Below are positions 1 to 64,000 of a stretch of DNA of 64,000 bases, piece by piece; positions within the stretch are counted from its first letter, which is position 1, and each line of letters begins with the position of its first letter. Position numbers and translations under genes: made by a program. The notes under the pieces were generated by a model, which worked only from the letters and a program-made list of their open reading frames with translations, was not told the DNA's origin and made no database searches. The stretch comes from Acidobacteriota bacterium (GTDB lineage: Bacteria > Acidobacteriota > UBA6911 > RPQK01 > CBDBID01): the NCBI GenBank assembly GCA_965205565.1, contig CBDBID010000043.1, positions 135,997 through 199,996 of the forward strand, in the 5' to 3' direction.

Positions 1-707
1 CGGCGTTCTGTTCGATATCCCGGTAGTTCTGGTCGATCAGCTTCAAAAAGGAATGGCGAGCCTGCATCAGGTCGTAGGAAATGTGAGAGGGCAGGCTCAG
101 ATCGGCGATCTTGAAGTCCGCGTGACCCGGCTCCGGAATCAGAAAAGGCTCGTACTGGGGAGGAATGAAACCGGCGCTGCGAGCGTTCAATCGTCCCCGG
201 CCCGTGGCCACATAGGACGGAATCTCACCGGGTGGTCCCAGTTCCCGGGCCACGATGGAACCGACACTAGGGAAACGGGGTGGTGGTGGAAGGCAAATGG
301 CCGGTGTGCGCGTAGTAGGTGCCTTCCGAGTGAGCGTTGGATTCGGAAGACATGGAACGGATGATCGCCAGCTTGTCCATCTGCTGGGCGACCCGGGGCA
401 GCAATTCGGAAATCTGAATCCCCGGCACGTTGGTGGAAATGGGCTGGAAGCCACTATTGGCCTTGACGTCCCAGGTGTCTAGATGGCTCTGCCCGCCGTG
501 CAGCCAGATCAGGATGCACGATTGCGCCTTGGGAGGAGCGGTGCGCTTCGGCCGGGCCGCCATCGATAAACGCAGATACTGGCTCAGGTTGAGTCCCACG
601 TAGCCCAACGTCCCGACCCGAACGAAGTCCCGGCGTCGAAGTGGACCTACCAAACCGGCTCGGCTTTTTGGATTCATTTTCTCCGGCCTTACTTTACCCC
701 CAGGCAC
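1..707 (-). CDS. DUF1501 family protein (TAT-signal, sulfatase-like). The N-terminal 146 aa are intact (267..707). The C-terminal continuation is in another frame after a shift in the GGGGTGGTGGTGG run at about 277-289, and runs off the window edge.
   Basis: The translation WLHGGQSHLDTWDVKANSGFQPISTNVPGIQISELLPRVAQQMDKLAIIRS aligns with the intact DUF1501 paralog at 44106..45512. The downstream frame reads VGSIVARELGPPGEIPSYV, matching SLGSIIAKEKGPRNQLPAYV of the paralog. Confidence 0.7.
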
Positions 708-856
708 TCAGGATGGCAACCGTTGGTGCGGCCAAGCCTCTTCAGCCAGAAAACCTTTCCCGGTCAGTGGTTGTACACAAACTCGCGGGAGCTGATGAGC
801 GCCCATATCAAGGATTCATAACCCTCCAGCCTGGGAAACCGCTGGCTGATCATCCA

Positions 857-3365
857 TTACAGCTCGACGATCTCGCCTTCTGTCGGAAAGCGTGAAAAAG
901 CGGACAGATAGAGATCTTCGATGATCTGCCGATCGGTCAACCCTTTTAGCATGAGCCGTTCCACTCGGCTCCCCTCACCCGCCAGGCGGGTAGTGTAGGT
1001 GGGCCCGGCCAACCGATGCAGGCTTTGCAGCAGGGTGGGCTCGGGGCCGCGATCCGGGATGCCGCGCCGGTCGTTGCGGCCGTACACCTCAAAGAATCGG
1101 GAGGGAATCAGGGTGGGAAGCAACTGGATGGCCCGAGTGCCGGGTGGCGCTCCGGAACTGGCATCCTCTCCCTCCCTGACGATCAGCTCGGAATCCAGGC
1201 CGGTCACTTGGGAAATCGTGTCCAGCAAGACGGGTGCCTCCAGTAATCGAGGCTGCGAACGGGAGTAATTGATCCTGTCTTTGCCATTGTTCCCGTTGGG
1301 CCTGGCTGACAGTTGATACGTCCTGGATTGCAGGATGCGGCGCATCAGATGCAGCAGATCGTAACCGTGAGTCACGAAATCGGCAGCCAGTTTCTCCAGG
1401 AGTTCGGGGTGAGTGGGTGGATTGGTCGATCGAAAGTCGTCGACCGGGTCCACGATGCCCCGGCCGAAGAATTGGCTCCAGATCCGGTTCACGATGGCTT
1501 GGGAAAAGTAAGGCGAGGCGACCATCCACTCCGCCAGCGGTTTTCGCGGATCTCCCCGCTGCTCTTCCGCCAGTTCCGTTCCGTCCAGAAAACGGGGTGT
1601 CACCACTTCTTTTGTCCGCGGGTGCATCAGCTTGGCGGGACTCCCGTCCTTGCGCTTTCCATGGCCGGCCGGATCGTCGATCACGAAGTAGGGACCCCGG
1701 ACCTGGGTCACATCCCGCACCCGCGTCATGTTGCCGAAGAAGGCTGCTAGCCCCCAGAACTGATCCTGGCTCCAGTTTTCGAAGGGGTGATTGTGACACT
1801 GGGCGCAGCCCAGCCGGCGGCCCCAAAAGACCCGGACTTGCTCGGTGGTAATGGCTTCCACCGGAGTGAGATCCCGAAACGTCCAGTAATGAGAACTGGC
1901 CGGCTCGAAACCCTGGGCCGTCAGGCGCTCCCGAGCCAGCTGGTCGTAGGGACGGTTTTGAGCAATGTTGCGGCGGATCCAATCCTCGTAGCGCTGGGCG
2001 TGCTCCACGTTCAAGGTGGCTCCGCTGTAGACGCGGAATAGTTCGCTGAATCGATAGGTCCAGTACTCGACATATTCGGGCGAGTGGAAGAAGAATTTCG
2101 ATGAGTTGGTCCCGTTTTCGGGGATCCTGGTCGCTCAGGAACTCCCGCACCCGTTCCGGCGGAGGCAAGGTGCCGGTGACGTCCAGGCAGGCCCGCCTCA
2201 GAAATTCGCCATCGCTCGACAGGTGCGACGGAAGGATGTTGAACTTGCGGAGCTTGGCGAAGACGTGCTCATCGATCAGGTTTCTGGGTTCCACCTCCGG
2301 GAAGTCCGCCACCGACTCGGCAATGACTCCGAAACGAGCGCTGGCGGCATGGCCCGCTGCTCGGACTATGATGGCCGTCTCGCCGATCTGCTTGGCGCTC
2401 ACCAGGCCATCCTCGCTGACATCCAGGACTTCGTAATCGTTGGACTCATAGAGAACCTGATCGGTGATGTCCTCTCGCCTCCCGTTGGAGAGGTGGGCGT
2501 TGACCAGAAGCTGGCGACATCCCTGGGAGTCCAGGACCGCCTCAGCCGGGACAATCTCCAGCCTTTCGATCCGGACCGCTTTCTCCCCGTCCTCCGCCCC
2601 GTAGGGAGCGCCACTTTGAATCCAGTTGAGGAGGGTCCGATAATCGGTCGAATCCTGGCTGAAGCGCTGCCCACCGCCGTGCTGGACGGCAGCCGTGGCC
2701 TTCTGCAGCAGCAGGCTCTGTTCGGGCTCTTGCAGGTGGACGCGCGGGGTCTTGGGCTCGTCGGATTCCGCCGTCATCACCTCATAGGTGCCGCCCTGCA
2801 CAATCCAGTGATAATCGTCTTTGGGAAAGAGGGCATTGACGGACAGCTTGAAGCCGCCCTGACCTTTGACACCTCCGTGACAATCGCTGCTGTTGCAGCC
2901 CTTCTTGGTGAAGATCCCGCCGATATCCCGGGCGAAACCAAAGGGTCGGTTCTCCTCGATCCCCTGGATCCGCACCCGGATCCGTGCGGTATGGCCGGCG
3001 AAGCTCCCGATCAGGTCCACTTCGCCGTTGGACAAAGCCAGCAGCGTGACGCCGGTCTCTAGTTGAGCGACGTCCAGCGTCGATAGGTTCCACTCACTCT
3101 CAGAGCTTACGTCCCGTTCCAAACCGTCTTCATAGGTGGCCAGCATCAGGAAGCGCTGGGAGGCCTGGGCTCCCCACAACGTGGGTTGCTGGGGAACGAG
3201 TCGCAACGAGTTCACTTGGGAGGCCGGAGGAAGAGCGGTGGGAGTCATCTTCTGGGTGGACTCCGCTGCGGCAGAGAACGCCAGATGGGTACCGCCACAC
3301 CACACCAGCATCACTGCCAGCGGTGCTGCCAGAGCGGTTTTCCTCGATCTGTCCGGATTTTTCAT
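857..3365 (-). CDS. PSCyt2/DUF1549/DUF1553 protein (Planctomycete cytochrome-like plus PSD domains). It is split into two ORFs (1089..3365 and 857..2014) by a 1-nt indel in the GAAGAAG run at about 2084-2093. It is either a pseudogene or a sequencing error.
   Basis: Motifs GCNSSDCHGGVKGQGGFKLS, LPPPERVREFL, CAQCHNHPFENWSQDQFW. The combined length is 836 aa versus 833 aa for the paralog at 41587..44088. On the reverse complement, the correct frame across the junction reads IEILL|HSPEYVEYWTYRFSE. Confidence 0.8.
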
Positions 3366-3416
3366 CGATCTGACCCCTTTTCCCCGGTCTCATCCCGGGG
3401 CTCGACAGACTCTCGA

Positions 3417-5384
3417 TCACTTTGCAAGACTCCCGGAACTCTGCCTCAATTGGCTCTCCGGATCAGTCGCATCCTGAACCACCATTAGAGGCATTTCGGC
3501 GACCAGCAATCGGGCGCCTGGTCTGCCCTGGATCAGGGGTTGGGCGAAGATCTGCATCCGATGTGGCGTCGGCGTGAGTGGGGCATGCGATTCGGCTTGC
3601 AGGAAGATGGTGATCTTCTGGATATCCGGGAGAAAGCTGTATCTCTTGAAGGTGAAGTCGCGGGGCGTTCGCTTGTTTTCGATGGCGGTTCCCATCAAGG
3701 CCTGTACCCCTTGCGGAAGGCCCTCCACCAGCAAGACCAACTCTCCGGCTCCGTTGCCAAAGTCCCGCTCGCCGCCGCCTTCCGTCACCCTGGCGTCGAT
3801 CTCTTCAATCCGGGTGGTCACGTACAGGGTGGTGGCCATGCCCTGCCTCAGGTTGATGCGATAGGGATCGATTCGGACGTCCTCGAAGCCCCTTCTCAGG
3901 GTCTCTATCGTGACCTCGCCGACGTGAGGAATTTGTTCTCGAACCAGGAGCCGGTACCGGTATTTGGGGCCTCCGGCACGGGCGGTCGCGTCCCGCACCT
4001 GCAGGATGTAATCACCGGACTGCTCGAAGGTCTCGATGATCTTCGGTTCGATCGCCTTGAGGTCCCAGCTGCCCGAATCTCCCAGGGACTCCATGCGCTG
4101 GATGTTGTTGATCGTCACGCGGCCGCTGGCGTCGCGGATCTCCAAGCGGGGGTTGAAGTAGGGCGGCCGGATCTCCAGGGTCTGGAGTTCGAAGGCCAGA
4201 TGCTGGTCCGACTCCAACCTCATGCGGAAGTAATCGACGTCACCGGGCTTTTCGATGGTTCCCTCCACCAATGCTGGAAGAACGATATCGGTGGCCTCGG
4301 CGGTGGCGTTGTTGGGTTCCCGCTCGGGCGCCACAACCAGCCGCATGGGTGCCGGCGAGGGGCGTTGTGGGAGGGCCTCCTCCAAGCGATCAATGCCGCC
4401 TGGGCGCTCCCCCAAGAGGGCCTCGCGCCGGGTAGAGGTGTAGGCCAACGCCTGCGTGCCCACGGTTCGAGACCATAACAGGTTCAGACGATTGGTGCCC
4501 AGCGAGCGCGCGAAGATCCGATCCTTCCAGTGGGGATCCGTCAAACGGTGCAGGTAAGCGGAGGCCGGCCCCACCGGGACGATGCGCAACTGGTAACTGT
4601 GATCCCACCCTCCTTTGAAGCACTCCGATCCGACCTGCAGGAGATAGCAACCCTTCCGGTCGAACCAGTGGCTCAAACCGGAGTTGAGGGGAGTGTCACC
4701 TTCGAAAATCTCGGTGTGAAAGGCCAGGTAAGTGGTCTGCTGGGAGTCAAACCAGCTGCCGCCGGGCGCATCCAGCCGCAGCTGAGGGCGAAACCCCTTC
4801 TGGAGGCCCTCCCGGCTGAGAATCACCTCGAACGCCAGTTCCTGATCCTTCTCCACATCAAAGCTGTAGTAGTCCAGTTCCCCCTGGCGCCCGATCCGGC
4901 CATTGACCACGGCGGGAACGGGGAGGTGCTGGGCCTGACTGGGCTGGTGGTGCGCCAGCTCGGTCTCAGCGATGACCGGATCGTCGTGAACCTGGAAGTA
5001 GAGTAAGTTCGATATTCCTCGTGCGGAGACCAGCCGAAGGGGTTGAGGTCCAAGGCGGCATTCCGGCTCGACGGTCAGCTGCAGCAGCACCCGGAACTCG
5101 CGGTCAGCCTCTTCCGGTGGCGCGGAGTCTTCTCCCTCCTGGGGTACTTCCAGCGATTCGACCTTCAGGATCTCGCCCCGCAGGCCGTCCCGGTCAAACC
5201 AGGCGGAAGCCACTCCGCCCAGCGCCTTGCCCCGCACCTCGACTCGCAGGCTGCTGCCCGCTCGGGCTCCCAGGGGGAAAAGCGCCTGCAGCTGCGGCTC
5301 AGCGGGTTGAGAGGCTAGAGCCTGAGGAGGCAACAGGCAGCTGCTCCCCAGGATTGTCGACAGCACCAGCCGGGCGAGGGTCAT
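3417..5384 (-). CDS. Secreted protein with tandem PPC (pre-peptidase C-terminal)-like beta-sandwich domains. It is a paralog of 39606..41570.
   Basis: Signal peptide MTLARLVLSTILGSSCLLPPQALA. Repeats ELDYYSFDVEKDQELAFEVIL and PGDVDYFRMRLESDQHLAFELQTLE. Its domain order is collinear with the 654-aa protein at 39606..41570. Confidence 0.65.
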   Translation of the reverse strand: MTLARLVLSTILGSSCLLPPQALASQPAEPQLQALFPLGARAGSSLRVEVRGKALGGVASAWFDRDGLRGEILKVESLEVPQEGEDSAPPEEADREFRVLLQLTVEPECRLGPQPLRLVSARGISNLLYFQVHDDPVIAETELAHHQPSQAQHLPVPAVVNGRIGRQGELDYYSFDVEKDQELAFEVILSREGLQKGFRPQLRLDAPGGSWFDSQQTTYLAFHTEIFEGDTPLNSGLSHWFDRKGCYLLQVGSECFKGGWDHSYQLRIVPVGPASAYLHRLTDPHWKDRIFARSLGTNRLNLLWSRTVGTQALAYTSTRREALLGERPGGIDRLEEALPQRPSPAPMRLVVAPEREPNNATAEATDIVLPALVEGTIEKPGDVDYFRMRLESDQHLAFELQTLEIRPPYFNPRLEIRDASGRVTINNIQRMESLGDSGSWDLKAIEPKIIETFEQSGDYILQVRDATARAGGPKYRYRLLVREQIPHVGEVTIETLRRGFEDVRIDPYRINLRQGMATTLYVTTRIEEIDARVTEGGGERDFGNGAGELVLLVEGLPQGVQALMGTAIENKRTPRDFTFKRYSFLPDIQKITIFLQAESHAPLTPTPHRMQIFAQPLIQGRPGARLLVAEMPLMVVQDATDPESQLRQSSGSLAK

Positions 5385-5671
5385 CCTGGGTCGATCCCAG
5401 TCTTCCGGGCTCAAAGTGCGCGGGAGGCGACGAGCGATGGCGCCGCTGGACCGGCTGACCAAGACGAGCTTCCGGTTTCGGGGCCAGGTAATCATGCGTC
5501 TGGCCGGTTTGAATCCCTCTGGAGGCGACCCGATGGACTTGCGGGATTCTTCCCACCCCGGCCTCGCGAGGCGTCCTAGCGCATGGCCAAAGCCTAATCC
5601 CGCCGGCGCCAGCCACCCGAAAACGGCGCGAGATCCACCCCGTCGCTACACTTATCTGAGCGAGAACTATA

Positions 5672-6506
5672 TCATTTCCGGTCCCATCGGGCAAGGTCAT
5701 TCCGTTGGCTCACGACACCAGTTTCGCCACCTCGAAGTGCATTCCGTCGGGTCTGGACCTGAATGTGTCCTCCCCAGAAGAAACCGTGTTCATTGGCGAT
5801 GTTGACCAGCTCCCGGACCGACCCTTCCTGACCTTCCAGGGCCGGGAAGGCCCCGAGTCCATTCCATCTGGCATTGATGTCAAAGGCGCTGCCAAAAGGA
5901 TGATTGCTGAGCTTGGTGCGACTGCCGCGGATGAAGCGCGCGTTGTAGCTTCCTTCGAAAGTCAAGATGTGTTCGGAAAGACCGGCCGTTTCCCAGGCCT
6001 GCCACAGCGTTTTCAACTGCTCGACCGCCTTGCGATGAAAGTCAGCCCGAACTGGGTCTCCCGAACACGGAGATTCCCTTCAGTTGCGGAAGCTTCACCA
6101 TTTCAATGTTCCGCTCTTGCCAATCGCCCACGATCCGGATGGCCTCCGGATTCTGCGGCGTAGGAGCCGCTTAGAACTCAAACTCGCCGAACATCCGTTT
6201 CCGGTTGCGGGACTGGATCGGGTGGAGAATCGGTTTGTCCACTAGCACCGGATCGCTGGGTCCATCCACCGAATCCTGAAAACCGGCGTCGAAGCCAGCC
6301 ATCAGAGCGGCACCCAGGGTAAAGGGCCCCACGATTCCGTCTGCGGTCAAATCCTTCGAGCGTTGAAAAGCTTTGGTGGCCCTCTCGGTTTCTAGATCGA
6401 AGTCTCCGTTGACCTCTTTTCTCAGGTGTCTCAAACCAAGCAGAAAGTTTTGCCAGCGCTTGACAGCGGATCCCTGGCTTCCTCGGCGCAAGATCTCAAT
6501 GGACAC
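5672..6506 (-). pseudogene. Disrupted cell-wall hydrolase. It has an N-terminal PG_binding_1 domain (6171..6506) and a C-terminal peptidase M15-like (VanY/DD-peptidase fold) domain (5672..6016). The two halves are separated by an in-frame TAA at 6171-6173 and a frame change near 6040-6070.
   Basis: GSQGSAVKRWQNFLLGL...DGIVGPFTLGAL is a peptidoglycan-binding repeat. NHPFGSAFDINARWNGLG...GFFWGGH is an M15 zinc-peptidase motif. The two ORFs are in different frames, and the sequence between them still looks coding. Confidence 0.5.
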
Positions 6507-6912
6507 GGGAATGCCTCCTCTCCAAAAGAATGATGTAGGTTGGATTCCGACTGCTGGGCCTGGCAGGAATCTCTTTCCCAGGATATTAGCGAATGGTCTC
6601 GGTCTTGAACATTCGCCTCCTTACGCGGGAAAAGGATTCGTCCCCGGTGGCTGGCAAAAAGGTCGTGCAGGATCTACTGACAAGGTAAGCCGTCCTTCCT
6701 GGCCAGAGGTCGGTTCCTCGGCACCACCCGAAGGCTCCAAGGCTCCCGTTTCGTGGGCACCACAAGAGACCTCCCGGAACACCCAGCGGGTCAGTGATGC
6801 TTTGGGCGAGGGAGAAAGTCGGGGTGGACGAGTCCGAGGCGGAACTTGTGCGCTCGCAAACGGCTTTTTTATACTGGCAACGGCTGGTACGCCCAGCGGA
6901 TCGGCTGCATGA

Positions 6913-6998
6913 GCCCGGGTGGCGGAACTGGCAGACGCACAGGACTTAAAATCCTGTGGGGGGTGACCCCCGTGCGGGTTCGATCCCCGCCCCGGGCA
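6913..6998 (+). tRNA. tRNA-Leu (anticodon TAA), with a long variable arm
   Basis: Acceptor stem gcccggg/cccgggc, anticodon loop cuUAAaa, T-loop ggttcgatccc, discriminator a. No encoded CCA. Confidence 0.85.
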
Positions 6999-7043
6999 CT
7001 TACAAATCAACAGGTTAAAGAGATCCCTGTCCACCACGACAAG

Positions 7044-7122
7044 CCTGAAATCAGGCAATTGTAACCAAAAATGTAACCGCGCCGACCCAACTCTATCCAA
7101 CCCCAGCCAACCTGAGGTCATT
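7044..7122 (+). repeat. Conserved tRNA-downstream motif, copy A (cctgaaa...TGTAACCaaaaaTGTAACCgc...cccaaccccagccaa...ggtcatt). The first TGTAACC lies 62 nt after the tRNA-Leu discriminator.
   Basis: About 75% identical to 13923..14020 at the same offset from tRNA-Arg. It contains an internal direct repeat with 12-bp period. Confidence 0.6.
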
Positions 7123-7323
7123 CTGGAGCGACTTGTCATTCGCATGTTCGTAGCAAGTTAAGGTGTCCGGTTTAGAGTTGATAGTCGACGACTCCCAACC
7201 CTTGGGAGTCATCCTGTTTCGGGAAACAATCGTGCACGTCCCCATCACGACACAGGGAAGCGCTGACGGCCCAAGGCTGGAGGGCCACGAAATCTGGAGA
7301 AGTGCTCGTCGTAGACGCTCTTT

Positions 7324-10246
7324 TTGACTGTCATTAGCCATTGTGACAGGCTGATCCCGACCATACCCCGTGGATCGCAGGAGACGCTCCCTTTGACCGG
7401 TCCGAAGGCATACAGATCGCTACCTGAGCGCACACCGAAGGTGGGCGAGCTGATCCAAGTACGTTCGAGGAGGTGGCTAGTAGAGGAGGTGGTCGAGCCC
7501 ACGACTCCAAGTCACTCAACCCTGGTCAAGCTTGCCTGTGCGGACGACGACGCCCAGGGTCAATCCCTGGACGTGTTCTGGGCCTACGAGGTTGACCGGC
7601 GGATCCTGGAAGAAGAGGGTTGGAGGGATCTTGCCGCAAAGGGTTTTGACGCTCCTCGGCAGTTTGCGGCCTTCCTCCACATGCTGCGATGGAATTGCGT
7701 CACAGCCACCGATCCAAACCTATTCCAGGCCCCTTTCCGTGCCGGCATAAAGATCGATGCCTACCAGATGGAGCCCTTGCGCAAGGCGCTCCGTCTCCCG
7801 CGCGTCAACCCTCTTCATCGCCGCCGACACCGGCCTGGGTAAGATGATCGAAGCGGGCCTGATCGCTCGCGAGTTGCTCCTCCGCAAGAAGGTCAAGACC
7901 ATCGTGGTCGCCGTGCCCCCGTCCGTGATCGAGCAATGGAAGGGTGAACTCGAGGACCGCTTCGGCCTCGTGTTCGAGATTCTCGATCGGACCTACCTGA
8001 CCAGGATGCTCCGGGAGCGCGGGTTCGGCGTTAATCCGTGGCGAACCCACAGCCGCTTCCTCGTTTCGCACAACCTCCTGATTGATGCGACCTATGCGGA
8101 CCCTCTTTGCGAGTGACTTGGGCCCATGCTGCCGGGGAGTCTACTCATTATTGATGAGGCTCATCACGCCGCACCCGCGAGCGGCGGGCACTACGGCATC
8201 GAGACGAAGTTCACCCGTGCCATCCGTGACCTCTGCGCTCGCTTTGAGCATCGGCTTTTCCTATCCGCGACGCCACACAACGGCCACTCCAACAGCTTCT
8301 CGACGCTGCTGGAGCTGCTCGACCCCTACCGCTTCACCCGCGGTGTCAAGGTTCGCGGCAAGAAGGCCCTCGAGGACATCATGGTCCGACGTCTCAAGGA
8401 GGACATCCGCGAGGTCCAGGGCGGTTTTCCAAGGCGTGTCGTCGAGCGGGTTGTCATTGGCGGCCTGCCCGAAGACGCGCCAGAACTTGAGCTGTCACGA
8501 CTTCTCGATCAATACCGCACAGTGCGCGAAGAGCGTCACGCCATCACCTCCCGCAGAGCCCAGGCCGCGGCAGGGCTTCTCATCGTGGGACTACAGCAGC
8601 GGCTGCTCTCCTCCACGGAGGCTTTCGCGCGCAGCTTGAAGGTCCACCGCAAAACGGTCGTGCGCCAGTGGCAGAAGGCAAGCGCGGAGCCCACCGTGGC
8701 TCCGAAAGCGGTCGAGGAAGAGGCCCTTCTCTTCACCACTTCCCCGGACGCCGCCGACGAGCGTGGCAATTGGCAGCCCGAGCAGCTCGAAGCCGAGGAA
8801 GCGGCTCAGATCGAGGCCGTGACCGCGGCCGCTGAGGTCGGCGCAAAGCGGGACGCGCAGACGGAGGCCCTCTGGCAGCAAGAGCAGGAACTCCTCGACC
8901 AGATGCAGGAAATCGCCGAGAAGACCCGACACCTGCCCGACGCCAAGACCCGCCGGCTCATCGACTGGATCCGGGAGAATATGTGTTCAGGTCTGCCGCC
9001 CTTTGGCCATGTTTCGGCCGGCGCGTCCCCGAAGTGGAACAACCGTCGCGTACTGATTTTCACCGAGAACCGCGAGGGCACGAAGCGCTACCTGAAACTG
9101 ATCCTCGAGCAGGCCATCGAGAGCACTAACCGAGCGGAGGAGCGGATTAAAGTCATCGACGGCCTGACGAGAGGGAGTAGCCGTAAGGAGATTCAGCGTA
9201 GGTTCAACACCGATCCAGCAAAGGACCCTCTGCGCATCCTGCTCGCCACCGATGCCGCCTGCGAAGGCCTCAATTTCCAGGCTCACTGTGCGGACCTCTT
9301 CCACTTCGATCTGCCTTGGAACCCTGGCCGCATCGAGCAGCGCAACGGCCGCATCGACCGCAAGCTGCAGCCGGCTGACGAGGTCCGTTGCCACTACTTT
9401 GTCCTCCCCCAGCGTGTTGAAGACCGTGTACTTGAGGTCCTTGTCAGAAAGACCGAGACCATCAAAAAGGAGTTGGGCAGTCTCTCGAAGGTCATCGATG
9501 ATGACATCGAGCGCAGACTCGGGGGCGGCATCCGCCACCGCGACGCCGGTCAGCTGGCCCGCGACATTGACCAGGCCGACCTCGACGAGGAGCGCAAGCG
9601 CGTTACCGAAGAGGAGCTCGAGGCCACCCGCGAGCGCCAAGAGGATCTGAAGGTACAGATCGAACGCTGCCAAAACCTCCTCGACAGCTCCCGCAAATGG
9701 GTGGACTTTGAGCCTGAGCCCTTCCGTGACGCCCTCTCCTGCTCCCTCGAGTTGCTGGGTGCAGAGCCCCTCGCAGAGACCAGTGACGAGGATGGCTCGC
9801 CGGTTTGGACCTTCCCCCCCCTTGACCGGCGCGCCGGGACCGACGCCAGTTGGGCTGCGACACTGGACACACTGCGAGCACCTCGCAAGACGGATCAGAA
9901 GCTTACCGAGTGGCGTCGTGAGGCACCGATCCGGCCGGTCGTCTTCGAGGATGTCGGCGTCCTCAGCGAGGAGACCGTACACCTTCACCTTGAGCAACGA
10001 GTCGCTCAACGTTTGCTCGCCCGCTTCCGCTCCCAGGGCTTCATCCAGATCCCGATAGGCCAGAAGTCCGGCATCCGAAGTGACCTTTGCCCCATGAAAC
10101 TCAAGCCTCAAACTGCCATCAAAACCGAGCTTCATACCTTCACCCTTTGGGTCGGCCATTTCTTGCTCCATTCATGCGCCATATCTCCTTTATTTATAGC
10201 GTCGTACATCGATAAAAGGAAGCATTTATCGTGTCCCATATGGTGA
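7324..10246 (+). pseudogene. SNF2-family helicase (about 970 aa if repaired). It is broken by an extra C in the CCC run at about 7808-7810 and by an in-frame TGA at 8114-8116.
   Basis: Motif I LFIAADTGLGKTIEAGL, motif II LIIDEAHHA, motif III LFLSATPHNG, motifs V/VI LLATDAACEGLNFQ...QRNGRIDRK. The three ORFs are collinear. ORF2 and ORF3 share a frame across the TGA (DPLCE*LGPMLPGSLLIIDEAHH). Confidence 0.75.
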
Positions 10247-10883
10247 ATGCGGGACAACTGAGAAAGATCTCATGGCGGTCATTCCTTCCCCCTCAGCGCC
10301 GTCTTGCCGCTAGGACAGAATCAAGGCGACCCAGGGAGTGGGGATCAAGGTGGTAGCGGCCAGAGAAACTCAGTTCTCAACAGGTTGTCTTTGCTCCACC
10401 CGTACTATCATGGGATTAAAGGGTCGATAGAGTACGGCCTCGGCTAGCCCAAGACCTTGCCTTCTTCGGCAGCTTTCCCGGTCTTTGACCGGCTTCTTCA
10501 AGTCGTATTCTGGTTGCATAACCTGCAAATGTTTTCGTGTCCAACAAGCTCCCTAACTATCTGCGCGGCTACCGCAAACGTTCCGGCCTGCCAAATTGTG
10601 ACAGTGAGCACCCGATCTTACAGACAGTGTCCGATTTGATCGAAATCGAACGGTCGCTTTCGCCTAGAAGCGGAAGTGCAGATCATGCTAATCTGAATTT
10701 GGTGGCACGTCCGAGTTCGGCCAAAACCCGTCATTCCCAATCTAAGTCAGCTGGCAACCGACGAGCACCCAGGTGGAGCGCATCGGTCCGGCACAGCCGT
10801 TTGCCGTACTCACCTGGTCGGCGCCAACGGGGTAACACGGTGAGGGGAAGCCGGAGCTCGGCACGTTCCTCGCGGAGGGTCTG

Positions 10884-12359
10884 ATGGTGAGTGGTGGATT
10901 CGACTTCGACAACACGTACGCGCGGGAGCTTCGAGGCTTCTATGTGCCGTCGAGGGCAGTCGAGGTGCCGCATCCGAGCCTCTTGAAACTGAACCGCGGT
11001 CTTGCCGTAGAGCTAGGCCTCGATCCAGACGTTCTCACTTCCAACCATGGTGCGGCGATCTTCGCGGGTAACGAAACCCCTGAAGGCGCTAGCCCGCTGG
11101 CCCAGGTCTACGCCGGGCACCAATTTGGCGGTTTTGTACCACGGCTCGGCGACGGTCGTGCGCTGCTTCTGGGTGAGGTACTTGACCGTACCGGCAGGCG
11201 TCGCGACATCCAACTCAAGGGCTCAGGTCGTACGTCCTTCTCGCGCGGAGGAGACGGCAAGGCCACGATCGGTCCGGTATTGCGAGAGTACTTAATCAGT
11301 GAAGCGATGTACGCCCTCGGGATCCCTACCACTCGAGCGCTCGCAGGCGTTACGACCGGCGAGCAGATCCTCCGGGACGAGGCGCTTCCGGGAGCTGTGC
11401 TGACCCGTGTCGCAGCCAGCCACATACGAATTGGTACCTTCCAGTTCTTCGCCTCGCGCGGCGAGGTGGAGAAGGTAAAGCAACTCGCCGACTACAGCAT
11501 CGCGCGCCACTATCCTGAACTTCGTGACTCAAATAGCCCTTACCTCGGTTTTCTCGCGGCCGTGCGCGACTCCCAGGCGGTACTGATTGCGCGCTGGATG
11601 CATGTTGGTTTCGTCCACGGCGTGATGAACACCGACAACATGGCAATCTCAGGAGAGACGATCGACTACGGGCCGTGCGCGTTCATCGATGCCTACGATC
11701 CGGACGCGGTTTTCAGCTCTATCGACACGCACGGCCGCTATGCCTATGGCAAGCAGCCGTTGATCGCGCGCTGGAACCTCGGCCGGCTGGCCGAGACGCT
11801 CCTCCCGCTGATCGATGCCGACACAGATCGTGCGATCCAACTCGCCGGCGACGCCGTCAACGGTTTCACCAATCACTACGTGGCGCACTGGCTCGACGGA
11901 ATGCGTGCCAAGCTGGGGTTAGTCGACTCGGACGATGACGACCTCGATTTGGCGAACGGTTTTCTTGCCGTGCTAGAGGGACAGAACGCCGACTATACGC
12001 TTGCCTTCCGCCGGCTTTCCGATGCCGGCCAGGGTGACGATGCCGCGCTACGGGTTCTTCTGGACGATCCCTCCTCATACAACGCGTGGGTGGAGCGCTG
12101 GCGGGCACGGCTGTCCCGCGAGGCCGTGAGCGCCGAAGAGCGTGCCAAGGCCATGAACCGGGTGAACCCAATCTATATCCCCCGGAATCATGAGGTCGAA
12201 GAAGCCCTGACGGCTGCGGTGGAGAGTCAAACACTCGAACCCTTCGAGACTCTGCTCGAGGTTCTCGAGAACCCCTTCGACGAGAAGGAAGGGCTAGAAG
12301 CTTATGCATCGCCTGCGCCAGCGAGCTTCGGATGCTATCGGACCTTCTGCGGAACTTGA
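10884..12359 (+). CDS. selO: Protein adenylyltransferase SelO (YdiU/UPF0061)
   Basis: Conserved SelO blocks: AQVYAGHQFGGF, GDGRALLLGE, LKGSGRTSFSRGGDGKA, ISEAMYALGIPTTRAL, HIRIGTFQ, NTDNMAISGETIDYGPCAF. Confidence 0.9.
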   Translation: MVSGGFDFDNTYARELRGFYVPSRAVEVPHPSLLKLNRGLAVELGLDPDVLTSNHGAAIFAGNETPEGASPLAQVYAGHQFGGFVPRLGDGRALLLGEVLDRTGRRRDIQLKGSGRTSFSRGGDGKATIGPVLREYLISEAMYALGIPTTRALAGVTTGEQILRDEALPGAVLTRVAASHIRIGTFQFFASRGEVEKVKQLADYSIARHYPELRDSNSPYLGFLAAVRDSQAVLIARWMHVGFVHGVMNTDNMAISGETIDYGPCAFIDAYDPDAVFSSIDTHGRYAYGKQPLIARWNLGRLAETLLPLIDADTDRAIQLAGDAVNGFTNHYVAHWLDGMRAKLGLVDSDDDDLDLANGFLAVLEGQNADYTLAFRRLSDAGQGDDAALRVLLDDPSSYNAWVERWRARLSREAVSAEERAKAMNRVNPIYIPRNHEVEEALTAAVESQTLEPFETLLEVLENPFDEKEGLEAYASPAPASFGCYRTFCGT

Positions 12360-12417
12360 TAAGAGGGTGGGGCTCGCCGCGAAAGGCGCGAGCCAAGAAT
12401 GCACTTAGCTCTAACGA

Positions 12418-13211
12418 GGTTGTCAAGTTATCGAGCTGACCGCCAGTTCGAGACGCAATACACTCCAGCCTAGTTTCTTCTCAGCGGGCACAAGTCGCCT
12501 CTCTCCAGCCATCGAAAGCCCGGTCGCGAAGGAGACGATGATGAACCGCTTTCAGGTGGTGTCGACCAACGCGGAACAGATTCTGAACGGGACCGTGGAC
12601 AGCCAATAGCCGTTGGGTCTGGGCAATTGATTTGAATCGTCGCATTTGACGCTCCTTCTCGCGGGTGTGTTGGTGCGAGACCTCAGCCCGGTTGTTCTCG
12701 TACTGACCGGTTCGATGCTCAACTGAAGGGAAGACTTCGTGGTGCGCGGCGGGATAGCTCTTTAGCTTGTCCGTGATCAGTCTCCACGGCGGTTTTCCTT
12801 GAGCCTTTGATACTTTGCGAAAAAAGCGCTTAGCGGCCCGCTTGTCTCTTCGTTTCGTCACCAGAATGTCGAGAACATCGCCGTCCTGGTCAACCGCTCT
12901 CCAGAGGTAGAGTTGTTGTCCTTGAATCTTCACGAACAACTCGTCCACATGCCAGATATCGCCGAGTCGCCCCTGTTTCTTTCGGAGGGTTCGGGCGTAC
13001 TCTGGTCCAAACTTCAGACACCAGAAGCGGATTGCCTCATAAGAGACAATGATGCCACGCTCGGCCAGAAGATCCTCCACGTCTCGAAAGCTGAGAGTGA
13101 AGCGGTGATAAAGCCAAACGGCGCGGCTGATGATTTCAGGCGGAAAGCGGTGACCTCTGTAGAGTGATTCCATCCCGAAATTGTCGCTGACCGCCGCTCA
13201 ACTTGACAACG
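12418..13211 (-). mobile_element. IS6-family insertion sequence (about 794 bp) with 11/12-bp terminal inverted repeats: ggttgtcaagtt at 12418-12429 and aacttgacaacg at 13200-13211.
   Basis: A single transposase ORF flanked by inverted repeats that I located by reverse-complement matching. The size fits IS6 family elements. Confidence 0.7.
12481..13173 (-). CDS. IS6-family DDE transposase (IS26-like)
   Basis: MESLYRGHRFPPEIISRAVWLYHRF...WHVDELFVKIQGQQLYLWRAVD...ITDKLKSYPAA are the N-terminal HTH and DDE core blocks typical of the IS6/IS26 transposase. Confidence 0.85.
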   Translation of the reverse strand: MESLYRGHRFPPEIISRAVWLYHRFTLSFRDVEDLLAERGIIVSYEAIRFWCLKFGPEYARTLRKKQGRLGDIWHVDELFVKIQGQQLYLWRAVDQDGDVLDILVTKRRDKRAAKRFFRKVSKAQGKPPWRLITDKLKSYPAAHHEVFPSVEHRTGQYENNRAEVSHQHTREKERQMRRFKSIAQTQRLLAVHGPVQNLFRVGRHHLKAVHHRLLRDRAFDGWREATCAR

Positions 13212-13340
13212 CCCTAAATACCCTTTGGTAAGCCTTCCCTATCCCTAGCTCCGGTTTGTCCGTCCTCCTCCCCAGTGCTAGCATCACCCGTGACTGCGCA
13301 CCCTAAGCCGTAGTATCTGCCGTTTGCTGGAGGTTCGCTC

Positions 13341-13583
13341 ATGGCCACCCTACGCAGGCTGCTCTTCTTTCTAGTACTGGTGATCCTTGGGGCAGGCGGT
13401 TATTCCCAAAGTAAGAAATCCGAAGAACTGCTTCGTCGTGCTCACCGAGGTGATGCCAAGGCCCAATATTTTCTGGGGACCATGTACGACTTTGGCGCAG
13501 GAGTCCCCCGGGACTACAAGGAAGCAGTCAAGTGGTACAGGAAGGCTGCTGAGCAAGGGGTCCCTCCGTGCCAATATAGTTGA
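13341..13583 (+). CDS. Truncated Sel1-repeat protein (signal peptide plus about 1.5 Sel1 repeats)
   Basis: MATLRRLLFFLVLVILGAGG signal peptide. AQYFLGTMYDFGAGVPRDYKEAVKWYRKAAEQG is a Sel1 repeat. The ORF ends abruptly next to an integrase fragment. Confidence 0.5.
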   Translation: MATLRRLLFFLVLVILGAGGYSQSKKSEELLRRAHRGDAKAQYFLGTMYDFGAGVPRDYKEAVKWYRKAAEQGVPPCQYS

Positions 13584-13603
13584 GACACTTCATCTCTCGT
13601 AAT

Positions 13604-13785
13604 TTAGAGTAGAGGGCGAGAAGGTAGACGACAACGGTGTTCCGAAGACTGCGATTAAGAAAATCCTGGGGCACAAGAACGGATCGGCTACGGAGATCTA
13701 CCTGCACACCGTTGGCGATTCTGAAAGAAGAGCAGTCGAGGTGCTCGAACAGGCGAGGGGCAAGTCTCACACAGGAATGCGATAA
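13604..13785 (+). pseudogene. C-terminal fragment (about 57 aa) of a tyrosine recombinase/phage integrase. It ends 18 bp upstream of tRNA-Arg.
   Basis: The translation ...IKKILGHKNGSATEIYLHTVGDSERRAVEVLEQARG carries the integrase catalytic-Tyr box (LGH...T..Y.H). There is no start codon, and the reading frame is closed by a TAA at 13601-13603. Confidence 0.65.
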
Positions 13786-13803
13786 TTATCGGAAACCCTT
13801 TGA

Positions 13804-13880
<77 letters not shown>

Positions 13881-13922
13881 GTCTTTTCAATGACTTACAG
13901 CGACTCTTGCCTAGAAAAGACG

Positions 13923-14020
13923 CCTGAAAGGTGTCAAATGTAACCGAAATTGTAACCGCTCCAATCCAACGCCACCCAACCCCAGCCAAACATCGCCCTC
14001 GGAGACAAGCTGGGTCATTG
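13923..14020 (+). repeat. Conserved tRNA-downstream motif, copy B (cctgaaa...TGTAACCgaaatTGTAACCgc...cccaaccccagccaa...ggtcatt). The first TGTAACC lies 62 nt after the tRNA-Arg discriminator.
   Basis: Collinear with 7044..7122, with the same offset and the same 12-bp repeat period. Confidence 0.6.
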
Positions 14021-14491
14021 GCCCGACCGAGACCGTGGATACTGAGAGGGCTGAACGGCTCGGGGAGACTGCCTGAAATCCCCTACCAGCGGCCAAAAGC
14101 CCTCGGAGCTGTTCTCGCTTACCAGCTCGGAGTTTTTTGAATTGAGCTAGATTTCTTTGCTCGTCAGCCTTCGTTGAGGGATGCCATTTTCGACGCTGCT
14201 CTAACATGGACACTGGAGGGGAAGCGGTGGCAACGGCAAAGGAGAATTCCCCAAGCGGTGTTTCAGTGAAGCAGTCTGGATGTCTCGCAACTGAGGCGTC
14301 TGAAGGAAGTGGAAGCCGACCTGGCCCGCGAGGACCATGCGCTTATAGAGCTGATCGAAAAAAGTTCCGGGGCCGTCGGACAACGCGAGTCGGTGGGCTT
14401 TTTGGCAACCCAGGGTCTGTCCATCCGGCTGTCCTGTCGCTGCGTGAAGCTCTCCAGAAAGAGCGTACTCGGATCCAATTTCGGTGCTTCT

Positions 14492-15382
14492 TCAAGCAAG
14501 TGTTGTTGAGCCATCCTCCCTCCAGTGCCGGAACTGGAGAGACCTGAGATCCAACCTAGCGTACCGTGCGACAACCACTATCAAGAAAAATAAAGAGGAC
14601 GCCACCTGGCTGGTGAATACGTCCCGGGAGGAGAGCCTCTTTTTAGCCAGTCCAGCCTGCATCTCTGGAGTCCTTCGCGTCTTGCCGAACTTCAAAGCAC
14701 TGTGCGGTCGCAGAAAGTTGTAATAGGCCATGAGCAGGGCCACCTGGCCTTCCAAGAATTCTGTACGTCGGGCGTGACAGGGTGTGCGACGGCCAAGATA
14801 GGAACACCCCTGGCGGATGGTCAGATTGTGGCGCTCTACAAAACTTGTGTTCAGGGTGCTGGAATCCTCGGAATGAAACAGTGCTTCCTCCAGTTCCGCC
14901 GGTGTTCCGAGCAGCAATCTACGATCGACCCGAACTACCCGATTCTCTCGGCTCTTCTTGATCACTTGACCGTAGATACAGACTCCTAAGAGCAGCCTTT
15001 TCGCCGCCCACTCGTACATCTCGAAACCATCGCTGGCAAACAGGAAGCGGCGTTCAACACGGCCTCGCTGCAGGGTGTCGAGCATCACTCTCTTGATGTT
15101 TAGGAAGTGACGACGGCCGATCTCGACGGAGATCCAGAGTCTGGACCAAACTTCCAGGCTGGTCAGTACCCAGATCGCCCTCTTCTTTGCTCCAATGAAA
15201 GTCCTGATCTCGTCGGTCTGGAGTTCACGGATGACGAAGCCTTTCAGCATCCGATCGTTGAACTGGGCAGCATATGTGGCCGCCAATTCAAGCCAGCGGG
15301 CGACGGGTACCCCAAGCCATCCGCTTGATGCGCGCCAGGGCTGAGATCCCCATACCATGGACACACATACGGACGACTTCAT
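14492..15382 (-). CDS. insB: IS1-family InsB transposase catalytic part. The ORF is as listed. The native product is probably an InsAB fusion made by -1 frameshifting.
   Basis: DEIRTFIGAKKRAIWV...TSFVERHNLTIRQ...YYNFLRPHSAL are IS1 InsB signature blocks. Confidence 0.6.
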   Translation of the reverse strand: MKSSVCVSMVWGSQPWRASSGWLGVPVARWLELAATYAAQFNDRMLKGFVIRELQTDEIRTFIGAKKRAIWVLTSLEVWSRLWISVEIGRRHFLNIKRVMLDTLQRGRVERRFLFASDGFEMYEWAAKRLLLGVCIYGQVIKKSRENRVVRVDRRLLLGTPAELEEALFHSEDSSTLNTSFVERHNLTIRQGCSYLGRRTPCHARRTEFLEGQVALLMAYYNFLRPHSALKFGKTRRTPEMQAGLAKKRLSSRDVFTSQVASSLFFLIVVVARYARLDLRSLQFRHWREDGSTTLA

Positions 15383-15593
15383 CGAACAGGGACCTGGGAT
15401 TATGCAGTCGATAGTAAGGCGTGCCGTGAGTGGACGAGAAGGTCCGACCGCAGTGTTTGCAGCGGTAGCGCCGCCGTCTGCCCTGTGTCGTGGTGTAGAC
15501 GGAATGGCGGATGATGTTGCCTTTGCCGGCCCGGTCTCTCAAGGAGCAATCGGGGTTGGGACAGCAGCGAGAGGAGCGTTTGCTCTGCGTCAT
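15288..15593 (-). CDS. insA: IS1-family InsA (Zn-finger/HTH)
   Basis: CPNPDCS...YRCKHCGRTF C4 zinc finger followed by an HTH, similar to IS1 InsA. Confidence 0.6.
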   Translation of the reverse strand: MTQSKRSSRCCPNPDCSLRDRAGKGNIIRHSVYTTTQGRRRRYRCKHCGRTFSSTHGTPYYRLHNPRSLFDEVVRMCVHGMGISALARIKRMAWGTRRPLA

Positions 15594-15862
15594 ACATGTG
15601 TGATGTCAGAAAAGGCAGGGGAAAGCCAGGCAGGATCACGGGTTGTGGAGCTGCTGGAGACAGTCAACAACACTTCCCTGAAGAAGCACCGACTCGTGCC
15701 ACTCAACTTCGCCGACGCTCCCTGATAGGTGAGCCTATCACTGCTGAAAGTCCTGTGTATCCTCGCTTACACACAGTGGCCTTGAGGTCGAATGCGCGAT
15801 CCCAAAAAATGCGTGGTCTGTTGGTGGTCTGGAAAATCCGAACCTGTAATCGCCGGATCCAC

Positions 15863-16231
15863 TCAAGGATCGGCCGGATGGGGACCCGCCAGGGCCTGCC
15901 GCAAGGCGTCCAGGGCCAGATCGAGGCCGTGCAGCTTGTGTGAGGGAAGCCCCTGCAGGAATTCGAGCAGAGCCTCGCGGTCCAATTCCGCGCATTCGGT
16001 TTCGGTCTTGCCTTTGCAGAGCAGGGTGAGGGCGGCAGTCGCCGCGATCGCCCCCGGGCAGCCGTAGGTCTGAAAGCGGCAGTCGACGATGCGTCCCCTC
16101 TCCACCCGAAGGTAGAGGTGAGTCCGATCGCCGCAGGCAGGGTTCTCCACCTCGGAGATGTGGGTGGCGTCGGCCATGGTGCCGCGGTTGGGCAATTCCT
16201 GGATGAGTTCTCGGACGCGCGCGCTGTACAC
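15863..16231 (-). CDS. NifU/IscU-like Fe-S cluster scaffold protein
   Basis: NPACGD...LYLRV...RFQTYGCPGAIAATAALT cysteine motif pattern of the IscU/NifU N-domain. It lies immediately downstream of a cysteine desulfurase. Confidence 0.75.
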   Translation of the reverse strand: MYSARVRELIQELPNRGTMADATHISEVENPACGDRTHLYLRVERGRIVDCRFQTYGCPGAIAATAALTLLCKGKTETECAELDREALLEFLQGLPSHKLHGLDLALDALRQALAGPHPADP

Positions 16232-16234
16232 GAC

Positions 16235-17401
16235 TCAGCCTCTTTGGGGAAGAGGCGAGAGTTCTCGCATCCGCGTCACCGTCTCACCCAGGATGGAGAG
16301 CGTGTAATCGATGTCTTCGTCCCTGGTCATCCGGCTCAGACTGAAGCGAAGCGCTCCCTGGGCCGCATCCCCGCGCCGGCCGATCGCCAGGATGACAGGA
16401 GAGGGCTCCAGCGTCCCCGAAGAGCAGGCAGAGCCTGTAGACACGGCAATGCCTTGAAAATCGAGTGAGATCAGGAGGGCCTCGGCTTCCACGTACCGGA
16501 AGCTGATGTTGGTGACGTGGGGCATCCGGTGGGTGCGGCCCCCGTTGAGCAGCGTGTGGGGAATGCTTTCGAGAATCCCCTCTTCGAGGTGATCGCGGAG
16601 CTGACACACGCCCATGTCAAAATCCTCCAGTGCTTGACCGGCCAGTTTACAGGCAACTCCCAAGCCCACGATGCCCGGTACGTTTTCCGTTCCCGCCCGC
16701 CGGCTCCGCTCCTGGGATCCACCGTAAAGCAGGGGAGTCATTTCCACAGCCTGTCGCACGTACAAGGCTCCCATACCTTTGGGACCGTGGATCTTGTGCG
16801 CCGACAGCGAGAGCAGGTCCACGCCCAGCGATTCTACGTCCACCGGAATCTTGCCCACTGACTGCACCGCATCGGTGTGAAACAAAATCCCTCGCTGGCG
16901 GGCCAGCGAAGCGATCTCCCGGATGGGCTGAATGCTGCCGATCTCGTTGTTGGCATGCATCACGCTGATCAGGATGGTTTCCTGGTCGATGGCCCCTTCC
17001 AAGCGTTGCACATCGACTAGGCCGTCCGGATCGACGGGAAGGCGGGTGATGCGAAACCCGTTCTCTTCCAAACGGTCGCAGGCTCGCAGGACGGCCGGGT
17101 GCTCCACCACCGTGGTGATGATGTGGTTCCCCCGCGAGCGGGCCGCCGCGGCCACACCCTGCAGAGCTGTGTTGTCCGACTCCGTTCCTCCGCTGGTGAA
17201 AACGATGTCTCGGGAGCTGGCTCCGATCAGGTCGGCTACCTTTTGGCGTGCCTCCTCCACTGCGGCGCGCGCCCTCTGCCCCCAGCCGTGGATCGAGGAA
17301 GCATTGCCGAAGTCCTGCCGGTAATAGGGCAGCATGGCCTCCCAAACCCGCGCATCCAAGGCGGTAGTAGCATTGTTGTCCAGATAGACCTGCTTCATCA
17401 T
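16235..17401 (-). CDS. Cysteine desulfurase (NifS/IscS class, PLP-dependent)
   Basis: MMKQVYLDNNATT, SGGTESDN, PLP-lysine block SLSAHKIHGPKG, active-site loop STGSACSSG. The start is trimmed to the internal MM at 17396/17399. Confidence 0.85.
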   Translation of the reverse strand: MMKQVYLDNNATTALDARVWEAMLPYYRQDFGNASSIHGWGQRARAAVEEARQKVADLIGASSRDIVFTSGGTESDNTALQGVAAAARSRGNHIITTVVEHPAVLRACDRLEENGFRITRLPVDPDGLVDVQRLEGAIDQETILISVMHANNEIGSIQPIREIASLARQRGILFHTDAVQSVGKIPVDVESLGVDLLSLSAHKIHGPKGMGALYVRQAVEMTPLLYGGSQERSRRAGTENVPGIVGLGVACKLAGQALEDFDMGVCQLRDHLEEGILESIPHTLLNGGRTHRMPHVTNISFRYVEAEALLISLDFQGIAVSTGSACSSGTLEPSPVILAIGRRGDAAQGALRFSLSRMTRDEDIDYTLSILGETVTRMRELSPLPQRG

Positions 17402-17747
17402 CACGGTCCAGAATAGCACCAGGCTTTTCTGCGGAGCAACTTCAGCCTCGGGTGGATCGGGTTTTGGTGGGTATGATGGGAAGGCTCCAGCAGGAGTGCG
17501 GTGTAGAGATAATCCCAAAACAGATTGCGTCCCTTGATACCCACCTCTGCCTTGGTGATGCGGAAGAGGTCGCACAGAAAGTAGGTCCAATCATCCAGAA
17601 AGGGTGCAGAAGGCCGGTCCTGAGCTCCCGGGTCGATCTGCACCCCGGTCAGCTCGTCGAACAGCTTGGCCTGCTTGGCCGGATCGGAGACCGGCTGCAG
17701 TGGTCAAAGCGGGGACCTTCGAATTAAACTGGGTCGAGAGGCGGGTC

Positions 17748-18986
17748 ATGAAATTCTTGAGACTACTGGCCAAGAATCTGTTCCGCAACAAGCTGCGGAC
17801 CTTCTTGACGGTGAGCAGCATCGGGGTCTCGGTATTCCTGGTGGCCACCCTGATCACGCTGCTTAACGAGCTGACTAGCCCACCCGAGACCCCCGAGTCC
17901 GCGCTCCGGCTGATCGTGCGGCACAAGATTTCCTTGTTCAATACCATCCCCAAATCGTACTGCGAGAAAATTGCCGCGGTTGAAGGAGTCGAGGCCGTGA
18001 TCGGTTCGATGTGGTTTGGTGACGTCTACAACCAAGAGGGGACCGACGTCCTGTTGGCACAGTTTGCGGTCGACACAGACCAGTTCTTTCAGGTCGACCC
18101 AGGCGTGGTCCTGCCTGCAGAGCAGAAGGGAGCCTTTCTCGAGGATCGCGCCGGGGCGCTGGTGGGGAAGGTAGTAGCAGAGCGTTTCGACTGGAAGGTG
18201 GGCCAGACGATTCACATCCGTAGCAATCTCTTCTCGACCCAGGTGGAACTGAAGATCCGAGGCATCTACGAAGGTGGTGGCGATGAAGGTGGCGGGGTGT
18301 ATTTCCACTGGGACTACTTCAACGAAGCCATGGGGGATAGGGGATTTACGGGGACCTATTCGATCCGGGCCGCCTCGCCGGAACTGGTACCCACCATCGC
18401 CGAAAACGTGGATCAGCTGTTTCAGAACTCCATCTCCCCCACCAAGACGGAAACCGAGAAGGCGTTCATCATGGGATTCATCTCCATGCTGGGAAACGTC
18501 CAGTTTCTGATCAGTAGAATCTGTATGGCCGTGATTTTTTCCGTCATCCTAGTAGAGGCCAATACCATGGCCATGTCCATCCGCGAGCGGGTGCGGGAAA
18601 TCGGCATTCTAAAGGCGTGGGGTTTCCGGAAGGTTCAGATCCTATCGCTGTTGTTGAGTGAATCTCTGCTCCTGGGGGTGAGCGGTCGCCATCGCTCGGG
18701 CCATCGTCACCGACCCCACCTTCATTCTGGCCGACGAACCCACCGGTGGTCTGGATGCGGAATCCGCCCGCTAGATTTTGAAGGTGCTGGACGCCTTAAA
18801 CCGGGATTTCGACAAGACGATTGTGATGGTGACACACGACCCTCGCGCCGCCGCTTTCGCCAAGATCAGCCACTACTTGAAAAAAGGCGTGCTGCTCGAC
18901 GAGGTTCCGGACGTCTACGCTCAGCCCAGTCAAGCCTGAACAGCAACTTCATCGATCCCACGTGGTACGGGCATTCCGGCCCGTGA
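17748..18986 (+). CDS. FtsX/MacB-type ABC transporter permease, 3'-truncated. The genuine permease sequence ends at about 18684. The ORF then reads out of frame through an ATPase gene fragment.
   Basis: [32 protein letters not shown] (TM1), a periplasmic domain, then ...[40 protein letters not shown]. The tail after that is low-complexity RHRSGHRHR... Confidence 0.6.
18682..18939 (+). pseudogene. C-terminal fragment of an ABC transporter ATP-binding protein. The Walker A, Q-loop and signature motifs are missing. There is an internal amber codon at 18772-18774.
   Basis: Its frame reads [58 protein letters not shown], which is the D-loop/Walker B/H-loop region of LolD/MacB-like ATPases. Confidence 0.7.
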
Positions 18987-19124
18987 TTCTCGGACCATTA
19001 TCGAGCCGGGGGCGGCCATAGACCTCACAGTCTGTAAACTGAATGGAACCGATTTTGGATAGAGATGCACCTAAGGCCCTCCTGGCCGAGAGAGCCGAGG
19101 ATAATTAAAAAGGGTCCGACGGGA

Positions 19125-20147
19125 CTAATCGTTGGTGGCGCCCTCGTCTTCGGACAGTCCCAGAGCGGTAGCGGCGTTGCGCCAGAAGATGCCTTCGATC
19201 TGGTCCTGGGAGAGTTGGGCAATCTCGGCCGCATCCCGCAGCGACAGCAGTTGCTCGTAGACGGCCAGGATGGGCCGCCCGTCGCAGTGCGGGAATTGCA
19301 GCTCGCTCTCGTCCGCGTCAAAGTGCTGCCAGGAGCGGCCCAGGGCCGCGTAGTGGCCATGAAAGAAAGCCGCTGCCACCCCGTCGGAGCCCCAGAAGAT
19401 GCGCCCGGGGTCTTCCTTGGTGAGCAGCGTGATGTAGGGTCGTACGTCCGTCACCGCCGAAGTGTCGTAGTAGATGTTGGGCAAATCGCGCAGCCTCTCC
19501 ACCGCCTGGCGGATGGGCCAGTAGGTGAAGCTGCGTGCGCAGTGGGCCAGCAGCCACTTGATCCTCGGATAGCGCTTGGTGGTGTACTCCTCCAGATCGT
19601 CCAGATTGTGCTGATCCGCGCAGCCGTGGAAGCGGGAAAGGTGCATCGTCACCCACAGGCTATGCTGGTGGGCGAACTCCATCTGCTGGTGGGTCAGAAA
19701 CTCGTGGATGCGGCACTGGGCGATGTCGCCCGTCACCGAGAAGGTGCGGTAGGGTTTCAGGCCGGTGAACTGGGGGTTCTCGAGATCGCGCTCGATGTCT
19801 TCGATCTGACAGGAGGGCGTGACCATCCGGTGGTAACGGATGCCGGGCACGCCTTGAATCTGATCCCTGACGCCCTGCGTGTGTCGGGTGGGGTCGGTCC
19901 CTGGCAGAGGCGTTCCCAATATCAGGTACTGCATGCGGCGCCCTGGATAGAGCACCTTGGCCCAGGCATTTATCTCCGAAAGGCCCACGTCTGGGCGGTT
20001 GCGAGCCGGCGGGTGAGGCTGGTTCAAATCCGACCGCCGGAAGAAATGGACGTGGGCGTCCAAGATGCGATCGGGGACGAAATCGGCCAGTTCCTCTTCC
20101 CAGACCTCCCGATCGCAGTCACGGTAATCGAGTTTGGCTTGAATCAT
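19125..20147 (-). CDS. Amidohydrolase-2 family (TIM-barrel metal-dependent hydrolase)
   Basis: HVHFF near the N-terminus, and internal His/Asp metal ligands (MHLSRFHG, WGSDG). Family assignment is from these motifs only. Confidence 0.5.
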   Translation of the reverse strand: MIQAKLDYRDCDREVWEEELADFVPDRILDAHVHFFRRSDLNQPHPPARNRPDVGLSEINAWAKVLYPGRRMQYLILGTPLPGTDPTRHTQGVRDQIQGVPGIRYHRMVTPSCQIEDIERDLENPQFTGLKPYRTFSVTGDIAQCRIHEFLTHQQMEFAHQHSLWVTMHLSRFHGCADQHNLDDLEEYTTKRYPRIKWLLAHCARSFTYWPIRQAVERLRDLPNIYYDTSAVTDVRPYITLLTKEDPGRIFWGSDGVAAAFFHGHYAALGRSWQHFDADESELQFPHCDGRPILAVYEQLLSLRDAAEIAQLSQDQIEGIFWRNAATALGLSEDEGATND

Positions 20148-20408
20148 CTTCCCCCCTCCGCGTTGAAAAATCTCTCAAATTTCATTTCTTCGTCCATTCG
20201 AGCCAGGCAGACGTGGGAGCAGTAGGCGAAGCGATCCCGCTAGACGATGATGTCGCGCCGATCGGCTGCCGGGGATGGTGTTTTGATTCGCCTCTTCCGT
20301 CCCCTGCTCACCGAACCAAGCGGATCGCAGCTTCTCGAGAGCCACCCCCGTCAGTAAGCTGGGAAGCCCGGCCCCTAGCAGTCCGTGGTGGAAGTACGTT
20401 TTCTGAGC

Positions 20409-21767
20409 TCAGGTGGTACCCACCGGTGGAAGCAGCGAAGGGGTCGCTGAGGTGGGTTTTTCGGGCCAAGCAGCCGGAATCAGTCCGAACAGGCCCTTAA
20501 GACGCTTGAACAGCGACAAAATCAGTAGCATTAGGGCGCAAATCCGCCCCTGCAGACCCCGCGGCGTTCCCACACCCAGGCTCTGACGCATCAGCATCCC
20601 CAGATTGAAGGCGCTCACCTGGATCAGCAGTCGCTTCAACACATTCTCATGTCCCCGTACATGCAGCCGTCTCATCCCTCCGCTCCCGTACAGATGCGCA
20701 CAGGGTCGCTCCAGCTGCTCTCCTCGTTGCTGCAGCAGCCGCTGCTGCAGCTCTCCCCGGATGCGCCGCCGATTCGCATACACCGCTTCCTGCCCCTGCC
20801 GGTCTCCTCGCCAGCGTCGCTTCCCTCGCCTCGGTTCGCTCACATAGCTGCGCAGTCCCACCGCATCCAGGTCCACCATCCGCTGCGTGCTGTGATACCC
20901 CTTGTCGGCCACCACCTCTTCGATGCCTCGTCCCTCCGGCAGCGCTTGTTCCACCTTCTCGACCGCTTCCGTCAGGGTCTTCACCATGGTCTGCGTGTCC
21001 CCTTGATCGGCTCCCTGTACCGTCACCGAGACAATCGCTCCGGTCTCCAGATCCACTGCATGCTCCGCCTTGTGCGCCAGGTGCGTCCGCCCGTCCTTCA
21101 TTCTGGTAATCCGCGCATCCGCATCATGCGGGTGCTTCCAAACCCGGTTCGATCCTTTGCCCGTGCGCTTGCGGTCCAGTTTGGCCAGATCTTCCCGTCG
21201 CGGCGTCTCAATCCCGGAGGCTTTCGCCAGCTCCATCAAAAACTCTTCATACCCCTGCTCGCTGTCCCGGCGCACGATGCTGCGCAGCGCTGCATTCGCT
21301 TCCAGCGTAGTGGCATCGATGCCGATCGTCTTGCCCCGCAGCAGGCCGCTCGCCCCGATCCGCTTCAGTACCCAGTCAAAGACTGCTTCGTGGGTAGCCA
21401 CATCGATCAGTCGCCGGGTTCGGGAGATCGTGGAGTGATCAGACGGCGACTCGCTCAGTTTCAATCCCAGAAACTCTCGCAGTGCCAGAGAATCAGCTGC
21501 TCTCCAGGCTATTCCTCGTTCCGATCCGATCCCTTCGAAATACCCCACCAGCAGCAGCCGAAAGTACACTCCCGGAGCCAGGCTCGGTCGCCCCATCTTG
21601 TCTGCATAGAACTTCGCACACAGTCCCTCCACGAAGTCGTCAAAACCGTGTTCGTTGAAAAGGCCATTCAGTCTTTCGTAGAAGGGATGGCCGGCGGTGC
21701 GGGGCAGCTCACTGGTGGCGACCCACAGGTCTTCTTGCTGTCGACGTTTCTTTTTCCCCATTGCCAT
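20409..21767 (-). CDS. DDE transposase, IS5/IS1182-like family
   Basis: MAMGKKKRRQQEDLW...FYRLLLVGYFEGIGSERGIAWRAADSLALREFLG N-terminal block. DDE region IGIDATTLEANA...VVADKGYHS. Confidence 0.7.
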   Translation of the reverse strand: MAMGKKKRRQQEDLWVATSELPRTAGHPFYERLNGLFNEHGFDDFVEGLCAKFYADKMGRPSLAPGVYFRLLLVGYFEGIGSERGIAWRAADSLALREFLGLKLSESPSDHSTISRTRRLIDVATHEAVFDWVLKRIGASGLLRGKTIGIDATTLEANAALRSIVRRDSEQGYEEFLMELAKASGIETPRREDLAKLDRKRTGKGSNRVWKHPHDADARITRMKDGRTHLAHKAEHAVDLETGAIVSVTVQGADQGDTQTMVKTLTEAVEKVEQALPEGRGIEEVVADKGYHSTQRMVDLDAVGLRSYVSEPRRGKRRWRGDRQGQEAVYANRRRIRGELQQRLLQQRGEQLERPCAHLYGSGGMRRLHVRGHENVLKRLLIQVSAFNLGMLMRQSLGVGTPRGLQGRICALMLLILSLFKRLKGLFGLIPAAWPEKPTSATPSLLPPVGTT

Positions 21768-21830
21768 GGGGGCACGTCTAGTGTCGCTGTGTGACCCCTT
21801 ATCCTCGACTTTCACCACGGGCTGCTAGAG
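20409..21830 (-). mobile_element. IS5/IS1182-like insertion sequence. The boundaries are approximate. The candidate terminal inverted repeats are an AAGGGGTC core near 20436 and near 21805.
   Basis: A single long DDE transposase ORF. The inverted-repeat match is short, so the ends are tentative. Confidence 0.5.
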
Positions 21831-22096
21831 CCATCCGGCGCAGGAAACTTCGTTGATTCGGTGGTTCTTTCACGATCAGACTCCTCCCCGTTCGGCGACA
21901 GCGTCCGGATAGATTTCCTGGATACCGATGTCGGGACCGGCGCCGGCGGATGGGCAAAACCTATCAGCCCTGAAGCGGAGGGACAAGTGTTCAAATCCCT
22001 CTATCGTTTGCTGTCCGGAAAGCTGGATTTCTCCGTTAGAAAACTGGAAGAAAACCAGGTAAGGTTAAAGGACCCCCGGGGGGAAAGGAGGTTTTC

Positions 22097-22868
22097 ATGC
22101 CAATAGAAGCCAATGTTTCCAGACGACTGTTCCTGGGAGTGCTTGCAGGGTCCGAGATGAATTGGCGGGCGCTGGTATCGGGGACCGATGAGAAAGAGAA
22201 GTTGCCAGTCATTCCCAAGCGTCTCGAAAGGGCGTTCCGCGCTCCTGGTGAGATGCCCAACGGGTTGCAAGCGGTCAGTGACGGCCTGTGGATCCTCGAT
22301 CAGGTGGATCCAAACAAGGCGTACAAGGTACGTACGGTACAAGGATGGATCAATACTGAAGGAAATTCAGACCGAGTCAACTCACGGCAGCGGCATCACC
22401 TATGGCGACGGAGCCCTTTGGGTCGCTTCGACTTTTGGTCTCAAGACATTGAAGGTGCACCCCGAAACCGGGAGAACTGTTGCTTCGTTTGACACCCCCG
22501 GAGTCGGACAGCCGCGCCCGGGTAAGCGACTAACCGGTGCCCACGGCCTCGAATGGGTGGACGACAAGTACTGGATCGCAGTGCCACCTTCGGTCACCAT
22601 CTATCAGGTCGAACCGGACACAGGTAAGGTCGTGCACAGCATTCCGGCGCCGGGAACGCGGCCACATGGGATGACCTGGCACAAGGGCTACCTTTGGTGC
22701 GTGGAAAGCAACGACCGGGCCATCTACAAGATGGATCCGTTAAATGGGAAGCTGTTGGCCAAGATCCAATTGAGCCAGGAGGATCCAGAACCCCACGGTA
22801 TGAGCATATGGGAGGGGGTGACCTGGCACAGTGATGCTCGCAGCGGCTGGGTCTGCCGGCTGGTCTAG
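22097..22868 (+). CDS. Glutamine cyclotransferase-like beta-propeller protein (TAT/Sec signal). It is frameshifted in the gtacgtacggtac repeat at about 22321-22345.
   Basis: SRRLFLGVLAGS signal. Repeated blades NGLQAVSDGLWILDQ, GSGITYGDGALWVAS, HGLEWVDDKYWIAV, PHGMTWHKGYLWCVE, PHGMSIWEGVTWH. The ORFs 22097..22492 and 22188..22868 overlap in different frames. Confidence 0.5.
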
Positions 22869-22893
22869 GCTCCTAGGCTCCATCCCTCAGTCT

Positions 22894-23952
22894 TCAACTT
22901 ATTCCTTTATGGTCGGCATCTTCTGCCAGCGTCCGGGCCTCTATCGATGGAACAGCCCAACGCACGACGCCCATGTGGTATCGCCGGTGCTGGGGGATGC
23001 GGTTGGCGTAGTAGGCGGTCAGTAGAGCCCCGTCGGAAAACTGCACGGTTGCCGGATAGCCTCCATCCGTAGTTTCCTCGAGGTTGACGATCCGGGTGGG
23101 AGCCTTCCAGGTGCGGCCCTCGTCTTCGCTGATTCGGTAACCGATCCCGTGATGGCCCTTTTTGCGAATGCCGTAGGTGAGCAGGATGCGCCCATCCGCT
23201 AACTGGAGAAGATGGGCAGGGTGATGCCCGGGAAGGGCCAGAAGGCCGGACTCGGACCAACTCTGCCCTTCGTTTTCGGAAACGAACAGAGCCAAATGGG
23301 CGTTCTCATGGGTTCGCGCTGCAGCCAGCCACCGATCGGATCGCAGCCGCAGCAAAGCGGTTTCATTGTAATTCGCCGGCGCCAGGATAACGGCATTTCC
23401 CCAGGTTCGCCCATCATCTGGACTGAGCAGCAAATATGCCGTCGCCGCCGTTTGCGTCTCGTGATAGAAGCTCGCGGCCAGCTGCTCGCCGGGTAGCCGG
23501 ACAATGTCTCCAAAAGGAATCAAGAAATCGAGTTTCGCCGGTAGCCTGACCGAGTAGGACCGAAGCCAGGTGCGCCCGCCGTCGGAAGATCGAGACACCA
23601 TGACGGGCAGAATCTTTTCCCGGAAGTCCTTGCCTCCCCACCCGGAAGCCAGCACCACCAGCGACCCGTCGTGCGCCCTTCCTGCCGCTACGTTCATCCG
23701 GTTGCTTCCCGGTTCATGAAGGGCCGGAGTTCCTCGCAATTTCCAGAGTCGCCCGTTCTCGCTGGCCCAGCATTCCACATCACCGACGCCCCTTCCGTGA
23801 TAGGGCTGATTGAAGATGGTGGCTATGATAGTGCCGTCGTCCATCGACGTCAGATTAGGCCAGGCGCAGACGTTGTCGATGGCCACGTAACGTTCCGGGC
23901 TGGGGGTGACCGTGCTTAGGGAAAGCCACGATAAAAAACCGCAGATAATCAT
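22894..23952 (-). CDS. BNR-repeat sialidase-like glycoside hydrolase (GH33-like), secreted
   Basis: Four S-x-D-x-G-x-T/S-W BNR motifs: SSDGGRTW, SPDDGRTW, SENEGQSW, SEDEGRTW. Signal peptide MIICGFLSWLSLSTV. Confidence 0.7.
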   Translation of the reverse strand: MIICGFLSWLSLSTVTPSPERYVAIDNVCAWPNLTSMDDGTIIATIFNQPYHGRGVGDVECWASENGRLWKLRGTPALHEPGSNRMNVAAGRAHDGSLVVLASGWGGKDFREKILPVMVSRSSDGGRTWLRSYSVRLPAKLDFLIPFGDIVRLPGEQLAASFYHETQTAATAYLLLSPDDGRTWGNAVILAPANYNETALLRLRSDRWLAAARTHENAHLALFVSENEGQSWSESGLLALPGHHPAHLLQLADGRILLTYGIRKKGHHGIGYRISEDEGRTWKAPTRIVNLEETTDGGYPATVQFSDGALLTAYYANRIPQHRRYHMGVVRWAVPSIEARTLAEDADHKGIS

Positions 23953-24257
23953 TCTGGCTGGATAAGGCCAACCGCATCTCGATCGCACGAGTGCTTCCCT
24001 TGCGAAGTTCCCGATATACCCTGAGTGACTCACTCCTCCGATGATGAATCCTGACACACGTATACCAGTAAACGCCAACCTAAAGTAGACTCACTGACCG
24101 GGGGGCCCATGGTCTTGTGTTTTCACATAGAGGCCAGGTAAAGTGCCGATAGTTGGTCAGAAAAACTCATTCGCAACCCCACGGCTACGGATGAGCATTA
24201 TGCGTCACAAGTGATCCGTCATTTTGTGTACGCTCGAGGCTTCAAGGGGACGGTAAG

Positions 24258-26552
24258 ATGCGAAGGGATCAGTCTTATTTCAAGACTTGTTTGGCGCTGT
24301 TGGCGCTCATGGGTCTGGGCTCCTGCCTGCTCTCGGGCTTCTCGCAATCCGAGGCGACACTCGAGGAATCAGCGAGAGCGATATTGGCCCGCGATTGCCT
24401 GGCCTGTCACGGAGAGGCTCAAACCGCCGGCTTGGACATGCGAAAAAGGGAGACTCTATTGAAGGGAGGCAAAAGGGGGCCGGCAGTGGTCCCCGGGAAG
24501 CCCGAAGAAAGCATTCTGTTCCTGGCATCTGCCCACTCCGGAGAATTAAAGATGCCGCCCGAAGCAGGGCCCATGTCCGCAGCCGATCTCGAAGTTCTGC
24601 AGGAATGGATTAATCGAGAAGATTTGTGGAAGAAGCGGACTGAATTTGCTCATTTTAGTGAAGCTGAGAAATCGTTTTGGTCGTTCCAACCGATCCGGGA
24701 TCCGAATCCGCCGGAGGTGAGGGCGAGTGATTGGTCAAAATCTCCATTGGATGGTTTTATTCTAGCCCGGTTAGAAGAGAAGGGGCTTTCGCCAGCGCCG
24801 CCGGCCGATAGGCTGACCCTGATTCGGCGGGCGAGCTTTGATCTGACCGGCTTACCGCCGACTCCGGAGGAGATCGATGCTTTCTTGGCCGATGAGTCGC
24901 CGGAGGCATTTGCCAATTTGGTGGACCGACTGCTGGACTCGCCGCACTACGGAGAGCGATGGGCCCAAATGTGGCTTGACACGGTGCGATACGCCGACAC
25001 CGCCGGCATTGACAACGCCATCTATCGTTTCGCCTACCGTTACCGGGATTACGTGGTACGCGCCTTCAACGATGACAAACCCTACAATCGGTTCATAATT
25101 GAGCAACTGGCTGGTGACTTACTGCCGCCCATCAGGGATCTAGATCTGGTCGCCCAACAGATCACTGCCACCACTTTTTTGATGCTGGGAACCAAGGGGA
25201 CAGCAGAACAGGACAAAGAAGCGCTCATCATGGGGATCGTCGATGAGCAAATCGACACAACGAGCAGGACCTTTCTGGGACTGACCGTGGCCTGCGCCCG
25301 CTGTCACGACCACAAGTTCGATCCCGTTCCCACACGCGACTACTACTCGATGGCCGGGATTTTCAGGAGCACGGAGTTGTTAAAGGATCACGAACACACC
25401 TCCATGTGGTGGGAATACTCCTTACTGCAGATTCCCGGGCAGGAACCCGTGCACGTCATGGCGCCCCGAGACGGGAAACCTGCCGATCTGCGGGTGCATA
25501 TCCGCGGCAGCCATCGCAGCCTGGGCGAAGAGGCCCCGCGTGGCTTTCTGCAGATCATCTCGAGGGAGGAGAGCTATCCGAAAATTGCCAGCAACGAAAG
25601 CGGTCGGCTCGAGTTGGCCGAATGGATCGCCAGTCCCGAGAATCCTCTGACAGCGCGGGTGATGGCCAACCGGATCTGGCAGGGCCATTTTGGCGCCGGA
25701 TTAGTGGCGACCAGTAGCAACTTTGGATCGAAGGGGGAAAACCCGTCGCACCCGGAGCTCTTGGACTGGCTGGCCTCCCGGTTTATTGAGAGTGGGTGGT
25801 CGATCAAAGCCATGCACCGGCTCATCCTGCTTTCCAATACTTATCAGATGCAGAGCACGCCCCGGGGAAAGGGACTCGCAGTGGATCCCAACAATCGGTT
25901 CCTGTGGCGCATGAACCGACGCCGCATGGATGCCGAGCAGCTGCGGGATTCGATTCTGGCGATCAGCGGTCAGCTGGATCGGACGATCGGGGGGACGATC
26001 TTCGACTGGGACTATAAGGTCGCGGCAATCGATCCGGAACGGGGACTCTATTTCGCTGCCAGAGCCGGACAGGGGTACGAAAGCTACAAGACCCAGCGGC
26101 GCGCCATGTATGTGCCGGTCGTCCGGAATCAATTGCCGGATATGTTTCAGATATTTGACTTTCCCTCTCGGAACAATTCGACTGCGAAGCGCAATGACAC
26201 GACGGTTGCACCGCAAGCGCTGTTTCTGATGAACAATCCCTTTGTAAGGGAGCAGTCGTTGCACTTCGCCCAGCAGTTGCTCAGTGGAATTTCCGAGCAT
26301 CCGCTCATCAAACCGATTTACAGACTTGGCTTGTCGGAGGTCACGGACGAACATCGGCTGCGACTGGCCCATGTGAAAGTCCTGGGACGGCCTCCCAAGC
26401 CGGAGGAACTGATGGAAGCAACGAACTTTCTGAGCGAGTACAACAGGCACCTCAAGTCAGCCGGACGCTCGGAAGAGGAGACCCAGTTGGAGGCCTGGCG
26501 GAACTACTGCCAGACATTGTTCTGCCTGAATGAATTTCTCTATATACACTAA
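24258..26552 (+). CDS. PSCyt1/DUF1549/DUF1553 protein (Planctomycete cytochrome c plus PSD domains)
   Basis: CLACHG heme-binding-like motif, FDLTGLPPTPEEIDAFL (DUF1549), CARCHDHKFDP (DUF1553), and a signal peptide. Confidence 0.8.
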   Translation: MRRDQSYFKTCLALLALMGLGSCLLSGFSQSEATLEESARAILARDCLACHGEAQTAGLDMRKRETLLKGGKRGPAVVPGKPEESILFLASAHSGELKMPPEAGPMSAADLEVLQEWINREDLWKKRTEFAHFSEAEKSFWSFQPIRDPNPPEVRASDWSKSPLDGFILARLEEKGLSPAPPADRLTLIRRASFDLTGLPPTPEEIDAFLADESPEAFANLVDRLLDSPHYGERWAQMWLDTVRYADTAGIDNAIYRFAYRYRDYVVRAFNDDKPYNRFIIEQLAGDLLPPIRDLDLVAQQITATTFLMLGTKGTAEQDKEALIMGIVDEQIDTTSRTFLGLTVACARCHDHKFDPVPTRDYYSMAGIFRSTELLKDHEHTSMWWEYSLLQIPGQEPVHVMAPRDGKPADLRVHIRGSHRSLGEEAPRGFLQIISREESYPKIASNESGRLELAEWIASPENPLTARVMANRIWQGHFGAGLVATSSNFGSKGENPSHPELLDWLASRFIESGWSIKAMHRLILLSNTYQMQSTPRGKGLAVDPNNRFLWRMNRRRMDAEQLRDSILAISGQLDRTIGGTIFDWDYKVAAIDPERGLYFAARAGQGYESYKTQRRAMYVPVVRNQLPDMFQIFDFPSRNNSTAKRNDTTVAPQALFLMNNPFVREQSLHFAQQLLSGISEHPLIKPIYRLGLSEVTDEHRLRLAHVKVLGRPPKPEELMEATNFLSEYNRHLKSAGRSEEETQLEAWRNYCQTLFCLNEFLYIH

Positions 26553-26652
26553 GAAGGCACAGATCTATTCAAGCGCTGTCCTTGGAATTTGACTCGGTCC
26601 GGGGTCGGAGCGGGGTTTTCGAATAGATTTATGGGAAAAGGACCAACGCATC

Positions 26653-27345
26653 ATGACCCAAGCACTCTCAGCGGCGGATCTCGAGGCTTTGCAACGATTC
26701 GATACGGCCACCGTTTCGAACGCCATCGAGCACTTTAAGGTTCGTGACCGTACGGTTGGTTACTCCTCCAACGAGCTGATCTGCCAGTTTCCGGCACTCA
26801 AGCCCATGGTCGGATACGCCGTGACCGCCACCAAAGACACCACCCGGCCAGGCGATATCCGGCCCTCCCGAGTGGTCGATCTGGTTAACTTGATCTCCCA
26901 GTCGACCAAACCGAGCGTCCTCGTCATCCAGTATGTGGGAGATGACCGCAGACGCAGCTGCTTCGTAGGGGACATGTCGTGCCTGATGCTGGATCGACTC
27001 GGCGGAGTAGGTGTGGTGATGGATGGCAACGCCCGGGATCGAGCCGGCATCCGAGAAAGAACTCCTCATTTCCAGATGTTCTGTCCCGGCTGGGTAGCCT
27101 CCCACGGTTACGGCTGCTACCTCGACTTCAACGTGCCCGTCTCCATTTGTGGATTGGACATTCGGCCGGGCGATCTGTTGCATGGGGATGCAAACGGGCT
27201 GATCACGATTCCTCATGAAATCGCCCCTGAAGTAGCGCAACAGGCGCAGGTGGTGTGCAACGTGGAAGGGCAATTCTTCAAGCTTCTCCAGACCGATCCC
27301 TTGGACATGGAGGGACTGAGACGCCGGATCGGTCCAGGCCACTAG
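26653..27345 (+). CDS. RraA-like protein (RraA / 4-hydroxy-4-methyl-2-oxoglutarate aldolase family)
   Basis: Length about 230 aa. Blocks GYAVTATKD, VLVIQYVGD...CFVGD, GVVMDGNARD. Confidence 0.55.
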   Translation: MTQALSAADLEALQRFDTATVSNAIEHFKVRDRTVGYSSNELICQFPALKPMVGYAVTATKDTTRPGDIRPSRVVDLVNLISQSTKPSVLVIQYVGDDRRRSCFVGDMSCLMLDRLGGVGVVMDGNARDRAGIRERTPHFQMFCPGWVASHGYGCYLDFNVPVSICGLDIRPGDLLHGDANGLITIPHEIAPEVAQQAQVVCNVEGQFFKLLQTDPLDMEGLRRRIGPGH

Positions 27346-27462
27346 GGTGGAGGGGAAAAAGAAACTCTGGGAGGCAATCCAGACCGTGCCCGGCCACCTT
27401 CTGAAAATTTGGATTTGACTAAACTCTTGCACTGAAGTAGCAATCGGTGCTGGGAAGGCGGC

Positions 27463-28329
27463 ATGGAATTCAGGTATGCGGCGAAAAATCATGGCCTTGA
27501 AAAGATCGGGTTCAACATCCTCGAGAAACCGGCGAAGACTTGCGATGTAGCACTGCAAGTCGGGTACACTGGAATCGAGATTAAGGGCCAGCCAGACAGG
27601 ATCCCACCGAAGCTTGCTAAGCAAGTGGCTGCGGCAGCAAGGTCCGCGGGCGTCAGTGTCCCCGCGGTCGGCGGGGCATGGGGCGCCTGGGACGCCGGGG
27701 AAGAACGGGACCTCGGCTCGAGCAACGAGTCGGTCAGACGGCAAGCCCTCGACTACGCCGCAAGGTGCATCGACTTGGCGGCAAATCTGGGCGCGCCGGT
27801 CTTCGAAATCTGCTGCGCTCCTTTCAAGCAGGAATACCCTTACTGCAGCCGTCCGCTCGATGAAGTTCGAGCGCACTTCATCGAAACCATGGGCGAGATG
27901 TGCTCGTATGCGGCTGGCCAAGGCGTAGCCATCGCGATCGAGCCCATCAACCGGTTTGAGGGCTATCCAGGGTTCATGAATGACGTGGAGGACGCTATGA
28001 GCGTCGTGGAAGAGATGAATCTCGACAACCTTGGCGTCTTAGTGGACTTTTTTCATGCCAACATTGAGGATGTATCAGTCGCCGGGGCGATCAGAAGGGT
28101 CGGTAAGAGCCTCATGAACATACACCTTTCCGATAGCAATCGTGACCTCCCCGGCACAGGGCACATTGACTTCGTTGCGGCCGTGCGAGAGCTCGGGGAA
28201 ATTGACTATCAGGGACACATGTCGATGGGCTTTCTTCCGTCGAGACCAGACACACACAAGCTGCGCGAGTCATTGCTCGAAAAGGCGGTCCCCTTCATGA
28301 GGGAACAGGAGCGCGCGGCTGCGTCGTAG
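27463..28329 (+). CDS. Xylose-isomerase-like TIM-barrel protein (sugar phosphate isomerase/epimerase)
   Basis: GYTGIEIKG, IEPINRFE, LVDFFHANIED and HLSDSNRDLPGTGHIDF metal-site motifs. Confidence 0.65.
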   Translation: MEFRYAAKNHGLEKIGFNILEKPAKTCDVALQVGYTGIEIKGQPDRIPPKLAKQVAAAARSAGVSVPAVGGAWGAWDAGEERDLGSSNESVRRQALDYAARCIDLAANLGAPVFEICCAPFKQEYPYCSRPLDEVRAHFIETMGEMCSYAAGQGVAIAIEPINRFEGYPGFMNDVEDAMSVVEEMNLDNLGVLVDFFHANIEDVSVAGAIRRVGKSLMNIHLSDSNRDLPGTGHIDFVAAVRELGEIDYQGHMSMGFLPSRPDTHKLRESLLEKAVPFMREQERAAAS

Positions 28330-28642
28330 ACGAAGGTGCAGCGGTCTGCGTAGCCCTCTCTCTCGCCCTGGCCCCAGCCTTAAGACCCGTTGACGGGAAG
28401 CGCAGGCGCGACAATCGCCTGGCCAGCGACTCATGAAGACCCAGGTCAACGGAGACCCCTATCGCCTGCGTCCCGAAGACGTACAAACCCCGCCCCAAAC
28501 CCTGGCTGGAATTTTTCGCCGGATTGGGCCCGGGCTGATCCTGGCGTAGGGTCAATCCAGCCCAAGTGTAAGTCTCTCTTGTAGCAACAGGTGCTCTCTG
28601 AGCCGCTTTAGGTTCAGGCGTGAAGATGGCAGATCAGCCAGA

Positions 28643-30154
28643 TTAGTTTATCTCGCCAGGAGTCTGGTCCGCGATCAGATCGGTGAGATAGATTGTGTTG
28701 GTTTGTCTACTAATGACGAAGAGCCGGCCCTTTTCGTCGACGCCAAAACGGGCATCACTCCGGTGCTTACCAATCAGATCACCAAAGAGCCCCGCGGGAC
28801 CGCCGTCGAGACTCACCGCCATCACCCAGATCGAGGCCTGGGTATCGGCTGCATCGGCTGCCAACAAATCGTCAAAGTCGGCGTGGAAAAATGCACAACG
28901 CGCCAGATCACCAAAGATCACTTGGTTCTGAAAACTTGGATCTCCAGGATCGGAGACGACGAACCCTCCAGTGATTGCAGCGGGACCGGCTGTAGGGGTC
29001 GCTTCAGGAAGGTCGGGAATGTTGTGGTCATACACGGTGGCGGGAAATTCGAGCGTGGAACCTGGCGGCAGGTTTAGTACCGTGTTTCTGTTGCCCTCTA
29101 CCGGACCATCGCGCTGCGACCAGCCGTGGTTGTCACCTAGGTCTACGATATTCACTTCTTCGAAGTCAACGGCGCCAATGTCGAACACGATCAAGCGGTG
29201 GTCGCCGCGAGCGTCCTTGGCGAAGCTGAAATTTTGGGGATAACGCAGGCCCCAAGCGAAAATCTCTTCGACGTTGTTGTCATTATCGAGTAGTGAACCG
29301 CCATCATTAAACGAATTGTCCGCGGGGACGGAATACGGGTCGCTGCCATTCTGAAGCGGGTTGATGCGCAACACCTTGCCGAACGGATTGTCCGAGTCTT
29401 GCACGTGTTGCAAGTTGGGTACAGCACCTCCGGCGGAGGCGTCGCCGAATGAGAGATAGAGATTCCCGTAGTCGGCCTGACCCGGCATGGCGAACGGGTT
29501 GAAGCTGATCTCCCCGACGGAGTGTATAGTCTCGGCCGAACCACTGAACTCAAACCTGATTACCTCGCGCCGCGACGTCGTGTCGATTCGGTTGGGATTG
29601 TTTGCATCGACAGTCCATTCGACGATGGCGTACTGGCTGATCACGTTTCCTGGCCTTGTTGCAAGCCCGGCTCCACTGTAGTCGGGGTCGCGGGCTCCCG
29701 GTACGCGACTTTTATAAATGGTGTAAAGCCTACCTTCTCCGGGAGCACCGGCTGTGCTGTACTTCGGATGGAAGGCTATGTAGGACAGCCCATTTGTGGT
29801 GAAGCCGAGAGAATTGTCAAAGTCCGGGACTGCAGCCGTGTTGAAATCCAGGAACGTTCCCAGATGGGTTCCGCTGGACGAGAAGGCATGGATCCTACCT
29901 TGGTTGGTGCTCACAAAGATTCGTCCCGATCCATCCTTGGGATGTGTCAGATCGATCGCGCTTTCCGGCAAAGAGGCTGAAGAATGCGTGGCGAAGGTAG
30001 TCAGGTGCAGCACCTTCGATGAATTTAAGGGGTCGTTAGCCTGGCCGAACACGGGAGCTGTTCCGTATGGTGTGCTAACAGCTAGCGCTGCAATCAAGGC
30101 GAGCCGAATGGGGGGGGGGTGGCGCGCTTTGCCAGTCTGATCGCAAACGTGCAT
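28643..30154 (-). CDS. PQQ-dependent sugar dehydrogenase-like beta-propeller (GSDH family), secreted
   Basis: Signal peptide after the internal Met. Blocks GLSYIAFHPKY, NPFGKVLRINP, EIFAWGLRYPQNFSF, DIGAVDFEEVNIVDLGDNHGWSQRDG. Confidence 0.55.
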   Translation of the reverse strand: MHVCDQTGKARHPPPIRLALIAALAVSTPYGTAPVFGQANDPLNSSKVLHLTTFATHSSASLPESAIDLTHPKDGSGRIFVSTNQGRIHAFSSSGTHLGTFLDFNTAAVPDFDNSLGFTTNGLSYIAFHPKYSTAGAPGEGRLYTIYKSRVPGARDPDYSGAGLATRPGNVISQYAIVEWTVDANNPNRIDTTSRREVIRFEFSGSAETIHSVGEISFNPFAMPGQADYGNLYLSFGDASAGGAVPNLQHVQDSDNPFGKVLRINPLQNGSDPYSVPADNSFNDGGSLLDNDNNVEEIFAWGLRYPQNFSFAKDARGDHRLIVFDIGAVDFEEVNIVDLGDNHGWSQRDGPVEGNRNTVLNLPPGSTLEFPATVYDHNIPDLPEATPTAGPAAITGGFVVSDPGDPSFQNQVIFGDLARCAFFHADFDDLLAADAADTQASIWVMAVSLDGGPAGLFGDLIGKHRSDARFGVDEKGRLFVISRQTNTIYLTDLIADQTPGEIN

Positions 30155-30388
30155 CTTTGCTTTTTCCTGATGAGAGGTTACCCGTCGGCGCCTGGATTTT
30201 CCATTGGATTCTCGTCCGGTACCCGTCCAAGTGACCCTTTGCACAAGGTGACCTTCCCCCCCTGGGATGACCACAGGGGGAGGTTTTTTAAAGCTGGAGG
30301 AGAGCCGGTCATGGCGCCGGCGCCTATCGGGTGAAGAGATCCGCAAGCCAATATACGATCGAGGAAATTTGGCGCAAGGCCTACTCCT

Positions 30389-32185
30389 TTACGTATCCCA
30401 GTTACCCCTAAGTCCGGGGCCACCTGCAGCGGTTGCACCACCACTTGCACCCAGACGATTCTGGCTCACCCAAAAAGCGTAGATTCTTGACTTGGTCAGA
30501 TAAAACTTGCACCTCAACGGCTTCCCAGCAAGTGATTCCAAACTGTCTGTATCTTTCCACACTATAAGATGTTCGGTACTGTCCTTACTGACCGGCACGC
30601 AATCACCCCGAGTAAAACCGGGCACAGGCGTTCCGTCTTCCTGGCAGACTTCAGCAGAAAGCCGACCTCCCTCCACGTTGATGAAAAGGTGTTTCCCCCG
30701 AAACTTCACCAGTCGGGTGAGCAATATTCCTTCTTCTGCGGCAGCCATCGAGGCAAAGCCATCGCGCCGGAGCACGGCCACGCCGGTTGAAGCATTGGCG
30801 TACATCCCGCTCCATTGGGGCAGTGGATTTCGATTGGACTCGTCTCCCTGGAATGCGGTGTAGTAGAAGTACAGCTTGTCGTCAACCAGGTTGCACACCC
30901 CCCCGACGGAGTGGACGTATGCCCTTTCCCAACTATCCCTCTGGAGCGTGGCTCCGATGAAGGTCTCGCGACAACTACGGTCCCAATGAAAACCATCGCG
31001 GCTAAACGCCAACTGCAACTCAGTCAGTTTCGGAAAGCCTCCTTTGGCGCACTCAGAGTTTGGCGGTCCGTAGTGAACCTGGAGCAGCCCAAGCATGAGG
31101 CTTTCGTAGCCAACGGCATCGACTTTGTACAGCTGTGGTTCGCGCCCGATGTCGTAGTTCTCACGCTTGCGATCGAGCTGGTCCGCTCCCAGCCAGAAAA
31201 CCGGATCGTAGCCGTCCCAACCATCGAGCGCCGCCAGAAACTCCTCATTTTCCCAATAGGAACGGGCTCTGCCCCGTGACCTGCGGCTCCAGGGGTCGAC
31301 TGCCCAGGGGGGTGCCGGACGCCCCACCGTACGGACAGTGAAAACCCACTGCTTGCGAAAGGGGTTATAGAAGAAAGTGCTGTTGTCGCCCGTCTTGCCG
31401 ATCTTGCCATGCCAATTCCAGTGTGCGCCATCCGGGCTGGTCAGTATGAACCCGCCCACAGCGCTCAACTTTTCTCCGATCTTGCCCGCTCGTTCATACC
31501 GGTACATCTTGAAGCGTTCGGCAGGGTCTTTCGCGTCATGATCGATCCAAAATGACACGCCATCACGGGTATCCCTGCGGGGTAAAACCAGGTTGGTACC
31601 TGGCACCACGTCCAGCTCGGGCCTCCGCCAGTGGATGCCATCGGAACTGGTTGCCAGTGCCGTGCCGTCGAACCAGCCGGCCATGTACCAGAGTTTGAAA
31701 AGATTGTCCGCAGGATCGTAGAAGCAGCCGTCGGAAAAGGGGGCGGCCATGGGACAGTAGCCCTGATTCATCTCCACCTCGGTCTCGGGCTTGAGGACCG
31801 GGTTCCCTTCGTACTTGACTGGCTGGTGGAAGTCACGTTTCAAGTCCGTGTACTCAATCAAAAAATCATCCACAAAGAGCTGACGGCCCACATCGATGGG
31901 GATCACCTCCGGTAGAGATTGCAGGTAGGGAACGGGCATGGGTCGCCAGGAATCGGGGTTCATCTCCTGCGGTGGCCACCGAAGAGGCAAACCAATGCCG
32001 TTGTACAGCACATCCCCACCCGGTGGGTCGTGTCCCTGAACACCGGGCGGGTAACGACCCGCCACGGGACGCACTTTCGGTGTCTCCAGAGCACAGATTC
32101 CCGCCACCCCTGCAGCACCAGAAAACACTCTATTCTTCAGAAAAGTACGACGAGTTGTGCGGCTTTTCCCACACTTTTCTTTCAT
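30389..32185 (-). CDS. TAT-secreted beta-propeller glycoside-hydrolase-like protein (GH32/43/130 clan). The family is uncertain.
   Basis: RRTFLKNRVFSGAAGVAG twin-arginine signal. Repeated W/D-rich blade motifs (WYMAGWFDG, FWIDHDAKD, FYYTAFQGD). Confidence 0.4.
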   Translation of the reverse strand: MKEKCGKSRTTRRTFLKNRVFSGAAGVAGICALETPKVRPVAGRYPPGVQGHDPPGGDVLYNGIGLPLRWPPQEMNPDSWRPMPVPYLQSLPEVIPIDVGRQLFVDDFLIEYTDLKRDFHQPVKYEGNPVLKPETEVEMNQGYCPMAAPFSDGCFYDPADNLFKLWYMAGWFDGTALATSSDGIHWRRPELDVVPGTNLVLPRRDTRDGVSFWIDHDAKDPAERFKMYRYERAGKIGEKLSAVGGFILTSPDGAHWNWHGKIGKTGDNSTFFYNPFRKQWVFTVRTVGRPAPPWAVDPWSRRSRGRARSYWENEEFLAALDGWDGYDPVFWLGADQLDRKRENYDIGREPQLYKVDAVGYESLMLGLLQVHYGPPNSECAKGGFPKLTELQLAFSRDGFHWDRSCRETFIGATLQRDSWERAYVHSVGGVCNLVDDKLYFYYTAFQGDESNRNPLPQWSGMYANASTGVAVLRRDGFASMAAAEEGILLTRLVKFRGKHLFINVEGGRLSAEVCQEDGTPVPGFTRGDCVPVSKDSTEHLIVWKDTDSLESLAGKPLRCKFYLTKSRIYAFWVSQNRLGASGGATAAGGPGLRGNWDT

Positions 32186-32336
32186 TTCATTCGTTCCTCA
32201 GGCATGTTGACCAAGAGAATCCCCTACATGGAACACCGTGGATATCTCGCCTTTTCGATCTGGTCACGCTCCTGATCGAGGTTTCAAAGCCAGAAGGGTC
32301 GGAATCGGAGAAACTCTTCCAGCATCTCCCAAATGT

Positions 32337-33530
32337 TCATGGGCTGCTGTCTTTGTGCAAGATCGTATCTTTCCCATCGGTGAGCCATTCCAGGTTGAAT
32401 CGGGCGAAGGTGATTTTCTGATAGTTTGAATATTGTTCGTTCGATACCAATGGGCCCTCATCGCCCCGCTCATAGAGACAACCGGCCGTCAGGTCCGGCA
32501 GGATGGTCAGGCAGGAATAAGCCGTCGGGCCCCCATAAAGTTGCTTAGCGACCGGCCACGTCTGGCCGCCATCGTAGCTGAGGCGAACGGTCATGTTCTC
32601 CCGCTCGGTGCTGGCCGGATTGGAAAAAAGGAGCCGGTCCTTGTCGTGACTGACACGATCCGTAAAGTGGGACAAGCTGGCCTGGCAGCGAGGCTCAATA
32701 AGAGCTGGATCTTCCACAACTTCCGACCAGGTCATGCCTCCGTCCCTACTGCGGGCAATTTTTCGGTGGTTACCGGCAACACCCCGCATGTTCAGTAACA
32801 GCGTGCCGTCGCCCAGCTCCGCCAGCTGGCATTCGTTGGTACCCGCCTGGCCGCGCGCTTCCCCTCCCGTTTTCCAGGACTTTCCATGGTCATCGCTGTA
32901 CACCACATGCGAAATCACGTCGTCTTCCTCCCTCGTGAAATACTTGGGGATGATCAACCGACCGCTGCGCGTCTGGATGCCCTTGCCCGGTCCAGGAGAA
33001 CCGGCCCGCCACTCCGGTTTCTTGATCATGGAGGTGATGTCGATGGGTTCGGACCAGGTTTCTCCGTCATCCTCACTCTTGATGGCCCAATACATGATAG
33101 TGGCTCCCGACAGGCCAGGTGCGGCATTGCCGGACCCAATGCCCGCAGGGCAGTAGACGGTGAAGACCCAGATGGTGCCAGTTTGCCGGTCGACCAGACC
33201 ACAGGAATCGGCCGTGGCGCCATCCCCGACATCCAGCAACACGCGCAGGGGCTCCCAAGTCCTACCTTGGTCGAAGCTGCGTTTCATCACCAGGTCAATG
33301 TTGTTGGCAGGATCTCCAGGTCTTTCGACCCGAGCATCGCAAAACGCCAATAGAGTGCCTTGCGTCGAGGTGACCAGCACGGGGATACGATACTCAGCAA
33401 TCCCATCCTGGCCAGCCACGAAGACATCGGTTTGCTCCAAGAGAGCCGTGTCTGGCTCCGTCGTGCCTGCTCCACAATCCAAGAGGAGCGCTGCCACCAT
33501 CAAAAGCACCCAACGGTTTTGTCGATTCAA
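32337..33530 (-). CDS. BNR-repeat sialidase-like lipoprotein (GH33-like), with a TTG start
   Basis: Five BNR motifs: SFDQGRTW, SEDDGETW, SDDHGKSW, SRDGGMTW, SYDGGQTW. AAGGAGG sits 7 nt upstream of a TTG. The lipobox is LLLDCGAG. Confidence 0.7.
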   Translation of the reverse strand: MNRQNRWVLLMVAALLLDCGAGTTEPDTALLEQTDVFVAGQDGIAEYRIPVLVTSTQGTLLAFCDARVERPGDPANNIDLVMKRSFDQGRTWEPLRVLLDVGDGATADSCGLVDRQTGTIWVFTVYCPAGIGSGNAAPGLSGATIMYWAIKSEDDGETWSEPIDITSMIKKPEWRAGSPGPGKGIQTRSGRLIIPKYFTREEDDVISHVVYSDDHGKSWKTGGEARGQAGTNECQLAELGDGTLLLNMRGVAGNHRKIARSRDGGMTWSEVVEDPALIEPRCQASLSHFTDRVSHDKDRLLFSNPASTERENMTVRLSYDGGQTWPVAKQLYGGPTAYSCLTILPDLTAGCLYERGDEGPLVSNEQYSNYQKITFARFNLEWLTDGKDTILHKDSSP

Positions 33531-34120
33531 TTGGAACCTCCTTTCCAGGTTCGGTGACGTTGCCACCACACTGAATTCGATCACGTAATCCCTATCAGGG
33601 CAGAAGAATTCAAAGAGGCCATGCGGCTGCTCACTTTCACTGCAAGCTGGCCCCCTAAGTGTCTCGCTGACATTGGCTCCTAGTCTACGGTTGGAGGTCT
33701 CCACTCGCCAGTGTGGATTCCGGGTGTTTCGCCCCAAATGTCGGCAGGTCCAATGCTATACTGTGTTTCGATCATCGGTCAGATGATATCCTGGCGGGCC
33801 AGTCAGTTTTCAGCCGATTGGGGAGGTGATTGTGAACAAGTTCCCTTGGGCTATTGTGCTCTCGCTTCTTCCCTTGTCCAGAGCAGGCCCACAGCCATTA
33901 CTGTCTAGCGCTGGCTTAGTACTCCAGTCCATAAATACGGTGACGTTTGTTGCGAGCGCGCCGTGCCCGGATTCCAGGCGCGGCGACAAAGCGGGTTTGC
34001 AGGCCATCAAACGGGGCGCTTGAGTTGGATCCCGGGAATCCTGACTCAGATCGAGTGAAACTGACAGAGGTCTAACCTGGCCGCTTGGCGGCACTCGTTT
34101 GGTTCCAGAAGGAAGTGAAT

Positions 34121-35158
34121 ATGCTCATATTTTCCGCCCAGGAGTTAGAGGAGGTCGGCGTAAGGATCTTCAAGGCAGTGGGCACCAAGGAACTGATCGC
34201 TCGTGAAGTGGTTCAATCCTTGGTGTTGAGCAATCTGATGGGAGTTGACTCCCACGGTGTCATGCGCATTCCCGATTATCTGAATGCCATTGAGGCCGGC
34301 TGGACGGAGCCGAATGCTATGCCGGAAATCGAGCGGGAGAATGAAGTCTCGGCGCTGATGCACGGGAACAACGCCTTTGGTCAGGTGGCGGCCAGACAAG
34401 CCATGTTGACCGCGATCAGGAAAGCACGGAAGCAAAGCATCGGCGCCGCTAGCTTCACGGACATCTACCACATCGGTCGCCTGGGCGAGTGGGCCGACTT
34501 GGCTTCAAGCGAGAATCTCATTGGACTGGTCATCGCAAACGGTTCCAGACCAGGTGGACTGGTAGCACCTTACGGCGCTCGACAGAAGATGTTGGGCACA
34601 AATCCTCTGGCCTTCGCTATCCCGGCCGGCACCTTCCCGCCCCTGCTCGCAGACTTCTCCACGGCTGCCGTAGCCGAAGGAAAAATCAGGATTTCTTTCC
34701 ACAAGGGCGAAAACATTCCCGAAGGCTGGATCATCGACAGCCAGGGCCGCGCCACAACCAACCCGGGCGATCTTTACGAAGGGGGTGCGATCCTCCCCTT
34801 CGGTGACCATAAGGGATATGCTCTGGCTCTCATGGTGGAGGTCATTGGAGGGATCCTGAGCGGTGCCGACACCCCGATTTTCCCTGACTACGAACAGATG
34901 CGCAACGGGGTCTTCATGTTGGCGATTGAGCCAACATTCTTTCGCCCCGAGGAGGAGTACAGCAAAGCCGTGGACTTCCTGTTTTCTGCCGTCACACAGG
35001 CTCTGCCCGTTCAGGGGATGGATGGCGCGCTGATACCGGGAGAACCGGAACGGAGACGCAAGGCCGAGCGGGAGAAAGATGGTGTTCCGGTCGACGACAA
35101 GACCTGGAAAGACATCCAGGTGGCCGCTCAGAAAATCGGCATCGACCTGACCACCTGA
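34121..35158 (+). CDS. Ldh_2 family oxidoreductase (malate/L-lactate/sulfolactate dehydrogenase type 2)
   Basis: GVDSHGVMRIPDY, GTNPLAFAIPAG, FGDHKGYALALMVEVIGGILSGA are Ldh_2 hallmarks. Confidence 0.7.
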   Translation: MLIFSAQELEEVGVRIFKAVGTKELIAREVVQSLVLSNLMGVDSHGVMRIPDYLNAIEAGWTEPNAMPEIERENEVSALMHGNNAFGQVAARQAMLTAIRKARKQSIGAASFTDIYHIGRLGEWADLASSENLIGLVIANGSRPGGLVAPYGARQKMLGTNPLAFAIPAGTFPPLLADFSTAAVAEGKIRISFHKGENIPEGWIIDSQGRATTNPGDLYEGGAILPFGDHKGYALALMVEVIGGILSGADTPIFPDYEQMRNGVFMLAIEPTFFRPEEEYSKAVDFLFSAVTQALPVQGMDGALIPGEPERRRKAEREKDGVPVDDKTWKDIQVAAQKIGIDLTT

Positions 35159-35279
35159 GCAACTGCCTCAGAGACTTGGTCCCCGGCTCCGCCTGATGTA
35201 CCGCGAATCACGTATTTCCTACCGCCCGAAATCCATGATGCCGTGACCGGGCAACATCCGAAAAAGAGGAGGGTACTCG

Positions 35280-36410
35280 ATGGCCAAACATCCAAGAATT
35301 CTCAAAGCGCCTAGCGGTCAAAATCGAAGAACCTTTCTCAGAACTTTCGGGATCGCTACGGGCGCAGCTGCGCTGGGAAATCTGACGGCCTGTCAAAAAG
35401 AGCCTTCTCCAGCAGAGTCAACGGCTCGTAGACCCTCTCATCTGGTTCAGTTTGGCCATACCGATTTGTATGTATCCAAGTTGTGTCAGGGAACCGGCTA
35501 TCGGACTCATCTCAGCCGTGAGGGTGACGACAAGCAAGCTCACAACCTAATCCGCCATTGTATCGATATCGGCATCAATTTCTTCGACTCTGCAGAGAAA
35601 TATGGATGGGGTGGATCGGAGATCGCTCTCGGCAAGGCGGTCTCCGGACGCCGTGATCAGGTGGTCATCGCCACCAAGGCGTCCGGAGTCACAGCCTCTG
35701 GAGAACCGATTACGTTTACAAAGGAGGTCCTGACGAACAAAGTGGAAGGAAGCCTGAAGCGCTTGGGAACAGACTATGTTGATGTGTATCTACTGCACCA
35801 GCCCGATGAAAGGACGCCCGCGAGGGATCGCGACGTACCACCCCGGGACGCCCCCACGAGGCAGCATATGGAAGAGATAGCCGAGGCCATGGACCCCCTC
35901 GTCCAGTCCGGTAAGATCCGCTATTGGGGTGTCTCCAATCATTTGCCCAAGCAGATCGATGAATTGATCGAGCTGGGAAAGCGAGGCGACACCTCTGCGA
36001 TTACCAGCCTCGAGGACTATTTCAATATTGTGGCTGCTGATCGCCGAGATTTCATGCTCAACGAGCTTTTTCCGCTCATTCGCAAGGGGAATCTGGGGCT
36101 GATGGCTTTCAGTCCATTGGGGGAGGGAAGATTGGTTCCTGGGAGGGAACCCGAGGAAGGCTCTCCTCTGTTGGATGCCATAGCCGTGCTCGACGAAGTG
36201 GCCAAGGGACTGGATGCGAGCCGCCCTCAGGTCTGTGTGGCCTGGGTGGCCTCTCATCCAGAGGTGACAAGCGTTCTGGCCGGTGCCGAAAAACCGGAGC
36301 ATGTAGAGGAAAACTTCAAGGGCACTGAGTTGGTGCTGCCTGAAGAGGCCATACAGAAGCTCAATGTGGCAGCCGATACCTACACGGCGAGGATAGCTGA
36401 GCGGGCCTGA
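35280..36410 (+). CDS. Aldo/keto reductase with a twin-arginine signal
   Basis: NRRTFLRTFGIATGAAALG TAT motif. AKR blocks GINFFDSAEKYG, LKRLGTDYVDVYLLHQPD, IRYWGVSNH. Confidence 0.7.
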   Translation: MAKHPRILKAPSGQNRRTFLRTFGIATGAAALGNLTACQKEPSPAESTARRPSHLVQFGHTDLYVSKLCQGTGYRTHLSREGDDKQAHNLIRHCIDIGINFFDSAEKYGWGGSEIALGKAVSGRRDQVVIATKASGVTASGEPITFTKEVLTNKVEGSLKRLGTDYVDVYLLHQPDERTPARDRDVPPRDAPTRQHMEEIAEAMDPLVQSGKIRYWGVSNHLPKQIDELIELGKRGDTSAITSLEDYFNIVAADRRDFMLNELFPLIRKGNLGLMAFSPLGEGRLVPGREPEEGSPLLDAIAVLDEVAKGLDASRPQVCVAWVASHPEVTSVLAGAEKPEHVEENFKGTELVLPEEAIQKLNVAADTYTARIAERA

Positions 36411-37226
36411 ATGCTATCGCCTGAGGCCAAGCCAATGAGGCAAGGGAGGATATCTGTGAAGGGTACGATCTTCGATCTTAGCGGTAAGGTGGCTTTGGTC
36501 ACGGGAGGCAGCAAAGGCATTGGAAAGGCGATCGCCCACGCCTTGGCCGAGGCAGGGGCCGACATCGTCATCTGCAGCCGCCATCAGGACCAGTTACAGG
36601 CTGCTTTGGACGAAATTTACGAGGCTACCGGCCGCCGCGGTCGCTGTTTCGTTACCGACGTTTCCCAACGCCCGGAGGTGGAAGCTTTGGCGCGCTCGAC
36701 CCTCGAGGCGACCGGCAGGGTCGACATCTTGGTCAACAATGCCGGAAGCAATGTCTTGGAGAGAATCGACGAAGTGACGGATCAGAAGTGGGATCGCATC
36801 TTAGAGCTGAATCTGAACTCTTGTATGGTCCTGACTCGGGCACTTGTTCCCCAGATGAAGCATCGCGGCTGGGGACGTGTCATCCACATTTCCTCGATCA
36901 TGGCTTTGTCTTCGAGGGTGGGCCGCAGCGCCTACAGCGCCACCAAAAGCGCTCTGGTGGGGATGACCCGAGCCAGTGCCCTGGATCTGGGCCCGCACAA
37001 AATCACCGTCAACTGTATCGCGCCGGGTCCGTTTTTAACGGATATGCCGAGGGCGGATCTCTCCGACGAGCAACTCACCAGTATGGCGACCCGGACGGCC
37101 CTGGGCCGCTGGGGCGATGTCCGGGAACTGGCGGGACCAGCTCTGCTGCTGGCCAGCGAGGCCGGCAGTTACATTACCGGCTCGGTTTTGGTGGTCGATG
37201 GAGGGATTCTGTGCCGAATTTTTTAG
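36411..37226 (+). CDS. Short-chain dehydrogenase/reductase (SDR)
   Basis: TGGSKGIGKAIA Rossmann motif, NNAG, and catalytic S...Y...K (SSIMALSSRVGRSAYSATK). Confidence 0.8.
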   Translation: MLSPEAKPMRQGRISVKGTIFDLSGKVALVTGGSKGIGKAIAHALAEAGADIVICSRHQDQLQAALDEIYEATGRRGRCFVTDVSQRPEVEALARSTLEATGRVDILVNNAGSNVLERIDEVTDQKWDRILELNLNSCMVLTRALVPQMKHRGWGRVIHISSIMALSSRVGRSAYSATKSALVGMTRASALDLGPHKITVNCIAPGPFLTDMPRADLSDEQLTSMATRTALGRWGDVRELAGPALLLASEAGSYITGSVLVVDGGILCRIF

Positions 37227-37736
37227 CGCCTCGCCACGGTGTCCTTCAACCCTTAGAGCTGGGCAATGGCCCCCCAGGCTCAAGCCTTGCTCCTTCAGTG
37301 CCTGAGCCCTTCCGACATTGGCCCGAGAGCATCGAAGACTCCCAGCACGGCGGTCTGGGTCCCCGGGAACATGCGAGGCCGCAGACCTATGTGCGTCTCA
37401 CTGGGCGAGTATTGACCCAACGCTCATCAGCCCGTTTCAGGAGGCGTTTTTTTCTTGGCGGTGCTGGGAGAGCGGTCACAGGTCACGTCGACTCCTGTGT
37501 TGTTGAAGATCCTGTTTCCTTCGATGGATTCTGCAGACAAGAATTGCTCCAAACCCATTTCCTAGCCGATCATCCCGTGCTATCATTTGGGGAGAAGCTC
37601 GGGAGACTGTGAGACGACTCCTCGCCAACGGTTAAAGCCGTTGCGCATGTGATCAGGCAGAACCCCCGTCGGACTCCACCTCTTCTTGATTCTTAGTACA
37701 GCTTCCGAGCCAGTCCCGAAAAACAGGAGGTGCATC

Positions 37737-39101
37737 ATGTCTGGAATCCGAATCATCGGTCCTGCGGCCGTCTTCTTCCTACTGGCTGGTTGTACAGAAG
37801 ATATCGGCGAAGCGCTCGTGACAGCGTCGGCGGCAGGCGATACCGAGAGGGTGCAAGCCCTTTTGGACCAGGGTGCTGACCCCAGCGGACCGACTAGCGA
37901 GGGCAGGATAGCCCTCATCGAGGCCGCAGCAGCTGGTCACGAAGGGACCGTGAGAGCTCTCCTGAAGAAGGGTGCGTCGGCGAGCGCAATAGACCCGGAA
38001 AGGCGCACGGCCGTGATGGCAGCGGCAGGAAGCGGTCATACGGCTACCCTGGGGACACTTCTGGATTCCGACCCAGACCTGGAGCAACAGGACGAGAGAG
38101 GCAAGTCGGCCCTCATATGGGCTGCTGCACAAGGCCAGGCAGAGACCGTCCAAGCGCTCCTGGATGCTGGCGCAAAGGTGGATGCAACTGATCGGGGAGG
38201 CACGACGTCCTTGATCCTGGCTGTGGGCGAGGGTCACGCCAAAGTGGTCGAAGCCCTCTTAGCAGGAGGTGCGGATGTGAATGCTCAGACCCAAGATGGC
38301 TTACCCGCCCTGGTCTGGGCGGCCCGAAAGGGCGACACGGCGACGACCGAGGCCCTACTGTCCGGGGAGGTGAGCTTGGATGCAAAGGACAACGAGGGCA
38401 GGACCGCTCTGTCGTGGGCCGCGAGCGAGGGCCATACTGAGGTCGTCGAGGCTCTACTAGAAAAGGGTCAGGAGGTTTGGCCCCTCTCCTTGCATCATTG
38501 GGTCAAATCCAAGGATGAGCAGGGCTGGACGGCCCTGATGCATGCTGCCTCGAATGGACACACCGAGAACATCCCCCGGCTGCTAGAGAAAGGCGCCGAC
38601 GTGAATGAGCAGACTGAACAGGGATCGACCGCCCTGATGGTCGCTGCGGCAAAAGGGCATGCTGACACGGTCCGGGGCCTGTTGGATAAGGATGCGGATG
38701 TGAATGCGGTGACGAAGGAGGGTGGAACCCCCCTCATGCTGGCGGCTTCAAAGGGTCACACGGAGATCGTGAAAGCCCTGTTGGGCAAAGGTGCGGATGT
38801 GAACGCCACCACTCAAGAGGGTACCAGTGTCCTCGTGGCGGCCATTCGAGAAGGTCACGCCGATGCCGTGCGAGCGCTGCTGGCCGAGGGTGCTCAGGTG
38901 GAGGTACAGGATAATCGGGGCTGGACCCCCTTGTTGCATGCGGTGTCGCTAGGGCAAACCGATATCGTCCAGGCCCTACTGGACAAAGGAGCCGACGTCA
39001 ATACAGAGAGCGAGGATGGCTGGACTCCGTTCAGAATGGCACTCACACAAGGCCATTCTGCCACGGCTGAATTGCTCGGCGAGGTGATGGCTAACCAGTA
39101 A
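37737..39101 (+). CDS. Ankyrin-repeat lipoprotein (about 13 ANK repeats)
   Basis: MSGIRIIGPAAVFFLLAGC lipoprotein signal. Reiterated G-TAL/PL--AA--GH---V--LL--GAD-N motifs. Confidence 0.85.
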   Translation: MSGIRIIGPAAVFFLLAGCTEDIGEALVTASAAGDTERVQALLDQGADPSGPTSEGRIALIEAAAAGHEGTVRALLKKGASASAIDPERRTAVMAAAGSGHTATLGTLLDSDPDLEQQDERGKSALIWAAAQGQAETVQALLDAGAKVDATDRGGTTSLILAVGEGHAKVVEALLAGGADVNAQTQDGLPALVWAARKGDTATTEALLSGEVSLDAKDNEGRTALSWAASEGHTEVVEALLEKGQEVWPLSLHHWVKSKDEQGWTALMHAASNGHTENIPRLLEKGADVNEQTEQGSTALMVAAAKGHADTVRGLLDKDADVNAVTKEGGTPLMLAASKGHTEIVKALLGKGADVNATTQEGTSVLVAAIREGHADAVRALLAEGAQVEVQDNRGWTPLLHAVSLGQTDIVQALLDKGADVNTESEDGWTPFRMALTQGHSATAELLGEVMANQ

Positions 39102-39605
39102 GACCGGCACGCTCGGAGCCCACCAATGGCGCGCCCGGGACCGGTGACAGAGCTGGCCCCCGCACAACTCGAAGCCGGGCTTGGCGGAGCCGTAGATCAG
39201 CCGCACCTGCCGAAGCCGCCGGATGTCGTCGATGACCAGGGCTAAAACGAGGCATCCGCCTTCAAAGTTTTGGATCGAAAAATCCAAATCGTTGATCCAT
39301 GTACAGCCTTCCTGGGGGAGAATCAGGTGCCCTTTTTTCACATAAAAGTTAGGACTATCTTACTAGTAATGAATATTTTAGGGTCGGACATAGTGGATTC
39401 CGACTCAGGGGGTCGGCTGAGTTTGTTGACCCTACGGGGTGGGCAAGATCCCCGAAAACGTCCAAAGCGAATCGGAAATAAAAGATGCTGGAATTGAGTC
39501 ATTGGATCGATCTACTCCTTTTTAATATAATTCACTGACTAGGACAGTGCGTCGCCCCTGCCGCCAACAGGCTTGGGGTGGGCGTTCATGCTGCGGTGAA
39601 AGGCC

Positions 39606-41570
39606 ATGCACCCAATCAACCGAAGCAGGCCGGGCCGGCGGCTAGGCGCCCTCATTGCGGGGGCGACCCTCAGCTTGCTGTCGGTTGGCGGCGGGTTGTG
39701 GGGAGCCCCCCTTCAAGCAGCCCCGGAACCCCGTCTGATTTCGGTCTTTCCCCTGGCCGCCTCTGCCGGCACCCGAGTTGAGGCCGTGCTTCGAGGAATC
39801 GATCTGCAAACCGCCGTCTCTGTCTGGTTCGGATCCGATGGTCTGGCAGCTTCGATCCGCGGGGTCGAGGATCTACCGCGCCCGCTTGCGATGCCGGAAG
39901 CTGCCCCTCCCGAGGGGAGCAGGGCCACCCATAAGATCCTGGTCCAGTTCGAGATCACCTCCTCGGTCGCCCCCGGAACTTATCAGCTTCGTGTCGTGAC
40001 AGCGGGAGGGCTTTCCAACGCTCTGAGCTTTCACGTTCACCGCGATCGTGTGACCCGCGAGATCGCTCGATCCCACTCCAGACCAGCGAGCGCCCAAACC
40101 GTCCAGTGGCCGGTGGCCGTGCAGGGAACGGTGGGCAGTCCCGGGGAGCGAGATTATTACGCCTTTCAAGTGCAGGGGGGGCAGAAACTGAGTTTCGAGC
40201 TGATCACCAGTCTCGAAGCCGTCAGCAACAACAAGAGGTTCCGGCCCCAGTTGTCTCTCTACGAGGCGGCTGGCAGCTGGTTTGATCCGGAGCGGGCCAG
40301 CCGGCTTGCCTTTGACGATTCGGCGATGTTTGATTCCGTGCGCGCAAGCCCTTTCCAGCCGGTTCCCGTTTCCCGGCTTTCCCATCGATTCGATCGAGCA
40401 GGCCGCTATCTGATCGAGGTTGCTTCGGTCTTCGGCACCGGCGAAGCCGATTTTGTGTACCAGTTGCGGCTGTGGCCCGAGGAGGGCCCCTCGCAACCAA
40501 CGTCCTCCGGCCTCAGGGTTTACAAGCAAGTTCCCCTGCCAAACCGGAACTCAGGTTGGGAGGAGCGTTCCTTCACCCGGCGGCTCGAGGCGGATCGGTT
40601 GTGGAGCCTGCGGTTGCGCACGGTGGCCACCGACTTGAGCGTCGGACCGGACCCGCCGGGGGCTCGGCCGACCAGCGGAAATCTCGGCGCCAGAGTTCCG
40701 GACGACGAGGATCCCGAGTGGCTGGCTGCCACCGAGTTTTCCATCCTGGCGGAGGCTGAACCCAATGACGGCCCCGGCCAGGCGCCGAGCGTCCCGCTTC
40801 CGGCTCTCCTGGAAGGAACTATTGACGAACCGGGTGACGTGGACAAGTTTTCTTTCCAGGTGGCGGCGGGCGGGAAGATCGCGTTCGAGATCGAGACCCC
40901 GGAAGCGGCCCCCCTCCGCTTCAATCCGCGTTTGGAAGTCCTCGACGGCAGGGGCCGGGTAACCTTGACCAACCTGCACAAGCAGGTGCTCCTGAAGGAT
41001 TCGACCGAATCGATCAAGGCCCTTGAGCCCAAGATAATCCACACTTTCGAAAAAGGGGGACGCTACTCGCTCCGGATGCGCGACGTCACCTTTCGCCATG
41101 GAGGGCCGGATTTCCGTTATCGAGTACTGGTGCGACCCCAGATCCCCCACATGGGAGCGGTCATTCTGCGGGCCGATTACCTCAATCTCGTTCGGGGCGG
41201 CTCCAAAAAATTGGTGGTTTCGGCTGAGCACGAGGAAGGTTTTCAGGGCGATGTGGCCATTGCCGTGGAGGGGCTTCCCGAGGGAGTGCGCACGTTGCCT
41301 ACGGGCACCGAGGTGGAAAAATCGGCCGCTGCCCGATCGGAAAGTCCCCGTGGCGCCAGTTATCTGCCCAGCAGGCGGGAGACAGCCCTTCTTTTCTTCG
41401 CCTCAGAGAGCGTTCCCGTGACGAATCAACCGTTTTGGATTCATGTCTCGGCCCAGCCTGTCGTTTCGGGAAAAGCGGGCTTGTTGCTGCCCATCGGAAA
41501 AATCCTGCTGATGATCGTCGAAGGCAGGGAAGCGCCGGAAACCACGCCGCCAACGACCAACCCGAAGTGA
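39606..41570 (+). CDS. Secreted protein with tandem PPC-like beta-sandwich domains. It is the first gene of the intact triad.
   Basis: Signal peptide RRLGALIAGATLSLLSVGG. ERDYYAFQVQGGQKLSFELIT and PGDVDKFSFQVAAGGKIAFEIETPE repeats. Paralog of 3417..5384. Confidence 0.65.
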   Translation: MHPINRSRPGRRLGALIAGATLSLLSVGGGLWGAPLQAAPEPRLISVFPLAASAGTRVEAVLRGIDLQTAVSVWFGSDGLAASIRGVEDLPRPLAMPEAAPPEGSRATHKILVQFEITSSVAPGTYQLRVVTAGGLSNALSFHVHRDRVTREIARSHSRPASAQTVQWPVAVQGTVGSPGERDYYAFQVQGGQKLSFELITSLEAVSNNKRFRPQLSLYEAAGSWFDPERASRLAFDDSAMFDSVRASPFQPVPVSRLSHRFDRAGRYLIEVASVFGTGEADFVYQLRLWPEEGPSQPTSSGLRVYKQVPLPNRNSGWEERSFTRRLEADRLWSLRLRTVATDLSVGPDPPGARPTSGNLGARVPDDEDPEWLAATEFSILAEAEPNDGPGQAPSVPLPALLEGTIDEPGDVDKFSFQVAAGGKIAFEIETPEAAPLRFNPRLEVLDGRGRVTLTNLHKQVLLKDSTESIKALEPKIIHTFEKGGRYSLRMRDVTFRHGGPDFRYRVLVRPQIPHMGAVILRADYLNLVRGGSKKLVVSAEHEEGFQGDVAIAVEGLPEGVRTLPTGTEVEKSAAARSESPRGASYLPSRRETALLFFASESVPVTNQPFWIHVSAQPVVSGKAGLLLPIGKILLMIVEGREAPETTPPTTNPK

Positions 41571-41586
41571 AGGGGAAGAGAAGACC

Positions 41587-44088
41587 ATGTTTTGGTTGCT
41601 GACTGCACTGGCCTTGAGTGGCTTGCCTGTCGAATCCGATCCACGACTCCTCTCGCTGCGGGTTGTGCCCGAGGAGGTCGTGCTTCAGGGAGCGGAGGCG
41701 GAACAGCAGTTCGTGGTGCTAGGCCAATACTCCGATGCACTCGAACGCGACCTGACTCGCCTGAGCGTCTGGACCCTCTCCAGCCCGGACCTGGTCGCGA
41801 TCAGTCCTTCCGGCCGGCTGGTGGCTTTGGCCGAGGGCGAACTTATTGTCGAGGCCGGGGTGGAAGGTCGGCGAGCCGGCAGTCGCGTGCGGATCTCCGC
41901 GATCGAGCAAAGGCTCCCTTTCCGTTTTGGGCGCGACATCGGGACCATCCTTACGCGCCAGGGATGTAACGACAGCACCTGCCACGGCAGCGTTAAGGGA
42001 AGAGGTGGATTCAAGCTCTCCGCGAACTCCCTCTACCCCCAAAACGACTACCAATGGATCATGAAAGGAGGAACCTACCAGGTTTTGAAAGCAGAGGCCA
42101 AACCGCCTGAGATTCCCAGGGTCGACCTCAAGAAGCCGGCTCAGAGCCTGCTGCTACTCAAGCCCACCATGCAACTCGACCACGGAGGCGGACTGCGCTT
42201 TGAGCGCGAGTCCCGAGACTACCTTGCCATTTTAGACTGGATCAGCCAGGGCGCGCCTTTTCAGGAGGAGGGCGGGTCGAACGTCGAGGTGGAAAGGTTA
42301 GAAGTCTTTCCAGAATTGACTGCGCTGGAGCCGGCAGGAAGTCAGCAGCTGATCGTGACCGCTTACCGGTCCGATGGCAGCCGCCAAGATTACACTCACC
42401 GGGTTCACTACGAGAGCAGCAACCCCAGGATCCTCCCCGTCAGTTCCGAGGGACTGGTCACGGCGATGGCCAAGGGTGAAACCACTGTGATCATTCGGGC
42501 CCCGCGCCAGGTGACAAGCGCCCGCTTGGCCGTCATCGGTAAGCCGATCCCCGATTACCCGACCTTCGCCGGCCGCAATTTCATCGACGATCTGGTTTTC
42601 GCGAAACTGCGCCGCCTCCACATCCGACCCTCCGAGAGGTCGACCGATGAGGAGTTCCTGCGGCGCATTTGCCTGGATCTAACCGGTACCCTGCCCCCTC
42701 CCCGGAGGGTGCGTGAGTTCCTGGCCAGCCGGGACCCGAGAAAACGGGACCGGCTGATCGAGACCCTTCTCGAATCCCCTGAATACGTTGACTTCTGGAC
42801 GTTTCGGTTCTCCGACCTGTTCCGGGTCAACTACAACGCCCGGCAGGATCTCAAGTCGACCCACCTCTACCAGGAATGGATCAGGGAGAGCATTGCGGCC
42901 AACAAACCGTACGATCAGATGGCGCGGGAGCGGGTTGCCGCGCAGGGCAACGCCCCAGCCACGCAAAACTATTACAATCTCGGCTTCCGAACGCCCGAGC
43001 AGATCGCGCCCGAACAGGCACGGGTCTTTCTGGGCATTCGTCTCGACTGCGCCCAATGCCACGACCATCCCTACGAGCCCTGGAGCCAGGACCACTTCTG
43101 GGAAATGACCGCCTTCTTTTCGCGTCTCAACCTGGTGGCGAACACCAACCTTGGCTCCGCCCTGGTGATTGACGACCCCGGCTTGGGAGAGCGCCGCGGC
43201 GGGACCGTCCACCTGCGCACGGGTGAAGAGGTCAAGCCTCGCTTCCTGGACGGGACGGCGCTGGCCGAAAGCGAGTTGTCCGATCCGCGTCTGGCCTTGG
43301 CCGAATGGATGACTTCACCCCGGAACCCGTTTTTCGCCAAAGCTATCGTCAATCGCATGTGGAGCTATTTCCTGGGCAGAGGGATCGTCGATCCGGTCGA
43401 CGATTTTCGCACCACGGCGCCACCCACCCATCCCCAACTTCTGGAAGAACTGGCTCGCGATTTTCAAAGTCATGGTTACGATCTCAAACATCTGATGTCG
43501 CAAATCGTCCAGTCCGACACGTATCAGCTGAGCGGGAAGGCCAATGCCACCAACCGAGCTGATGCAGTTAATTACTCTCGAGCCCGGCCTCGCGCCTTGG
43601 ACGCCGAGGTGCAGCTCGACGCCATCTCTCAAGTGACCGGGGTGGAGGAGCAGTTTTCGGGGATCGGCCATCCCTTGGCGCCGCGCGGCGTGAGGGCACA
43701 AGCGTTGGTCGGGACGCGAGCCATCGAACTGGTGCCCGAGCTTTTCGCCTCTCGATTTCTCGACATGCATGGGCGGCACAGCCGAGCCACGATTCAAAAC
43801 CGCCAAAACAAAGCCCAGCTGGAGCAGGCCCTGCACATGGTCGCGGGGCCAACCTACACGGAGAAACTTTCGCAGCCCGGAGGGCGGATCTCCCGCCTCC
43901 TGGAAAGCGGCGATTCCGACGGGAAGATTATCAAGGAGTTTTATCTGGCCGCGCTCGCGCGTTATCCGACTGACAGGGAGCGGACTGCTCTTAAAGAAAT
44001 GATCTCCTCGGCGCCGGTCCGTCTCAAGGCCGTCGAAGACTTCGTCTGGGCGCTTGTCAGTTCAAGAGAGTTCGTTTATAACCACTGA
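41587..44088 (+). CDS. PSCyt2/DUF1549/DUF1553 protein, intact (833 aa)
   Basis: GCNDSTCHGSVKGRGGFKLS, LPPPRRVREFL, CAQCHDHPYEPWSQDHFW. 17-bp gap to the preceding gene and 17-bp gap to the following gene. Confidence 0.85.
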   Translation: MFWLLTALALSGLPVESDPRLLSLRVVPEEVVLQGAEAEQQFVVLGQYSDALERDLTRLSVWTLSSPDLVAISPSGRLVALAEGELIVEAGVEGRRAGSRVRISAIEQRLPFRFGRDIGTILTRQGCNDSTCHGSVKGRGGFKLSANSLYPQNDYQWIMKGGTYQVLKAEAKPPEIPRVDLKKPAQSLLLLKPTMQLDHGGGLRFERESRDYLAILDWISQGAPFQEEGGSNVEVERLEVFPELTALEPAGSQQLIVTAYRSDGSRQDYTHRVHYESSNPRILPVSSEGLVTAMAKGETTVIIRAPRQVTSARLAVIGKPIPDYPTFAGRNFIDDLVFAKLRRLHIRPSERSTDEEFLRRICLDLTGTLPPPRRVREFLASRDPRKRDRLIETLLESPEYVDFWTFRFSDLFRVNYNARQDLKSTHLYQEWIRESIAANKPYDQMARERVAAQGNAPATQNYYNLGFRTPEQIAPEQARVFLGIRLDCAQCHDHPYEPWSQDHFWEMTAFFSRLNLVANTNLGSALVIDDPGLGERRGGTVHLRTGEEVKPRFLDGTALAESELSDPRLALAEWMTSPRNPFFAKAIVNRMWSYFLGRGIVDPVDDFRTTAPPTHPQLLEELARDFQSHGYDLKHLMSQIVQSDTYQLSGKANATNRADAVNYSRARPRALDAEVQLDAISQVTGVEEQFSGIGHPLAPRGVRAQALVGTRAIELVPELFASRFLDMHGRHSRATIQNRQNKAQLEQALHMVAGPTYTEKLSQPGGRISRLLESGDSDGKIIKEFYLAALARYPTDRERTALKEMISSAPVRLKAVEDFVWALVSSREFVYNH

Positions 44089-44105
44089 CTTGACGACCCC
44101 ATGAC

Positions 44106-45512
44106 TTGACTACAGGAAATCTGAAAATGAAGAAGCCTGACTGCTTTCACTGCGCCCGAAATGTTGGACGCCGCGATTTTCTCCGCATCGGGTCGCTCAG
44201 CCTTCTGGGGATAAGCCTGGGACAGCACCTGCATCTAAAAGACGTCCTGGCAGCAGGCCGCACCGGAAAGGGTAAAGCCCAGTCCGTCCTCTTGGTCTGG
44301 CTGGAGGGTGGTCCCAGCCAGGTCGACACCTGGGATCCCAAGCCCAACAGCAGCTTTAGGGCGATCTCCACCAACGTGGATGGAATCCAGATCTCTGAGT
44401 TGTTTCCCAGAATCGCCGGGCATATGGACAAGCTGGCCATCATCCGCTCCGTCCATACCAAAGAGGAAAACCACCCCCAAGGCACCTATGAGAGCATGAC
44501 CGGACACCGGCCTAGCGCGTCTAGGGCCTTTCCCAGCCTGGGTTCGATCATCGCCAAGGAAAAAGGGCCCCGCAATCAGCTACCGGCCTACGTGATGATC
44601 AACAAGGTGTATGAGGTCGAGCCCTTCTCTTACGACGCCGCCTTCGACTCGGGCTTCATCGGCGCCGAGTACGCTCCGCTGGTCATCCGCGATCCCAGGC
44701 TCTTTGGCAACTCGCAGGCCGACAAGCCGGCGCAAATCGCCAGCCCCGCTCGTTTCAGCCTTCCCGATCTCAGATTGCCCAAGTCGGTCACCGCCGAAAC
44801 GATTGCCAATCGGCGCTCCTTCTTGCAGGTCGTCGACGAACACTACCGCCGCAAAGAGCAGCAAGCGGAGTTCGCGAACATGGATACCTACACCCGGCAA
44901 GCCATGGAAATGATTCTCTCGACCGAAGTCCTGCAGGCCTTCGACCTGTCGGAGGAACCGGAGAAGACGTTCGAAAACTACGGCCGCGACCGTGTGGGCC
45001 AGAGTTTGCTGCTAGCGCGACGGCTGGTGGAACGCGGTTGCCGTTTCGTTACCGCCGCTCCCTACAAGACAGGGCAGTGGGACACCCACGGCAAAAACGA
45101 TGAGATGATGCACGACACGCTGGCCCCGTCGGCCGATCAAGCAATCTCGACCCTTCTGGAGGACCTCTCCCAAAGAGGCTTGCTTGACTCGACTCTGGTG
45201 ATCGTGATGGGAGAGTTCGGGCGCACCCCGAACGTCAACGCCAACTTGGGCCGCGATCATTGGCCCCACTGCTGGTCCCTGATGCTGGCAGGAGGCGGGA
45301 TCCGGGGAGGGCAGGTGGTCGGCGCCAGCGACGAGAGGGGCGCCTACGTGGCCGAGCGGTTGGTCACCGTCGGGGATGTGTTCGCCACCGTCTACAAAAC
45401 CCTGGGCATCGACTGGACCAAGACCTACATGAGTCCCACGGGACGGCCCATCTACATCGCCAACTCCTCCATCGACGACACCGTCGGAGAGCCGATCTCG
45501 GAACTGGTCTAG
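44106..45512 (+). CDS. DUF1501 family protein (TAT-signal, sulfatase-like fold), intact
   Basis: RRDFLRIGSLSLLG twin-arginine motif. VWLEGGPSQVDTWDPKP. C-terminal GRDHWP block. Confidence 0.85.
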   Translation: MTTGNLKMKKPDCFHCARNVGRRDFLRIGSLSLLGISLGQHLHLKDVLAAGRTGKGKAQSVLLVWLEGGPSQVDTWDPKPNSSFRAISTNVDGIQISELFPRIAGHMDKLAIIRSVHTKEENHPQGTYESMTGHRPSASRAFPSLGSIIAKEKGPRNQLPAYVMINKVYEVEPFSYDAAFDSGFIGAEYAPLVIRDPRLFGNSQADKPAQIASPARFSLPDLRLPKSVTAETIANRRSFLQVVDEHYRRKEQQAEFANMDTYTRQAMEMILSTEVLQAFDLSEEPEKTFENYGRDRVGQSLLLARRLVERGCRFVTAAPYKTGQWDTHGKNDEMMHDTLAPSADQAISTLLEDLSQRGLLDSTLVIVMGEFGRTPNVNANLGRDHWPHCWSLMLAGGGIRGGQVVGASDERGAYVAERLVTVGDVFATVYKTLGIDWTKTYMSPTGRPIYIANSSIDDTVGEPISELV

Positions 45513-46081
45513 CCTAGGCGCCTGTTGGGCTGCACCTTCCCAATCTCCAAACTGCGATATAGTCAGCTGCCTAGGTTGGACTCATCCTTGTCCGACTGTC
45601 CTTCGGCACGAAAAAATGGGAGAAGTGATTTTTCTCTTCTGTTGGCGACTTGAACGGCTCCTGCGGGTCACCTTCAAAGCTCCGTTGTTGAGAAGTCTTC
45701 GAACACAATAAAGCTACAGGGTGAGCTAGGCGAAGGCACCTTCTCAGGATCCAAACCGTTGTTCTGTGCCGTAAAGTTCTCCCATGCTGGTGGCAACGCT
45801 CGGAAAGTGACCCAGGGCAACGTTTAGTTTTTGACCCACCCCGGGTGAGTTAGAGTTTAAGAAAGAGAGGGTATTTTAGCTACTCCTTTCAGGAAGATTT
45901 AGACGGGCCGGTACGCAGTGAGGGCATAGCCCGAACGGAGTGCCGGCCCGTCGGCGGCCCGTGGAGGGCCCCCTGCCCACGGCCAGATGGACCTCCAGGA
46001 CATCGCCTGGGGGCCCTGAAGTGTGTTTTGCCCGAGGTTGCTGGGGAGCATACAGCTCTTGGAGGACGCCTACGACAAGGG

Positions 46082-47756
46082 TCATTTCTTTGCCTTGCCT
46101 CGTTTGCGAGTGCGGTAAGAGACCCCCTGGGTGGTGAGGATGTGGGCGTGGTGGCCGAGCCGGTCCAGCAGGGCGGTCGTCATCTTCTCGTCGCCGAAGA
46201 CCCGCACCCACTCGCTGAAATCCAGGTTGGTAGTCACCATCGTGGAGCCTCTCTCGTAGCGGTCGCTAAAGAGATTGAACAGCAGTTCTCCACCGGCTCG
46301 ATCGAAGGGGACGAAGCCCAGTTCGTCACGGATGAGAAGATCCACTTTCTGGATGCGTCCATACAGCCGGCCCAGCAGCCGCTTGTCTCGAGCTTCCAAG
46401 AGGATGCGCACCAGATCGGCGGCGCGGTAAAAAGCCACTCGGTGGCGCCGCTTGGCTGCCTCCAGTCCCAGAGCGATACCCAGATGGGTCTTGCCCGTTC
46501 CGATGGGTCCGGCCAAGAGCACATCCTCGGCTCGCTGTAGGTACTCGCAACCGGCCAGCTCCAGGATCTTGGGGGCGGGAGAGACCTTGGAGAGCTTGCC
46601 AGTCGATCTGCTCCAGAGTCTTCAGATCGGGAAAGCGAGCCTCGCGCACTCGCCGCTGGGAGGTGCGCTGGTGCCGGGACTGGACTTCGGCTTCCAGCAG
46701 ATCACGTAGGAAGTCCTCATAGTCGCAGCCTTCTTGACGGGCCTGGCGAGCCAGGGAGGGGTACTCTCGAGCCACGGCCGGCAACTTCAGGGTCTTGGTG
46801 TACTGGGCCAGTAGGGCTTCTCGGACGGCTTCACTCATCGTACACCTCCCTGCAGCATCCAGTCATAGTCGGCCGCCGAAGCCGCCTAGATCGGATAGCC
46901 GCGCAGTTTCTCCGGTACTACGACTCGGGCCCGTCGGCGGGGATACAGACGCTCACTGAGGCGAACCGGGTCGCAGTGGACGGCTTCCAGGGCCTCCCGG
47001 TCCGGTTCTTCGCCCAGCCGAACGATGGCCGAGATCACCCCCGCCAAGACGCGGGCTCCTTTGCGGGCGCCGTGGGTTTCGGAGAGCAGCTGCCAGAGCT
47101 GCCCGTAGGGCGCTCCCAGTTTGGCCACCAGCTCGGGGGGCCACCTGGCGCACCGCCTGCGGCTTCTTGGCCAGTTCGGGCAGATAGTGCCGGTAGTGCA
47201 CCTGCCGCCTCTCTGCCAACTTTTTGGGTACCACTTGGGTCTGGCCTCGGCACACCAGCCGGATGTTTGCCACTCCCACCCAGGCTTCTACCTGCAGTTG
47301 TTGTCACTGGCTGGGTACCGAGTAGTCGACTCCTTCGATCCGCACCAGGCATTTGCGATTGACCGTAACCAAGTCCAGTCGACGGGCCTCAAAGGGCACC
47401 CCGGAAAGGGGCCGCAGCTGCTTCTTCTCCCGGGCCAAACGCTCGGCTGTGCTGCGGCCCTGCCGGTCGCGACGCTGGGAGCTCGATTGCTTGACCTGCT
47501 CCAGCAATCTGTGGCTGATTACCTCCAGCGTCTGGCCCTGAGGAATGGGCGTCAGATGCTCCAGTCGAAGCCCCTTGCCGCGGGCTTCCACACCTCCCTT
47601 GTCATGCCCTTCACCGGGCCGAGCGAAGCAGGGCTCAAACAGATAGTGGCTCGAAAGCGCCCGGAATCGATCCGTCAGCTGCCGCTCGGCACCCACTCGC
47701 CGCCGCACCGCCGCCCAGAAATTCCGGTTCCGATGACCCGTTCGCTCTACTGACAT
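46082..47756 (-). mobile_element. IS21-family remnant. It holds a 5'-truncated istA (C-terminal half only, 47304..47756 plus decayed pieces) and an istB split by an extra base in the 46571-46575 GGGGG run (plus strand).
   Basis: IstB Walker A LLAGPIGTGKTHL and C-terminus TTNLDFSEWVRVFGDEKMTTALLDRLGHHAHIL. The IstA tail ends ...RIEGVDYSVP. No istA N-terminus exists between 47757 and the desaturase gene. Confidence 0.65.
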
Positions 47757-47899
47757 CGGAACTTCCCCGTCGGCTGAGTTTTTTCACCCTACGCGCTTGT
47801 GCCTCGGTCGAACAAAAACCTGCGACAGGGACCACGTCCGTGGACACGAGTGCCTGTGAGGGCTTAAGCTGTGAGGTCCTAGGCTAAAAGGGGAGAGAA

Positions 47900-49018
47900 A
47901 TGGTCACGACAGGAAAGGTGAAGAGGGACGATCTCACATCGCTTCGAATGGAGCTGGGGCAGCGTGGATGGTACAGAAAGGTGACTGGCAGAGTAGTGCT
48001 CGAGTTGGCGTTGCACCTGACCGTAGCCCTGGGTGGAATAGCCGTTTTCATCATTTCAGATTCCATCTTTGTGTGCGGGTGCGCCATGCTGCTTTCCACG
48101 GCTGGTGCCATGGGAGTGGCCACCAACAGCCACACCTCGTCTCACTATGGAACGAGCGATAAGAAATGGGTGAATGAGGTTCTCACTTACTTCGGTTATC
48201 CTGTATTTCATGGACTCTCCGCCAGCTACTGGCGTTACATGCACGTGATTCGCCATCATCCTGCACCCAACGTCATGGGAATGGATATGGATCATGATCT
48301 CGAGCCATGGTTCTGCATAATCGAGAAACAAGTTCAGAAAACGAACGGCCTTCGCCGCTTCTACTACGAGCGCATTCAATCGGTTGCATTCCCGTTCGCA
48401 CTGGCGGTCAATGGTTTCAGCTTTCAAATCGCCGGATGGCGGTACCTGCTTGCCGTTCTCCGAAATCCACCGCAGAGGAAAAAGGCTCACTGGATCGACC
48501 TGGGCGCAATGGTGACCCACTGGGTGATCTGGCTAGGAGCTCCCATGGTTTTCTTTCCAGCCACGGACGTAGTGTTGTTTTCTCTACTTCGCATCGGGTT
48601 GCTGGGTTACGCGATGTTCGTAGTTCTGGCCCCCGGTCACTACCCCGCCGAAGCGGTCTGCCTTGCTAAGGATCACGGAGAGAATGATTTCGTATTGCGG
48701 TTAACCGCGACTACGCTCAACTTTCGGACCGGACTGTTGGGGCGATTCATTTGCTCGGGCTTGGAGTATCAAATCGAGCATCATTTGTTTCCCCGTGTGA
48801 GTCACGTCTATTATCCGAAGATGAGCGGCCTCGTGGAAGACTTCTGCCGGAAGAACGGGTATCCGTACCGCACTCTAAGCTGGGGCCAAGCTGTCTGGAA
48901 GAGCCTAAATGTGTTTCGCACGCCGAAAGTGGTGCAGCCTAGCCTGCAACGGACAGAGGCGGAACGAGCAGTCTTGGGGCGTGGCGATTTTCAGTCCGAT
49001 TCTAACACCCGCACCTAA
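47900..49018 (+). CDS. Membrane fatty-acid desaturase family protein
   Basis: Three His boxes HTSSHY, HVIRHH, QIEHHLFP, plus hydrophobic segments. Confidence 0.75.
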   Translation: MVTTGKVKRDDLTSLRMELGQRGWYRKVTGRVVLELALHLTVALGGIAVFIISDSIFVCGCAMLLSTAGAMGVATNSHTSSHYGTSDKKWVNEVLTYFGYPVFHGLSASYWRYMHVIRHHPAPNVMGMDMDHDLEPWFCIIEKQVQKTNGLRRFYYERIQSVAFPFALAVNGFSFQIAGWRYLLAVLRNPPQRKKAHWIDLGAMVTHWVIWLGAPMVFFPATDVVLFSLLRIGLLGYAMFVVLAPGHYPAEAVCLAKDHGENDFVLRLTATTLNFRTGLLGRFICSGLEYQIEHHLFPRVSHVYYPKMSGLVEDFCRKNGYPYRTLSWGQAVWKSLNVFRTPKVVQPSLQRTEAERAVLGRGDFQSDSNTRT

Positions 49019-49021
49019 CGG

Positions 49022-49100
49022 GGTTGCCGGGACGCAAGCGTCGCAATTTCTGAATTTCGAGGTTGCCGGGACGCAAGCGTCGCAATTTCTGAATTTCGAG
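49022..49100 (+). repeat. Perfect tandem direct repeat, two copies of 39 bp: gttgccgggacgcaagcgtcgcaatttctgaatttcgag
   Basis: Read directly from the sequence. It lies between the desaturase stop and the terminus of the second IS21 remnant. Confidence 0.8.
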
Positions 49101-49276
49101 ACGCACGCGTGCGAGAGTGACCATCTGGGACAAATCTTATGCGGCGCCATTTTTGGTTGCTGTGGCGCCAGCGCAAGATGTTCCCTAGGCCCCAGTCATG
49201 GGCTGGCCAATTTTGTAAATGGCGGCGAAGAACTGAAGTGGGTGGCGGTGTAAAAGTGAAGCACCGTTGGTGCTGA

Positions 49277-49582
49277 TTATCTTGCTTTCTCCATATTCAT
49301 ACAAGTTAGATTGGGTTTCTTGTCCTTGAACCCCTCCCCTCGGGGAGGGACGCGATTCCAGGGTTGTTTCCTGCGTTGATTTCGAGCCCGTTTCTTGGCG
49401 TCCCGAAGTCGGTAGCTTTCACCGTTGGCCTTGATGATGTGGACGCGGTGAGTGATCTGGTCCAGCAGAGCGCCGGTGAGTCGCTCGTTGCCCAGCACTT
49501 CGGTCCAGTGCTCGAAGAGTAAGTTGGTGGTCAGCTCGGACCTACTCAAGGATGCAGACAGTCTCTCCTTCTTTGAGGTCAA
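49277..49582 (-). pseudogene. IS21-family istB 3' fragment. It is a second, diverged IS21 remnant.
   Basis: ...TTNLLFEHWTEVLGNERLTGALLDQITHRVHIIKANGESYRLRDAKKR is homologous to the IstB C-terminus at 46082..46522 but only about 50% identical. Confidence 0.55.
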
Positions 49583-49978
49583 TATGCCTTTGTACTATCA
49601 GCGCGAGGGGTGGGAGGAAACCAAACGTCGATGCATCTGGGGATACGGGCGTCTCTCAGTACGGATGGAGGAAGTCGCAAAACGAATCACCTACGAAGAC
49701 GAGGGGCTGACACGCCTGCTCAAAGAAGCGATCCGGGAAGCGGGTCTGAAAGATTTGATGGAAAAGAAGGCGAGTCAATGAATGGCTGGAGGGGATGCAA
49801 AGGCAATATGTCACCTCTTCGAAGGCGCCCATGTTTTCACTCAGGAGGATCTCAGCAATTTTTCTCCCAATCCCAGGTGGTAAGAAAGCTGCGCTACGAG
49901 CTTCTGAGGAATCTCCTTCCCACCGGCTAGTATCCCTCGGTGGAGGGACAGGACCCGGTTCGAAAGGGCCGAGCAAGG

Positions 49979-50281
49979 TCAGTTGGCGGTGTCCAGTACC
50001 ACCTCGTGGATCTCGAGCTGGCCGTGTCCCTTGAACATTTCCTTGGGTGGGACGCGGCTATGCGCTTCTTTGAAGGCCCCACTCTCCGTCCAAGCGCGAA
50101 AGTCCTGTTCGCTTGCCCAGAAGGTGAGCACAATGAAGCAATCGCTCTTGATGGGCCGGAGCACCAGATTACGAATGAATCCCGGTTGCCCGTCAACGAG
50201 ACCTCTCCGGGTTCGGAATCGATCGAGGAAATCGTCCTCGTAACCTTCTGCGACGGGTACGCGGTTCTGTACTACGATCAT
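49979..50281 (-). CDS. ABM (antibiotic biosynthesis monooxygenase)-domain protein
   Basis: MIVVQNRVPVAEGYEDDFLDRF...FIVLTFWASEQDFRAWTES is ABM ferredoxin-like fold signature spacing. Confidence 0.5.
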   Translation of the reverse strand: MIVVQNRVPVAEGYEDDFLDRFRTRRGLVDGQPGFIRNLVLRPIKSDCFIVLTFWASEQDFRAWTESGAFKEAHSRVPPKEMFKGHGQLEIHEVVLDTAN

Positions 50282-50427
50282 TACTTGGCTCCTTTCCTGG
50301 TACCGAGACGAAACCATTCTAAACCCGTGCACATACCCTCGCGGGTTGTCACTGCACTCCAGGCATGACGAGAGGTAGTCAAAGGGTCGGCGGTCCTGCG
50401 GAGGGAAAAGGGCCCGGAGTAAGGTCA

Positions 50428-51453
50428 TCACTCCAGGCTGATTCTCCTCAGAAGGCCGCTGTCGGCCAGCAGCCTACCGGTTCCTAGAACTGCCGAAGAA
50501 AGAGGGTCCTCGGCCCGAAAAATGAGCAGCCCGGTTTCGGACTTCAGCCTCAGGTCGAGATTCCTCAACAGCGCTCCCCCTCCGGTGAGAACAATCCCCT
50601 TGTCCACAATGTCGGCCGATAGCTCGGGGGGAGTCCGCGCCAATGCCACCCGCACGGCATTAATGATGGTCTTGACAGTGTTGGAAAGGGCCTCGCGCAC
50701 TTCCTCGTCCGTAATGGTGGCCGTCTTGGGGATGCCTTCTATGAGGTCTCGACCCTTGATCTGCATCAGCATTTTCTTTTCCAGGGGTGCGGCTGACCCG
50801 ATCTGGATCTTGACCTGCTCCGCGCTGCGCTCGCCAATCAGTAGGTTGTGCCTTCGCTTGATGTACTGGATGATCGATTCATCCATCTCATGTCCGGCCA
50901 CGCGTACCGAGCGGCTGTACACGATGCCCGAGAGGCTGATCACTGCAATGTCGGTGGTGCCTCCCCCCAGATCGACCACCATGTTGCCGCTGGGCTCCGT
51001 GATGGGGAGTCCCGCACCGAGGGCTGCGGCCATGGCCTCTTCGACCAGATAGACTTCACTGGCCTTGGCTTGCAGAGCAGACTCACGAACCGCTCGCTTC
51101 TCGACCTGAGTGATATCCGAGGGGATGCACATCACGATACGAGGGCTGACGAGGTGGTTTCGGTTGTGGGCCTTTTTGATAAAGTGTTTCAGCATTTCTT
51201 TGGTAATGTCGAAATCGCCGATCACTCCATCCTTCATGGGTTTGATGGCGACAATGTTCCCGGGGGTCCGGCCCAGCATGTTCTTGGCCGCGCGACCCAC
51301 GGCTGCGACGCGGTTGGTGATCTTGTCGATGGCGACAATCGAAGGCTCATCCACGACAATCCCTCGGCCTCGGGCGTAGACCAAGGTGTTTGCCGTTCCG
51401 AGATCGATGGCCAGATCATTCGAGAAATAGCTGAAAAGTGACCTGAGGTTCAT
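50428..51453 (-). CDS. mreB: Rod shape-determining protein MreB
   Basis: IDLGTANTLVY, actin-fold phosphate loops (DLGGGTTD) and a C-terminal ...AVLGTG. Confidence 0.9.
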   Translation of the reverse strand: MNLRSLFSYFSNDLAIDLGTANTLVYARGRGIVVDEPSIVAIDKITNRVAAVGRAAKNMLGRTPGNIVAIKPMKDGVIGDFDITKEMLKHFIKKAHNRNHLVSPRIVMCIPSDITQVEKRAVRESALQAKASEVYLVEEAMAAALGAGLPITEPSGNMVVDLGGGTTDIAVISLSGIVYSRSVRVAGHEMDESIIQYIKRRHNLLIGERSAEQVKIQIGSAAPLEKKMLMQIKGRDLIEGIPKTATITDEEVREALSNTVKTIINAVRVALARTPPELSADIVDKGIVLTGGGALLRNLDLRLKSETGLLIFRAEDPLSSAVLGTGRLLADSGLLRRISLE

Positions 51454-51765
51454 GTGATTTCCTCAAAGCGGGGTCGAACACAGTCTCCGCAGTCCTGTTT
51501 TGCCTCGTACAAGGCCTGGTCGGGCCGGATGAGTTAGCTCCTGGGCGGTCCTGCCGTGGTCGGGAAACGGCGCGCCACGCCGGCCACTCATTTTAACCGA
51601 CAAGACAGTTCTTGGAACTCTAGCTAATGCCCAAGATGTAGTATTTGTGCAACAAAGCGCCTTGTACCCTCCGTCGATCCCGGTTCTAATTGGCCGTACC
51701 CGAAGGGATCTACTTGCCCATCATCGCCTCAGGATCTTGACAAGGGTTGTGGACGCATGCTAGTT

Positions 51766-51792
51766 TTAGCACTCTCAGTGGTCAAGTGCTAG
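51766..51792 (+). promoter_or_regulatory. CIRCE-like HrcA operator (TTAGCACTC-N9-AAGTGCTAG) upstream of groES, with a TTGACA -35-like hexamer at 51737-51742
   Basis: Matches the CIRCE consensus TTAGCACTC-N9-GAGTGCTAA at 16/18 positions. It lies about 90 nt upstream of the groES start. Confidence 0.65.
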
Positions 51793-51881
51793 AAAGGACG
51801 GCCAAAGCTATCGGCTCCCGAAGGTCGGACTGAAAACGAAAGTTTTCTTTTTTTTGAAATGAGGGAAAAGGAGTTTGAACG

Positions 51882-52193
51882 ATGACGATGAGACCGCTAC
51901 ACGATCGCATCCTGGTGAAGCGGATGGAAGAGCAGGAAGATATTCAGGGAGGGATCGTCATTCCGGACACCGCGAAAGAGAAACCCCAGGAAGGAGAAGT
52001 CGTGGCTGTCGGAGACGGGAAGATTCTCGACAATGGCCAGAAGCTGACCATGTCGCTCAAGGCCGGGGATCGTATCCTGTTAGGGAAATACGCTGGAACC
52101 GAGGTCAAGCTGGACGGCGAAGAGTACCTGCTCATGCGGGAAGACGAGGTGCTGGGCGTTTTGACCGGGAAGAAGACCAAAGTCCTAGCCTGA
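51882..52193 (+). CDS. groES: Co-chaperonin GroES
   Basis: RPLHDRILVKR...GGIVIPDTAKEKPQEGEVVAVG... Confidence 0.9.
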   Translation: MTMRPLHDRILVKRMEEQEDIQGGIVIPDTAKEKPQEGEVVAVGDGKILDNGQKLTMSLKAGDRILLGKYAGTEVKLDGEEYLLMREDEVLGVLTGKKTKVLA

Positions 52194-53888
<1,695 letters not shown>

Positions 53889-53925
53889 AATCTGCAGTCC
53901 GGAGAAATTTTCCCCTTTTCGATAC

Positions 53926-53947
53926 AGGGCCTCGCTTCTGAGGCCCT
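53926..53947 (+). terminator. GC-rich hairpin (agggcctc-gcttct-gaggccct) 38 nt after the groEL stop. There is no U-tract.
   Basis: An 8-bp perfect stem read directly from the sequence. Confidence 0.3.
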
Positions 53948-54205
53948 CCGAGGCTGATATGAGAAATGTCGATTTGACGCTTTCCACCTCCCCACCACCC
54001 AAACCACCAGCGACCAACTTCGTGGATGCCATCATCGAGCACTTCCGACAGACCCACACTATTCCCACGGCCCAAATCTTCGAGCAGCAAAGACCGCCCG
54101 TGCCCACTCCCCAAGACCCTCCTGTTCCCCCACCCAAGGATATCTACTAGAGCGGGCTTTCTGGTTTAGAATCCAGAGCTGGCCCCCGAAAACTGGACGA
54201 TTTGC

Positions 54206-55450
54206 TAAGGTGGCTCCGACCTGAATGAGAAAGGACGGGGAGTCATGGCAAAACGAAGGAATTTTTCAGCCCAATTCAGAGCGAAAGTGGCGCTTGAGGC
54301 GCTTCGAAGCTAACACCGCGTGAGTGAGCTGGTAGCCCGCTACGAGATCCACCCGAATCTGATCACGAACGGGAAGAAACGGGTGCGAGAAGGGATGGTG
54401 GAGGTGTTCAAGGGCAAAGCGGACAAGGGCAGGGCCGGCACACAAGCCGAGAGCAAGGAGCTGTACGCCAAGATCGGCGAGCTGACGGTGGAAAAGGATT
54501 TTTTGTCCAAAGTGCTCGATCGTTGAGTGTGAAGGCCAGACAGGCCGCGATCGAGCCGGGGCACCGTCGGCTGAGCATCCGCAGACAATGCTCTTTGATG
54601 AGTTTGTCTCGTTCGACGTATTACTATGAGCCCCAGGGAGAGAACCCCCGGAACCTGCAACTGATGAGACGAATGGACGAGCAGTTCTTAGAGACGCCCT
54701 ACTACGGGTCCCGACAGATGGTTTATCACTTGCGTCGGCAGGGCTATCGAGTGGGCCGTAAACGAGTGCACCGCCTGATGGCAAAGATGGGCCTGGCAGC
54801 CATCTACCCGAAGCCACGCGCCTCCAAGCCCAATGTGGGCCATCAAGTGTCTCCGTACCTGCTTCGAGATCTGGAGGTCAATCAGCCCGATCAGGTGTGG
54901 TGCGCGGACGTGACTACATTCCGATGCGGAGAGGTTTTTTGTACCTGGTGGCGATCATGGACTGGTACAGCCGGATGGTGCTGTCCTGGAGGCTGTCGAA
55001 CACGCTGGAGCCGGACTTTTGTGCCGAGGCACTGCAGCAAGCGCTGGTGATCTACAATAACAATAAGCCGGAGATCTTCGATACCGACCAGGGAAGTCAG
55101 TTCACCAGCACACTTTTCACTGGCTTGTTGCGAGATGCCTGGGTACGCATCTCGATGGACGGCAAGGGCCGCTGGATGGACAATGTTTTTATCGAGCGAC
55201 TGTGGCGTTCACTCAAGTACGAATGCGTCTATCTGAATGTTTTCGAGACCGGAACCGAGGCCCGACTGGGTATCGGACAGTGGATTGAGCGATACAACTC
55301 CCAACGACCCCATTCGACCCATCAGGGAGCGACCCCAGAGGAGGTGTGCACTGGCCTGGTCAAAAATACTGAGAGGGACCTCGCCCTTGGGCTCGCCCCC
55401 TCTCAGTATTTCCCAGACTGGCGGCAACAAGAACTACGGAGTCCACCTTA
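54206..55450 (+). mobile_element. IS3-family insertion sequence (about 1245 bp), decayed. orfA has a TAA nonsense codon at 54311-54313. orfB is frameshifted near 54911-54925. Imperfect inverted repeats are taaggtggctccgac at the left and ggagtccacctta at the right.
   Basis: orfA begins MAKRRNFSAQFRAKVALEALRS*HRVSELVARYEIHPNLI... orfB overlaps the orfA stop (54523). DDE core VWCADVT | YIPMRRGFLYLVAIMDWYSRMVLSW... Confidence 0.7.
54245..54526 (+). pseudogene. IS3-family OrfA (HTH) with a premature TAA
   Basis: See the mobile element above. The ORF track only calls 54320..54526 because of the upstream stop. Confidence 0.65.
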
Positions 55451-55451
55451 A
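54523..55451 (+). pseudogene. IS3-family OrfB (DDE integrase core). It is split into 54523..55050 and 54897..55451.
   Basis: ...KPNVGHQVSPYLLRDLEVNQPDQVWCADVT then a frame switch to YIPMRRGFLYLVAIMDWYSR...DQGSQFTS...ERLWRSLKYE. Confidence 0.65.
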
Positions 55452-55599
55452 AAATGCCGCCAACTGGTCCAACCGATCGGGTCCACCTCTCCTCCCGCTG
55501 TTCTGGCCGCAGCGATCCTGTTTGGGTCCAGCTAGGATCGGTGGAGAGGTTGCAGCCAGCTTCGGTCTTTTCGTCCCACCGAGGACGGGCAAACCATGA

Positions 55600-55803
55600 T
55601 CGGCGGGGAAAATCTTGCGCGTCAGCCCAGAAGGTGACATTCCTAAAGACAACCCCTTTCCCGCCTCTCCCATCTTTGCCTACGGGAACCGGGTGATGCA
55701 GGGTTTAGCCTGGGACCCCGAGACCGGAGTCCTGTTTAATTCCGAACACGGACCATCCGGAGGGAGCCGTCTAATGAGTGACAACGCCGCTGCTTGGGCG
55801 TGA
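55600..55803 (+). pseudogene. C-terminal fragment of a GSDH-family (PQQ sugar dehydrogenase-like) gene. It lies next to the right end of the IS3 element.
   Basis: GKILRVSPEGDIPKDNPF...PIFAYGNRVMQGLAWDPETGVLFNSEHGPSGG matches the GSDH ...NPF...YAYGHRNPQG...EHGP block. There is no N-terminal part upstream. Confidence 0.5.
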
Positions 55804-56051
55804 GGCCAATCGCAAGGGGGGCCCTGTTGTCTATTTCCGCACAGTTCTTCGTCAGCCTCTCCGTAGGGTACCTCTCAGGGCTGCCTCTCGTTGGGATTGA
55901 TGATAGGGGTGGGCGGGTGAATCAGCCGGGTCTGCAATGGAGGCGGCTTTACCCGAGCGAATCCTGGACATAAAGGTTGGAGGTCTGATAGATTTTAACC
56001 ATCTACCATGGGAAGAGCGGAAGAAGGTCTATCCGGGGCCGATTATGAGGA

Positions 56052-57662
56052 ATGGTCGTTGAGATGAACATACTTCTGTACACGCCTGACAACCAGGTAA
56101 CACGCAACCACATGCCACACCTCTGGATGTTCGTTCTTCAAGCGCTCACTCCACCCGAACATGAGGTCTTCCTCATAGATGGCAATGCTCAGCCATTAAC
56201 GGAAATGGAAATAGTAGATTTTGTCCGGAAGAATAAGATCAAACTGGTCGGAATCGGTTGTATGACTCGTGTGGCTGCCCAAGCCTATCGAGTGGCGGAT
56301 GCGGTTCGCGCCGCCGGTGTCAAGGTGGTTATGGGAGGGCCTCACGTCACCGAAGTGCCGGACGAGCCGATTGGACGTGACAGCGAGCCTCGGCACGCCG
56401 ATGCTGTCGCTCTCGGTGAGACCGATGACATCTGGCCGCAAATCGTACGAGACGCCCAACGAAACCAACTCCGCGAAGTTTACAGACCCATAGATGAAAC
56501 GGGAAAAGAGATCAAGCCGTCACTGGCGGACTACCCCCGCATTCCATGGGATCGGATGAATCTAGACCAGTTCAATCTCGTCAGGAAGATACCTTCGTGG
56601 GGACGCTACCTCATGAGACGGGCAGGCCTAGACTGGAAGAGCTTGTATGTACTACCAGTCGAATCGGGACGTGGTTGTCCTTACGGCTGTGATTTTTGTA
56701 CAGTCACGGGATTTTTTGGGAAGTCTATTCGGTATCGGACGGACGAGAGCGTGGTCGATGAGTTGCATCGTATCAAAGAGCGAGCGAAATTGGAGGGAGG
56801 CAAGGTGTGCGTCTTCTTCATCGATGACAATTTTGCCATCAACGTCAAGCGAACCAAGTCGTTGCTTCGTGAAATGATCGCTCGTGACGCCGTGTTGCCC
56901 TGGGTGGCCCAAATCAGCATGAATCTACTTCGTGACGAAGAACTGGTCGACCTGATCGCTGCCAGTGGAGGGCACTGGATATTCATGGGACTTGAGTCGG
57001 TTGACGCTGAGAGCCTGAAGGGGGTCAACAAAGGGTTCAATAAGCCGGATCAATACAAAGCGGTCATAGAGCGGTTAGCGGACCGGGGCATTTACGCCAT
57101 CACCTCCTTCATCTTTGGAATGGACACAGACCGCCCCGGTGTCGCAAAGAAAACACTCCAAGCTATAGAGTCCTGGCCTCCTGGCCTCCCGGTATTCGGG
57201 CTTCTCACGCCGTATCCCGCCACCCCTCTCTACGATCGTCTCCTCCAGCAGAATCGTCTCACCCGACCCAAACACTGGCTCGACTTCCGTCCTTTCCGGA
57301 TGGCTTTCACACCCGAGAATATCAGCGTGGAACAAGCCGAATCCGAAGTTCACGAGGCCTGGAGTCGTTGTTACGATCCACAGGCCATTGCCGCCGGTCT
57401 CAAGAAGATTGAAGGACGTCCGTTTATCGAACGCGCCGCGATGTTCTTCGCACGGCTCACCTTTCGGGGCATCTATTTCCCCCAGATGAAGGTACGGTCA
57501 TGGATTTCACTGTTGTTCAGCAACCGCCGGACCTTGCTGAAGTTAATACACGAGGGCTTTATTGCTCATCAGAGGCACCGTCAAAGCACGAGGCCAACGG
57601 ACGACTTGGGCCGGGTCTCTGTTAAACGGGTTAAACGCCTTAAGAGGATTTTCCCGGTTTAA
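56052..57662 (+). CDS. B12-binding radical SAM protein (class B), with a DUF4070-like C-terminus
   Basis: N-terminal cobalamin-binding region (IKLVGIGCMTRVAAQAY...VVMGGPHVT). Radical SAM Cys triad CPYGCDFC. Confidence 0.75.
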   Translation: MVVEMNILLYTPDNQVTRNHMPHLWMFVLQALTPPEHEVFLIDGNAQPLTEMEIVDFVRKNKIKLVGIGCMTRVAAQAYRVADAVRAAGVKVVMGGPHVTEVPDEPIGRDSEPRHADAVALGETDDIWPQIVRDAQRNQLREVYRPIDETGKEIKPSLADYPRIPWDRMNLDQFNLVRKIPSWGRYLMRRAGLDWKSLYVLPVESGRGCPYGCDFCTVTGFFGKSIRYRTDESVVDELHRIKERAKLEGGKVCVFFIDDNFAINVKRTKSLLREMIARDAVLPWVAQISMNLLRDEELVDLIAASGGHWIFMGLESVDAESLKGVNKGFNKPDQYKAVIERLADRGIYAITSFIFGMDTDRPGVAKKTLQAIESWPPGLPVFGLLTPYPATPLYDRLLQQNRLTRPKHWLDFRPFRMAFTPENISVEQAESEVHEAWSRCYDPQAIAAGLKKIEGRPFIERAAMFFARLTFRGIYFPQMKVRSWISLLFSNRRTLLKLIHEGFIAHQRHRQSTRPTDDLGRVSVKRVKRLKRIFPV

Positions 57663-57844
57663 AGGAATGGCGCGATGCAGTGGACGAGTATCAGAAGATG
57701 GCCAAGCACTGACCAAGCTTTCGAAATCTGTCTCCCAAATGTTTCCCACTGCGTTTCCGAATGTTTCCTAATCTTTCGGCTTTTCGGGTGGCGGAAAACC
57801 CAGTCAAGTGGTTGTTTTTCCTAACGTTTCGGCCTTTTCTAGGA

Positions 57845-57894
57845 TTGGTCTACGAAACCAAAGGTCGCAGGTTCAAATCCTGTCGGGCGCTCCA
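57845..57894 (+). tRNA. 5'-truncated tRNA-Arg (anticodon ACG) fragment. It has the anticodon arm, T-arm, 3' acceptor strand and CCA. The 5' acceptor strand and D-arm are missing.
   Basis: The anticodon stem ttggt/accaa is perfect. T-arm gcagg-ttcaaat-cctgt. cgggcgc-t-cca at the 3' end. No gcgcccg or D-arm upstream. Confidence 0.6.
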
Positions 57895-58805
57895 CTTAAC
57901 CCTTGGATTCCATTGATCTTGAGTTGATATTTACTGCACCGAACTGGTGCCACTTTCTCCGTCGTACAACATTTCTACAACGTCATTACCCTGACCCAGT
58001 GCTTGATCCAGAGCGGAAGAAGACGTCTCCAGCTCTCGGGCGTCCACTGGTCAAACGTGGACATTGGGTCTCACTTTTGCACCCTATCCGCACCCGGCGA
58101 GTCCCGGTTTGCCCTCTAAGGCTAACTGTGTCTCCGGTCAGTCTACTGCAATATGGCTGACGTTCAGGGTGTTTCGGTATAGTACTCCTTGTGAAAAATC
58201 GAGAAAAAAGCTCGATATTGGGGGGCCCATTCTGGCAGATGAGTACAGGAAAGAAGATCCACACTGGCCCCAAAACCAGGGACGAGATCCTAGGCAAATT
58301 CGGGGATAGTGTCCGAACTATCATGCGCGGCAGTCCCGAATCCGGCCGAAAACCCAGTGAGTACTTCGAAAGGGAAAAGGTTGCTCTCAGGAAGCGTAGA
58401 GATGGCGAAGCGTGTAGAAAAGCAAGGGATTGCGCCGAGGTCACCGGTTCCGGTGTCAGATACTCGGAAGGTTGGCTGTGTAGATCATGCTGGCGAAGCG
58501 AGATGAGTCGGCGTAAGGGCAGGAACGAGCGCCGCAGATTGTCCAAAGGTGATTCCGGCTTTGTTCCATCCTACCCTTGGCAAAAACAGACCTTTCGCAT
58601 TGAGAATCTGCATGTCATCGATTTCAACTTCGGGCGGTTCGACGGGCTTCGAGACGCAGAAAACTACTATGCTAGCAGAATGGGGGCGGAGAAAGATCAG
58701 AACTGATCCATTCCCTCAACTGCCGCTGCACCCCTGGGGCGGAGAAAACGCGGCTGGAATCCGGCTCTCACCAGCTGCGGCAACAGATGACCATCCGTGC
58801 CTACG

Positions 58806-60471
58806 CTACTTCCTATCCGGAAATCGGCTTTTTAAGACGCTCGTAGTCGAGTCGACCCCAATCAACGGCTGGCAATCCGTTATGTGCAGTGGGCTGGGGA
58901 CCTAAACGGACCACACAGAGTCGATTTTAGTCGATTTCAAGAGACACTTCGGCCCTTTGCCAGACGGATCGAGATGTCAGCCGCAGGAGCACCTCTACAA
59001 TCGCAGGCGCGCCAGTACCAGCAGATTGTAGGAAAGGGTCGAGAGCTGCAGGTACTGCTGGAAGCGCTGCCAGCCTTTCCAGTGGCAGCGGTCCAGCCCG
59101 AAGACGCGCTTGAGCATCGAGATACAGCCTTCGATGCCGGCCCGAAAGCGGCGCAGTTGTTTGTATACCCAGCTGGAGGAGACCATCGATTCGATCGAGA
59201 GTCCGCACTTTTTGGCGAAAGCCACATCCTTGAGGCCGGGTTTGTTTTTGGCCAAGGCCAAGTTCGCTTTCGATGCAAAGCCCCCGTCCAAGCTGGCCTG
59301 ACGCGGATAAGAGCCGTATTGATGGCAGTGCCGATCTAGCATCGTCTCCAGGTAAGTGCTATCGGACGGGTTGCCCCGCACCGGCAGACAATCCAGGATC
59401 AGAGAGGATCTGCCACAGGATAGAAAAACTTTGTGCCCATAGACCGTTTCCCGGCCGCCTTTGCGAATCAGATCGGTGTGCTCCTCGAAAATGGAAACCA
59501 CCTTGTGGCTGGCCGGGACCGATTCCCCCCGCAAAACACGACGCTCGGTCTGATCGATCACTCGATGGGTCAGTTCCAGGTAGTGTTCGAGTAAGCTCCT
59601 CTCTCGCACAACACGGGGATGGCTGGAGTCTTCGCAGGCCGCCAGGGCTGCCCGGGCGTAGCCTGCCATCTTGCGGGTGACTTTGAGCAGATCGCGATAA
59701 GGGCCAATGCGCAGGGTCTGACGGCGGGCATTGCTGATGGCCAGACAGCGGCGGCGAGCCCGCAAGCCATGATCCCGGTAAGGGAAGTCGACAAAACAAG
59801 AAAGTCGTCCCAGCCAACGGGCCAGCACCCGTACGCAATCAGAGAGCAGTTGATTATCGGTGGGGTGGTGGATCTCACTCTCCACCGGGGTGGCGTCGAT
59901 TCTGACCTTCTCTCCCTTCTCCAAGCCTTGCTCACAGGCCCAGTCCACCAGCGCCGCGTTGATGGCCCGCCAGGTTGAGTGGCGGATGCGCGAGAGGTTC
60001 TCGGCCAGGGTGGAACGAGCCGGGGTCCAGCCCAAAGGCAGCCGGCAGAAGGCCCGCAAGCTCACAGAATCGGCCAGGTGAAAGGCCAAGCGGTCATAGG
60101 AGAACTGATGCATCTGTTTGATCACACCACAGCGCAACACCTGCTCCCCGCTCATTCCCGGAGCCCCTTTTGTCGAGTCTGCCTCACTGAGATCTTGCCA
60201 GACCCGTTCGTTCAGCTTAGAATTTTCATCGAGGATCTTGGAAATCTCCCGCAGTTCCTGTGCGTGCTGGTGATCGGGCCAGAGGGGAGTCAGCGGCAGC
60301 TGATTTTCACGACTTTGACGCATCTTTGACCTCCTGGCTTTGCCGTAAGTCTTGTTGTTTCAATGTTTTGTGAACATTATTGTACCAAGACACCACGACA
60401 ACAATGGAGGTCGAAGATGCGGCCTAAGCCTTTTATTTACAACTATTTATCCTTTTCCGGATGAGAACTAG
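58806..60471 (-). mobile_element. IS element copy 1 (1666 bp). It has one 442-aa DDE transposase. Imperfect inverted repeats CTACTTCCTATCCGGAAA and CTAGTTCTCATCCGGAAA. The family is tentatively IS1380-like, judged from size and architecture.
   Basis: The period between the two copies is 1668 bp. The boundaries come from self-alignment of the two copies. Confidence 0.7.
58995..60323 (-). CDS. DDE transposase (IS4/IS5-superfamily, IS1380-like), copy 1
   Basis: 442 aa. C-terminal block FRAGIEGCISMLKRVFGLDRCHWKGWQRFQQYLQLSTLSYNLLVLARL is typical of the IS4/IS5/IS1380 superfamily. Confidence 0.7.
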   Translation of the reverse strand: MRQSRENQLPLTPLWPDHQHAQELREISKILDENSKLNERVWQDLSEADSTKGAPGMSGEQVLRCGVIKQMHQFSYDRLAFHLADSVSLRAFCRLPLGWTPARSTLAENLSRIRHSTWRAINAALVDWACEQGLEKGEKVRIDATPVESEIHHPTDNQLLSDCVRVLARWLGRLSCFVDFPYRDHGLRARRRCLAISNARRQTLRIGPYRDLLKVTRKMAGYARAALAACEDSSHPRVVRERSLLEHYLELTHRVIDQTERRVLRGESVPASHKVVSIFEEHTDLIRKGGRETVYGHKVFLSCGRSSLILDCLPVRGNPSDSTYLETMLDRHCHQYGSYPRQASLDGGFASKANLALAKNKPGLKDVAFAKKCGLSIESMVSSSWVYKQLRRFRAGIEGCISMLKRVFGLDRCHWKGWQRFQQYLQLSTLSYNLLVLARLRL

Positions 60472-60473
60472 CT

Positions 60474-62139
60474 CTACTTCCTATCCGGAAATCGGCTTTT
60501 TAAGACGCTCGTAGTCGAGTCGACCCCAATCAACGGCTGGCAATCCGTTATGTGCAGTGGGCTGGGGACCTAAACGGACCACACAGAGTCGATTTTAGTC
60601 GATTTCAAGAGACACTTCGGCCCTTTGCCAGACGGATCGAGATGTCAGCCGCAGGAGCACCTCTACAATCGCAGGCGCGCCAGTACCAGCAGATTGTAGG
60701 AAAGGGTCGAGAGCTGCAGGTACTGCTGGAAGCGCTGCCAGCCTTTCCAGTGGCAGCGGTCCAGCCCGAAGACGCGCTTGAGCATCGAGATACAGCCTTC
60801 GATGCCGGCCCGAAAGCGGCGCAGTTGTTTGTATACCCAGCTGGAGGAGACCATCGATTCGATCGAGAGTCCGCACTTTTTGGCGAAAGCCACATCCTTG
60901 AGGCCGGGTTTGTTTTTGGCCAAGGCCAAGTTCGCTTTCGATGCAAAGCCCCCGTCCAAGCTGGCCTGACGCGGATAAGAGCCGTATTGATGGCAGTGCC
61001 GATCTAGCATCGTCTCCAGGTAAGTGCTATCGGACGGGTTGCCCCGCACCGGCAGACAATCCAGGATCAGAGAGGATCTGCCACAGGATAGAAAAACTTT
61101 GTGCCCATAGACCGTTTCCCGGCCGCCTTTGCGAATCAGATCGGTGTGCTCCTCGAAAATGGAAACCACCTTGTGGCTGGCCGGGACCGATTCCCCCCGC
61201 AAAACACGACGCTCGGTCTGATCGATCACTCGATGGGTCAGTTCCAGGTAGTGTTCGAGTAAGCTCCTCTCTCGCACAACACGGGGATGGCTGGAGTCTT
61301 CGCAGACCGCCAGGGCTGCCCGGGCGTAGCCTGCCATCTTGCGGGTGACTTTGAGCAGATCGCGATAAGGGCCAATGCGCAGGGTCTGACGGCGGGCATT
61401 GCTGATGGCCAGACAGCGGCGGCGAGCCCGCAAGCCATGATCCCGGTAAGGGAAGTCGACAAAACAAGAAAGTCGTCCCAGCCAACGGGCCAGCACCCGT
61501 ACGCAATCAGAGAGCAGTTGATTATCGGTGGGGTGGTGAATCTCACTCTCCACCGGGGTGGCGTCGATTCTGACCTTCTCTCCCTTCTCCAAGCCTTGCT
61601 CACAGGCCCAGTCCACCAGCGCCGCGTTGATGGCCCGCCAGGTTGAGTGGCGGATGCGCGAGAGGTTCTCGGCCAGGGTGGAACGAGCCGGGGTCCAGCC
61701 CAAAGGCAGCCGGCAGAAGGCCCGCAAGCTCACAGAATCGGCCAGGTGAAAGGCCAAGCGGTCATAGGAGAACTGATGCATCTGTTTGATCACACCACAG
61801 CGCAACACCTGCTCCCCGCTCATTCCCGGAGCCCCTTTTGTCGAGTCTGCCTCACTGAGATCTTGCCAGACCCGTTCGTTCAGCTTAGAATTTTCATCGA
61901 GGATCTTGGAAATCTCCCGCAGTTCCTGTGCGTGCTGGTGATCGGGCCAGAGGGGAGTCAGTGGCAGCTGATTTTCACGACTTTGACGCATCTTTGACCT
62001 CCTGGCTTTGCCGTAAGTCTTGTTGTTTCAATGTTTTGTAAACATTATTGTACCAAGACACCACGACAACAATGGAGGTCGAAGATGCGGCCTAAGCCTT
62101 TTATTTACAACTATTTATCCTTTTCCGGATGAGAACTAG
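60474..62139 (-). mobile_element. IS element copy 2 (1666 bp). It follows copy 1 head-to-tail after a 2-bp 'ct' spacer.
   Basis: Identical to copy 1 except for a few SNPs. In the transposase, A versus V at AAC/AVC. Elsewhere RP/RS and RS/RF. Confidence 0.7.
60663..61991 (-). CDS. DDE transposase (IS1380-like), copy 2
   Basis: Same 442-aa product as copy 1 with one substitution. Confidence 0.7.
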   Translation of the reverse strand: MRQSRENQLPLTPLWPDHQHAQELREISKILDENSKLNERVWQDLSEADSTKGAPGMSGEQVLRCGVIKQMHQFSYDRLAFHLADSVSLRAFCRLPLGWTPARSTLAENLSRIRHSTWRAINAALVDWACEQGLEKGEKVRIDATPVESEIHHPTDNQLLSDCVRVLARWLGRLSCFVDFPYRDHGLRARRRCLAISNARRQTLRIGPYRDLLKVTRKMAGYARAALAVCEDSSHPRVVRERSLLEHYLELTHRVIDQTERRVLRGESVPASHKVVSIFEEHTDLIRKGGRETVYGHKVFLSCGRSSLILDCLPVRGNPSDSTYLETMLDRHCHQYGSYPRQASLDGGFASKANLALAKNKPGLKDVAFAKKCGLSIESMVSSSWVYKQLRRFRAGIEGCISMLKRVFGLDRCHWKGWQRFQQYLQLSTLSYNLLVLARLRL

Positions 62140-62205
62140 CTCTAGACTTCTAAAGAGCCGAAATCTATGGTGGTAAGGGTTGTTTTCCTTTCAAGAGGTG
62201 CCACC

Positions 62206-62784
62206 ATGGAAATTCGCGAGGATTTGAGACAGTCCGTTATTCGTTCCCTCCCGGAGATCGGTCAAATCCAGGACCCGACGCTTCGCCACAAAGTCACCGA
62301 CGCGTGGGCTTACAGTCTGGGGAAAAGCTCTTTCCAGTCCATCGACGAAATCCGCGCCTCCGGCAATCCGGACACACCAAAGCTGAAACGTGGCACTCAA
62401 ACGGATCACATTCGGGGCGTTACCCGGCTGGCCATCTCCATCGCCGACACCATGCTGGAAATGTTCCCTCAGCTGCCCATTGATAGGGATCTCCTGCTGG
62501 CCTGTGTTTTGTGCCATGACGTCGGCAAGCCCTTCGAGTTTGACCCGGAGAACCAGAATCGCTGGAACTCGAATCCCGCTTCTTCGGGTTTCCCCGCCAT
62601 TCGTCACACCCAGTTCGGCACCCACGTGTGTCTGACCCTGGGACTGCCCGAGGAGGTGTGTCACGCTGCGGGCTGCCACTCCGGCGAGGGTGAATTGGTG
62701 ACGCGATCGTTGCATGTGACCATCGTCCATCACGCCGACTACGCTTTTTGGGCCACCCTGGGAACCGCTCAGCAGCTGGAGTGA
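62206..62784 (+). CDS. HD-domain phosphohydrolase
   Basis: H...HD motif (LLACVLCHDVGK) and downstream His residues (HAAGCHSGEG, IVHHADY). Confidence 0.6.
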   Translation: MEIREDLRQSVIRSLPEIGQIQDPTLRHKVTDAWAYSLGKSSFQSIDEIRASGNPDTPKLKRGTQTDHIRGVTRLAISIADTMLEMFPQLPIDRDLLLACVLCHDVGKPFEFDPENQNRWNSNPASSGFPAIRHTQFGTHVCLTLGLPEEVCHAAGCHSGEGELVTRSLHVTIVHHADYAFWATLGTAQQLE

Positions 62785-62855
62785 GTGGCTCTCCGGGGAA
62801 GTGGGGGAGGGCGTGCCGGTTAATAGAGCGGAAGCAGCTCGAGGCGAGGGAAGCT

Positions 62856-64000
62856 TCAACGGTCTCCTTCCTGAAACCTCCTGGCAACTTCTTCGACCTC
62901 GGACCAGACTCGCAGGGTGTTGCCCGAGCAGATCTTTTCGATGTCCTCCTCCGAGTAGCCTCTCTTGAGCAGCTCGAAGAGCAGGTTGGGGTAATCGGCC
63001 ACGCTTTTCAGGCCAGTGGGCAGGGAGTCTCCCAATCCGTCGAAATCCGAACCCAGGCCGACATGATCGATCCCCACCAACCGGACCACGTGGTCGATTT
63101 GCTCCACCACATCCAGGAGATCCCCGTAGGGTAGATTGTGGGTCTTGCGATACTGCTCGCTGTAAATCCTGGCCGCCTCACTGGACCGCTCCAGGCCCTT
63201 TTCTTTCAGATACCGGGCGATCTCCCGACTGGCCTGGCTGCTTCCTCGGCGATACTCGTCATTCACGAAGTTGGAGCCGAAATTGATCTGGATCACTCCG
63301 CCTTTTTCCGCCAACAACCGGATCATTTCGTCGCTCATGTTGCGCTCCCAGCCAGGAGTGAACCGGCGACAGGAAGAATGGGAAGCGATCGCAGGAGCCC
63401 GCGAAAAATCCATCACCTGAAAGAAGGCCTGGTCCGATAGATGGGACACATCGACGATCATGCCCAGCCGGTTCATCTCTTCGATGACCAGGTAGCCGTA
63501 GGGACTCACCCCGTTCCATCTTCTCTGCTTGTCGTAGGACGAATCGCAGATCAGATTGCTCTTGGAATGAGCCAGAGTGATGTAGCGCACTCCTCGGTCG
63601 TAAAAGTGCTTCAGATGGTCCAAGTCCTGTTCCAGCGCCGCCCCATTCTCAATCCCCAGGGGAAAGGAGATTTTCGAGTCAGCAAAATGGGATCGAACCT
63701 CAGCCGGGGAGCGGGCGATGGCACACTGTCCCGGCTGCTGTTCGACCAGCCCTTCCACCAGATCGATCAACTGGTCCGCATAGGCCTTTGCTCCTCCGGT
63801 GACCTGGTAGGAAGCCTGGACGTAGATGGACAGAAAGGTCGCGTTGAGCCCTCCGGCCCTGGCCCTGGGGAAATCGAAATCGCCTCCGTCGGTCCGCTGG
63901 AAGACGTCTTCCATCTTTCGAGTCAGACGATCAGGAAGGTCGATATGAGTATCGAAGATGAGCAGTTTCTGTGCCAGGGCCTGGGAGCGCTGTCTCCAGT
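62856..64000 (-). CDS. Peptidase M19 (membrane/renal dipeptidase family). The 5' end runs beyond the window edge.
   Basis: The reading frame stays open to position 64000 and reads ...LLIFDTHIDLPDRLTRK (the M19 N-terminal HxD motif). It also has the IDHVGLGSDFDG block. Confidence 0.75.
   Translation of the reverse strand, partial: WRQRSQALAQKLLIFDTHIDLPDRLTRKMEDVFQRTDGGDFDFPRARAGGLNATFLSIYVQASYQVTGGAKAYADQLIDLVEGLVEQQPGQCAIARSPAEVRSHFADSKISFPLGIENGAALEQDLDHLKHFYDRGVRYITLAHSKSNLICDSSYDKQRRWNGVSPYGYLVIEEMNRLGMIVDVSHLSDQAFFQVMDFSRAPAIASHSSCRRFTPGWERNMSDEMIRLLAEKGGVIQINFGSNFVNDEYRRGSSQASREIARYLKEKGLERSSEAARIYSEQYRKTHNLPYGDLLDVVEQIDHVVRLVGIDHVGLGSDFDGLGDSLPTGLKSVADYPNLLFELLKRGYSEEDIEKICSGNTLRVWSEVEEVARRFQEGDR

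Follow-up and report, generated by a model that had tools for sequence, protein, structure and literature searches.

Results

A common module follows two tRNA genes

The window (the whole 64-kb stretch of Acidobacteriota DNA that was analysed) contains a tRNA-Leu(TAA) gene and a tRNA-Arg(TCT) gene, each followed on the same strand by a module with the same order of parts (Table 1). The body of the tRNA-Arg(TCT) gene spans 13804-13877, with the discriminator G at 13877 and the encoded CCA extending to 13880 (ARAGORN, Rfam). At both genes the first of two TGTAACC heptamers starts exactly 62 nt past the discriminator and the second follows at a spacing of 12 bp, just as the original prediction had it. 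The positions that it gave for the tRNAs, 7044..7122 and 13923..14020, turned out to be those of the motif, the tRNAs themselves lying at 6913-6998 and 13804-13877. Four TGTAACC heptamers are present in the 64 kb, all of them within the two pairs, and the arrangement TGTAACC-N5-TGTAACC occurs twice against a chance expectation of 0.17.

Table 1 Features of the two tRNA loci in the window
Feature	Position	Strand	Remarks
tRNA-Leu(TAA)	6913..6998	+	ARAGORN; Rfam tRNA model, 57.6 bits; discriminator A at 6998; putative integration target, 3' part as predicted att core
IHF-consensus box AATCAACAGGTTA	7005..7017	+	Exact match to WATCAANNNNTTR; between tRNA-Leu end and heptamer pair
Putative arm-type direct-repeat pair TGTAACC-AAAAA-TGTAACC	7060..7078	+	Heptamers at 7060/7072; homologous pairs adjoin integrases in L078 and L091
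C/A-rich tract GCGCCGACCCAACTCTATCCAACCCCAGCCAA	7079..7110	+	CTCCAsCCAA-type units, each ~10 nt
Decayed tyrosine recombinase C-terminus (..GVPKTAIKKILGHKNGSATEIYLHTVGDSERRAVEVLEQ..)	13630..13785	+	55-residue stump; ends 18 nt before tRNA-Arg
tRNA-Arg(TCT) with encoded CCA	13804..13880	+	ARAGORN; Rfam tRNA model, 76.1 bits; putative second target
IHF-like box TTTCAATGACTTA	13885..13897	+	One mismatch to WATCAANNNNTTR; relaxed match, register as in other copies
Putative arm-type direct-repeat pair TGTAACC-GAAAT-TGTAACC	13939..13957	+	Heptamers at 13939/13951
C/A-rich decamer tract GCTCCAATCCAACGCCACCCAACCCCAGCCAA	13958..13989	+	Downstream of the tRNA-Arg(TCT) heptamer pair

Alignment of the two loci revealed a gapless block of 68 nt with 81% identity (7043-7110 and 13922-13989), confirming that the same motif follows both tRNAs, and weaker similarity reaches back to the tRNA end. 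The conserved element had been put at roughly 80-100 bp; its existence was upheld, with a solid core of ~68 nt, or ~112 nt if counted from the tRNA end. The sequence 'ggtcatt', which had been taken as its terminal part, is out of register between the loci, lying 7 nt past the block in one and ~26 nt past it in the other, and does not belong to the element. Over the stretch from tRNA-Arg(tct) through the pair, the window shares 88.6% identity with the tRNA-Arg(tct) locus in L002, an Acidobacteriota MAG.

As had been predicted, both loci are followed by accessory or decayed DNA. A helicase C-terminal ORF (a pseudogene), SelO and an IS6/IS240-type transposase lie 3' of the Leu copy, and an IS1-like transposase lies 3' of the Arg copy. 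The recombinase stump upstream of tRNA-Arg was matched by four integrase queries in tblastn searches and by Pfam Phage_integrase at E = 5e-4, which is below the curated cut-off. It belongs to a subfamily other than that of the integrases linked to TGTAACC pairs (described below), and is evidence of other integration traffic at tRNA-Arg. Within the 64 kb, tblastn detected no integrase of the linked family, and no second fragment of tRNA-Leu or tRNA-Arg(tct) was found.

Anatomy of the module

The anatomy of the module was read from an alignment of ~40 unique copies. From the tRNA end, it consists of an IHF-consensus box (WATCAANNNNTTR), a variable spacer, CGGCGTTT, the pair TGTAACC-rAAAw-TGTAACC, GCGCCAA and a C/A-rich tract, often followed by GATAAGCGGCAATTTTGATTGCC. 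Of 42 copies, 32 carry the IHF-consensus box as an exact match, always at the same position, and 39 carry it if one position is relaxed; the same box is present in 0.25% of shuffled spacers. Across the 42 copies its four unspecified positions vary and the specified ones are kept. A putative site for a DNA-bending protein (IHF), recognised by its consensus, would thus lie between the core and the arm sites. The heptamers of the pair are short direct repeats that differ from the core sequence and keep a constant distance, of tens of bp, to the crossover region; the apparent conservation of the pair is biased by the way the copies were collected, as the search pattern demanded an intact pair. The C/A-rich tract differs in length between copies by steps of ~10 nt, corresponding to ~2-6 CTCCAsCCAA-type units, or 1-4 ten-nt units by another count, and is a candidate binding region for an accessory protein.

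Distribution of the module

A pattern scan with the 19-base TGTAACCNAAANTGTAACCGC was carried out on one genome per species and on metagenomes. The genome scan returned 26 loci (~4 matches being expected by chance, as estimated from the collection size), among them 19 from Acidobacteriota, namely 18 tRNA-linked modules and one integrase junction (L006). The metagenome scan returned 58 loci, ~35 of which have the tRNA-linked module. Matches in Bacteroidota, Firmicutes and viruses (L001, L003, L009, L017, L020-22, L027, L028 and similar metagenome matches) were judged unrelated; the L027 heptamers are iterons that adjoin a primase-helicase-like gene.

Altogether, ~55 Acidobacteriota loci from genomes and metagenomes have the module after tRNA-Leu(TAA), tRNA-Arg(TCT) or tRNA-Arg(TCG), or after a 3' fragment of one of these. 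In every one of the 42 copies with a recognised T-loop, the pair lies 82-85 nt beyond it, and in 34 of them the distance is exactly 82. The placement relative to tRNAs, which had been proposed against the alternative of a dispersed REP-like repeat, therefore holds: the module keeps to tRNA 3' ends, always about equally far from them. Some of the tRNAs that bear it are intact, and many are 3' fragments starting at the anticodon stem, the variable arm or the T-arm. Such fragments are the residue of integrase crossover inside tRNA genes, and their presence before the module carries that signature. In the few copies that lack a tRNA, the spacer is interrupted by an IS66 or IS481 element (L004, L008), or deletions have occurred.

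Some genomes carry the module several times on different contigs, as in CBDCUP (L013, L016, L024) and CBDAPI (L011, L012, L026), and metagenome copies very often lie 20-230 nt from a contig end, as expected of a repeat that breaks assemblies. These contig-end positions, the IS insertions in L004 and L008, and integrases of other types just upstream of fragment-plus-module junctions in L046 and L064 are signs that mobile elements have been active around the copies. In L024, L015 and L043, fragments and modules form arrays in the order module, short gap, fragment, module, which could have arisen via recombination between homologous arm modules of one element. One candidate for a complete attL/attR pair was considered and rejected: L026 (intact tRNA and module) and L011 (fragment and module) are located on the same contig, 42 kb apart, in opposite orientation, and thus do not form a simple pair. 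The 214-nt identical stretch common to these two loci is a repeat and not an overlap.

RNA and coding potential

The earlier suggestion of a tRNA-linked regulatory or sRNA element was not supported. RNAalifold analysis of 26 copies returned zero pairs and zero energy, and an Rfam search matched only the two tRNAs, both at the gathering threshold and at E <= 1. With no covarying structure and no curated RNA family, a structured RNA or a small RNA derived from the tRNA trailer was rejected, and a weak 4-5-bp spacer hairpin seen by eye proved unsupported. Terminator-like hairpins occur only after the module (7190-7210 and, by eye, ~14100-14140), so the module is probably transcribed with the tRNA as a trailer; nothing suggests that an RNA product matters.

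Two minus-strand ORFs cross the module, at 6621..7145 and 13911..14213. They differ between the loci, run in frames other than the integrase-tail frame and have no resemblance to integrases or other proteins, and were rejected as genes. On the plus strand, one frame resembles the integrase tail of L080, yet the ~10-nt length steps break any frame. A REP- or MITE-like repeat was likewise rejected, as the copies are tied to tRNA 3' ends, consist of direct repeats, are G-poor and have no inverted termini.

Integrases and a complete element at related loci

Homologous pairs were found next to tyrosine integrase genes in related loci, of which the intact, integrase-bearing examples lie mostly on Nitrospira-like contigs and have an offset of 74 nt and not 62. 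L078 is a complete 7.5-kb element on one contig, delimited by perfect 48-nt tRNA-Thr direct repeats (80-127 and 7558-7605). Its intact tRNA-Thr gene (50-125) is followed by a TGTAACC pair at +74 and by a tyrosine integrase gene that reads on the other strand; then come ~6 kb of cargo, another TGTAACC pair and a tRNA-Thr 3' fragment. The heptamers are at 196/208 and 7408/7420 (pairs 195-214 and 7407-7426), and the first pair overlaps the 3' end of the integrase gene. The same repeat is thus present on both arms within the target direct repeats in L078, which is not the case in the window.

In L006 and L070 (Bryobacteraceae), TGTAACCAAAACTGTAACC encodes the tail of a tyrosine integrase and is followed by a tRNA-Ser 3' fragment. 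In L080, the integrase tail is encoded by TGTAACCGAAATTGTAACCGCGCC, with a tRNA-Leu(taa) fragment ~120 nt further and then an unrelated flank, and in L091 a TGTAACC pair adjoins a tRNA-Thr fragment. Variant pairs are formed by AGTGTGCCC, which occurs twice beside an intact tRNA-Thr in L092 (a TGTGCCC pair), and by ATCGTGCCC, which occurs twice beside an intact tRNA-Gly in L093 (a CGTGCCC pair). The pair starts exactly 74 nt past the discriminator, with a spacing of 12 bp, in L078, L092 and L093, and the two repeats, read as (V/G)T-x-x-(V/G)T in the integrase tail, change together in 23 of 24 aligned integrases. Fixed geometry combined with co-varying repeat sequence is the behaviour expected of arm-type sites. 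The prediction that the heptamers are such sites is thereby strengthened, the same 12-bp-spaced pair adjoining tyrosine-integrase genes at tRNA junctions in L006/L070, L078, L080 and L091. The tail motif VT-x-x-VT is also conserved as protein, and the heptamers of intact elements could be constrained partly at the protein level.

At the attR junctions of L078, L080 and L006, the heptamer pair lies on the element side. A gapless alignment joins the two window copies, and two more copies from Acidobacteriota, to the attL flanks of L078, L091, L092 and L093, from a wwTCmAAynnnTT box through the pair; the offsets of 74 and 62 nt differ because the Nitrospira-type flanks have 11-12 extra nt next to the tRNA. 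As the integrase gene overlaps the box-to-pair stretch in the related loci, this stretch is element DNA, and its gapless homology to the window module points to the latter as an element-derived P'-type arm. Together with the pairs on both arms of L078, this alignment supports the proposal that the module marks the attL side of related elements at different tRNAs.

The L078 integrase belongs to a family of at least 6450 proteins at E <= 1e-20, whose closest named members are Nitrospira 'site-specific integrases'. In L091 and L092, the integrase gene is preceded by HTH_17 excisionase-like genes. The reading frame of the integrase in the Nitrospira-type relatives spans the arm sites and continues through the antisense tRNA, so the C-terminal tail must differ between the integrated and excised states.

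The suggested search for integrases near other heptamer pairs found them in L078, L091, L006/L070 and L080, and none beside the modules of the 62-nt type. A tblastn search with six integrases against all loci, covering the window and the fetched flanks, found no intact integrase of the linked family adjoining any of these ~55 modules, nor did one turn up among the ~30 ORFs that were inspected or scanned in the flanks of 18 Acidobacteriota loci.

Architecture of the linked integrases

Pfam analysis of the linked integrases identified a Phage_integrase domain and a SAM-like core-binding domain starting near residue 70. In an AlphaFold model built from a 24-sequence alignment (mean pLDDT 76), residues 1-59 form three strands followed by a helix, with pLDDT of 82-92, and disorder is predicted from residue 373 on, in the tail that overlaps the heptamers. 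A Foldseek search aligned full-length lambda Int over 377-379 columns, compared with ~305 for Xer-type recombinases; the longer alignment of the model is consistent with an extra arm-binding domain. A sequence search of the PDB matched the catalytic and core-binding domains and found no match for the N-terminal domain.

Discussion

Proposed function and status of the window copies

We propose, with a probability of roughly 0.7, that the module is the tRNA-proximal, P'-type attL-side arm of an attachment site, belonging to elements that insert into tRNA genes by means of a lambda-Int-like heterobivalent tyrosine integrase. The proposal draws on the anatomy of the module, its linkage to tRNA ends and the linkage of homologous pairs to integrases and element ends in related loci, alongside the lack of RNA structure and coding signal. 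In this pathway, the 3' part of the tRNA would serve as the core, where strand exchange takes place. A putative IHF-type bending site would lie 7 to 19 nt past the discriminator, followed by two TGTAACC arm-type sites from +62, 12 bp apart, and then by ~10-bp C/A-rich repeats, probably for an accessory factor. The small N-terminal domain of the integrase would bind the heptamer pair, and a bend at the IHF box, if occupied by IHF, would bring the catalytic domains of the same protein to the tRNA core, as in the C'-H'-P'1-3 arm of lambda. Integrases that switched tRNA targets would have retained the arm, which would account for unrelated tRNAs being followed by the same sequence at the same offset.

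Judging from their sequence context, both window copies appear to be orphan arms of the attL type in island territory that has decayed. Neither is part of an element that can be recognised as intact, and they mark attL-type sites that are either former or dependent on functions in trans, and not live islands. The bodies of the elements were presumably lost, replaced or rearranged, with the present state originating by element decay, and the arms that are left would be relics, unless an integrase encoded at another place in the genome serves them.

Alternative explanations

Some observations at the junctions speak for a different origin. At least four kinds of other upstream arms or integrase types precede fragment-plus-module junctions (in L046, L064, a TTTCCTAACG type and a GTTTTCGTT type), the other integrases lying just upstream of the junction in L046 and L064. 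We read all of these junctions as later insertions of other elements into a tRNA already carrying the module. For elements with such different upstream arms the module sits on the host (B') side, and it could be an old, fixed flank rather than an arm of any active element. Taken further, the module might be the native 3' flank of certain tRNA genes, an ancestral feature of the host (for instance a trailer, a signal for processing or termination, or a recombination enhancer on the host side), with incoming elements pushing a fragment and a copy of the module downstream. The probable transcription of the module with the tRNA would suit a native flank, as would the comparison of L010 with L014, which are 95% identical from the fragment to 550 nt beyond the module and differ upstream. 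A single-copy flank would not, however, be found after three unrelated tRNA species and several times per genome, nor would its box-to-pair stretch be homologous to arms that overlap integrase genes inside genuine elements, or a heptamer pair stand on the element side of attR junctions (L078, L080, L006). The module also has no detectable RNA structure, and we consider a native flank unlikely. No more probable, in our estimate, is a functionless fossil, that is, the decayed 3' end of an integrase gene together with its arm, inherited and inactive both in cis and in trans. The minus strand of the module, read by eye, keeps a ghost of the integrase tail frame (V-T-x-x-V-T), no integrase is nearby, and IS elements and pseudogenes surround the copies, all of which a fossil would explain. 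Against it, conservation is position-specific, the IHF-specified bases and the heptamers being kept and the N positions and the spacer drifting, which points to selection and not to recent ancestry alone, and copies from many divergent genomes retain 72-90% overall identity. A fossil is hard to tell apart from an orphan site that works in trans. The position-specific pattern in which the IHF box is conserved speaks for a function in at least part of the lineage.

The multiple copies within genomes, the frequent assembly breaks and the minus-strand ORFs that cross the module would also suit a dispersed REP- or MITE-like repeat, or a gene for a small RNA or short peptide, that lies near tRNAs by chance. 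We regard this as highly improbable, because the pair keeps its distance from the T-loop in 42 copies and the copies without a tRNA are explained by IS insertions or deletions; inverted termini and predicted structure are lacking, the ~10-nt steps break reading frames, and the crossing ORFs resemble nothing. A more speculative extension of the attachment-arm reading, and a rather unlikely one in our view, is that the orphan modules are not dead scars and that Acidobacteriota keep the arrays of tRNA 3' fragments and arms, every unit with its IHF box, heptamer pair and decamer repeats, under selection as integrase-less docking platforms for islands, with an integrase from another locus acting in trans. 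If this were true, islands would be captured, stacked and released at a few tRNA genes, much as with cis-mobilisable elements or an integron platform but anchored at tRNAs.

Comparison with known systems

In lambda attP, the P' arm contains the C' core site, the H' IHF site and the arm-type sites P'1-P'3, which are bound by the heterobivalent lambda Int. Like this arm, the module combines a core, an IHF-consensus site and closely spaced direct repeats some tens of bp away from the crossover; both element arms carry the repeats in L078, and the linked integrase has, in the model, three domains including a small N-terminal strand-plus-helix domain. Unlike in lambda, the core is supplied by the 3' portion of a tRNA gene, the arm sites number two, spaced 12 bp apart, instead of three, ~10-bp C/A-rich repeats are added, the heptamer is unrelated to that of lambda, and the window copies stand without an integrase; the likeness is one of sequence and model.

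Integration into tRNA genes was classified by Williams (Nucleic Acids Res, 2002), reportedly with crossover at the anticodon loop or the T loop. The present loci resemble such integrations in that the 3' fragments start at the anticodon stem or the T-arm, the identity block extends to the tRNA 3' end (48 nt in L078), and related integrases use tRNAs of differing identity (Leu, Arg, Thr, Gly, Ser). The feature described here is different: it is an arm that lies beyond the identity block and keeps a fixed offset whichever the target, something that to our knowledge that classification did not address.

The myxophage Mx8 has its attP within the int gene, and integration into tRNA-Asp alters the C-terminus of the integrase (intP to intX). 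The integrase frame of the Nitrospira-type relatives similarly crosses the arm sites and the antisense tRNA, but here a disordered tail alone is affected and not a large part of the protein, and in the window the module stands without an adjoining integrase gene. Streptococcal integrative conjugative elements give rise to cis-mobilisable elements (CIMEs) and to tandem accretion at their att sites, and the present loci share with them att-type sites without an integrase of their own, the arrays of fragments and arms in L024, L015 and L043, and different elements inserted next to a resident arm. Unlike CIMEs, many of the units are only tens of nt apart and look more scar-like than element-like.

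Novelty and uses of the signature

Literature searches on the heptamer with integrase, and on integrative elements of Acidobacteria, found nothing relevant. The feature is of a known kind, the lambda P' arm and integration into tRNA genes both being textbook knowledge, and reveals no new mechanism; the family itself is undescribed in the literature searched. It is defined by a TGTAACC-type pair at a fixed offset, C/A-rich decamers, Acidobacteriota and Nitrospira hosts, and abundant orphan copies.

The signature of a tRNA end, an IHF box and a 12-bp-spaced heptamer pair at a fixed offset can be used to locate island boundaries and past integrations, and is useful in Acidobacteriota and Nitrospira-like genomes because their mobile elements are poorly charted. 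The co-varying pairs of integrases and arm sites form a natural set for studying or engineering target and arm specificity. The module also explains assembly breaks at tRNA-Leu(TAA) in these organisms, and in the window it flags 7.1-13.8 kb and the DNA past 13.99 kb as former island territory.

Integrase reading frames and a candidate bending protein

Called integrase reading frames of the Nitrospira-type family cross the arm sites and continue through the antisense tRNA (..ELARGIEPPTCGLQNRCSAD), as observed for the integrase at 61-1527 (minus strand) of L078, a complete 7.5-kb element lying between tRNA-Thr repeats, and in alignment A3 of 24 integrases. It follows that the C-terminal tail of these integrases cannot be the same when the element is integrated as when it is excised, an arrangement that recalls Mx8 intP/intX. 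In the predicted model, this tail is disordered. A Bac_DNA_binding gene is located within ~9 kb of the integrase at the related Nitrospira locus L091, amid phage-like regulatory genes, and its HU/IHF-family product could serve as the bending protein for the att site.

Coordinates of features in the window and in comparison loci
Feature	Location	Strand	Remark
Tyrosine recombinase C-terminus stump (..ILGHKNGSATEIYLHTV..)	window 13630-13785	+	stops 18 nt before tRNA-Arg(tct)
tRNA-Arg(acg)-like 3' fragment	window 57847-57894		81% identity to tRNA-Arg(tct) 3' part
DDE_Tnp_1 transposase (442 aa), one in each tandem IS copy	window ORFs 58995-60323 and 60663-61991	-	
Bac_DNA_binding (HU/IHF-family) gene	L091 1552-1863	-	
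Two TGTAACC-pair units	L059 117-320 and 4781-4985		4.66 kb apart

Arrangement of att-like sites

The two units of comparison locus L059 bracket GGDEF/EAL signalling genes. Each unit consists of the TGTAACC pair, four GACCAA-type decamers, ~110 nt and a tRNA-Leu(caa) 3' fragment, in that order, so that the pair, lying upstream of the fragment, occupies a P-arm position.

A third att-like site was noted in the window at 57730-57985. Its tRNA-Arg(acg)-like fragment is preceded by TGTTTCC / TTTTCCTAACGTTTCGG repeats, an upstream arm type that also precedes the tRNA-Leu fragments of two comparison loci (L011 and L024). About 73 nt past the end of the fragment comes a pair of heptamers, GTACAAC and CTACAAC, which lie 11 bp apart. 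No intact gene corresponding to the fragment was found in the window.

At the Arg locus, the recombinase stump and the integrases linked to TGTAACC pairs fall into different subfamilies. Directly upstream of the stump are an IS6/IS240-type transposase and a Sel1-repeat-like ORF, and the tRNA-Arg(tct) downstream is apparently intact. The sequence GCCTGAAATC at 14071-14084, ~80 nt past the Arg-locus module, exactly repeats the beginning of the Leu-locus block (7043-7052); this recurrence may be a piece of a second module, or it may be due to chance.

IS elements and repeats

In two related modules an IS element has inserted into the short stretch that separates the heptamer pair from the tRNA end: one of the IS66 family in L004 (at ~-2676 to -37, counted from the pair) and one of the IS481 family in L008 (~-1328 to -50). 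Within the window, an IS element is present in two identical tandem copies (58806-59105 and 60474-60773, together with the ORFs listed above), and its transposase recurs as the same protein several times on the 159-kb metagenome contig ERZ25068966. A 39-nt unit, CGGGGTTGCCGGGACGCAAGCGTCGCAATTTCTGAATTT, occurs in two head-to-tail copies at 49019-49096 with 97% identity. Stretches of 45-65 nt within 10600-10780 (~10608-10665 and ~10718-10774) share 89-96% identity with sequences downstream of modules in the Acidobacteriota loci L002, L016 and L024, and these common stretches may be IS termini.

Follow-up and report, generated by a model that had tools for sequence, protein, structure and literature searches.

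An orphan 3' half of a tRNA-Arg(ACG) gene, a probable att relic stranded in an IS-rich Acidobacteriota genome

Tyrosine integrases that enter tRNA genes duplicate the 3' part of the gene, and the regenerated gene and the displaced fragment form the two ends of the resulting island. A class of att sites centered on the anticodon was reportedly described by Williams in 2002, as class I. In the Islander collection, anticodon-centered sites (class 'A') account for 2083 of 3919 islands, about half of those mapped (PMC4383910). Here we describe a fragment of a tRNA-Arg(ACG) gene in a window of 64 kb, by which we mean the whole stretch of Acidobacteriota DNA that was analyzed, and compare it with these systems. 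We consider it probable that the fragment, at positions 57845-57894, is a non-functional duplicate of the 3' half of the gene, derived from site-specific recombination and stranded as an att relic by IS-driven rearrangement.

Read from the sequence, positions 57845-57894 of the forward strand are the 3' half of a tRNA-Arg(ACG) gene, extending from the anticodon arm to the CCA. The anticodon arm (TTGGT/CTACGAA/ACCAA, 57845-57861, with the anticodon ACG at 57852-57854) is followed on the same strand by a 5-nt variable loop (AGGTC, 57862-57866), the T-arm (GCAGG/TTCAAAT/CCTGT, 57867-57883), the 3' acceptor strand (CGGGCGC, 57884-57890), a discriminator T (57891) and the CCA (57892-57894). The D-arm and the 5' acceptor strand are missing from the fragment. 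The 550 nt upstream offer no plausible candidate for the latter, the best pairing with CGGGCGC there reaching 6 of 7 positions with G-U pairs counted. Nor does the 64-kb window hold a second tRNA-Arg 5' half, the sole one being part of the intact tRNA-Arg(TCT) gene, and a search for a tRNA 5' half between groEL and the radical-SAM gene to the left of the fragment returned none.

The tRNA scans give the same picture. The only window tRNAs called by ARAGORN are tRNA-Leu(TAA) (6913-6999) and tRNA-Arg(TCT) (13804-13880), and Rfam at gathering score returns the same two. When the Rfam search is relaxed to E-value mode, a partial tRNA match appears at 57820-57883 (model positions 10-63), scoring 26.8 bits against a gathering score of 29; the 'D-arm' of this sub-threshold match results from forcing CCTA to pair with TAGG across a 15-nt insert, and its acceptor 5' strand is unmatched. 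The segment 57845-57894 thus shows neither the full cloverleaf of a functional tRNA nor the RF00005 gathering score or ARAGORN call by which one would be recognized. A first-pass annotation of this DNA had described an orphan 3' part of tRNA-Arg(ACG) without D-arm or 5' acceptor strand, and sequence, homology and scans all bear this out; an intact tRNA at this place, the error that the annotation had allowed for, is found neither by ARAGORN nor by Rfam at gathering score.

To compare the fragment with intact genes, we searched GTDB genomes and JGI metagenomes with a slightly degenerate 41-mer of it. Among the GTDB matches of this 41-mer are intact tRNA-Arg(ACG) genes that share the fragment's anticodon arm and stand on contigs named Actinomycetota; in JGI it retrieved contigs with intact tRNA-Arg(ACG), most of them with a tRNA-Ser(GCT)-tRNA-Arg(ACG) arrangement; in viral contigs it retrieved nothing. 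Positions 57845-57890 are identical to these intact genes of other taxa at 44 of 46 positions (BLAST, E=7e-15). The exact 46-mer is absent from the GTDB representative genomes and the JGI metagenomes, in which the species itself is not represented. Across phage and plasmid collections, only the ∼50 nt of the fragment match anything, and the matched items are tRNA-Arg genes. The stretch of homology opens with the anticodon stem, at its first base (tRNA position 27, 57845), and the bases immediately before it are unrelated (CTAGGA here versus GAGCG in the intact genes). As Islander expects of a displaced fragment, the segment matches the 3' part of a tDNA, and its start at the stem base is one of the canonical sublocations for crossover.

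The fragment also differs from the matching tRNAs: it carries a G-to-A change in the T-loop, a C-to-T change at the end of the T-stem that gives a G-U pair, and a discriminator T where the matching tRNAs have G or A. Three long-read metagenome contigs (L001-L003, of which L002 comes from a circular 4.57-Mb contig) carry the locus at ∼99% identity; the fragment is identical in L002 and L003 and has one extra substitution in L001, a G-to-T change in the variable loop. The last 33 nt of the fragment are identical at 30 positions to the window's own tRNA-Arg(TCT), indicating that its acceptor and T-arm are of a type native to this genome. We considered that tRNA-Arg(TCT) gene as the fragment's partner and rejected it: the fragment has the ACG anticodon arm, and the 44 kb between the two contain housekeeping genes. 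A second orphan 3' piece of tRNA-Arg(ACG), likewise retrieved by the 41-mer, occurs in Acidobacteria bacterium AH-259-G07 (JALLON010000094.1, positions 2805-2849 of the locus that we label L012).

Just upstream of the fragment are four 13-nt direct repeats, TTCCNAANNTTTC, which start at 57733, 57755, 57765 and 57818 on the forward strand. The cluster (57733-57830) lies entirely within 112 nt of the fragment and supplies four of the five matches, at one mismatch or fewer, found on both strands of the whole window. A 21-nt repeat pair (57764-57784 and 57817-57837, 86% identical) includes copies of the 13-mer. The two upstream repeat copies noticed in the first-pass annotation are real and correspond to this pair, but the number was too low, since four copies of the 13-mer are present. 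Among the other loci examined, outside the sister-strain copies of this one, the 13-mer appears only as isolated single matches. By their position, the repeats are candidate arm-type sites for an integrase.

On the right, the direct repeat TACAAC-N5-TACAAC (57965-57981, forward strand) begins 71 nt past the CCA and is the sole exact match to this pattern in the window. The repeat is present as annotated, but it is too short to be told from chance: by our estimate, a 6-mer repeated once is expected about once per few hundred bases. The 19-mer around it (GTACAACATTTCTACAACG) has no exact match in viral contigs. The window's two intact tRNAs share a 51-nt block, 84% identical, which opens with TGTAACC-N5-TGTAACC at 60-61 nt past their 3' ends. 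It had been suggested that the TACAAC repeat echoes this arrangement; we find the likeness in position only (+71 versus +60/61 nt), which is within chance, and no similarity between the right flank of the fragment and the 51-nt block. The possibility that TGTAACC-N5-TGTAACC is a phage arm motif was also discarded: it has 108 matches in viral contigs, none of the 80 examined adjoins a tRNA, and we take these matches to be chance.

Farther to the right, at 58079-58095 on the forward strand, lies GCACCCTATCCGCACCC, a 17-mer in which a 6-mer is repeated at an 11-nt period. The region around it has a 37-nt match (81% identity, E=0.006) to two other loci, L027 and L028, and was also aligned with a third, L026; in other Acidobacteriota contigs the 17-mer adjoins tmRNA-like att pieces next to P4-like integrases. 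These matches hint, weakly, that GCACCCTATCCGCACCC may be a relic arm site of a second element and the right flank the debris of another element. Because the two flanks carry repeats of different motifs, they do not add up to a classical single attP, which is a point against an att relic.

The next feature on the right is a 171-aa open reading frame (58191-58706, forward strand), previously annotated as a hypothetical basic protein. It is indeed basic (38 K+R versus 23 D+E). A search of 5.8 billion clusters gave no homologue of it beyond the species, and Pfam and PHROG gave no match; the three SNPs common to all three sister strains are non-synonymous, and two more, found in L002 only, are silent. 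It is probably not a real gene. It is followed by a tandem pair of IS5/IS1182-like insertion sequences (∼58806-62144, reverse strand) with a 442-aa transposase, identified by Pfam (DDE_Tnp_1 and DUF772) and by junction sequences, which confirms the tandem IS dimer reported earlier at this place.

The IS pair is absent from L001-L003, and the colinearity of the window with these contigs, as seen by BLAST, ends at 58803, where the IS starts. To the right of the fragment, the sister strains have the 171-aa open reading frame, a 115-aa phage-type gene (phrog_3678, E=2e-8), a MacB/FtsX permease and a truncated integrase; past the IS pair the window has instead an HD protein and a dipeptidase, unlike the sister strains. 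Because colinearity breaks at the IS and the DNA beyond it differs, we conclude that the window strain has undergone an IS-mediated rearrangement. A look-up of the dipeptidase, meant to map this rearrangement, found no exact match on record. The strains thus differ by IS insertions and one rearrangement, and the neighborhood is mobile and scrambled, with an IS3 remnant upstream of the fragment and the IS pair downstream.

The integrase of the sister strains is an N-terminally truncated, P4-like gene on the minus strand, ∼3 kb to the right of the fragment. Its full-length relatives, ∼400 aa long and 78-84% identical, are built of the domains Arm-DNA-bind_3, Phage_int_M and Phage_integrase in that order and are found on several Acidobacteriota contigs, including one from AH-259-G07. 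At the loci examined, most of these relatives lie ∼170 nt from a 59-nt piece that Rfam aligns to the 3' end of tmRNA and that ARAGORN calls tRNA-Ala(GGC); in L027, one of these pieces stands on either side of a segment made up of the integrase gene and ∼9 kb of cargo. The group of the truncated integrase appears to use an ssrA-type site. As the cognate enzyme of the fragment this integrase was rejected: it lies 3' of the fragment and in the opposite orientation, and its relatives are associated with tmRNA, not tRNA-Arg. It is probably unrelated to the tRNA-Arg fragment.

The left neighborhood contains mreB (50428-51453, reverse strand), groES/groEL (∼51.9-53.9 kb), a frameshifted IS3 remnant (54523-55451), which is the IS remnant nearest to the fragment, and a gene for a B12-binding radical-SAM protein (56064-57662, forward strand; Pfam PF04055 and PF02310), whose stop codon is 182 nt from the fragment on the same strand. 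Thousands of proteins are homologous to it at 70-91% identity, those with a name being from Acidobacteriota, and all 3-6 SNPs that separate the strains within the gene are synonymous: the gene is conserved and under purifying selection. On the sequence evidence, the assignment of the genome to Acidobacteriota follows from these named homologues and from those of the integrase. With a conserved gene only 182 nt to the left, any element on that side must have been almost wholly lost, which also weighs against an att relic. Nucleotide homology to relatives ends at 57635, near the radical-SAM stop codon, and relatives with a radical-SAM protein 91% or 80% identical have no tRNA and no fragment downstream of it. 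An ancestral tRNA gene 3' of the radical-SAM gene was rejected on account of these two relatives. Judged from such comparisons, the fragment is lineage-specific and restricted to the species.

Over the 57.8 kb that precede the fragment and the 6 kb that follow it, neither ARAGORN nor Rfam finds an intact tRNA-Arg(ACG) gene. A profile built from 70 full-length P4-like integrases, which is blind to distant tyrosine recombinases, detects no P4-like integrase with E<0.07 in the six-frame translation of the window, and tblastn detects no integrase there; the Pfam scan covered part of the window's open reading frames. The integrase that Islander expects between tDNA and fragment is likewise missing within the window by the P4-like profile and by tblastn. 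The pair that defines an island, the cognate intact tRNA-Arg(ACG) and its integrase, was therefore not found in the window, an observation that stands against an att relic.

On evidence that is circumstantial but coherent, we infer that an att origin through a tyrosine integrase is the most economical explanation of the fragment. It is favored because the homology sets in precisely at the anticodon-stem base, as anticodon-centered att sites do; because the cluster of direct repeats just upstream occupies the position of arm-type sites; and because a second orphan tRNA-Arg(ACG) piece exists in another acidobacterium. Deletions at random would seldom end at this very base, which argues for an integrase relic. 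In the sequence of events that we propose, an element with a tyrosine integrase would have recombined with a tRNA-Arg(ACG) gene inside the anticodon loop, bringing with it the copy that such elements carry of everything between the anticodon stem and the gene's 3' end. Once the element was integrated, this stretch would have been present twice, one copy completing a working gene and the other being the fragment. IS-driven deletions and rearrangements would later have parted the fragment from its partner tRNA and from the integrase, leaving it between the conserved radical-SAM gene and decayed mobile-element debris, where it would now be drifting by mutation. Because the repeats lie to the left of the fragment, our preference for the type of att site is a P-arm/core junction, be it an attR or the junction in the middle of what was once a tandem array; the right-hand debris would be consistent with an erstwhile attL whose 5' half has been lost.

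The first-pass annotation had called the fragment a distal att scar. An att origin by a tyrosine integrase is upheld by the start at the stem base and by the repeat cluster, but the role of a distal end that delimits an island is not, because the recognizable mobile debris is found on the right, not on the side that a distal scar would require, and because the 57 kb upstream, where neither tRNA-Arg(ACG) nor a P4-like integrase was found, holds mreB, groES/groEL and a radical-SAM gene under purifying selection. Since the genome's own tRNA-Arg(ACG) was not retrieved, no island can be delimited. A definable island that starts at an intact tRNA-Arg(ACG) gene further upstream on the same strand and has the fragment as its distal (attR) end is decidedly unlikely. 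The orientation rule could be satisfied by a gene beyond the left end of the window, the upstream repeat cluster is on the side expected for the P arm of the element, and the radical-SAM gene, which stands in IS-flanked or variable contexts in relatives, could be cargo; yet in the 57.8 kb upstream the only tRNA genes are Leu(TAA) and Arg(TCT), the P4-like profile finds no integrase in any frame, and the island would have to exceed 57 kb and to include the housekeeping genes mreB and groES/groEL as well as two other tRNA genes. Somewhat less doubtful, though still unlikely, is a pseudogene made without an integrase, in which a duplicated or native tRNA-Arg(ACG) gene, possibly an attL with its island at right, would have lost its 5' 26 nt through IS-mediated deletion or rearrangement. 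The region is IS-rich, the strains differ by IS insertions and a rearrangement, and the 3' side holds mobile debris and what may be an arm-like repeat, the arrangement expected beside an attL. Against this, a breakpoint exactly at the base of the anticodon stem would need chance, the fragment borders on no IS end (the closest remnant of an IS stops ∼2.4 kb upstream), the 5' half is not found within 57 kb, and the four direct repeats just upstream are left unexplained.

The intact anticodon stem-loop, complete with its core-type binding sites and overlap region, the repeats on both sides and the retention of the sequence in four strains could be taken as signs of a live recombination site. It might be a secondary attB on which an integrase encoded at some other place could still act, or an att site of attP-like or hybrid type (the junction in the middle of tandem islands). 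We regard a live site as very unlikely, given that the P4-like profile detects no integrase nearby and the repeats of the two sides are unrelated motifs; the four strains are ∼99% identical throughout, so that conservation is uninformative, and in L001 a substitution falls inside the fragment. Our confidence is lower still that the tRNA half and the phased upstream repeats form a still-competent recombination site, attP-like or a secondary landing pad, that is carried by a mobile element rather than by the host. This tRNA-Arg(ACG) sequence type occurs as an orphan in two Acidobacteriota genomes, the source genome and AH-259-G07, and among 185,579 GTDB species representatives and the JGI metagenomes it is intact only in Actinomycetota contigs or in contigs with the tRNA-Ser(GCT)/tRNA-Arg(ACG) arrangement; orphan copies in Acidobacteriota and intact ones elsewhere would, if this pattern is true, point to an element-borne tRNA part that moves between phyla. 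A functional RNA, that is, a tRNA-half or tRNA-like element acting for instance as a processing signal or stabilizer at the 3' end of the radical-SAM mRNA, is the kind of explanation that the position of the fragment past the radical-SAM stop codon, on the same strand, and the two hairpins formed when 57845-57894 is folded alone might suggest. However, positions 57725-57900 form no larger structured RNA (z=-0.31), no promoter-like or terminator-like sites were found at the fragment, the fragment is absent 3' of the orthologues in relatives, and L001 carries its substitution; we find this explanation extremely improbable.

If the fragment is the att relic that we favor, its significance beyond annotation is small: it records an integration of long ago and flags a site prone to rearrangement in an uncultured genome rich in IS. 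It also illustrates that island finders based on pairs of tRNA and fragment miss or mis-delimit such relics once IS activity parts the partners. Were the site element-borne and active, it would offer a handle on an unrecognized integrative element and on target specificity in Acidobacteriota.

The closest described counterparts are the displaced 3' tDNA fragments that form the attR core of islands (Islander class 'A', class I of Williams 2002). Like them, the window copy runs from the anticodon stem to the CCA without the 5' half, with direct repeats nearby and with mobile-element remnants and IS around it. It differs from them in that the cognate full-length tDNA and the integrase were not found in the window, that the side on which the island is expected is occupied by a conserved gene and housekeeping genes, and that the copy carries 2-3 substitutions. 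Compared with the attP of a heterobivalent integrase, the locus has the four copies of TTCCNAANNTTTC on the left, only unrelated short repeats on the right, and no adjacent integrase by the P4-like profile.

The islands of P4-like integrases in tRNA and tmRNA genes resemble the locus in two respects: the sister strains have a truncated integrase of that family 3 kb to the right, and direct repeats with an 11-12-nt period, which lie upstream of int in L026, L027 and L029, have similar counterparts near the fragment and near the two intact tRNAs. In contrast, the close relatives of that integrase adjoin tmRNA-like pieces, its side and orientation do not fit, and it is absent from the window. The orphan of AH-259-G07 is the same tRNA species with the same 3' 45 nt (93% identical), it also lacks the 5' half, and it has no integrase within a few kb; it begins, however, within the anticodon loop and not at the base of the stem, its flanking DNA shows no relation to that in the window, and its 3' end is the consensus where the window copy has substitutions. 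Taken together with these systems, the feature is most likely of an ordinary, known kind, a tDNA fragment left by an integrative element, and its only unusual aspect is that it is orphaned and decaying in an IS-rich genome.

The right flank of the orphan tRNA-Arg(ACG) 3' half contains a 17-mer, GCACCCTATC(C/T)GCACCC (58079-58095), that is also found on the far side of tmRNA-like pieces in three other Acidobacteriota contigs with relatives of the sister strains' truncated P4-like integrase (at ~194-210 in L026 and 9689-9705 in L027); the P4-like element family may use it as an arm-type site. The 59-nt pieces themselves, all on the minus strand (L026 280-338; L027 9772-9830 and 20440-20500; L028 2296-2366), were aligned by Rfam to the 3' end of tmRNA and called tRNA-Ala(GGC) by ARAGORN. 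P4-like integrase genes lie ~170 nt away from them, with direct repeats of 11-nt period (GGACCCTAT-N2-GGACCCTAT) immediately upstream of int, and in L027 two of the pieces enclose int and ~9 kb of cargo. Candidate readings of these pieces are that they are att pieces of ssrA, or else small tRNA-like genes.

A second orphan tRNA-Arg(ACG) 3' piece, beginning within the anticodon loop, occurs in Acidobacteria bacterium AH-259-G07 (JALLON010000094.1, locus L012 2805-2849); over the final 33 nt it matches the window's tRNA-Arg(TCT) exactly, and no integrase is present within a few kb of it. Nor is any P4-like integrase detectable in the 64-kb window, by tblastn or by a P4-like profile run against six-frame translations. 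The window's two intact tRNA genes, for Leu(TAA) and Arg(TCT), have in common a 51-nt block located 60-61 nt 3' of each (7060-7110 and 13939-13989, 84% identical to each other). Both copies open with TGTAACC-N5-TGTAACC, and the pair has the appearance of relic arms left by two integrative elements that are related to each other.

Between strains, the radical-SAM gene (56064-57662) has 3-6 SNPs, every one synonymous, whereas in the 171-aa ORF (58191-58706) all three SNPs common to the three sister strains alter the protein, and two additional silent SNPs occur in L002 alone. This ORF is probably not a gene.

Farther right, an IS5/IS1182-like IS with a 1.67-kb unit and termini CTACTTCCTATCCGGAAA ... 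TTTCCGGATGAGAACTAG forms a tandem pair (58806-62144), whose empty site in sister strain L002 is CTAG (12738-12741). The same IS is also paired elsewhere, in tandem or inverted (contigs L010 and L005). To the right of the pair, the window DNA is unlike that of the sister strains, and therefore an IS-mediated rearrangement has occurred.

On the other side, the window has an IS3-family transposase split across two frames (HTH_21, then rve; 54523-55451); it lacks the upstream orfA part, which is present in sister strain L003, where an additional IS4-like insertion lies at the equivalent of 55531. In the relative whose radical-SAM protein is 91% identical, integrase and toxin-antitoxin genes are close by, and inverted IS3-family copies flank the radical-SAM and PilZ genes (L016 8053-14425; L017 6184-14423), an arrangement that resembles a composite transposon.

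Follow-up and report, generated by a model that had tools for sequence, protein, structure and literature searches.

In this study, a window of 64,000 nucleotides (the whole stretch of an Acidobacteriota contig that was analysed) was found to carry a genuine head-to-tail pair of one insertion sequence (IS), which is a fairly ordinary feature. The sequence shows an exact 1668-bp period spanning 58806-62144, and no third copy of the IS was present elsewhere in the window. The layout is IS-TAGCTCTA-IS-TAGCTCTA (1660 + 8 = 1668 bp), with the junction 8-mer identical to the outer 8-mer. The two copies differ at exactly four positions, all of them transitions (59638 G/A, 59871 G/A, 60294 C/T and 60372 G/A), and the 442-aa minus-strand ORF is intact in both, with A229V as the sole protein change. 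The original prediction had described such a pair, with this period, a handful of substitutions and an A versus V difference in the transposase, and these points were borne out. The terminal inverted repeats are imperfect, matching at 13 of the first 20 nucleotides around the core ATCCGGAAA. An Rfam scan of 57000-64000 returned nothing.

Table 1. Features of the tandem pair and its flanks, in window coordinates.
Feature	Position	Strand	Remarks
Target-type heptamer TACGCTA (TAGCGTA in transposase orientation)	58802..58808		Adjoins the IRR end of copy 1
IS copy 1, 1660 bp	58809..60468	-	Ends 5'-GTTCTCATCCGGAAA...TTTCCGGATAGGAAG-3' in transposase orientation
Transposase ORF of copy 1, 442 aa, Ala229	58995..60323	-	NF033593 ISNCY_1; Pfam DDE_Tnp_1 + DUF772
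Junction 8-mer TAGCTCTA	60469..60476		One target-duplication unit, bounded by IRL of copy 1 and IRR of copy 2
IS copy 2, 1660 bp	60477..62136	-	Four transitions from copy 1
Transposase ORF of copy 2, 442 aa, Val229	60663..61991	-	
Outer 8-mer TAGCTCTA	62137..62144		IRL side of copy 2; native sequence is TAGATCTA in five IS-free relatives
Native flank gacttctaaagagcc...	62145..62165		Contiguous with TTAGATCTA in L013-L017, which lack the IS

The limits of the element (5'-GTTCTC...GGAAG-3', 1660 bp) were placed with the help of 14 other copies, about 80 relatives and the IS-free alleles of three insertion sites, and they are anchored by a faithful 8-bp duplication: L110, an IS-free allele, has C|TAGACCTA|G, and the occupied locus L005 carries TAGACCTA at either side. 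The target is palindromic, Y|TAG-N(0-2)-CTA|R (here Y|TAGnnCTA|R), and is duplicated as 6-8 bp at both sides. The same motif is carried by the native sites at both flanks of the window pair and by the L004/L010 site, where five IS-free alleles read C|TAGTACTA|G. Exact duplication of variant targets is the rule in relatives, in which the left and right units match (GAGCTA, TAGCTC, TAGTCTA, TAACTA, TACCTA, TAGGTA, TAGACCTA, TAGTTCTA and TAGTACTA), and it was seen for the window IS at L005. As in a target-regenerating, site-specific IS, both sides keep an intact palindromic target, and one unit is common to neighbouring tandem copies. Because the flanking TAG-N(0-2)-CTA is the target-site duplication, the IS ends at the junction lie 8 bp apart, separated by one unit TAGCTCTA, and not by the 2-bp spacer 'ct' proposed at first. 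The inverted repeats given earlier (CTACTTCC... and ...GAGAACTAG) each took in 3 nt (CTA and TAG) of the conserved duplication; thus, the two predicted copies are real, but their predicted length of 1666 bp had to be corrected. Such ends and duplications are easily misplaced in annotation because the conserved duplication extends the apparent inverted repeat.

Two other placements of the ends were rejected. In one, the element would end at CTAG...(G/C)TAG and duplicate 1-2 bp at CTAG|nn|CTAG; this disagrees with the 'inner' triplet deviations, which are mirrored at the opposite side (GAGCTA/GAGCTA, TAGCTC/TAGCTC, TAACTA, TACCTA and TAGGTA), and with the plain 8-bp duplication of L110/L005. A single CTAG target with a 4-bp duplication and untemplated bases disagrees with the double half-site found at every native site.

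The transposase is a member of the ISNCY family with an IS5-like DDE domain, and not of IS30, IS21 or IS3. The ISNCY model NF033593 (NCBIfam) scored 417.4 bits against a cut-off of 325, with residues 15-439 aligned to model positions 5-444 of 444, and Pfam identified DDE_Tnp_1 (IS5-like DDE) together with an N-terminal DUF772. The IS5 family models remained below their cut-offs (NF033578, 115 vs 275; NF033581, 54 vs 140; NF033580, 19 vs 110), as did the IS1182 and IS1380 models. Among the Pfam and NCBIfam models, the matches were confined to IS4/IS5-type DDE_Tnp_1 and ISNCY, with no assignment to IS30, IS21, IS3 or IS256. The architecture is likewise of the ISNCY type, namely a single 442-aa ORF, terminal inverted repeats and an 8-bp duplication supported by IS-free alleles. 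The earlier suggestion of a family known for reactive IR-IR junctions (IS30, IS21, IS3), with a spacer of 1-3 bp, was therefore abandoned. Relatives with about 50 % identity were found in Desulfobacterales. The ISNCY family of NF033593 presumably corresponds to the ISDol1 group of ISfinder, whose members measure about 1.6-1.9 kb and make duplications of 6-7 bp; set against this general description of the group, the IS here is 1660 bp, with family duplications of 6-8 bp. Literature searches for ISDol1 and for ISNCY together with CTAG turned up only mentions of the name, and no description of a strict palindromic target Y|TAG-N(0-2)-CTA|R with frequent tandem arrays was found for ISNCY in the searchable literature. 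The IS5 family uses a CTAG-type (YTAR) target with a 4-bp duplication. The present element resembles IS5 in its related DDE_Tnp_1 catalytic domain and its preference for CTAG-containing palindromes, but differs from it in the model scores below cut-off, the double half-site target and the duplication of 6-8 bp rather than 4.

In independent long-read genomes and metagenomes, abutted head-to-tail arrays with two to at least five copies were found repeatedly (L009, L054, L079, L084 with at least five copies, L086, L088, L094 and L097); L009 is a second dimer of this IS, from a different sample. Moreover, IRR-duplication-IRL junctions were observed on six JGI contigs; the exact junction of the window IS had no matches in the JGI metagenomes. 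No abutted inverted pairs occurred among the arrays compared. Judged by their nucleotide differences, the window copies represent distinct sequence variants, each of which is closer to a copy elsewhere than to its partner: copy 1 differs by 1 nt from L003 and copy 2 by 2 nt from L010/L011, against 4 nt between the two. Of the four variant bases, three also occur as polymorphisms in solo copies elsewhere. Array members in general are often nearer to dispersed copies than to their neighbours; in the OZ240210 arrays, neighbours are 4-19 nt apart and have identical copies at other loci, and members of the L084 array have diverged by up to 30 differences.

These relationships bear on the possibility that a resident copy, with one duplication unit, was duplicated in situ by slippage or unequal exchange between the 8-bp direct repeats. 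Such an event is expected to leave exactly an IS-T-IS-T structure, and the copy pairs in L054 and L009 are indeed identical or nearly so. For the window pair, however, it is very improbable, because three of the four differences are shared with solo copies and each copy is closer to another locus, in line with the different-clade placement already suggested by the copy comparison. Furthermore, the OZ240210 arrays show the same non-sister pattern, and 8 bp is a very short homology.

The best explanation, to which we assign a probability of roughly 0.68, is that the regenerated target next to a resident copy received a second one. The family inserts almost only into the rare palindrome Y|TAG-N(0-2)-CTA|R and duplicates the 6-8 bp between the staggered cuts. 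Since every insertion thereby leaves the preferred target intact on either side of the element, a later copy can land directly beside an earlier one. In the order of events that we infer, a different variant of the same IS would then have hit the target next to the resident copy and duplicated it again. The target is rare: three motifs were found in 60 kb of the window, where CTAG was observed 77 times against 223 expected, and zero motifs were found in 40 kb of flanks in the OZ240210 relative. Regenerated targets therefore constitute a sizeable share of all targets. An insertion in the inverted orientation would give a perfect palindrome of 1.7 kb, whose expected loss would account for the exclusively head-to-tail pairs.

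A precedent for insertion at a regenerated target is provided by IS481 of Bordetella, which duplicates a 6-bp palindromic NCTAGN target (PMC4734536, PMC3053399) and for which two tandem copies at a regenerated NCTAGN-type motif have been described (PMC4734536). The two elements are alike in that a CTAG-containing palindrome is regenerated on both sides and receives a second copy in tandem, but the transposase families are unrelated, and the arrays here reach at least five copies. The IS481 transposase is IS3-like. These findings suggest that a strictly site-specific IS can build head-to-tail arrays merely by regenerating its own rare target, which is relevant to judging repeats in long-read metagenome assemblies and helps to account for genome rearrangement in IS-rich Acidobacteriota.

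The pair also marks a synteny breakpoint. On the copy 1 side, homology to IS-free relatives stops at 58803, and in a closed relative with a 4.57-Mb genome the two flanks are separated by about 2.0 Mb, so that insertion into a regenerated target needs one more rearrangement, which counts against it. One flank may have been swapped by recombination with a copy at a different target, either later or earlier than the tandem insertion, so that the pair now lies at the breakpoint. On the copy 2 side, five IS-free relatives (L013-L017) carry the native sequence ...TTAGATCTAGACTTCTAAAGAGCC... across the site, and the stretch 'ct ctagacttcta' read at first as a possible solo-end relic is this native sequence. 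A look-up of the amidase variant P0124 revealed no IS-bearing alleles. The coincidence with a breakpoint speaks for a fault in the assembly, either an expansion of a repeat or a chimeric join of two IS-bearing loci. An expansion or collapse of the repeat in assembly was an alternative raised from the outset. We nevertheless consider an assembly artefact unlikely, because joining via a common repeat yields one hybrid copy and not two, the four differing sites match known variants, and the same architecture occurs in independent samples, assemblers and species. In addition, typical long reads are probably longer than the pair (3.3 kb).

The central bases of the duplications do not always follow the native sequence. 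At sites where the native sequence is known, five of six duplication copies deviate from it, and in the central bases only. The junction and outer 8-mer TAGCTCTA differs from the native TAGATCTA by one central base, and the heptamer next to copy 1 is two bases off the native sequence, the L020 site reading gtgcC|TAGTCTA|Acgg. Neither the observed 8-mer nor the heptamer is what a simple, exact copy of the native site would give, which counts against insertion into a regenerated target. A hairpin or P-nucleotide source of these bases was rejected because the left and right centres are direct and not inverted repeats. Recombination between copies was likewise rejected as the source of all left/right mismatches; it fits B61 L030/L031, but not the flanks whose adjacent 8-mer is unlike the native one.

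Several families transpose by copy-out-paste-in, namely IS1, IS3, IS21, IS30, IS256, IS110, ISLre2 and ISL3 (PMC9333248). If the IS here used a pathway of this type, an excised circle with an IRR-(one duplication-length spacer)-IRL joint would integrate at a resident end by end-targeting and leave the kind of reactive junction seen in (IS30)2, here with an 8-bp spacer. Consistent with this, the junctions are solely IRL-IRR, as in IS30 end-targeting, and the spacer has the length of the duplication. Moreover, the junction unit is unlike an outer duplication in L086, L112, L114 and L009, central bases are non-native at three sites of known native sequence, and the heptamer TAGCGTA recurs at two unrelated flanks. 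One JGI contig of 1793 bp, whose ends overlap by 102 bp, corresponds to one IS plus 7 bp, a circular-looking 1.69-kb unit. We nonetheless regard the circle or dimer pathway as unlikely. The transposase family is absent from those shown to use circles or dimers (PMC9333248), and faithful duplications are the rule in relatives and occur for this IS at L005, as noted above. A sigma-70-type scan of the transposase strand across 60250-60700 detected no promoter at the junction, although Acidobacterial promoters may differ from that consensus. In addition, the persistence of arrays with diverged members, such as L084, argues against a highly reactive junction. Compared with the (IS30)2, (IS21)2 and IS911/IS2/IS3 dimers (PMC9333248), the present junctions are alike in that IRR faces IRL, the spacer is as long as the target duplication of the element and the arrangement is exclusively IRL-IRR; they differ in the transposase family, the 8-bp rather than 2-3-bp spacer, the undetected promoter and their apparently long life. 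Orientation-specific end-targeting, as in IS30, could also produce the lack of inverted abutted pairs. For insertion into a regenerated target, the four loci with unlike junction units need an added assumption, such as a whole dimer moving as a composite or donor-derived spacers.

As a tentative and rather doubtful extension, the element may bring a duplication-length 'coupling' segment from its donor site to the new one, with a circle or tandem dimer supplying the IRR-8 bp-IRL joint that carries it. Once the 3' ends had been cleaved, the strands of the spacer would be left as 5' flaps, which would pair via their TAG/CTA arms with the single-stranded target gap, so that one flank would be donor-derived and the opposite flank target-derived. 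The 1668-bp unit (IS + 8 bp) would then be the real mobile unit, and a DDE IS would be acting like Tn916 (coupling sequences) or piggyBac (TTAA flaps). In Tn916-type elements, donor flank is carried in the circle joint as coupling sequences; Tn916 itself relies on a tyrosine recombinase and does not duplicate its target. The IS here is similar in that some flanking 7-8-mers are non-native and recur at unrelated flanks as if donor-carried, but differs in its DDE transposase and in that faithful duplications also occur. Donor-derived spacers, if they are the cause of the non-native centres, would add something new to the chemistry of DDE transposition.

Self-comparison of the window revealed a direct repeat at 58806-62144 whose period is exactly 1668 bp, and no third copy of the IS was found when the whole window was compared. 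The two units differed by four transitions (59638 G/A, 59871 G/A, 60294 C/T and 60372 G/A), and A229V was the sole protein difference between the two transposases. The repeat pair is genuine, a chance match being impossible, which bears out the two near-identical IS copies with an A versus V change described in the original prediction.

Exact-protein look-ups yielded 14 additional copies of the window IS in long-read metagenome contigs. Every copy, in transposase orientation, read ...Y TAG n(1-2) CTA, GTTCTCATCC...GGATAGGAAG, TAG n(1-2) CTA R..., and the termini of relatives from seven genomes were GTTCC...GGAAC. TAG-n-CTA is the target-site duplication, because relatives carried variant duplications and because it was present in IS-free alleles and at the native sites of the window flanks. 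Where the flanking hexamer or heptamer of a relative departed from TAGCTA, the same departure was found on both sides of the element: GAGCTA/GAGCTA (locus L051), TAGCTC/TAGCTC (L052), TAGTCTA (L056), TAACTA (L085), TACCTA (L099), TAGGTA (L086) and TAGTTA (L037 and L081). A sister element (~95 % nucleotide identity) had mirrored duplications of TAGACCTA, TAGTTCTA, TAGTACTA, TAGATCTA, TAGCCTA and TAGTCTA. Moreover, the IS-free allele L110 read TAGACCTA between C and G, against TAGACCTA-IS-TAGACCTA in its occupied counterpart L005; the site occupied in L004 and L010 read TAGTACTA between C and G in five IS-free contigs; and L111, the IS-free counterpart of the L006 right flank, read TAGACTA between G and G. 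The native site of one window flank was TAGATCTA between T and G (five IS-free relatives), and that of the other was TAGTCTA between C and A (L020). The IS-free alleles and variant duplications thus define an element of 1660 bp, with imperfect terminal inverted repeats (13 of the 20 terminal nucleotides match). The original view, in which the conserved CTAG/(G)TAG forms the ends of the element, was ruled out by the variant duplications, IS-free alleles and native flank sites. Judged from these sequences, the target is the palindrome Y-TAG-N(0-2)-CTA-R, with a duplication of 6-8 bp. In the window, the order is TACGCTA, copy 1, TAGCTCTA, copy 2, TAGCTCTA, and the spacer between the copy ends is 8 bp, or one duplication unit. 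The earlier value of 2 bp arose because three nucleotides of duplication on each side had been counted as inverted repeat, and the supposed solo-end relic downstream of copy 2 is native DNA, with TTAGATCTAGACTTCTAAAGAGCC intact in five relatives (L013-L017).

Features of the window and of compared loci (duplications in transposase orientation)
Feature	Position	Strand	Details
IS copy 1, window	58809-60468		1660 bp
Transposase ORF, copy 1	58995-60323	minus	intact, 442 aa
IS copy 2, window	60477-62136		1660 bp
Transposase ORF, copy 2	60663-61991	minus	intact, 442 aa
L009 (same IS, another sample)	1185-4518		head-to-tail dimer; junction TAGATCTA
L054, L086, L088			two abutted head-to-tail copies each
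L079			array
L084	OZ240210.1 3165676-3172025		at least five head-to-tail copies, extending past both locus ends
L094			partial plus full copy
L097			three copies
Radical-SAM flank, window	58802-58808		native TAGACTA; occupied TAGCGTA
HD-gene flank, window	60469-60476, 62137-62144		native TAGATCTA; occupied TAGAGCTA (junction and outer side)
CcmE site, L004	about 2845-2852, 4519-4526		native TAGTACTA; occupied TAGTACTA-IS-TAGCACTA
CcmE site, L010	about 2845-2852, 4519-4526		native TAGTACTA; occupied TAGGCCTA-IS-TAGCACTA

The transposase ORF scored 417 bits against NCBIfam NF033593 (ISNCY family transposase, equivalog; cut-off 325 bits), fell under the cut-off of each of the IS5, IS1182, IS982 and IS1380 models, and contained the Pfam domains DDE_Tnp_1 and DUF772. 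The NF033593 and Pfam matches therefore indicate an IS4/IS5-type DDE enzyme, not one of IS30, IS21 or IS3. With an ISNCY transposase and an 8-bp spacer, the 2-bp junction of inverted repeats of the IS30/IS21/IS3 type was not supported as stated; the junction may be of mechanistic importance. Relatives with 49-97 % identity were multi-copy in long-read Acidobacteriota MAGs, and some Desulfobacterales also hold relatives within this range. Both copies of the pair are IS5-like members of the ISNCY family; their target is a strict palindrome, and its regeneration invites tandem insertion.

Further head-to-tail arrays came to light when loci L001-L099 (some 90 separate places) were compared with themselves (see table). 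The left (upstream) copy of L009 had lost its first 17 bp (the left terminal inverted repeat, IRL), with unrelated sequence instead; this dimer adjoins a Tn3-type transposase fragment. In L084, the array is formed by a 51 %-identical relative whose members show 17-20 nt differences from one another, and its junctions were TAACTA (three) and a 2-bp TA (one). A pattern search based on the junction seen in GGATGGGAAC/GTTCCCATCC relatives added six more JGI metagenome contigs. In L113, a full copy and a miniature element of roughly 130 bp (IRL to IRR, the right repeat, 130 bp; 1604-1749) form a tandem. The JGI contig L116 (1793 bp) overlaps itself by 102 bp at its ends and amounts to one IS and 7 further bp, which points to a circle or else a tandem array.

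Three of the four differences between the window copies were polymorphisms also present in solo copies; copy 1 differed by 1 nt from its counterpart in L003, and copy 2 by 2 nt from L010/L011. In the OZ240210 genome, array neighbours differed by 4-19 nt, and identical copies were found at other loci (L088_2356 was identical to L085; L084_4049 and L099 differed by 2 nt). Because array members often match dispersed copies better than their neighbours, these comparisons suggest that separate insertions build the arrays, and argue against in-situ duplication and assembler expansion of one copy. In the window, the junction 8-mer was identical to the outer 8-mer, which fits a second insertion duplicating the target copy beside a resident element: the second copy would insert into the adjoining target copy and duplicate that target again. 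In B. pertussis I979, two IS481 copies stand in tandem at a regenerated motif of the NCTAGN type; they follow the same logic and provide a published precedent (PMC4734536). In L086, the outer TAGGTA occurred twice around a TAGCTA junction; for this locus, L112 and L114, whose junctions are unlike the outer duplications, movement of an already formed dimer as one composite would be the simplest account.

The target is rare. CTAG was strongly depleted in the window (77 observed versus about 223 expected from base composition); a count over 60 kb of the window gave 3 target motifs, and four unoccupied sequences in the whole window fit the motif (at 12405, 45509, 47879 and 51620). None flanked the OZ240210 relative in 40 kb. 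Since each insertion leaves two intact targets, an appreciable fraction of the targets present in an IS-rich genome are regenerated ones.

Because the target is palindromic, either insertion orientation should be possible. Among L001-L099, no abutted inverted pairs were found, and the only inverted pair (L002/L003) had 243 bp between its copies. An inverted neighbour would turn the locus into a perfect palindrome (1.7 kb, centre of 8 bp), which would be expected to be lost, as such long perfect palindromes are generally unstable in bacteria. This instability probably underlies the absence of inverted abutted pairs. The main rival is orientation-specific end-targeting as in IS30, which gives only IRL-IRR junctions (PMC9333248); however, the ISNCY transposase family is absent from the circle/dimer users listed there, no sigma-70-type promoter was found across the junction (acidobacterial promoters may differ from that consensus), and arrays with diverged members persist.

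The left flank (50056-58803) matched L018-L020 at >99 % and the right flank (62141-64000) matched L013-L017 at 99.3-99.8 %. In a closed 4.57-Mb relative (ERZ25766727 ctg362381_16x_c), both flank sites were IS-free and equally oriented, with ~2.0 Mb between them; thus, the pair marks a rearrangement (synteny) breakpoint. The IS in L006 is likewise at a breakpoint, and a reciprocal flank exchange was visible in L030/L031. Recombination of copies that occupy different targets would agree with the breakpoint. The breakpoint is also the sole reason to assign a small probability to a mis-join of the assembly at the pair; a mis-join through the repeat would, however, yield one hybrid copy, not two distinct copies. 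At the IS-free site matching the left flank (~8735-8760), L018 and L019 read CTAGTCTAGTCTAA and L020 reads CTAGTCTAA; the 5-bp duplication in L018/L019 creates overlapping targets and may be either the footprint of an excision or the result of simple slippage.

At the three sites with known native sequence, five of the six flanking duplication copies differed from the native form, in the central 2-3 nt only. The 815-bp upstream flank of the CcmE site was identical between L004 and L010, whereas their left duplications differed. The odd heptamer TAGCGTA was also present beside L006, an unrelated site, and TAGGCCTA beside L012. Faithful duplication was dominant in relatives and was found for the window IS in L005. 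One model that fits, though it is unlikely, is that a circle or dimer gives 5' flaps from its IRR-8 bp-IRL joint, which would pair with the target gap through their TAG/CTA arms and leave heteroduplex flanks, one of them donor-derived. Among these results, the arrays seen across the family and the unfaithful centres of the duplications merit attention.

The ~1.1 kb from the radical-SAM gene to the IS (57700-58800) had no Rfam match, and its sole ORF (171 aa, 58191-58706), called in relatives, had no Pfam match. In L002/L003, a resolvase gene lies on one side of two tail-to-tail copies (2853-6427) and a FitA-like/PIN toxin-antitoxin pair on the other, and the copy in L007 adjoins RepA_C; by these neighbours, plasmid-like or mobile DNA also carries the IS. 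Several flanks (for example ...gcgtaaccaaggcgac and ...ccctgacgT) repeat at different loci, as if part of another repeated element. The flanks of L013-L020 and L100-L111 are rich in other IS (IS3-type rve, IS630-type DDE_3, IS1380-like DDE_Tnp_1_4, IS256-type Transposase_mut and IS6-type DDE_Tnp_IS240), whose presence at a given site varies between strains.
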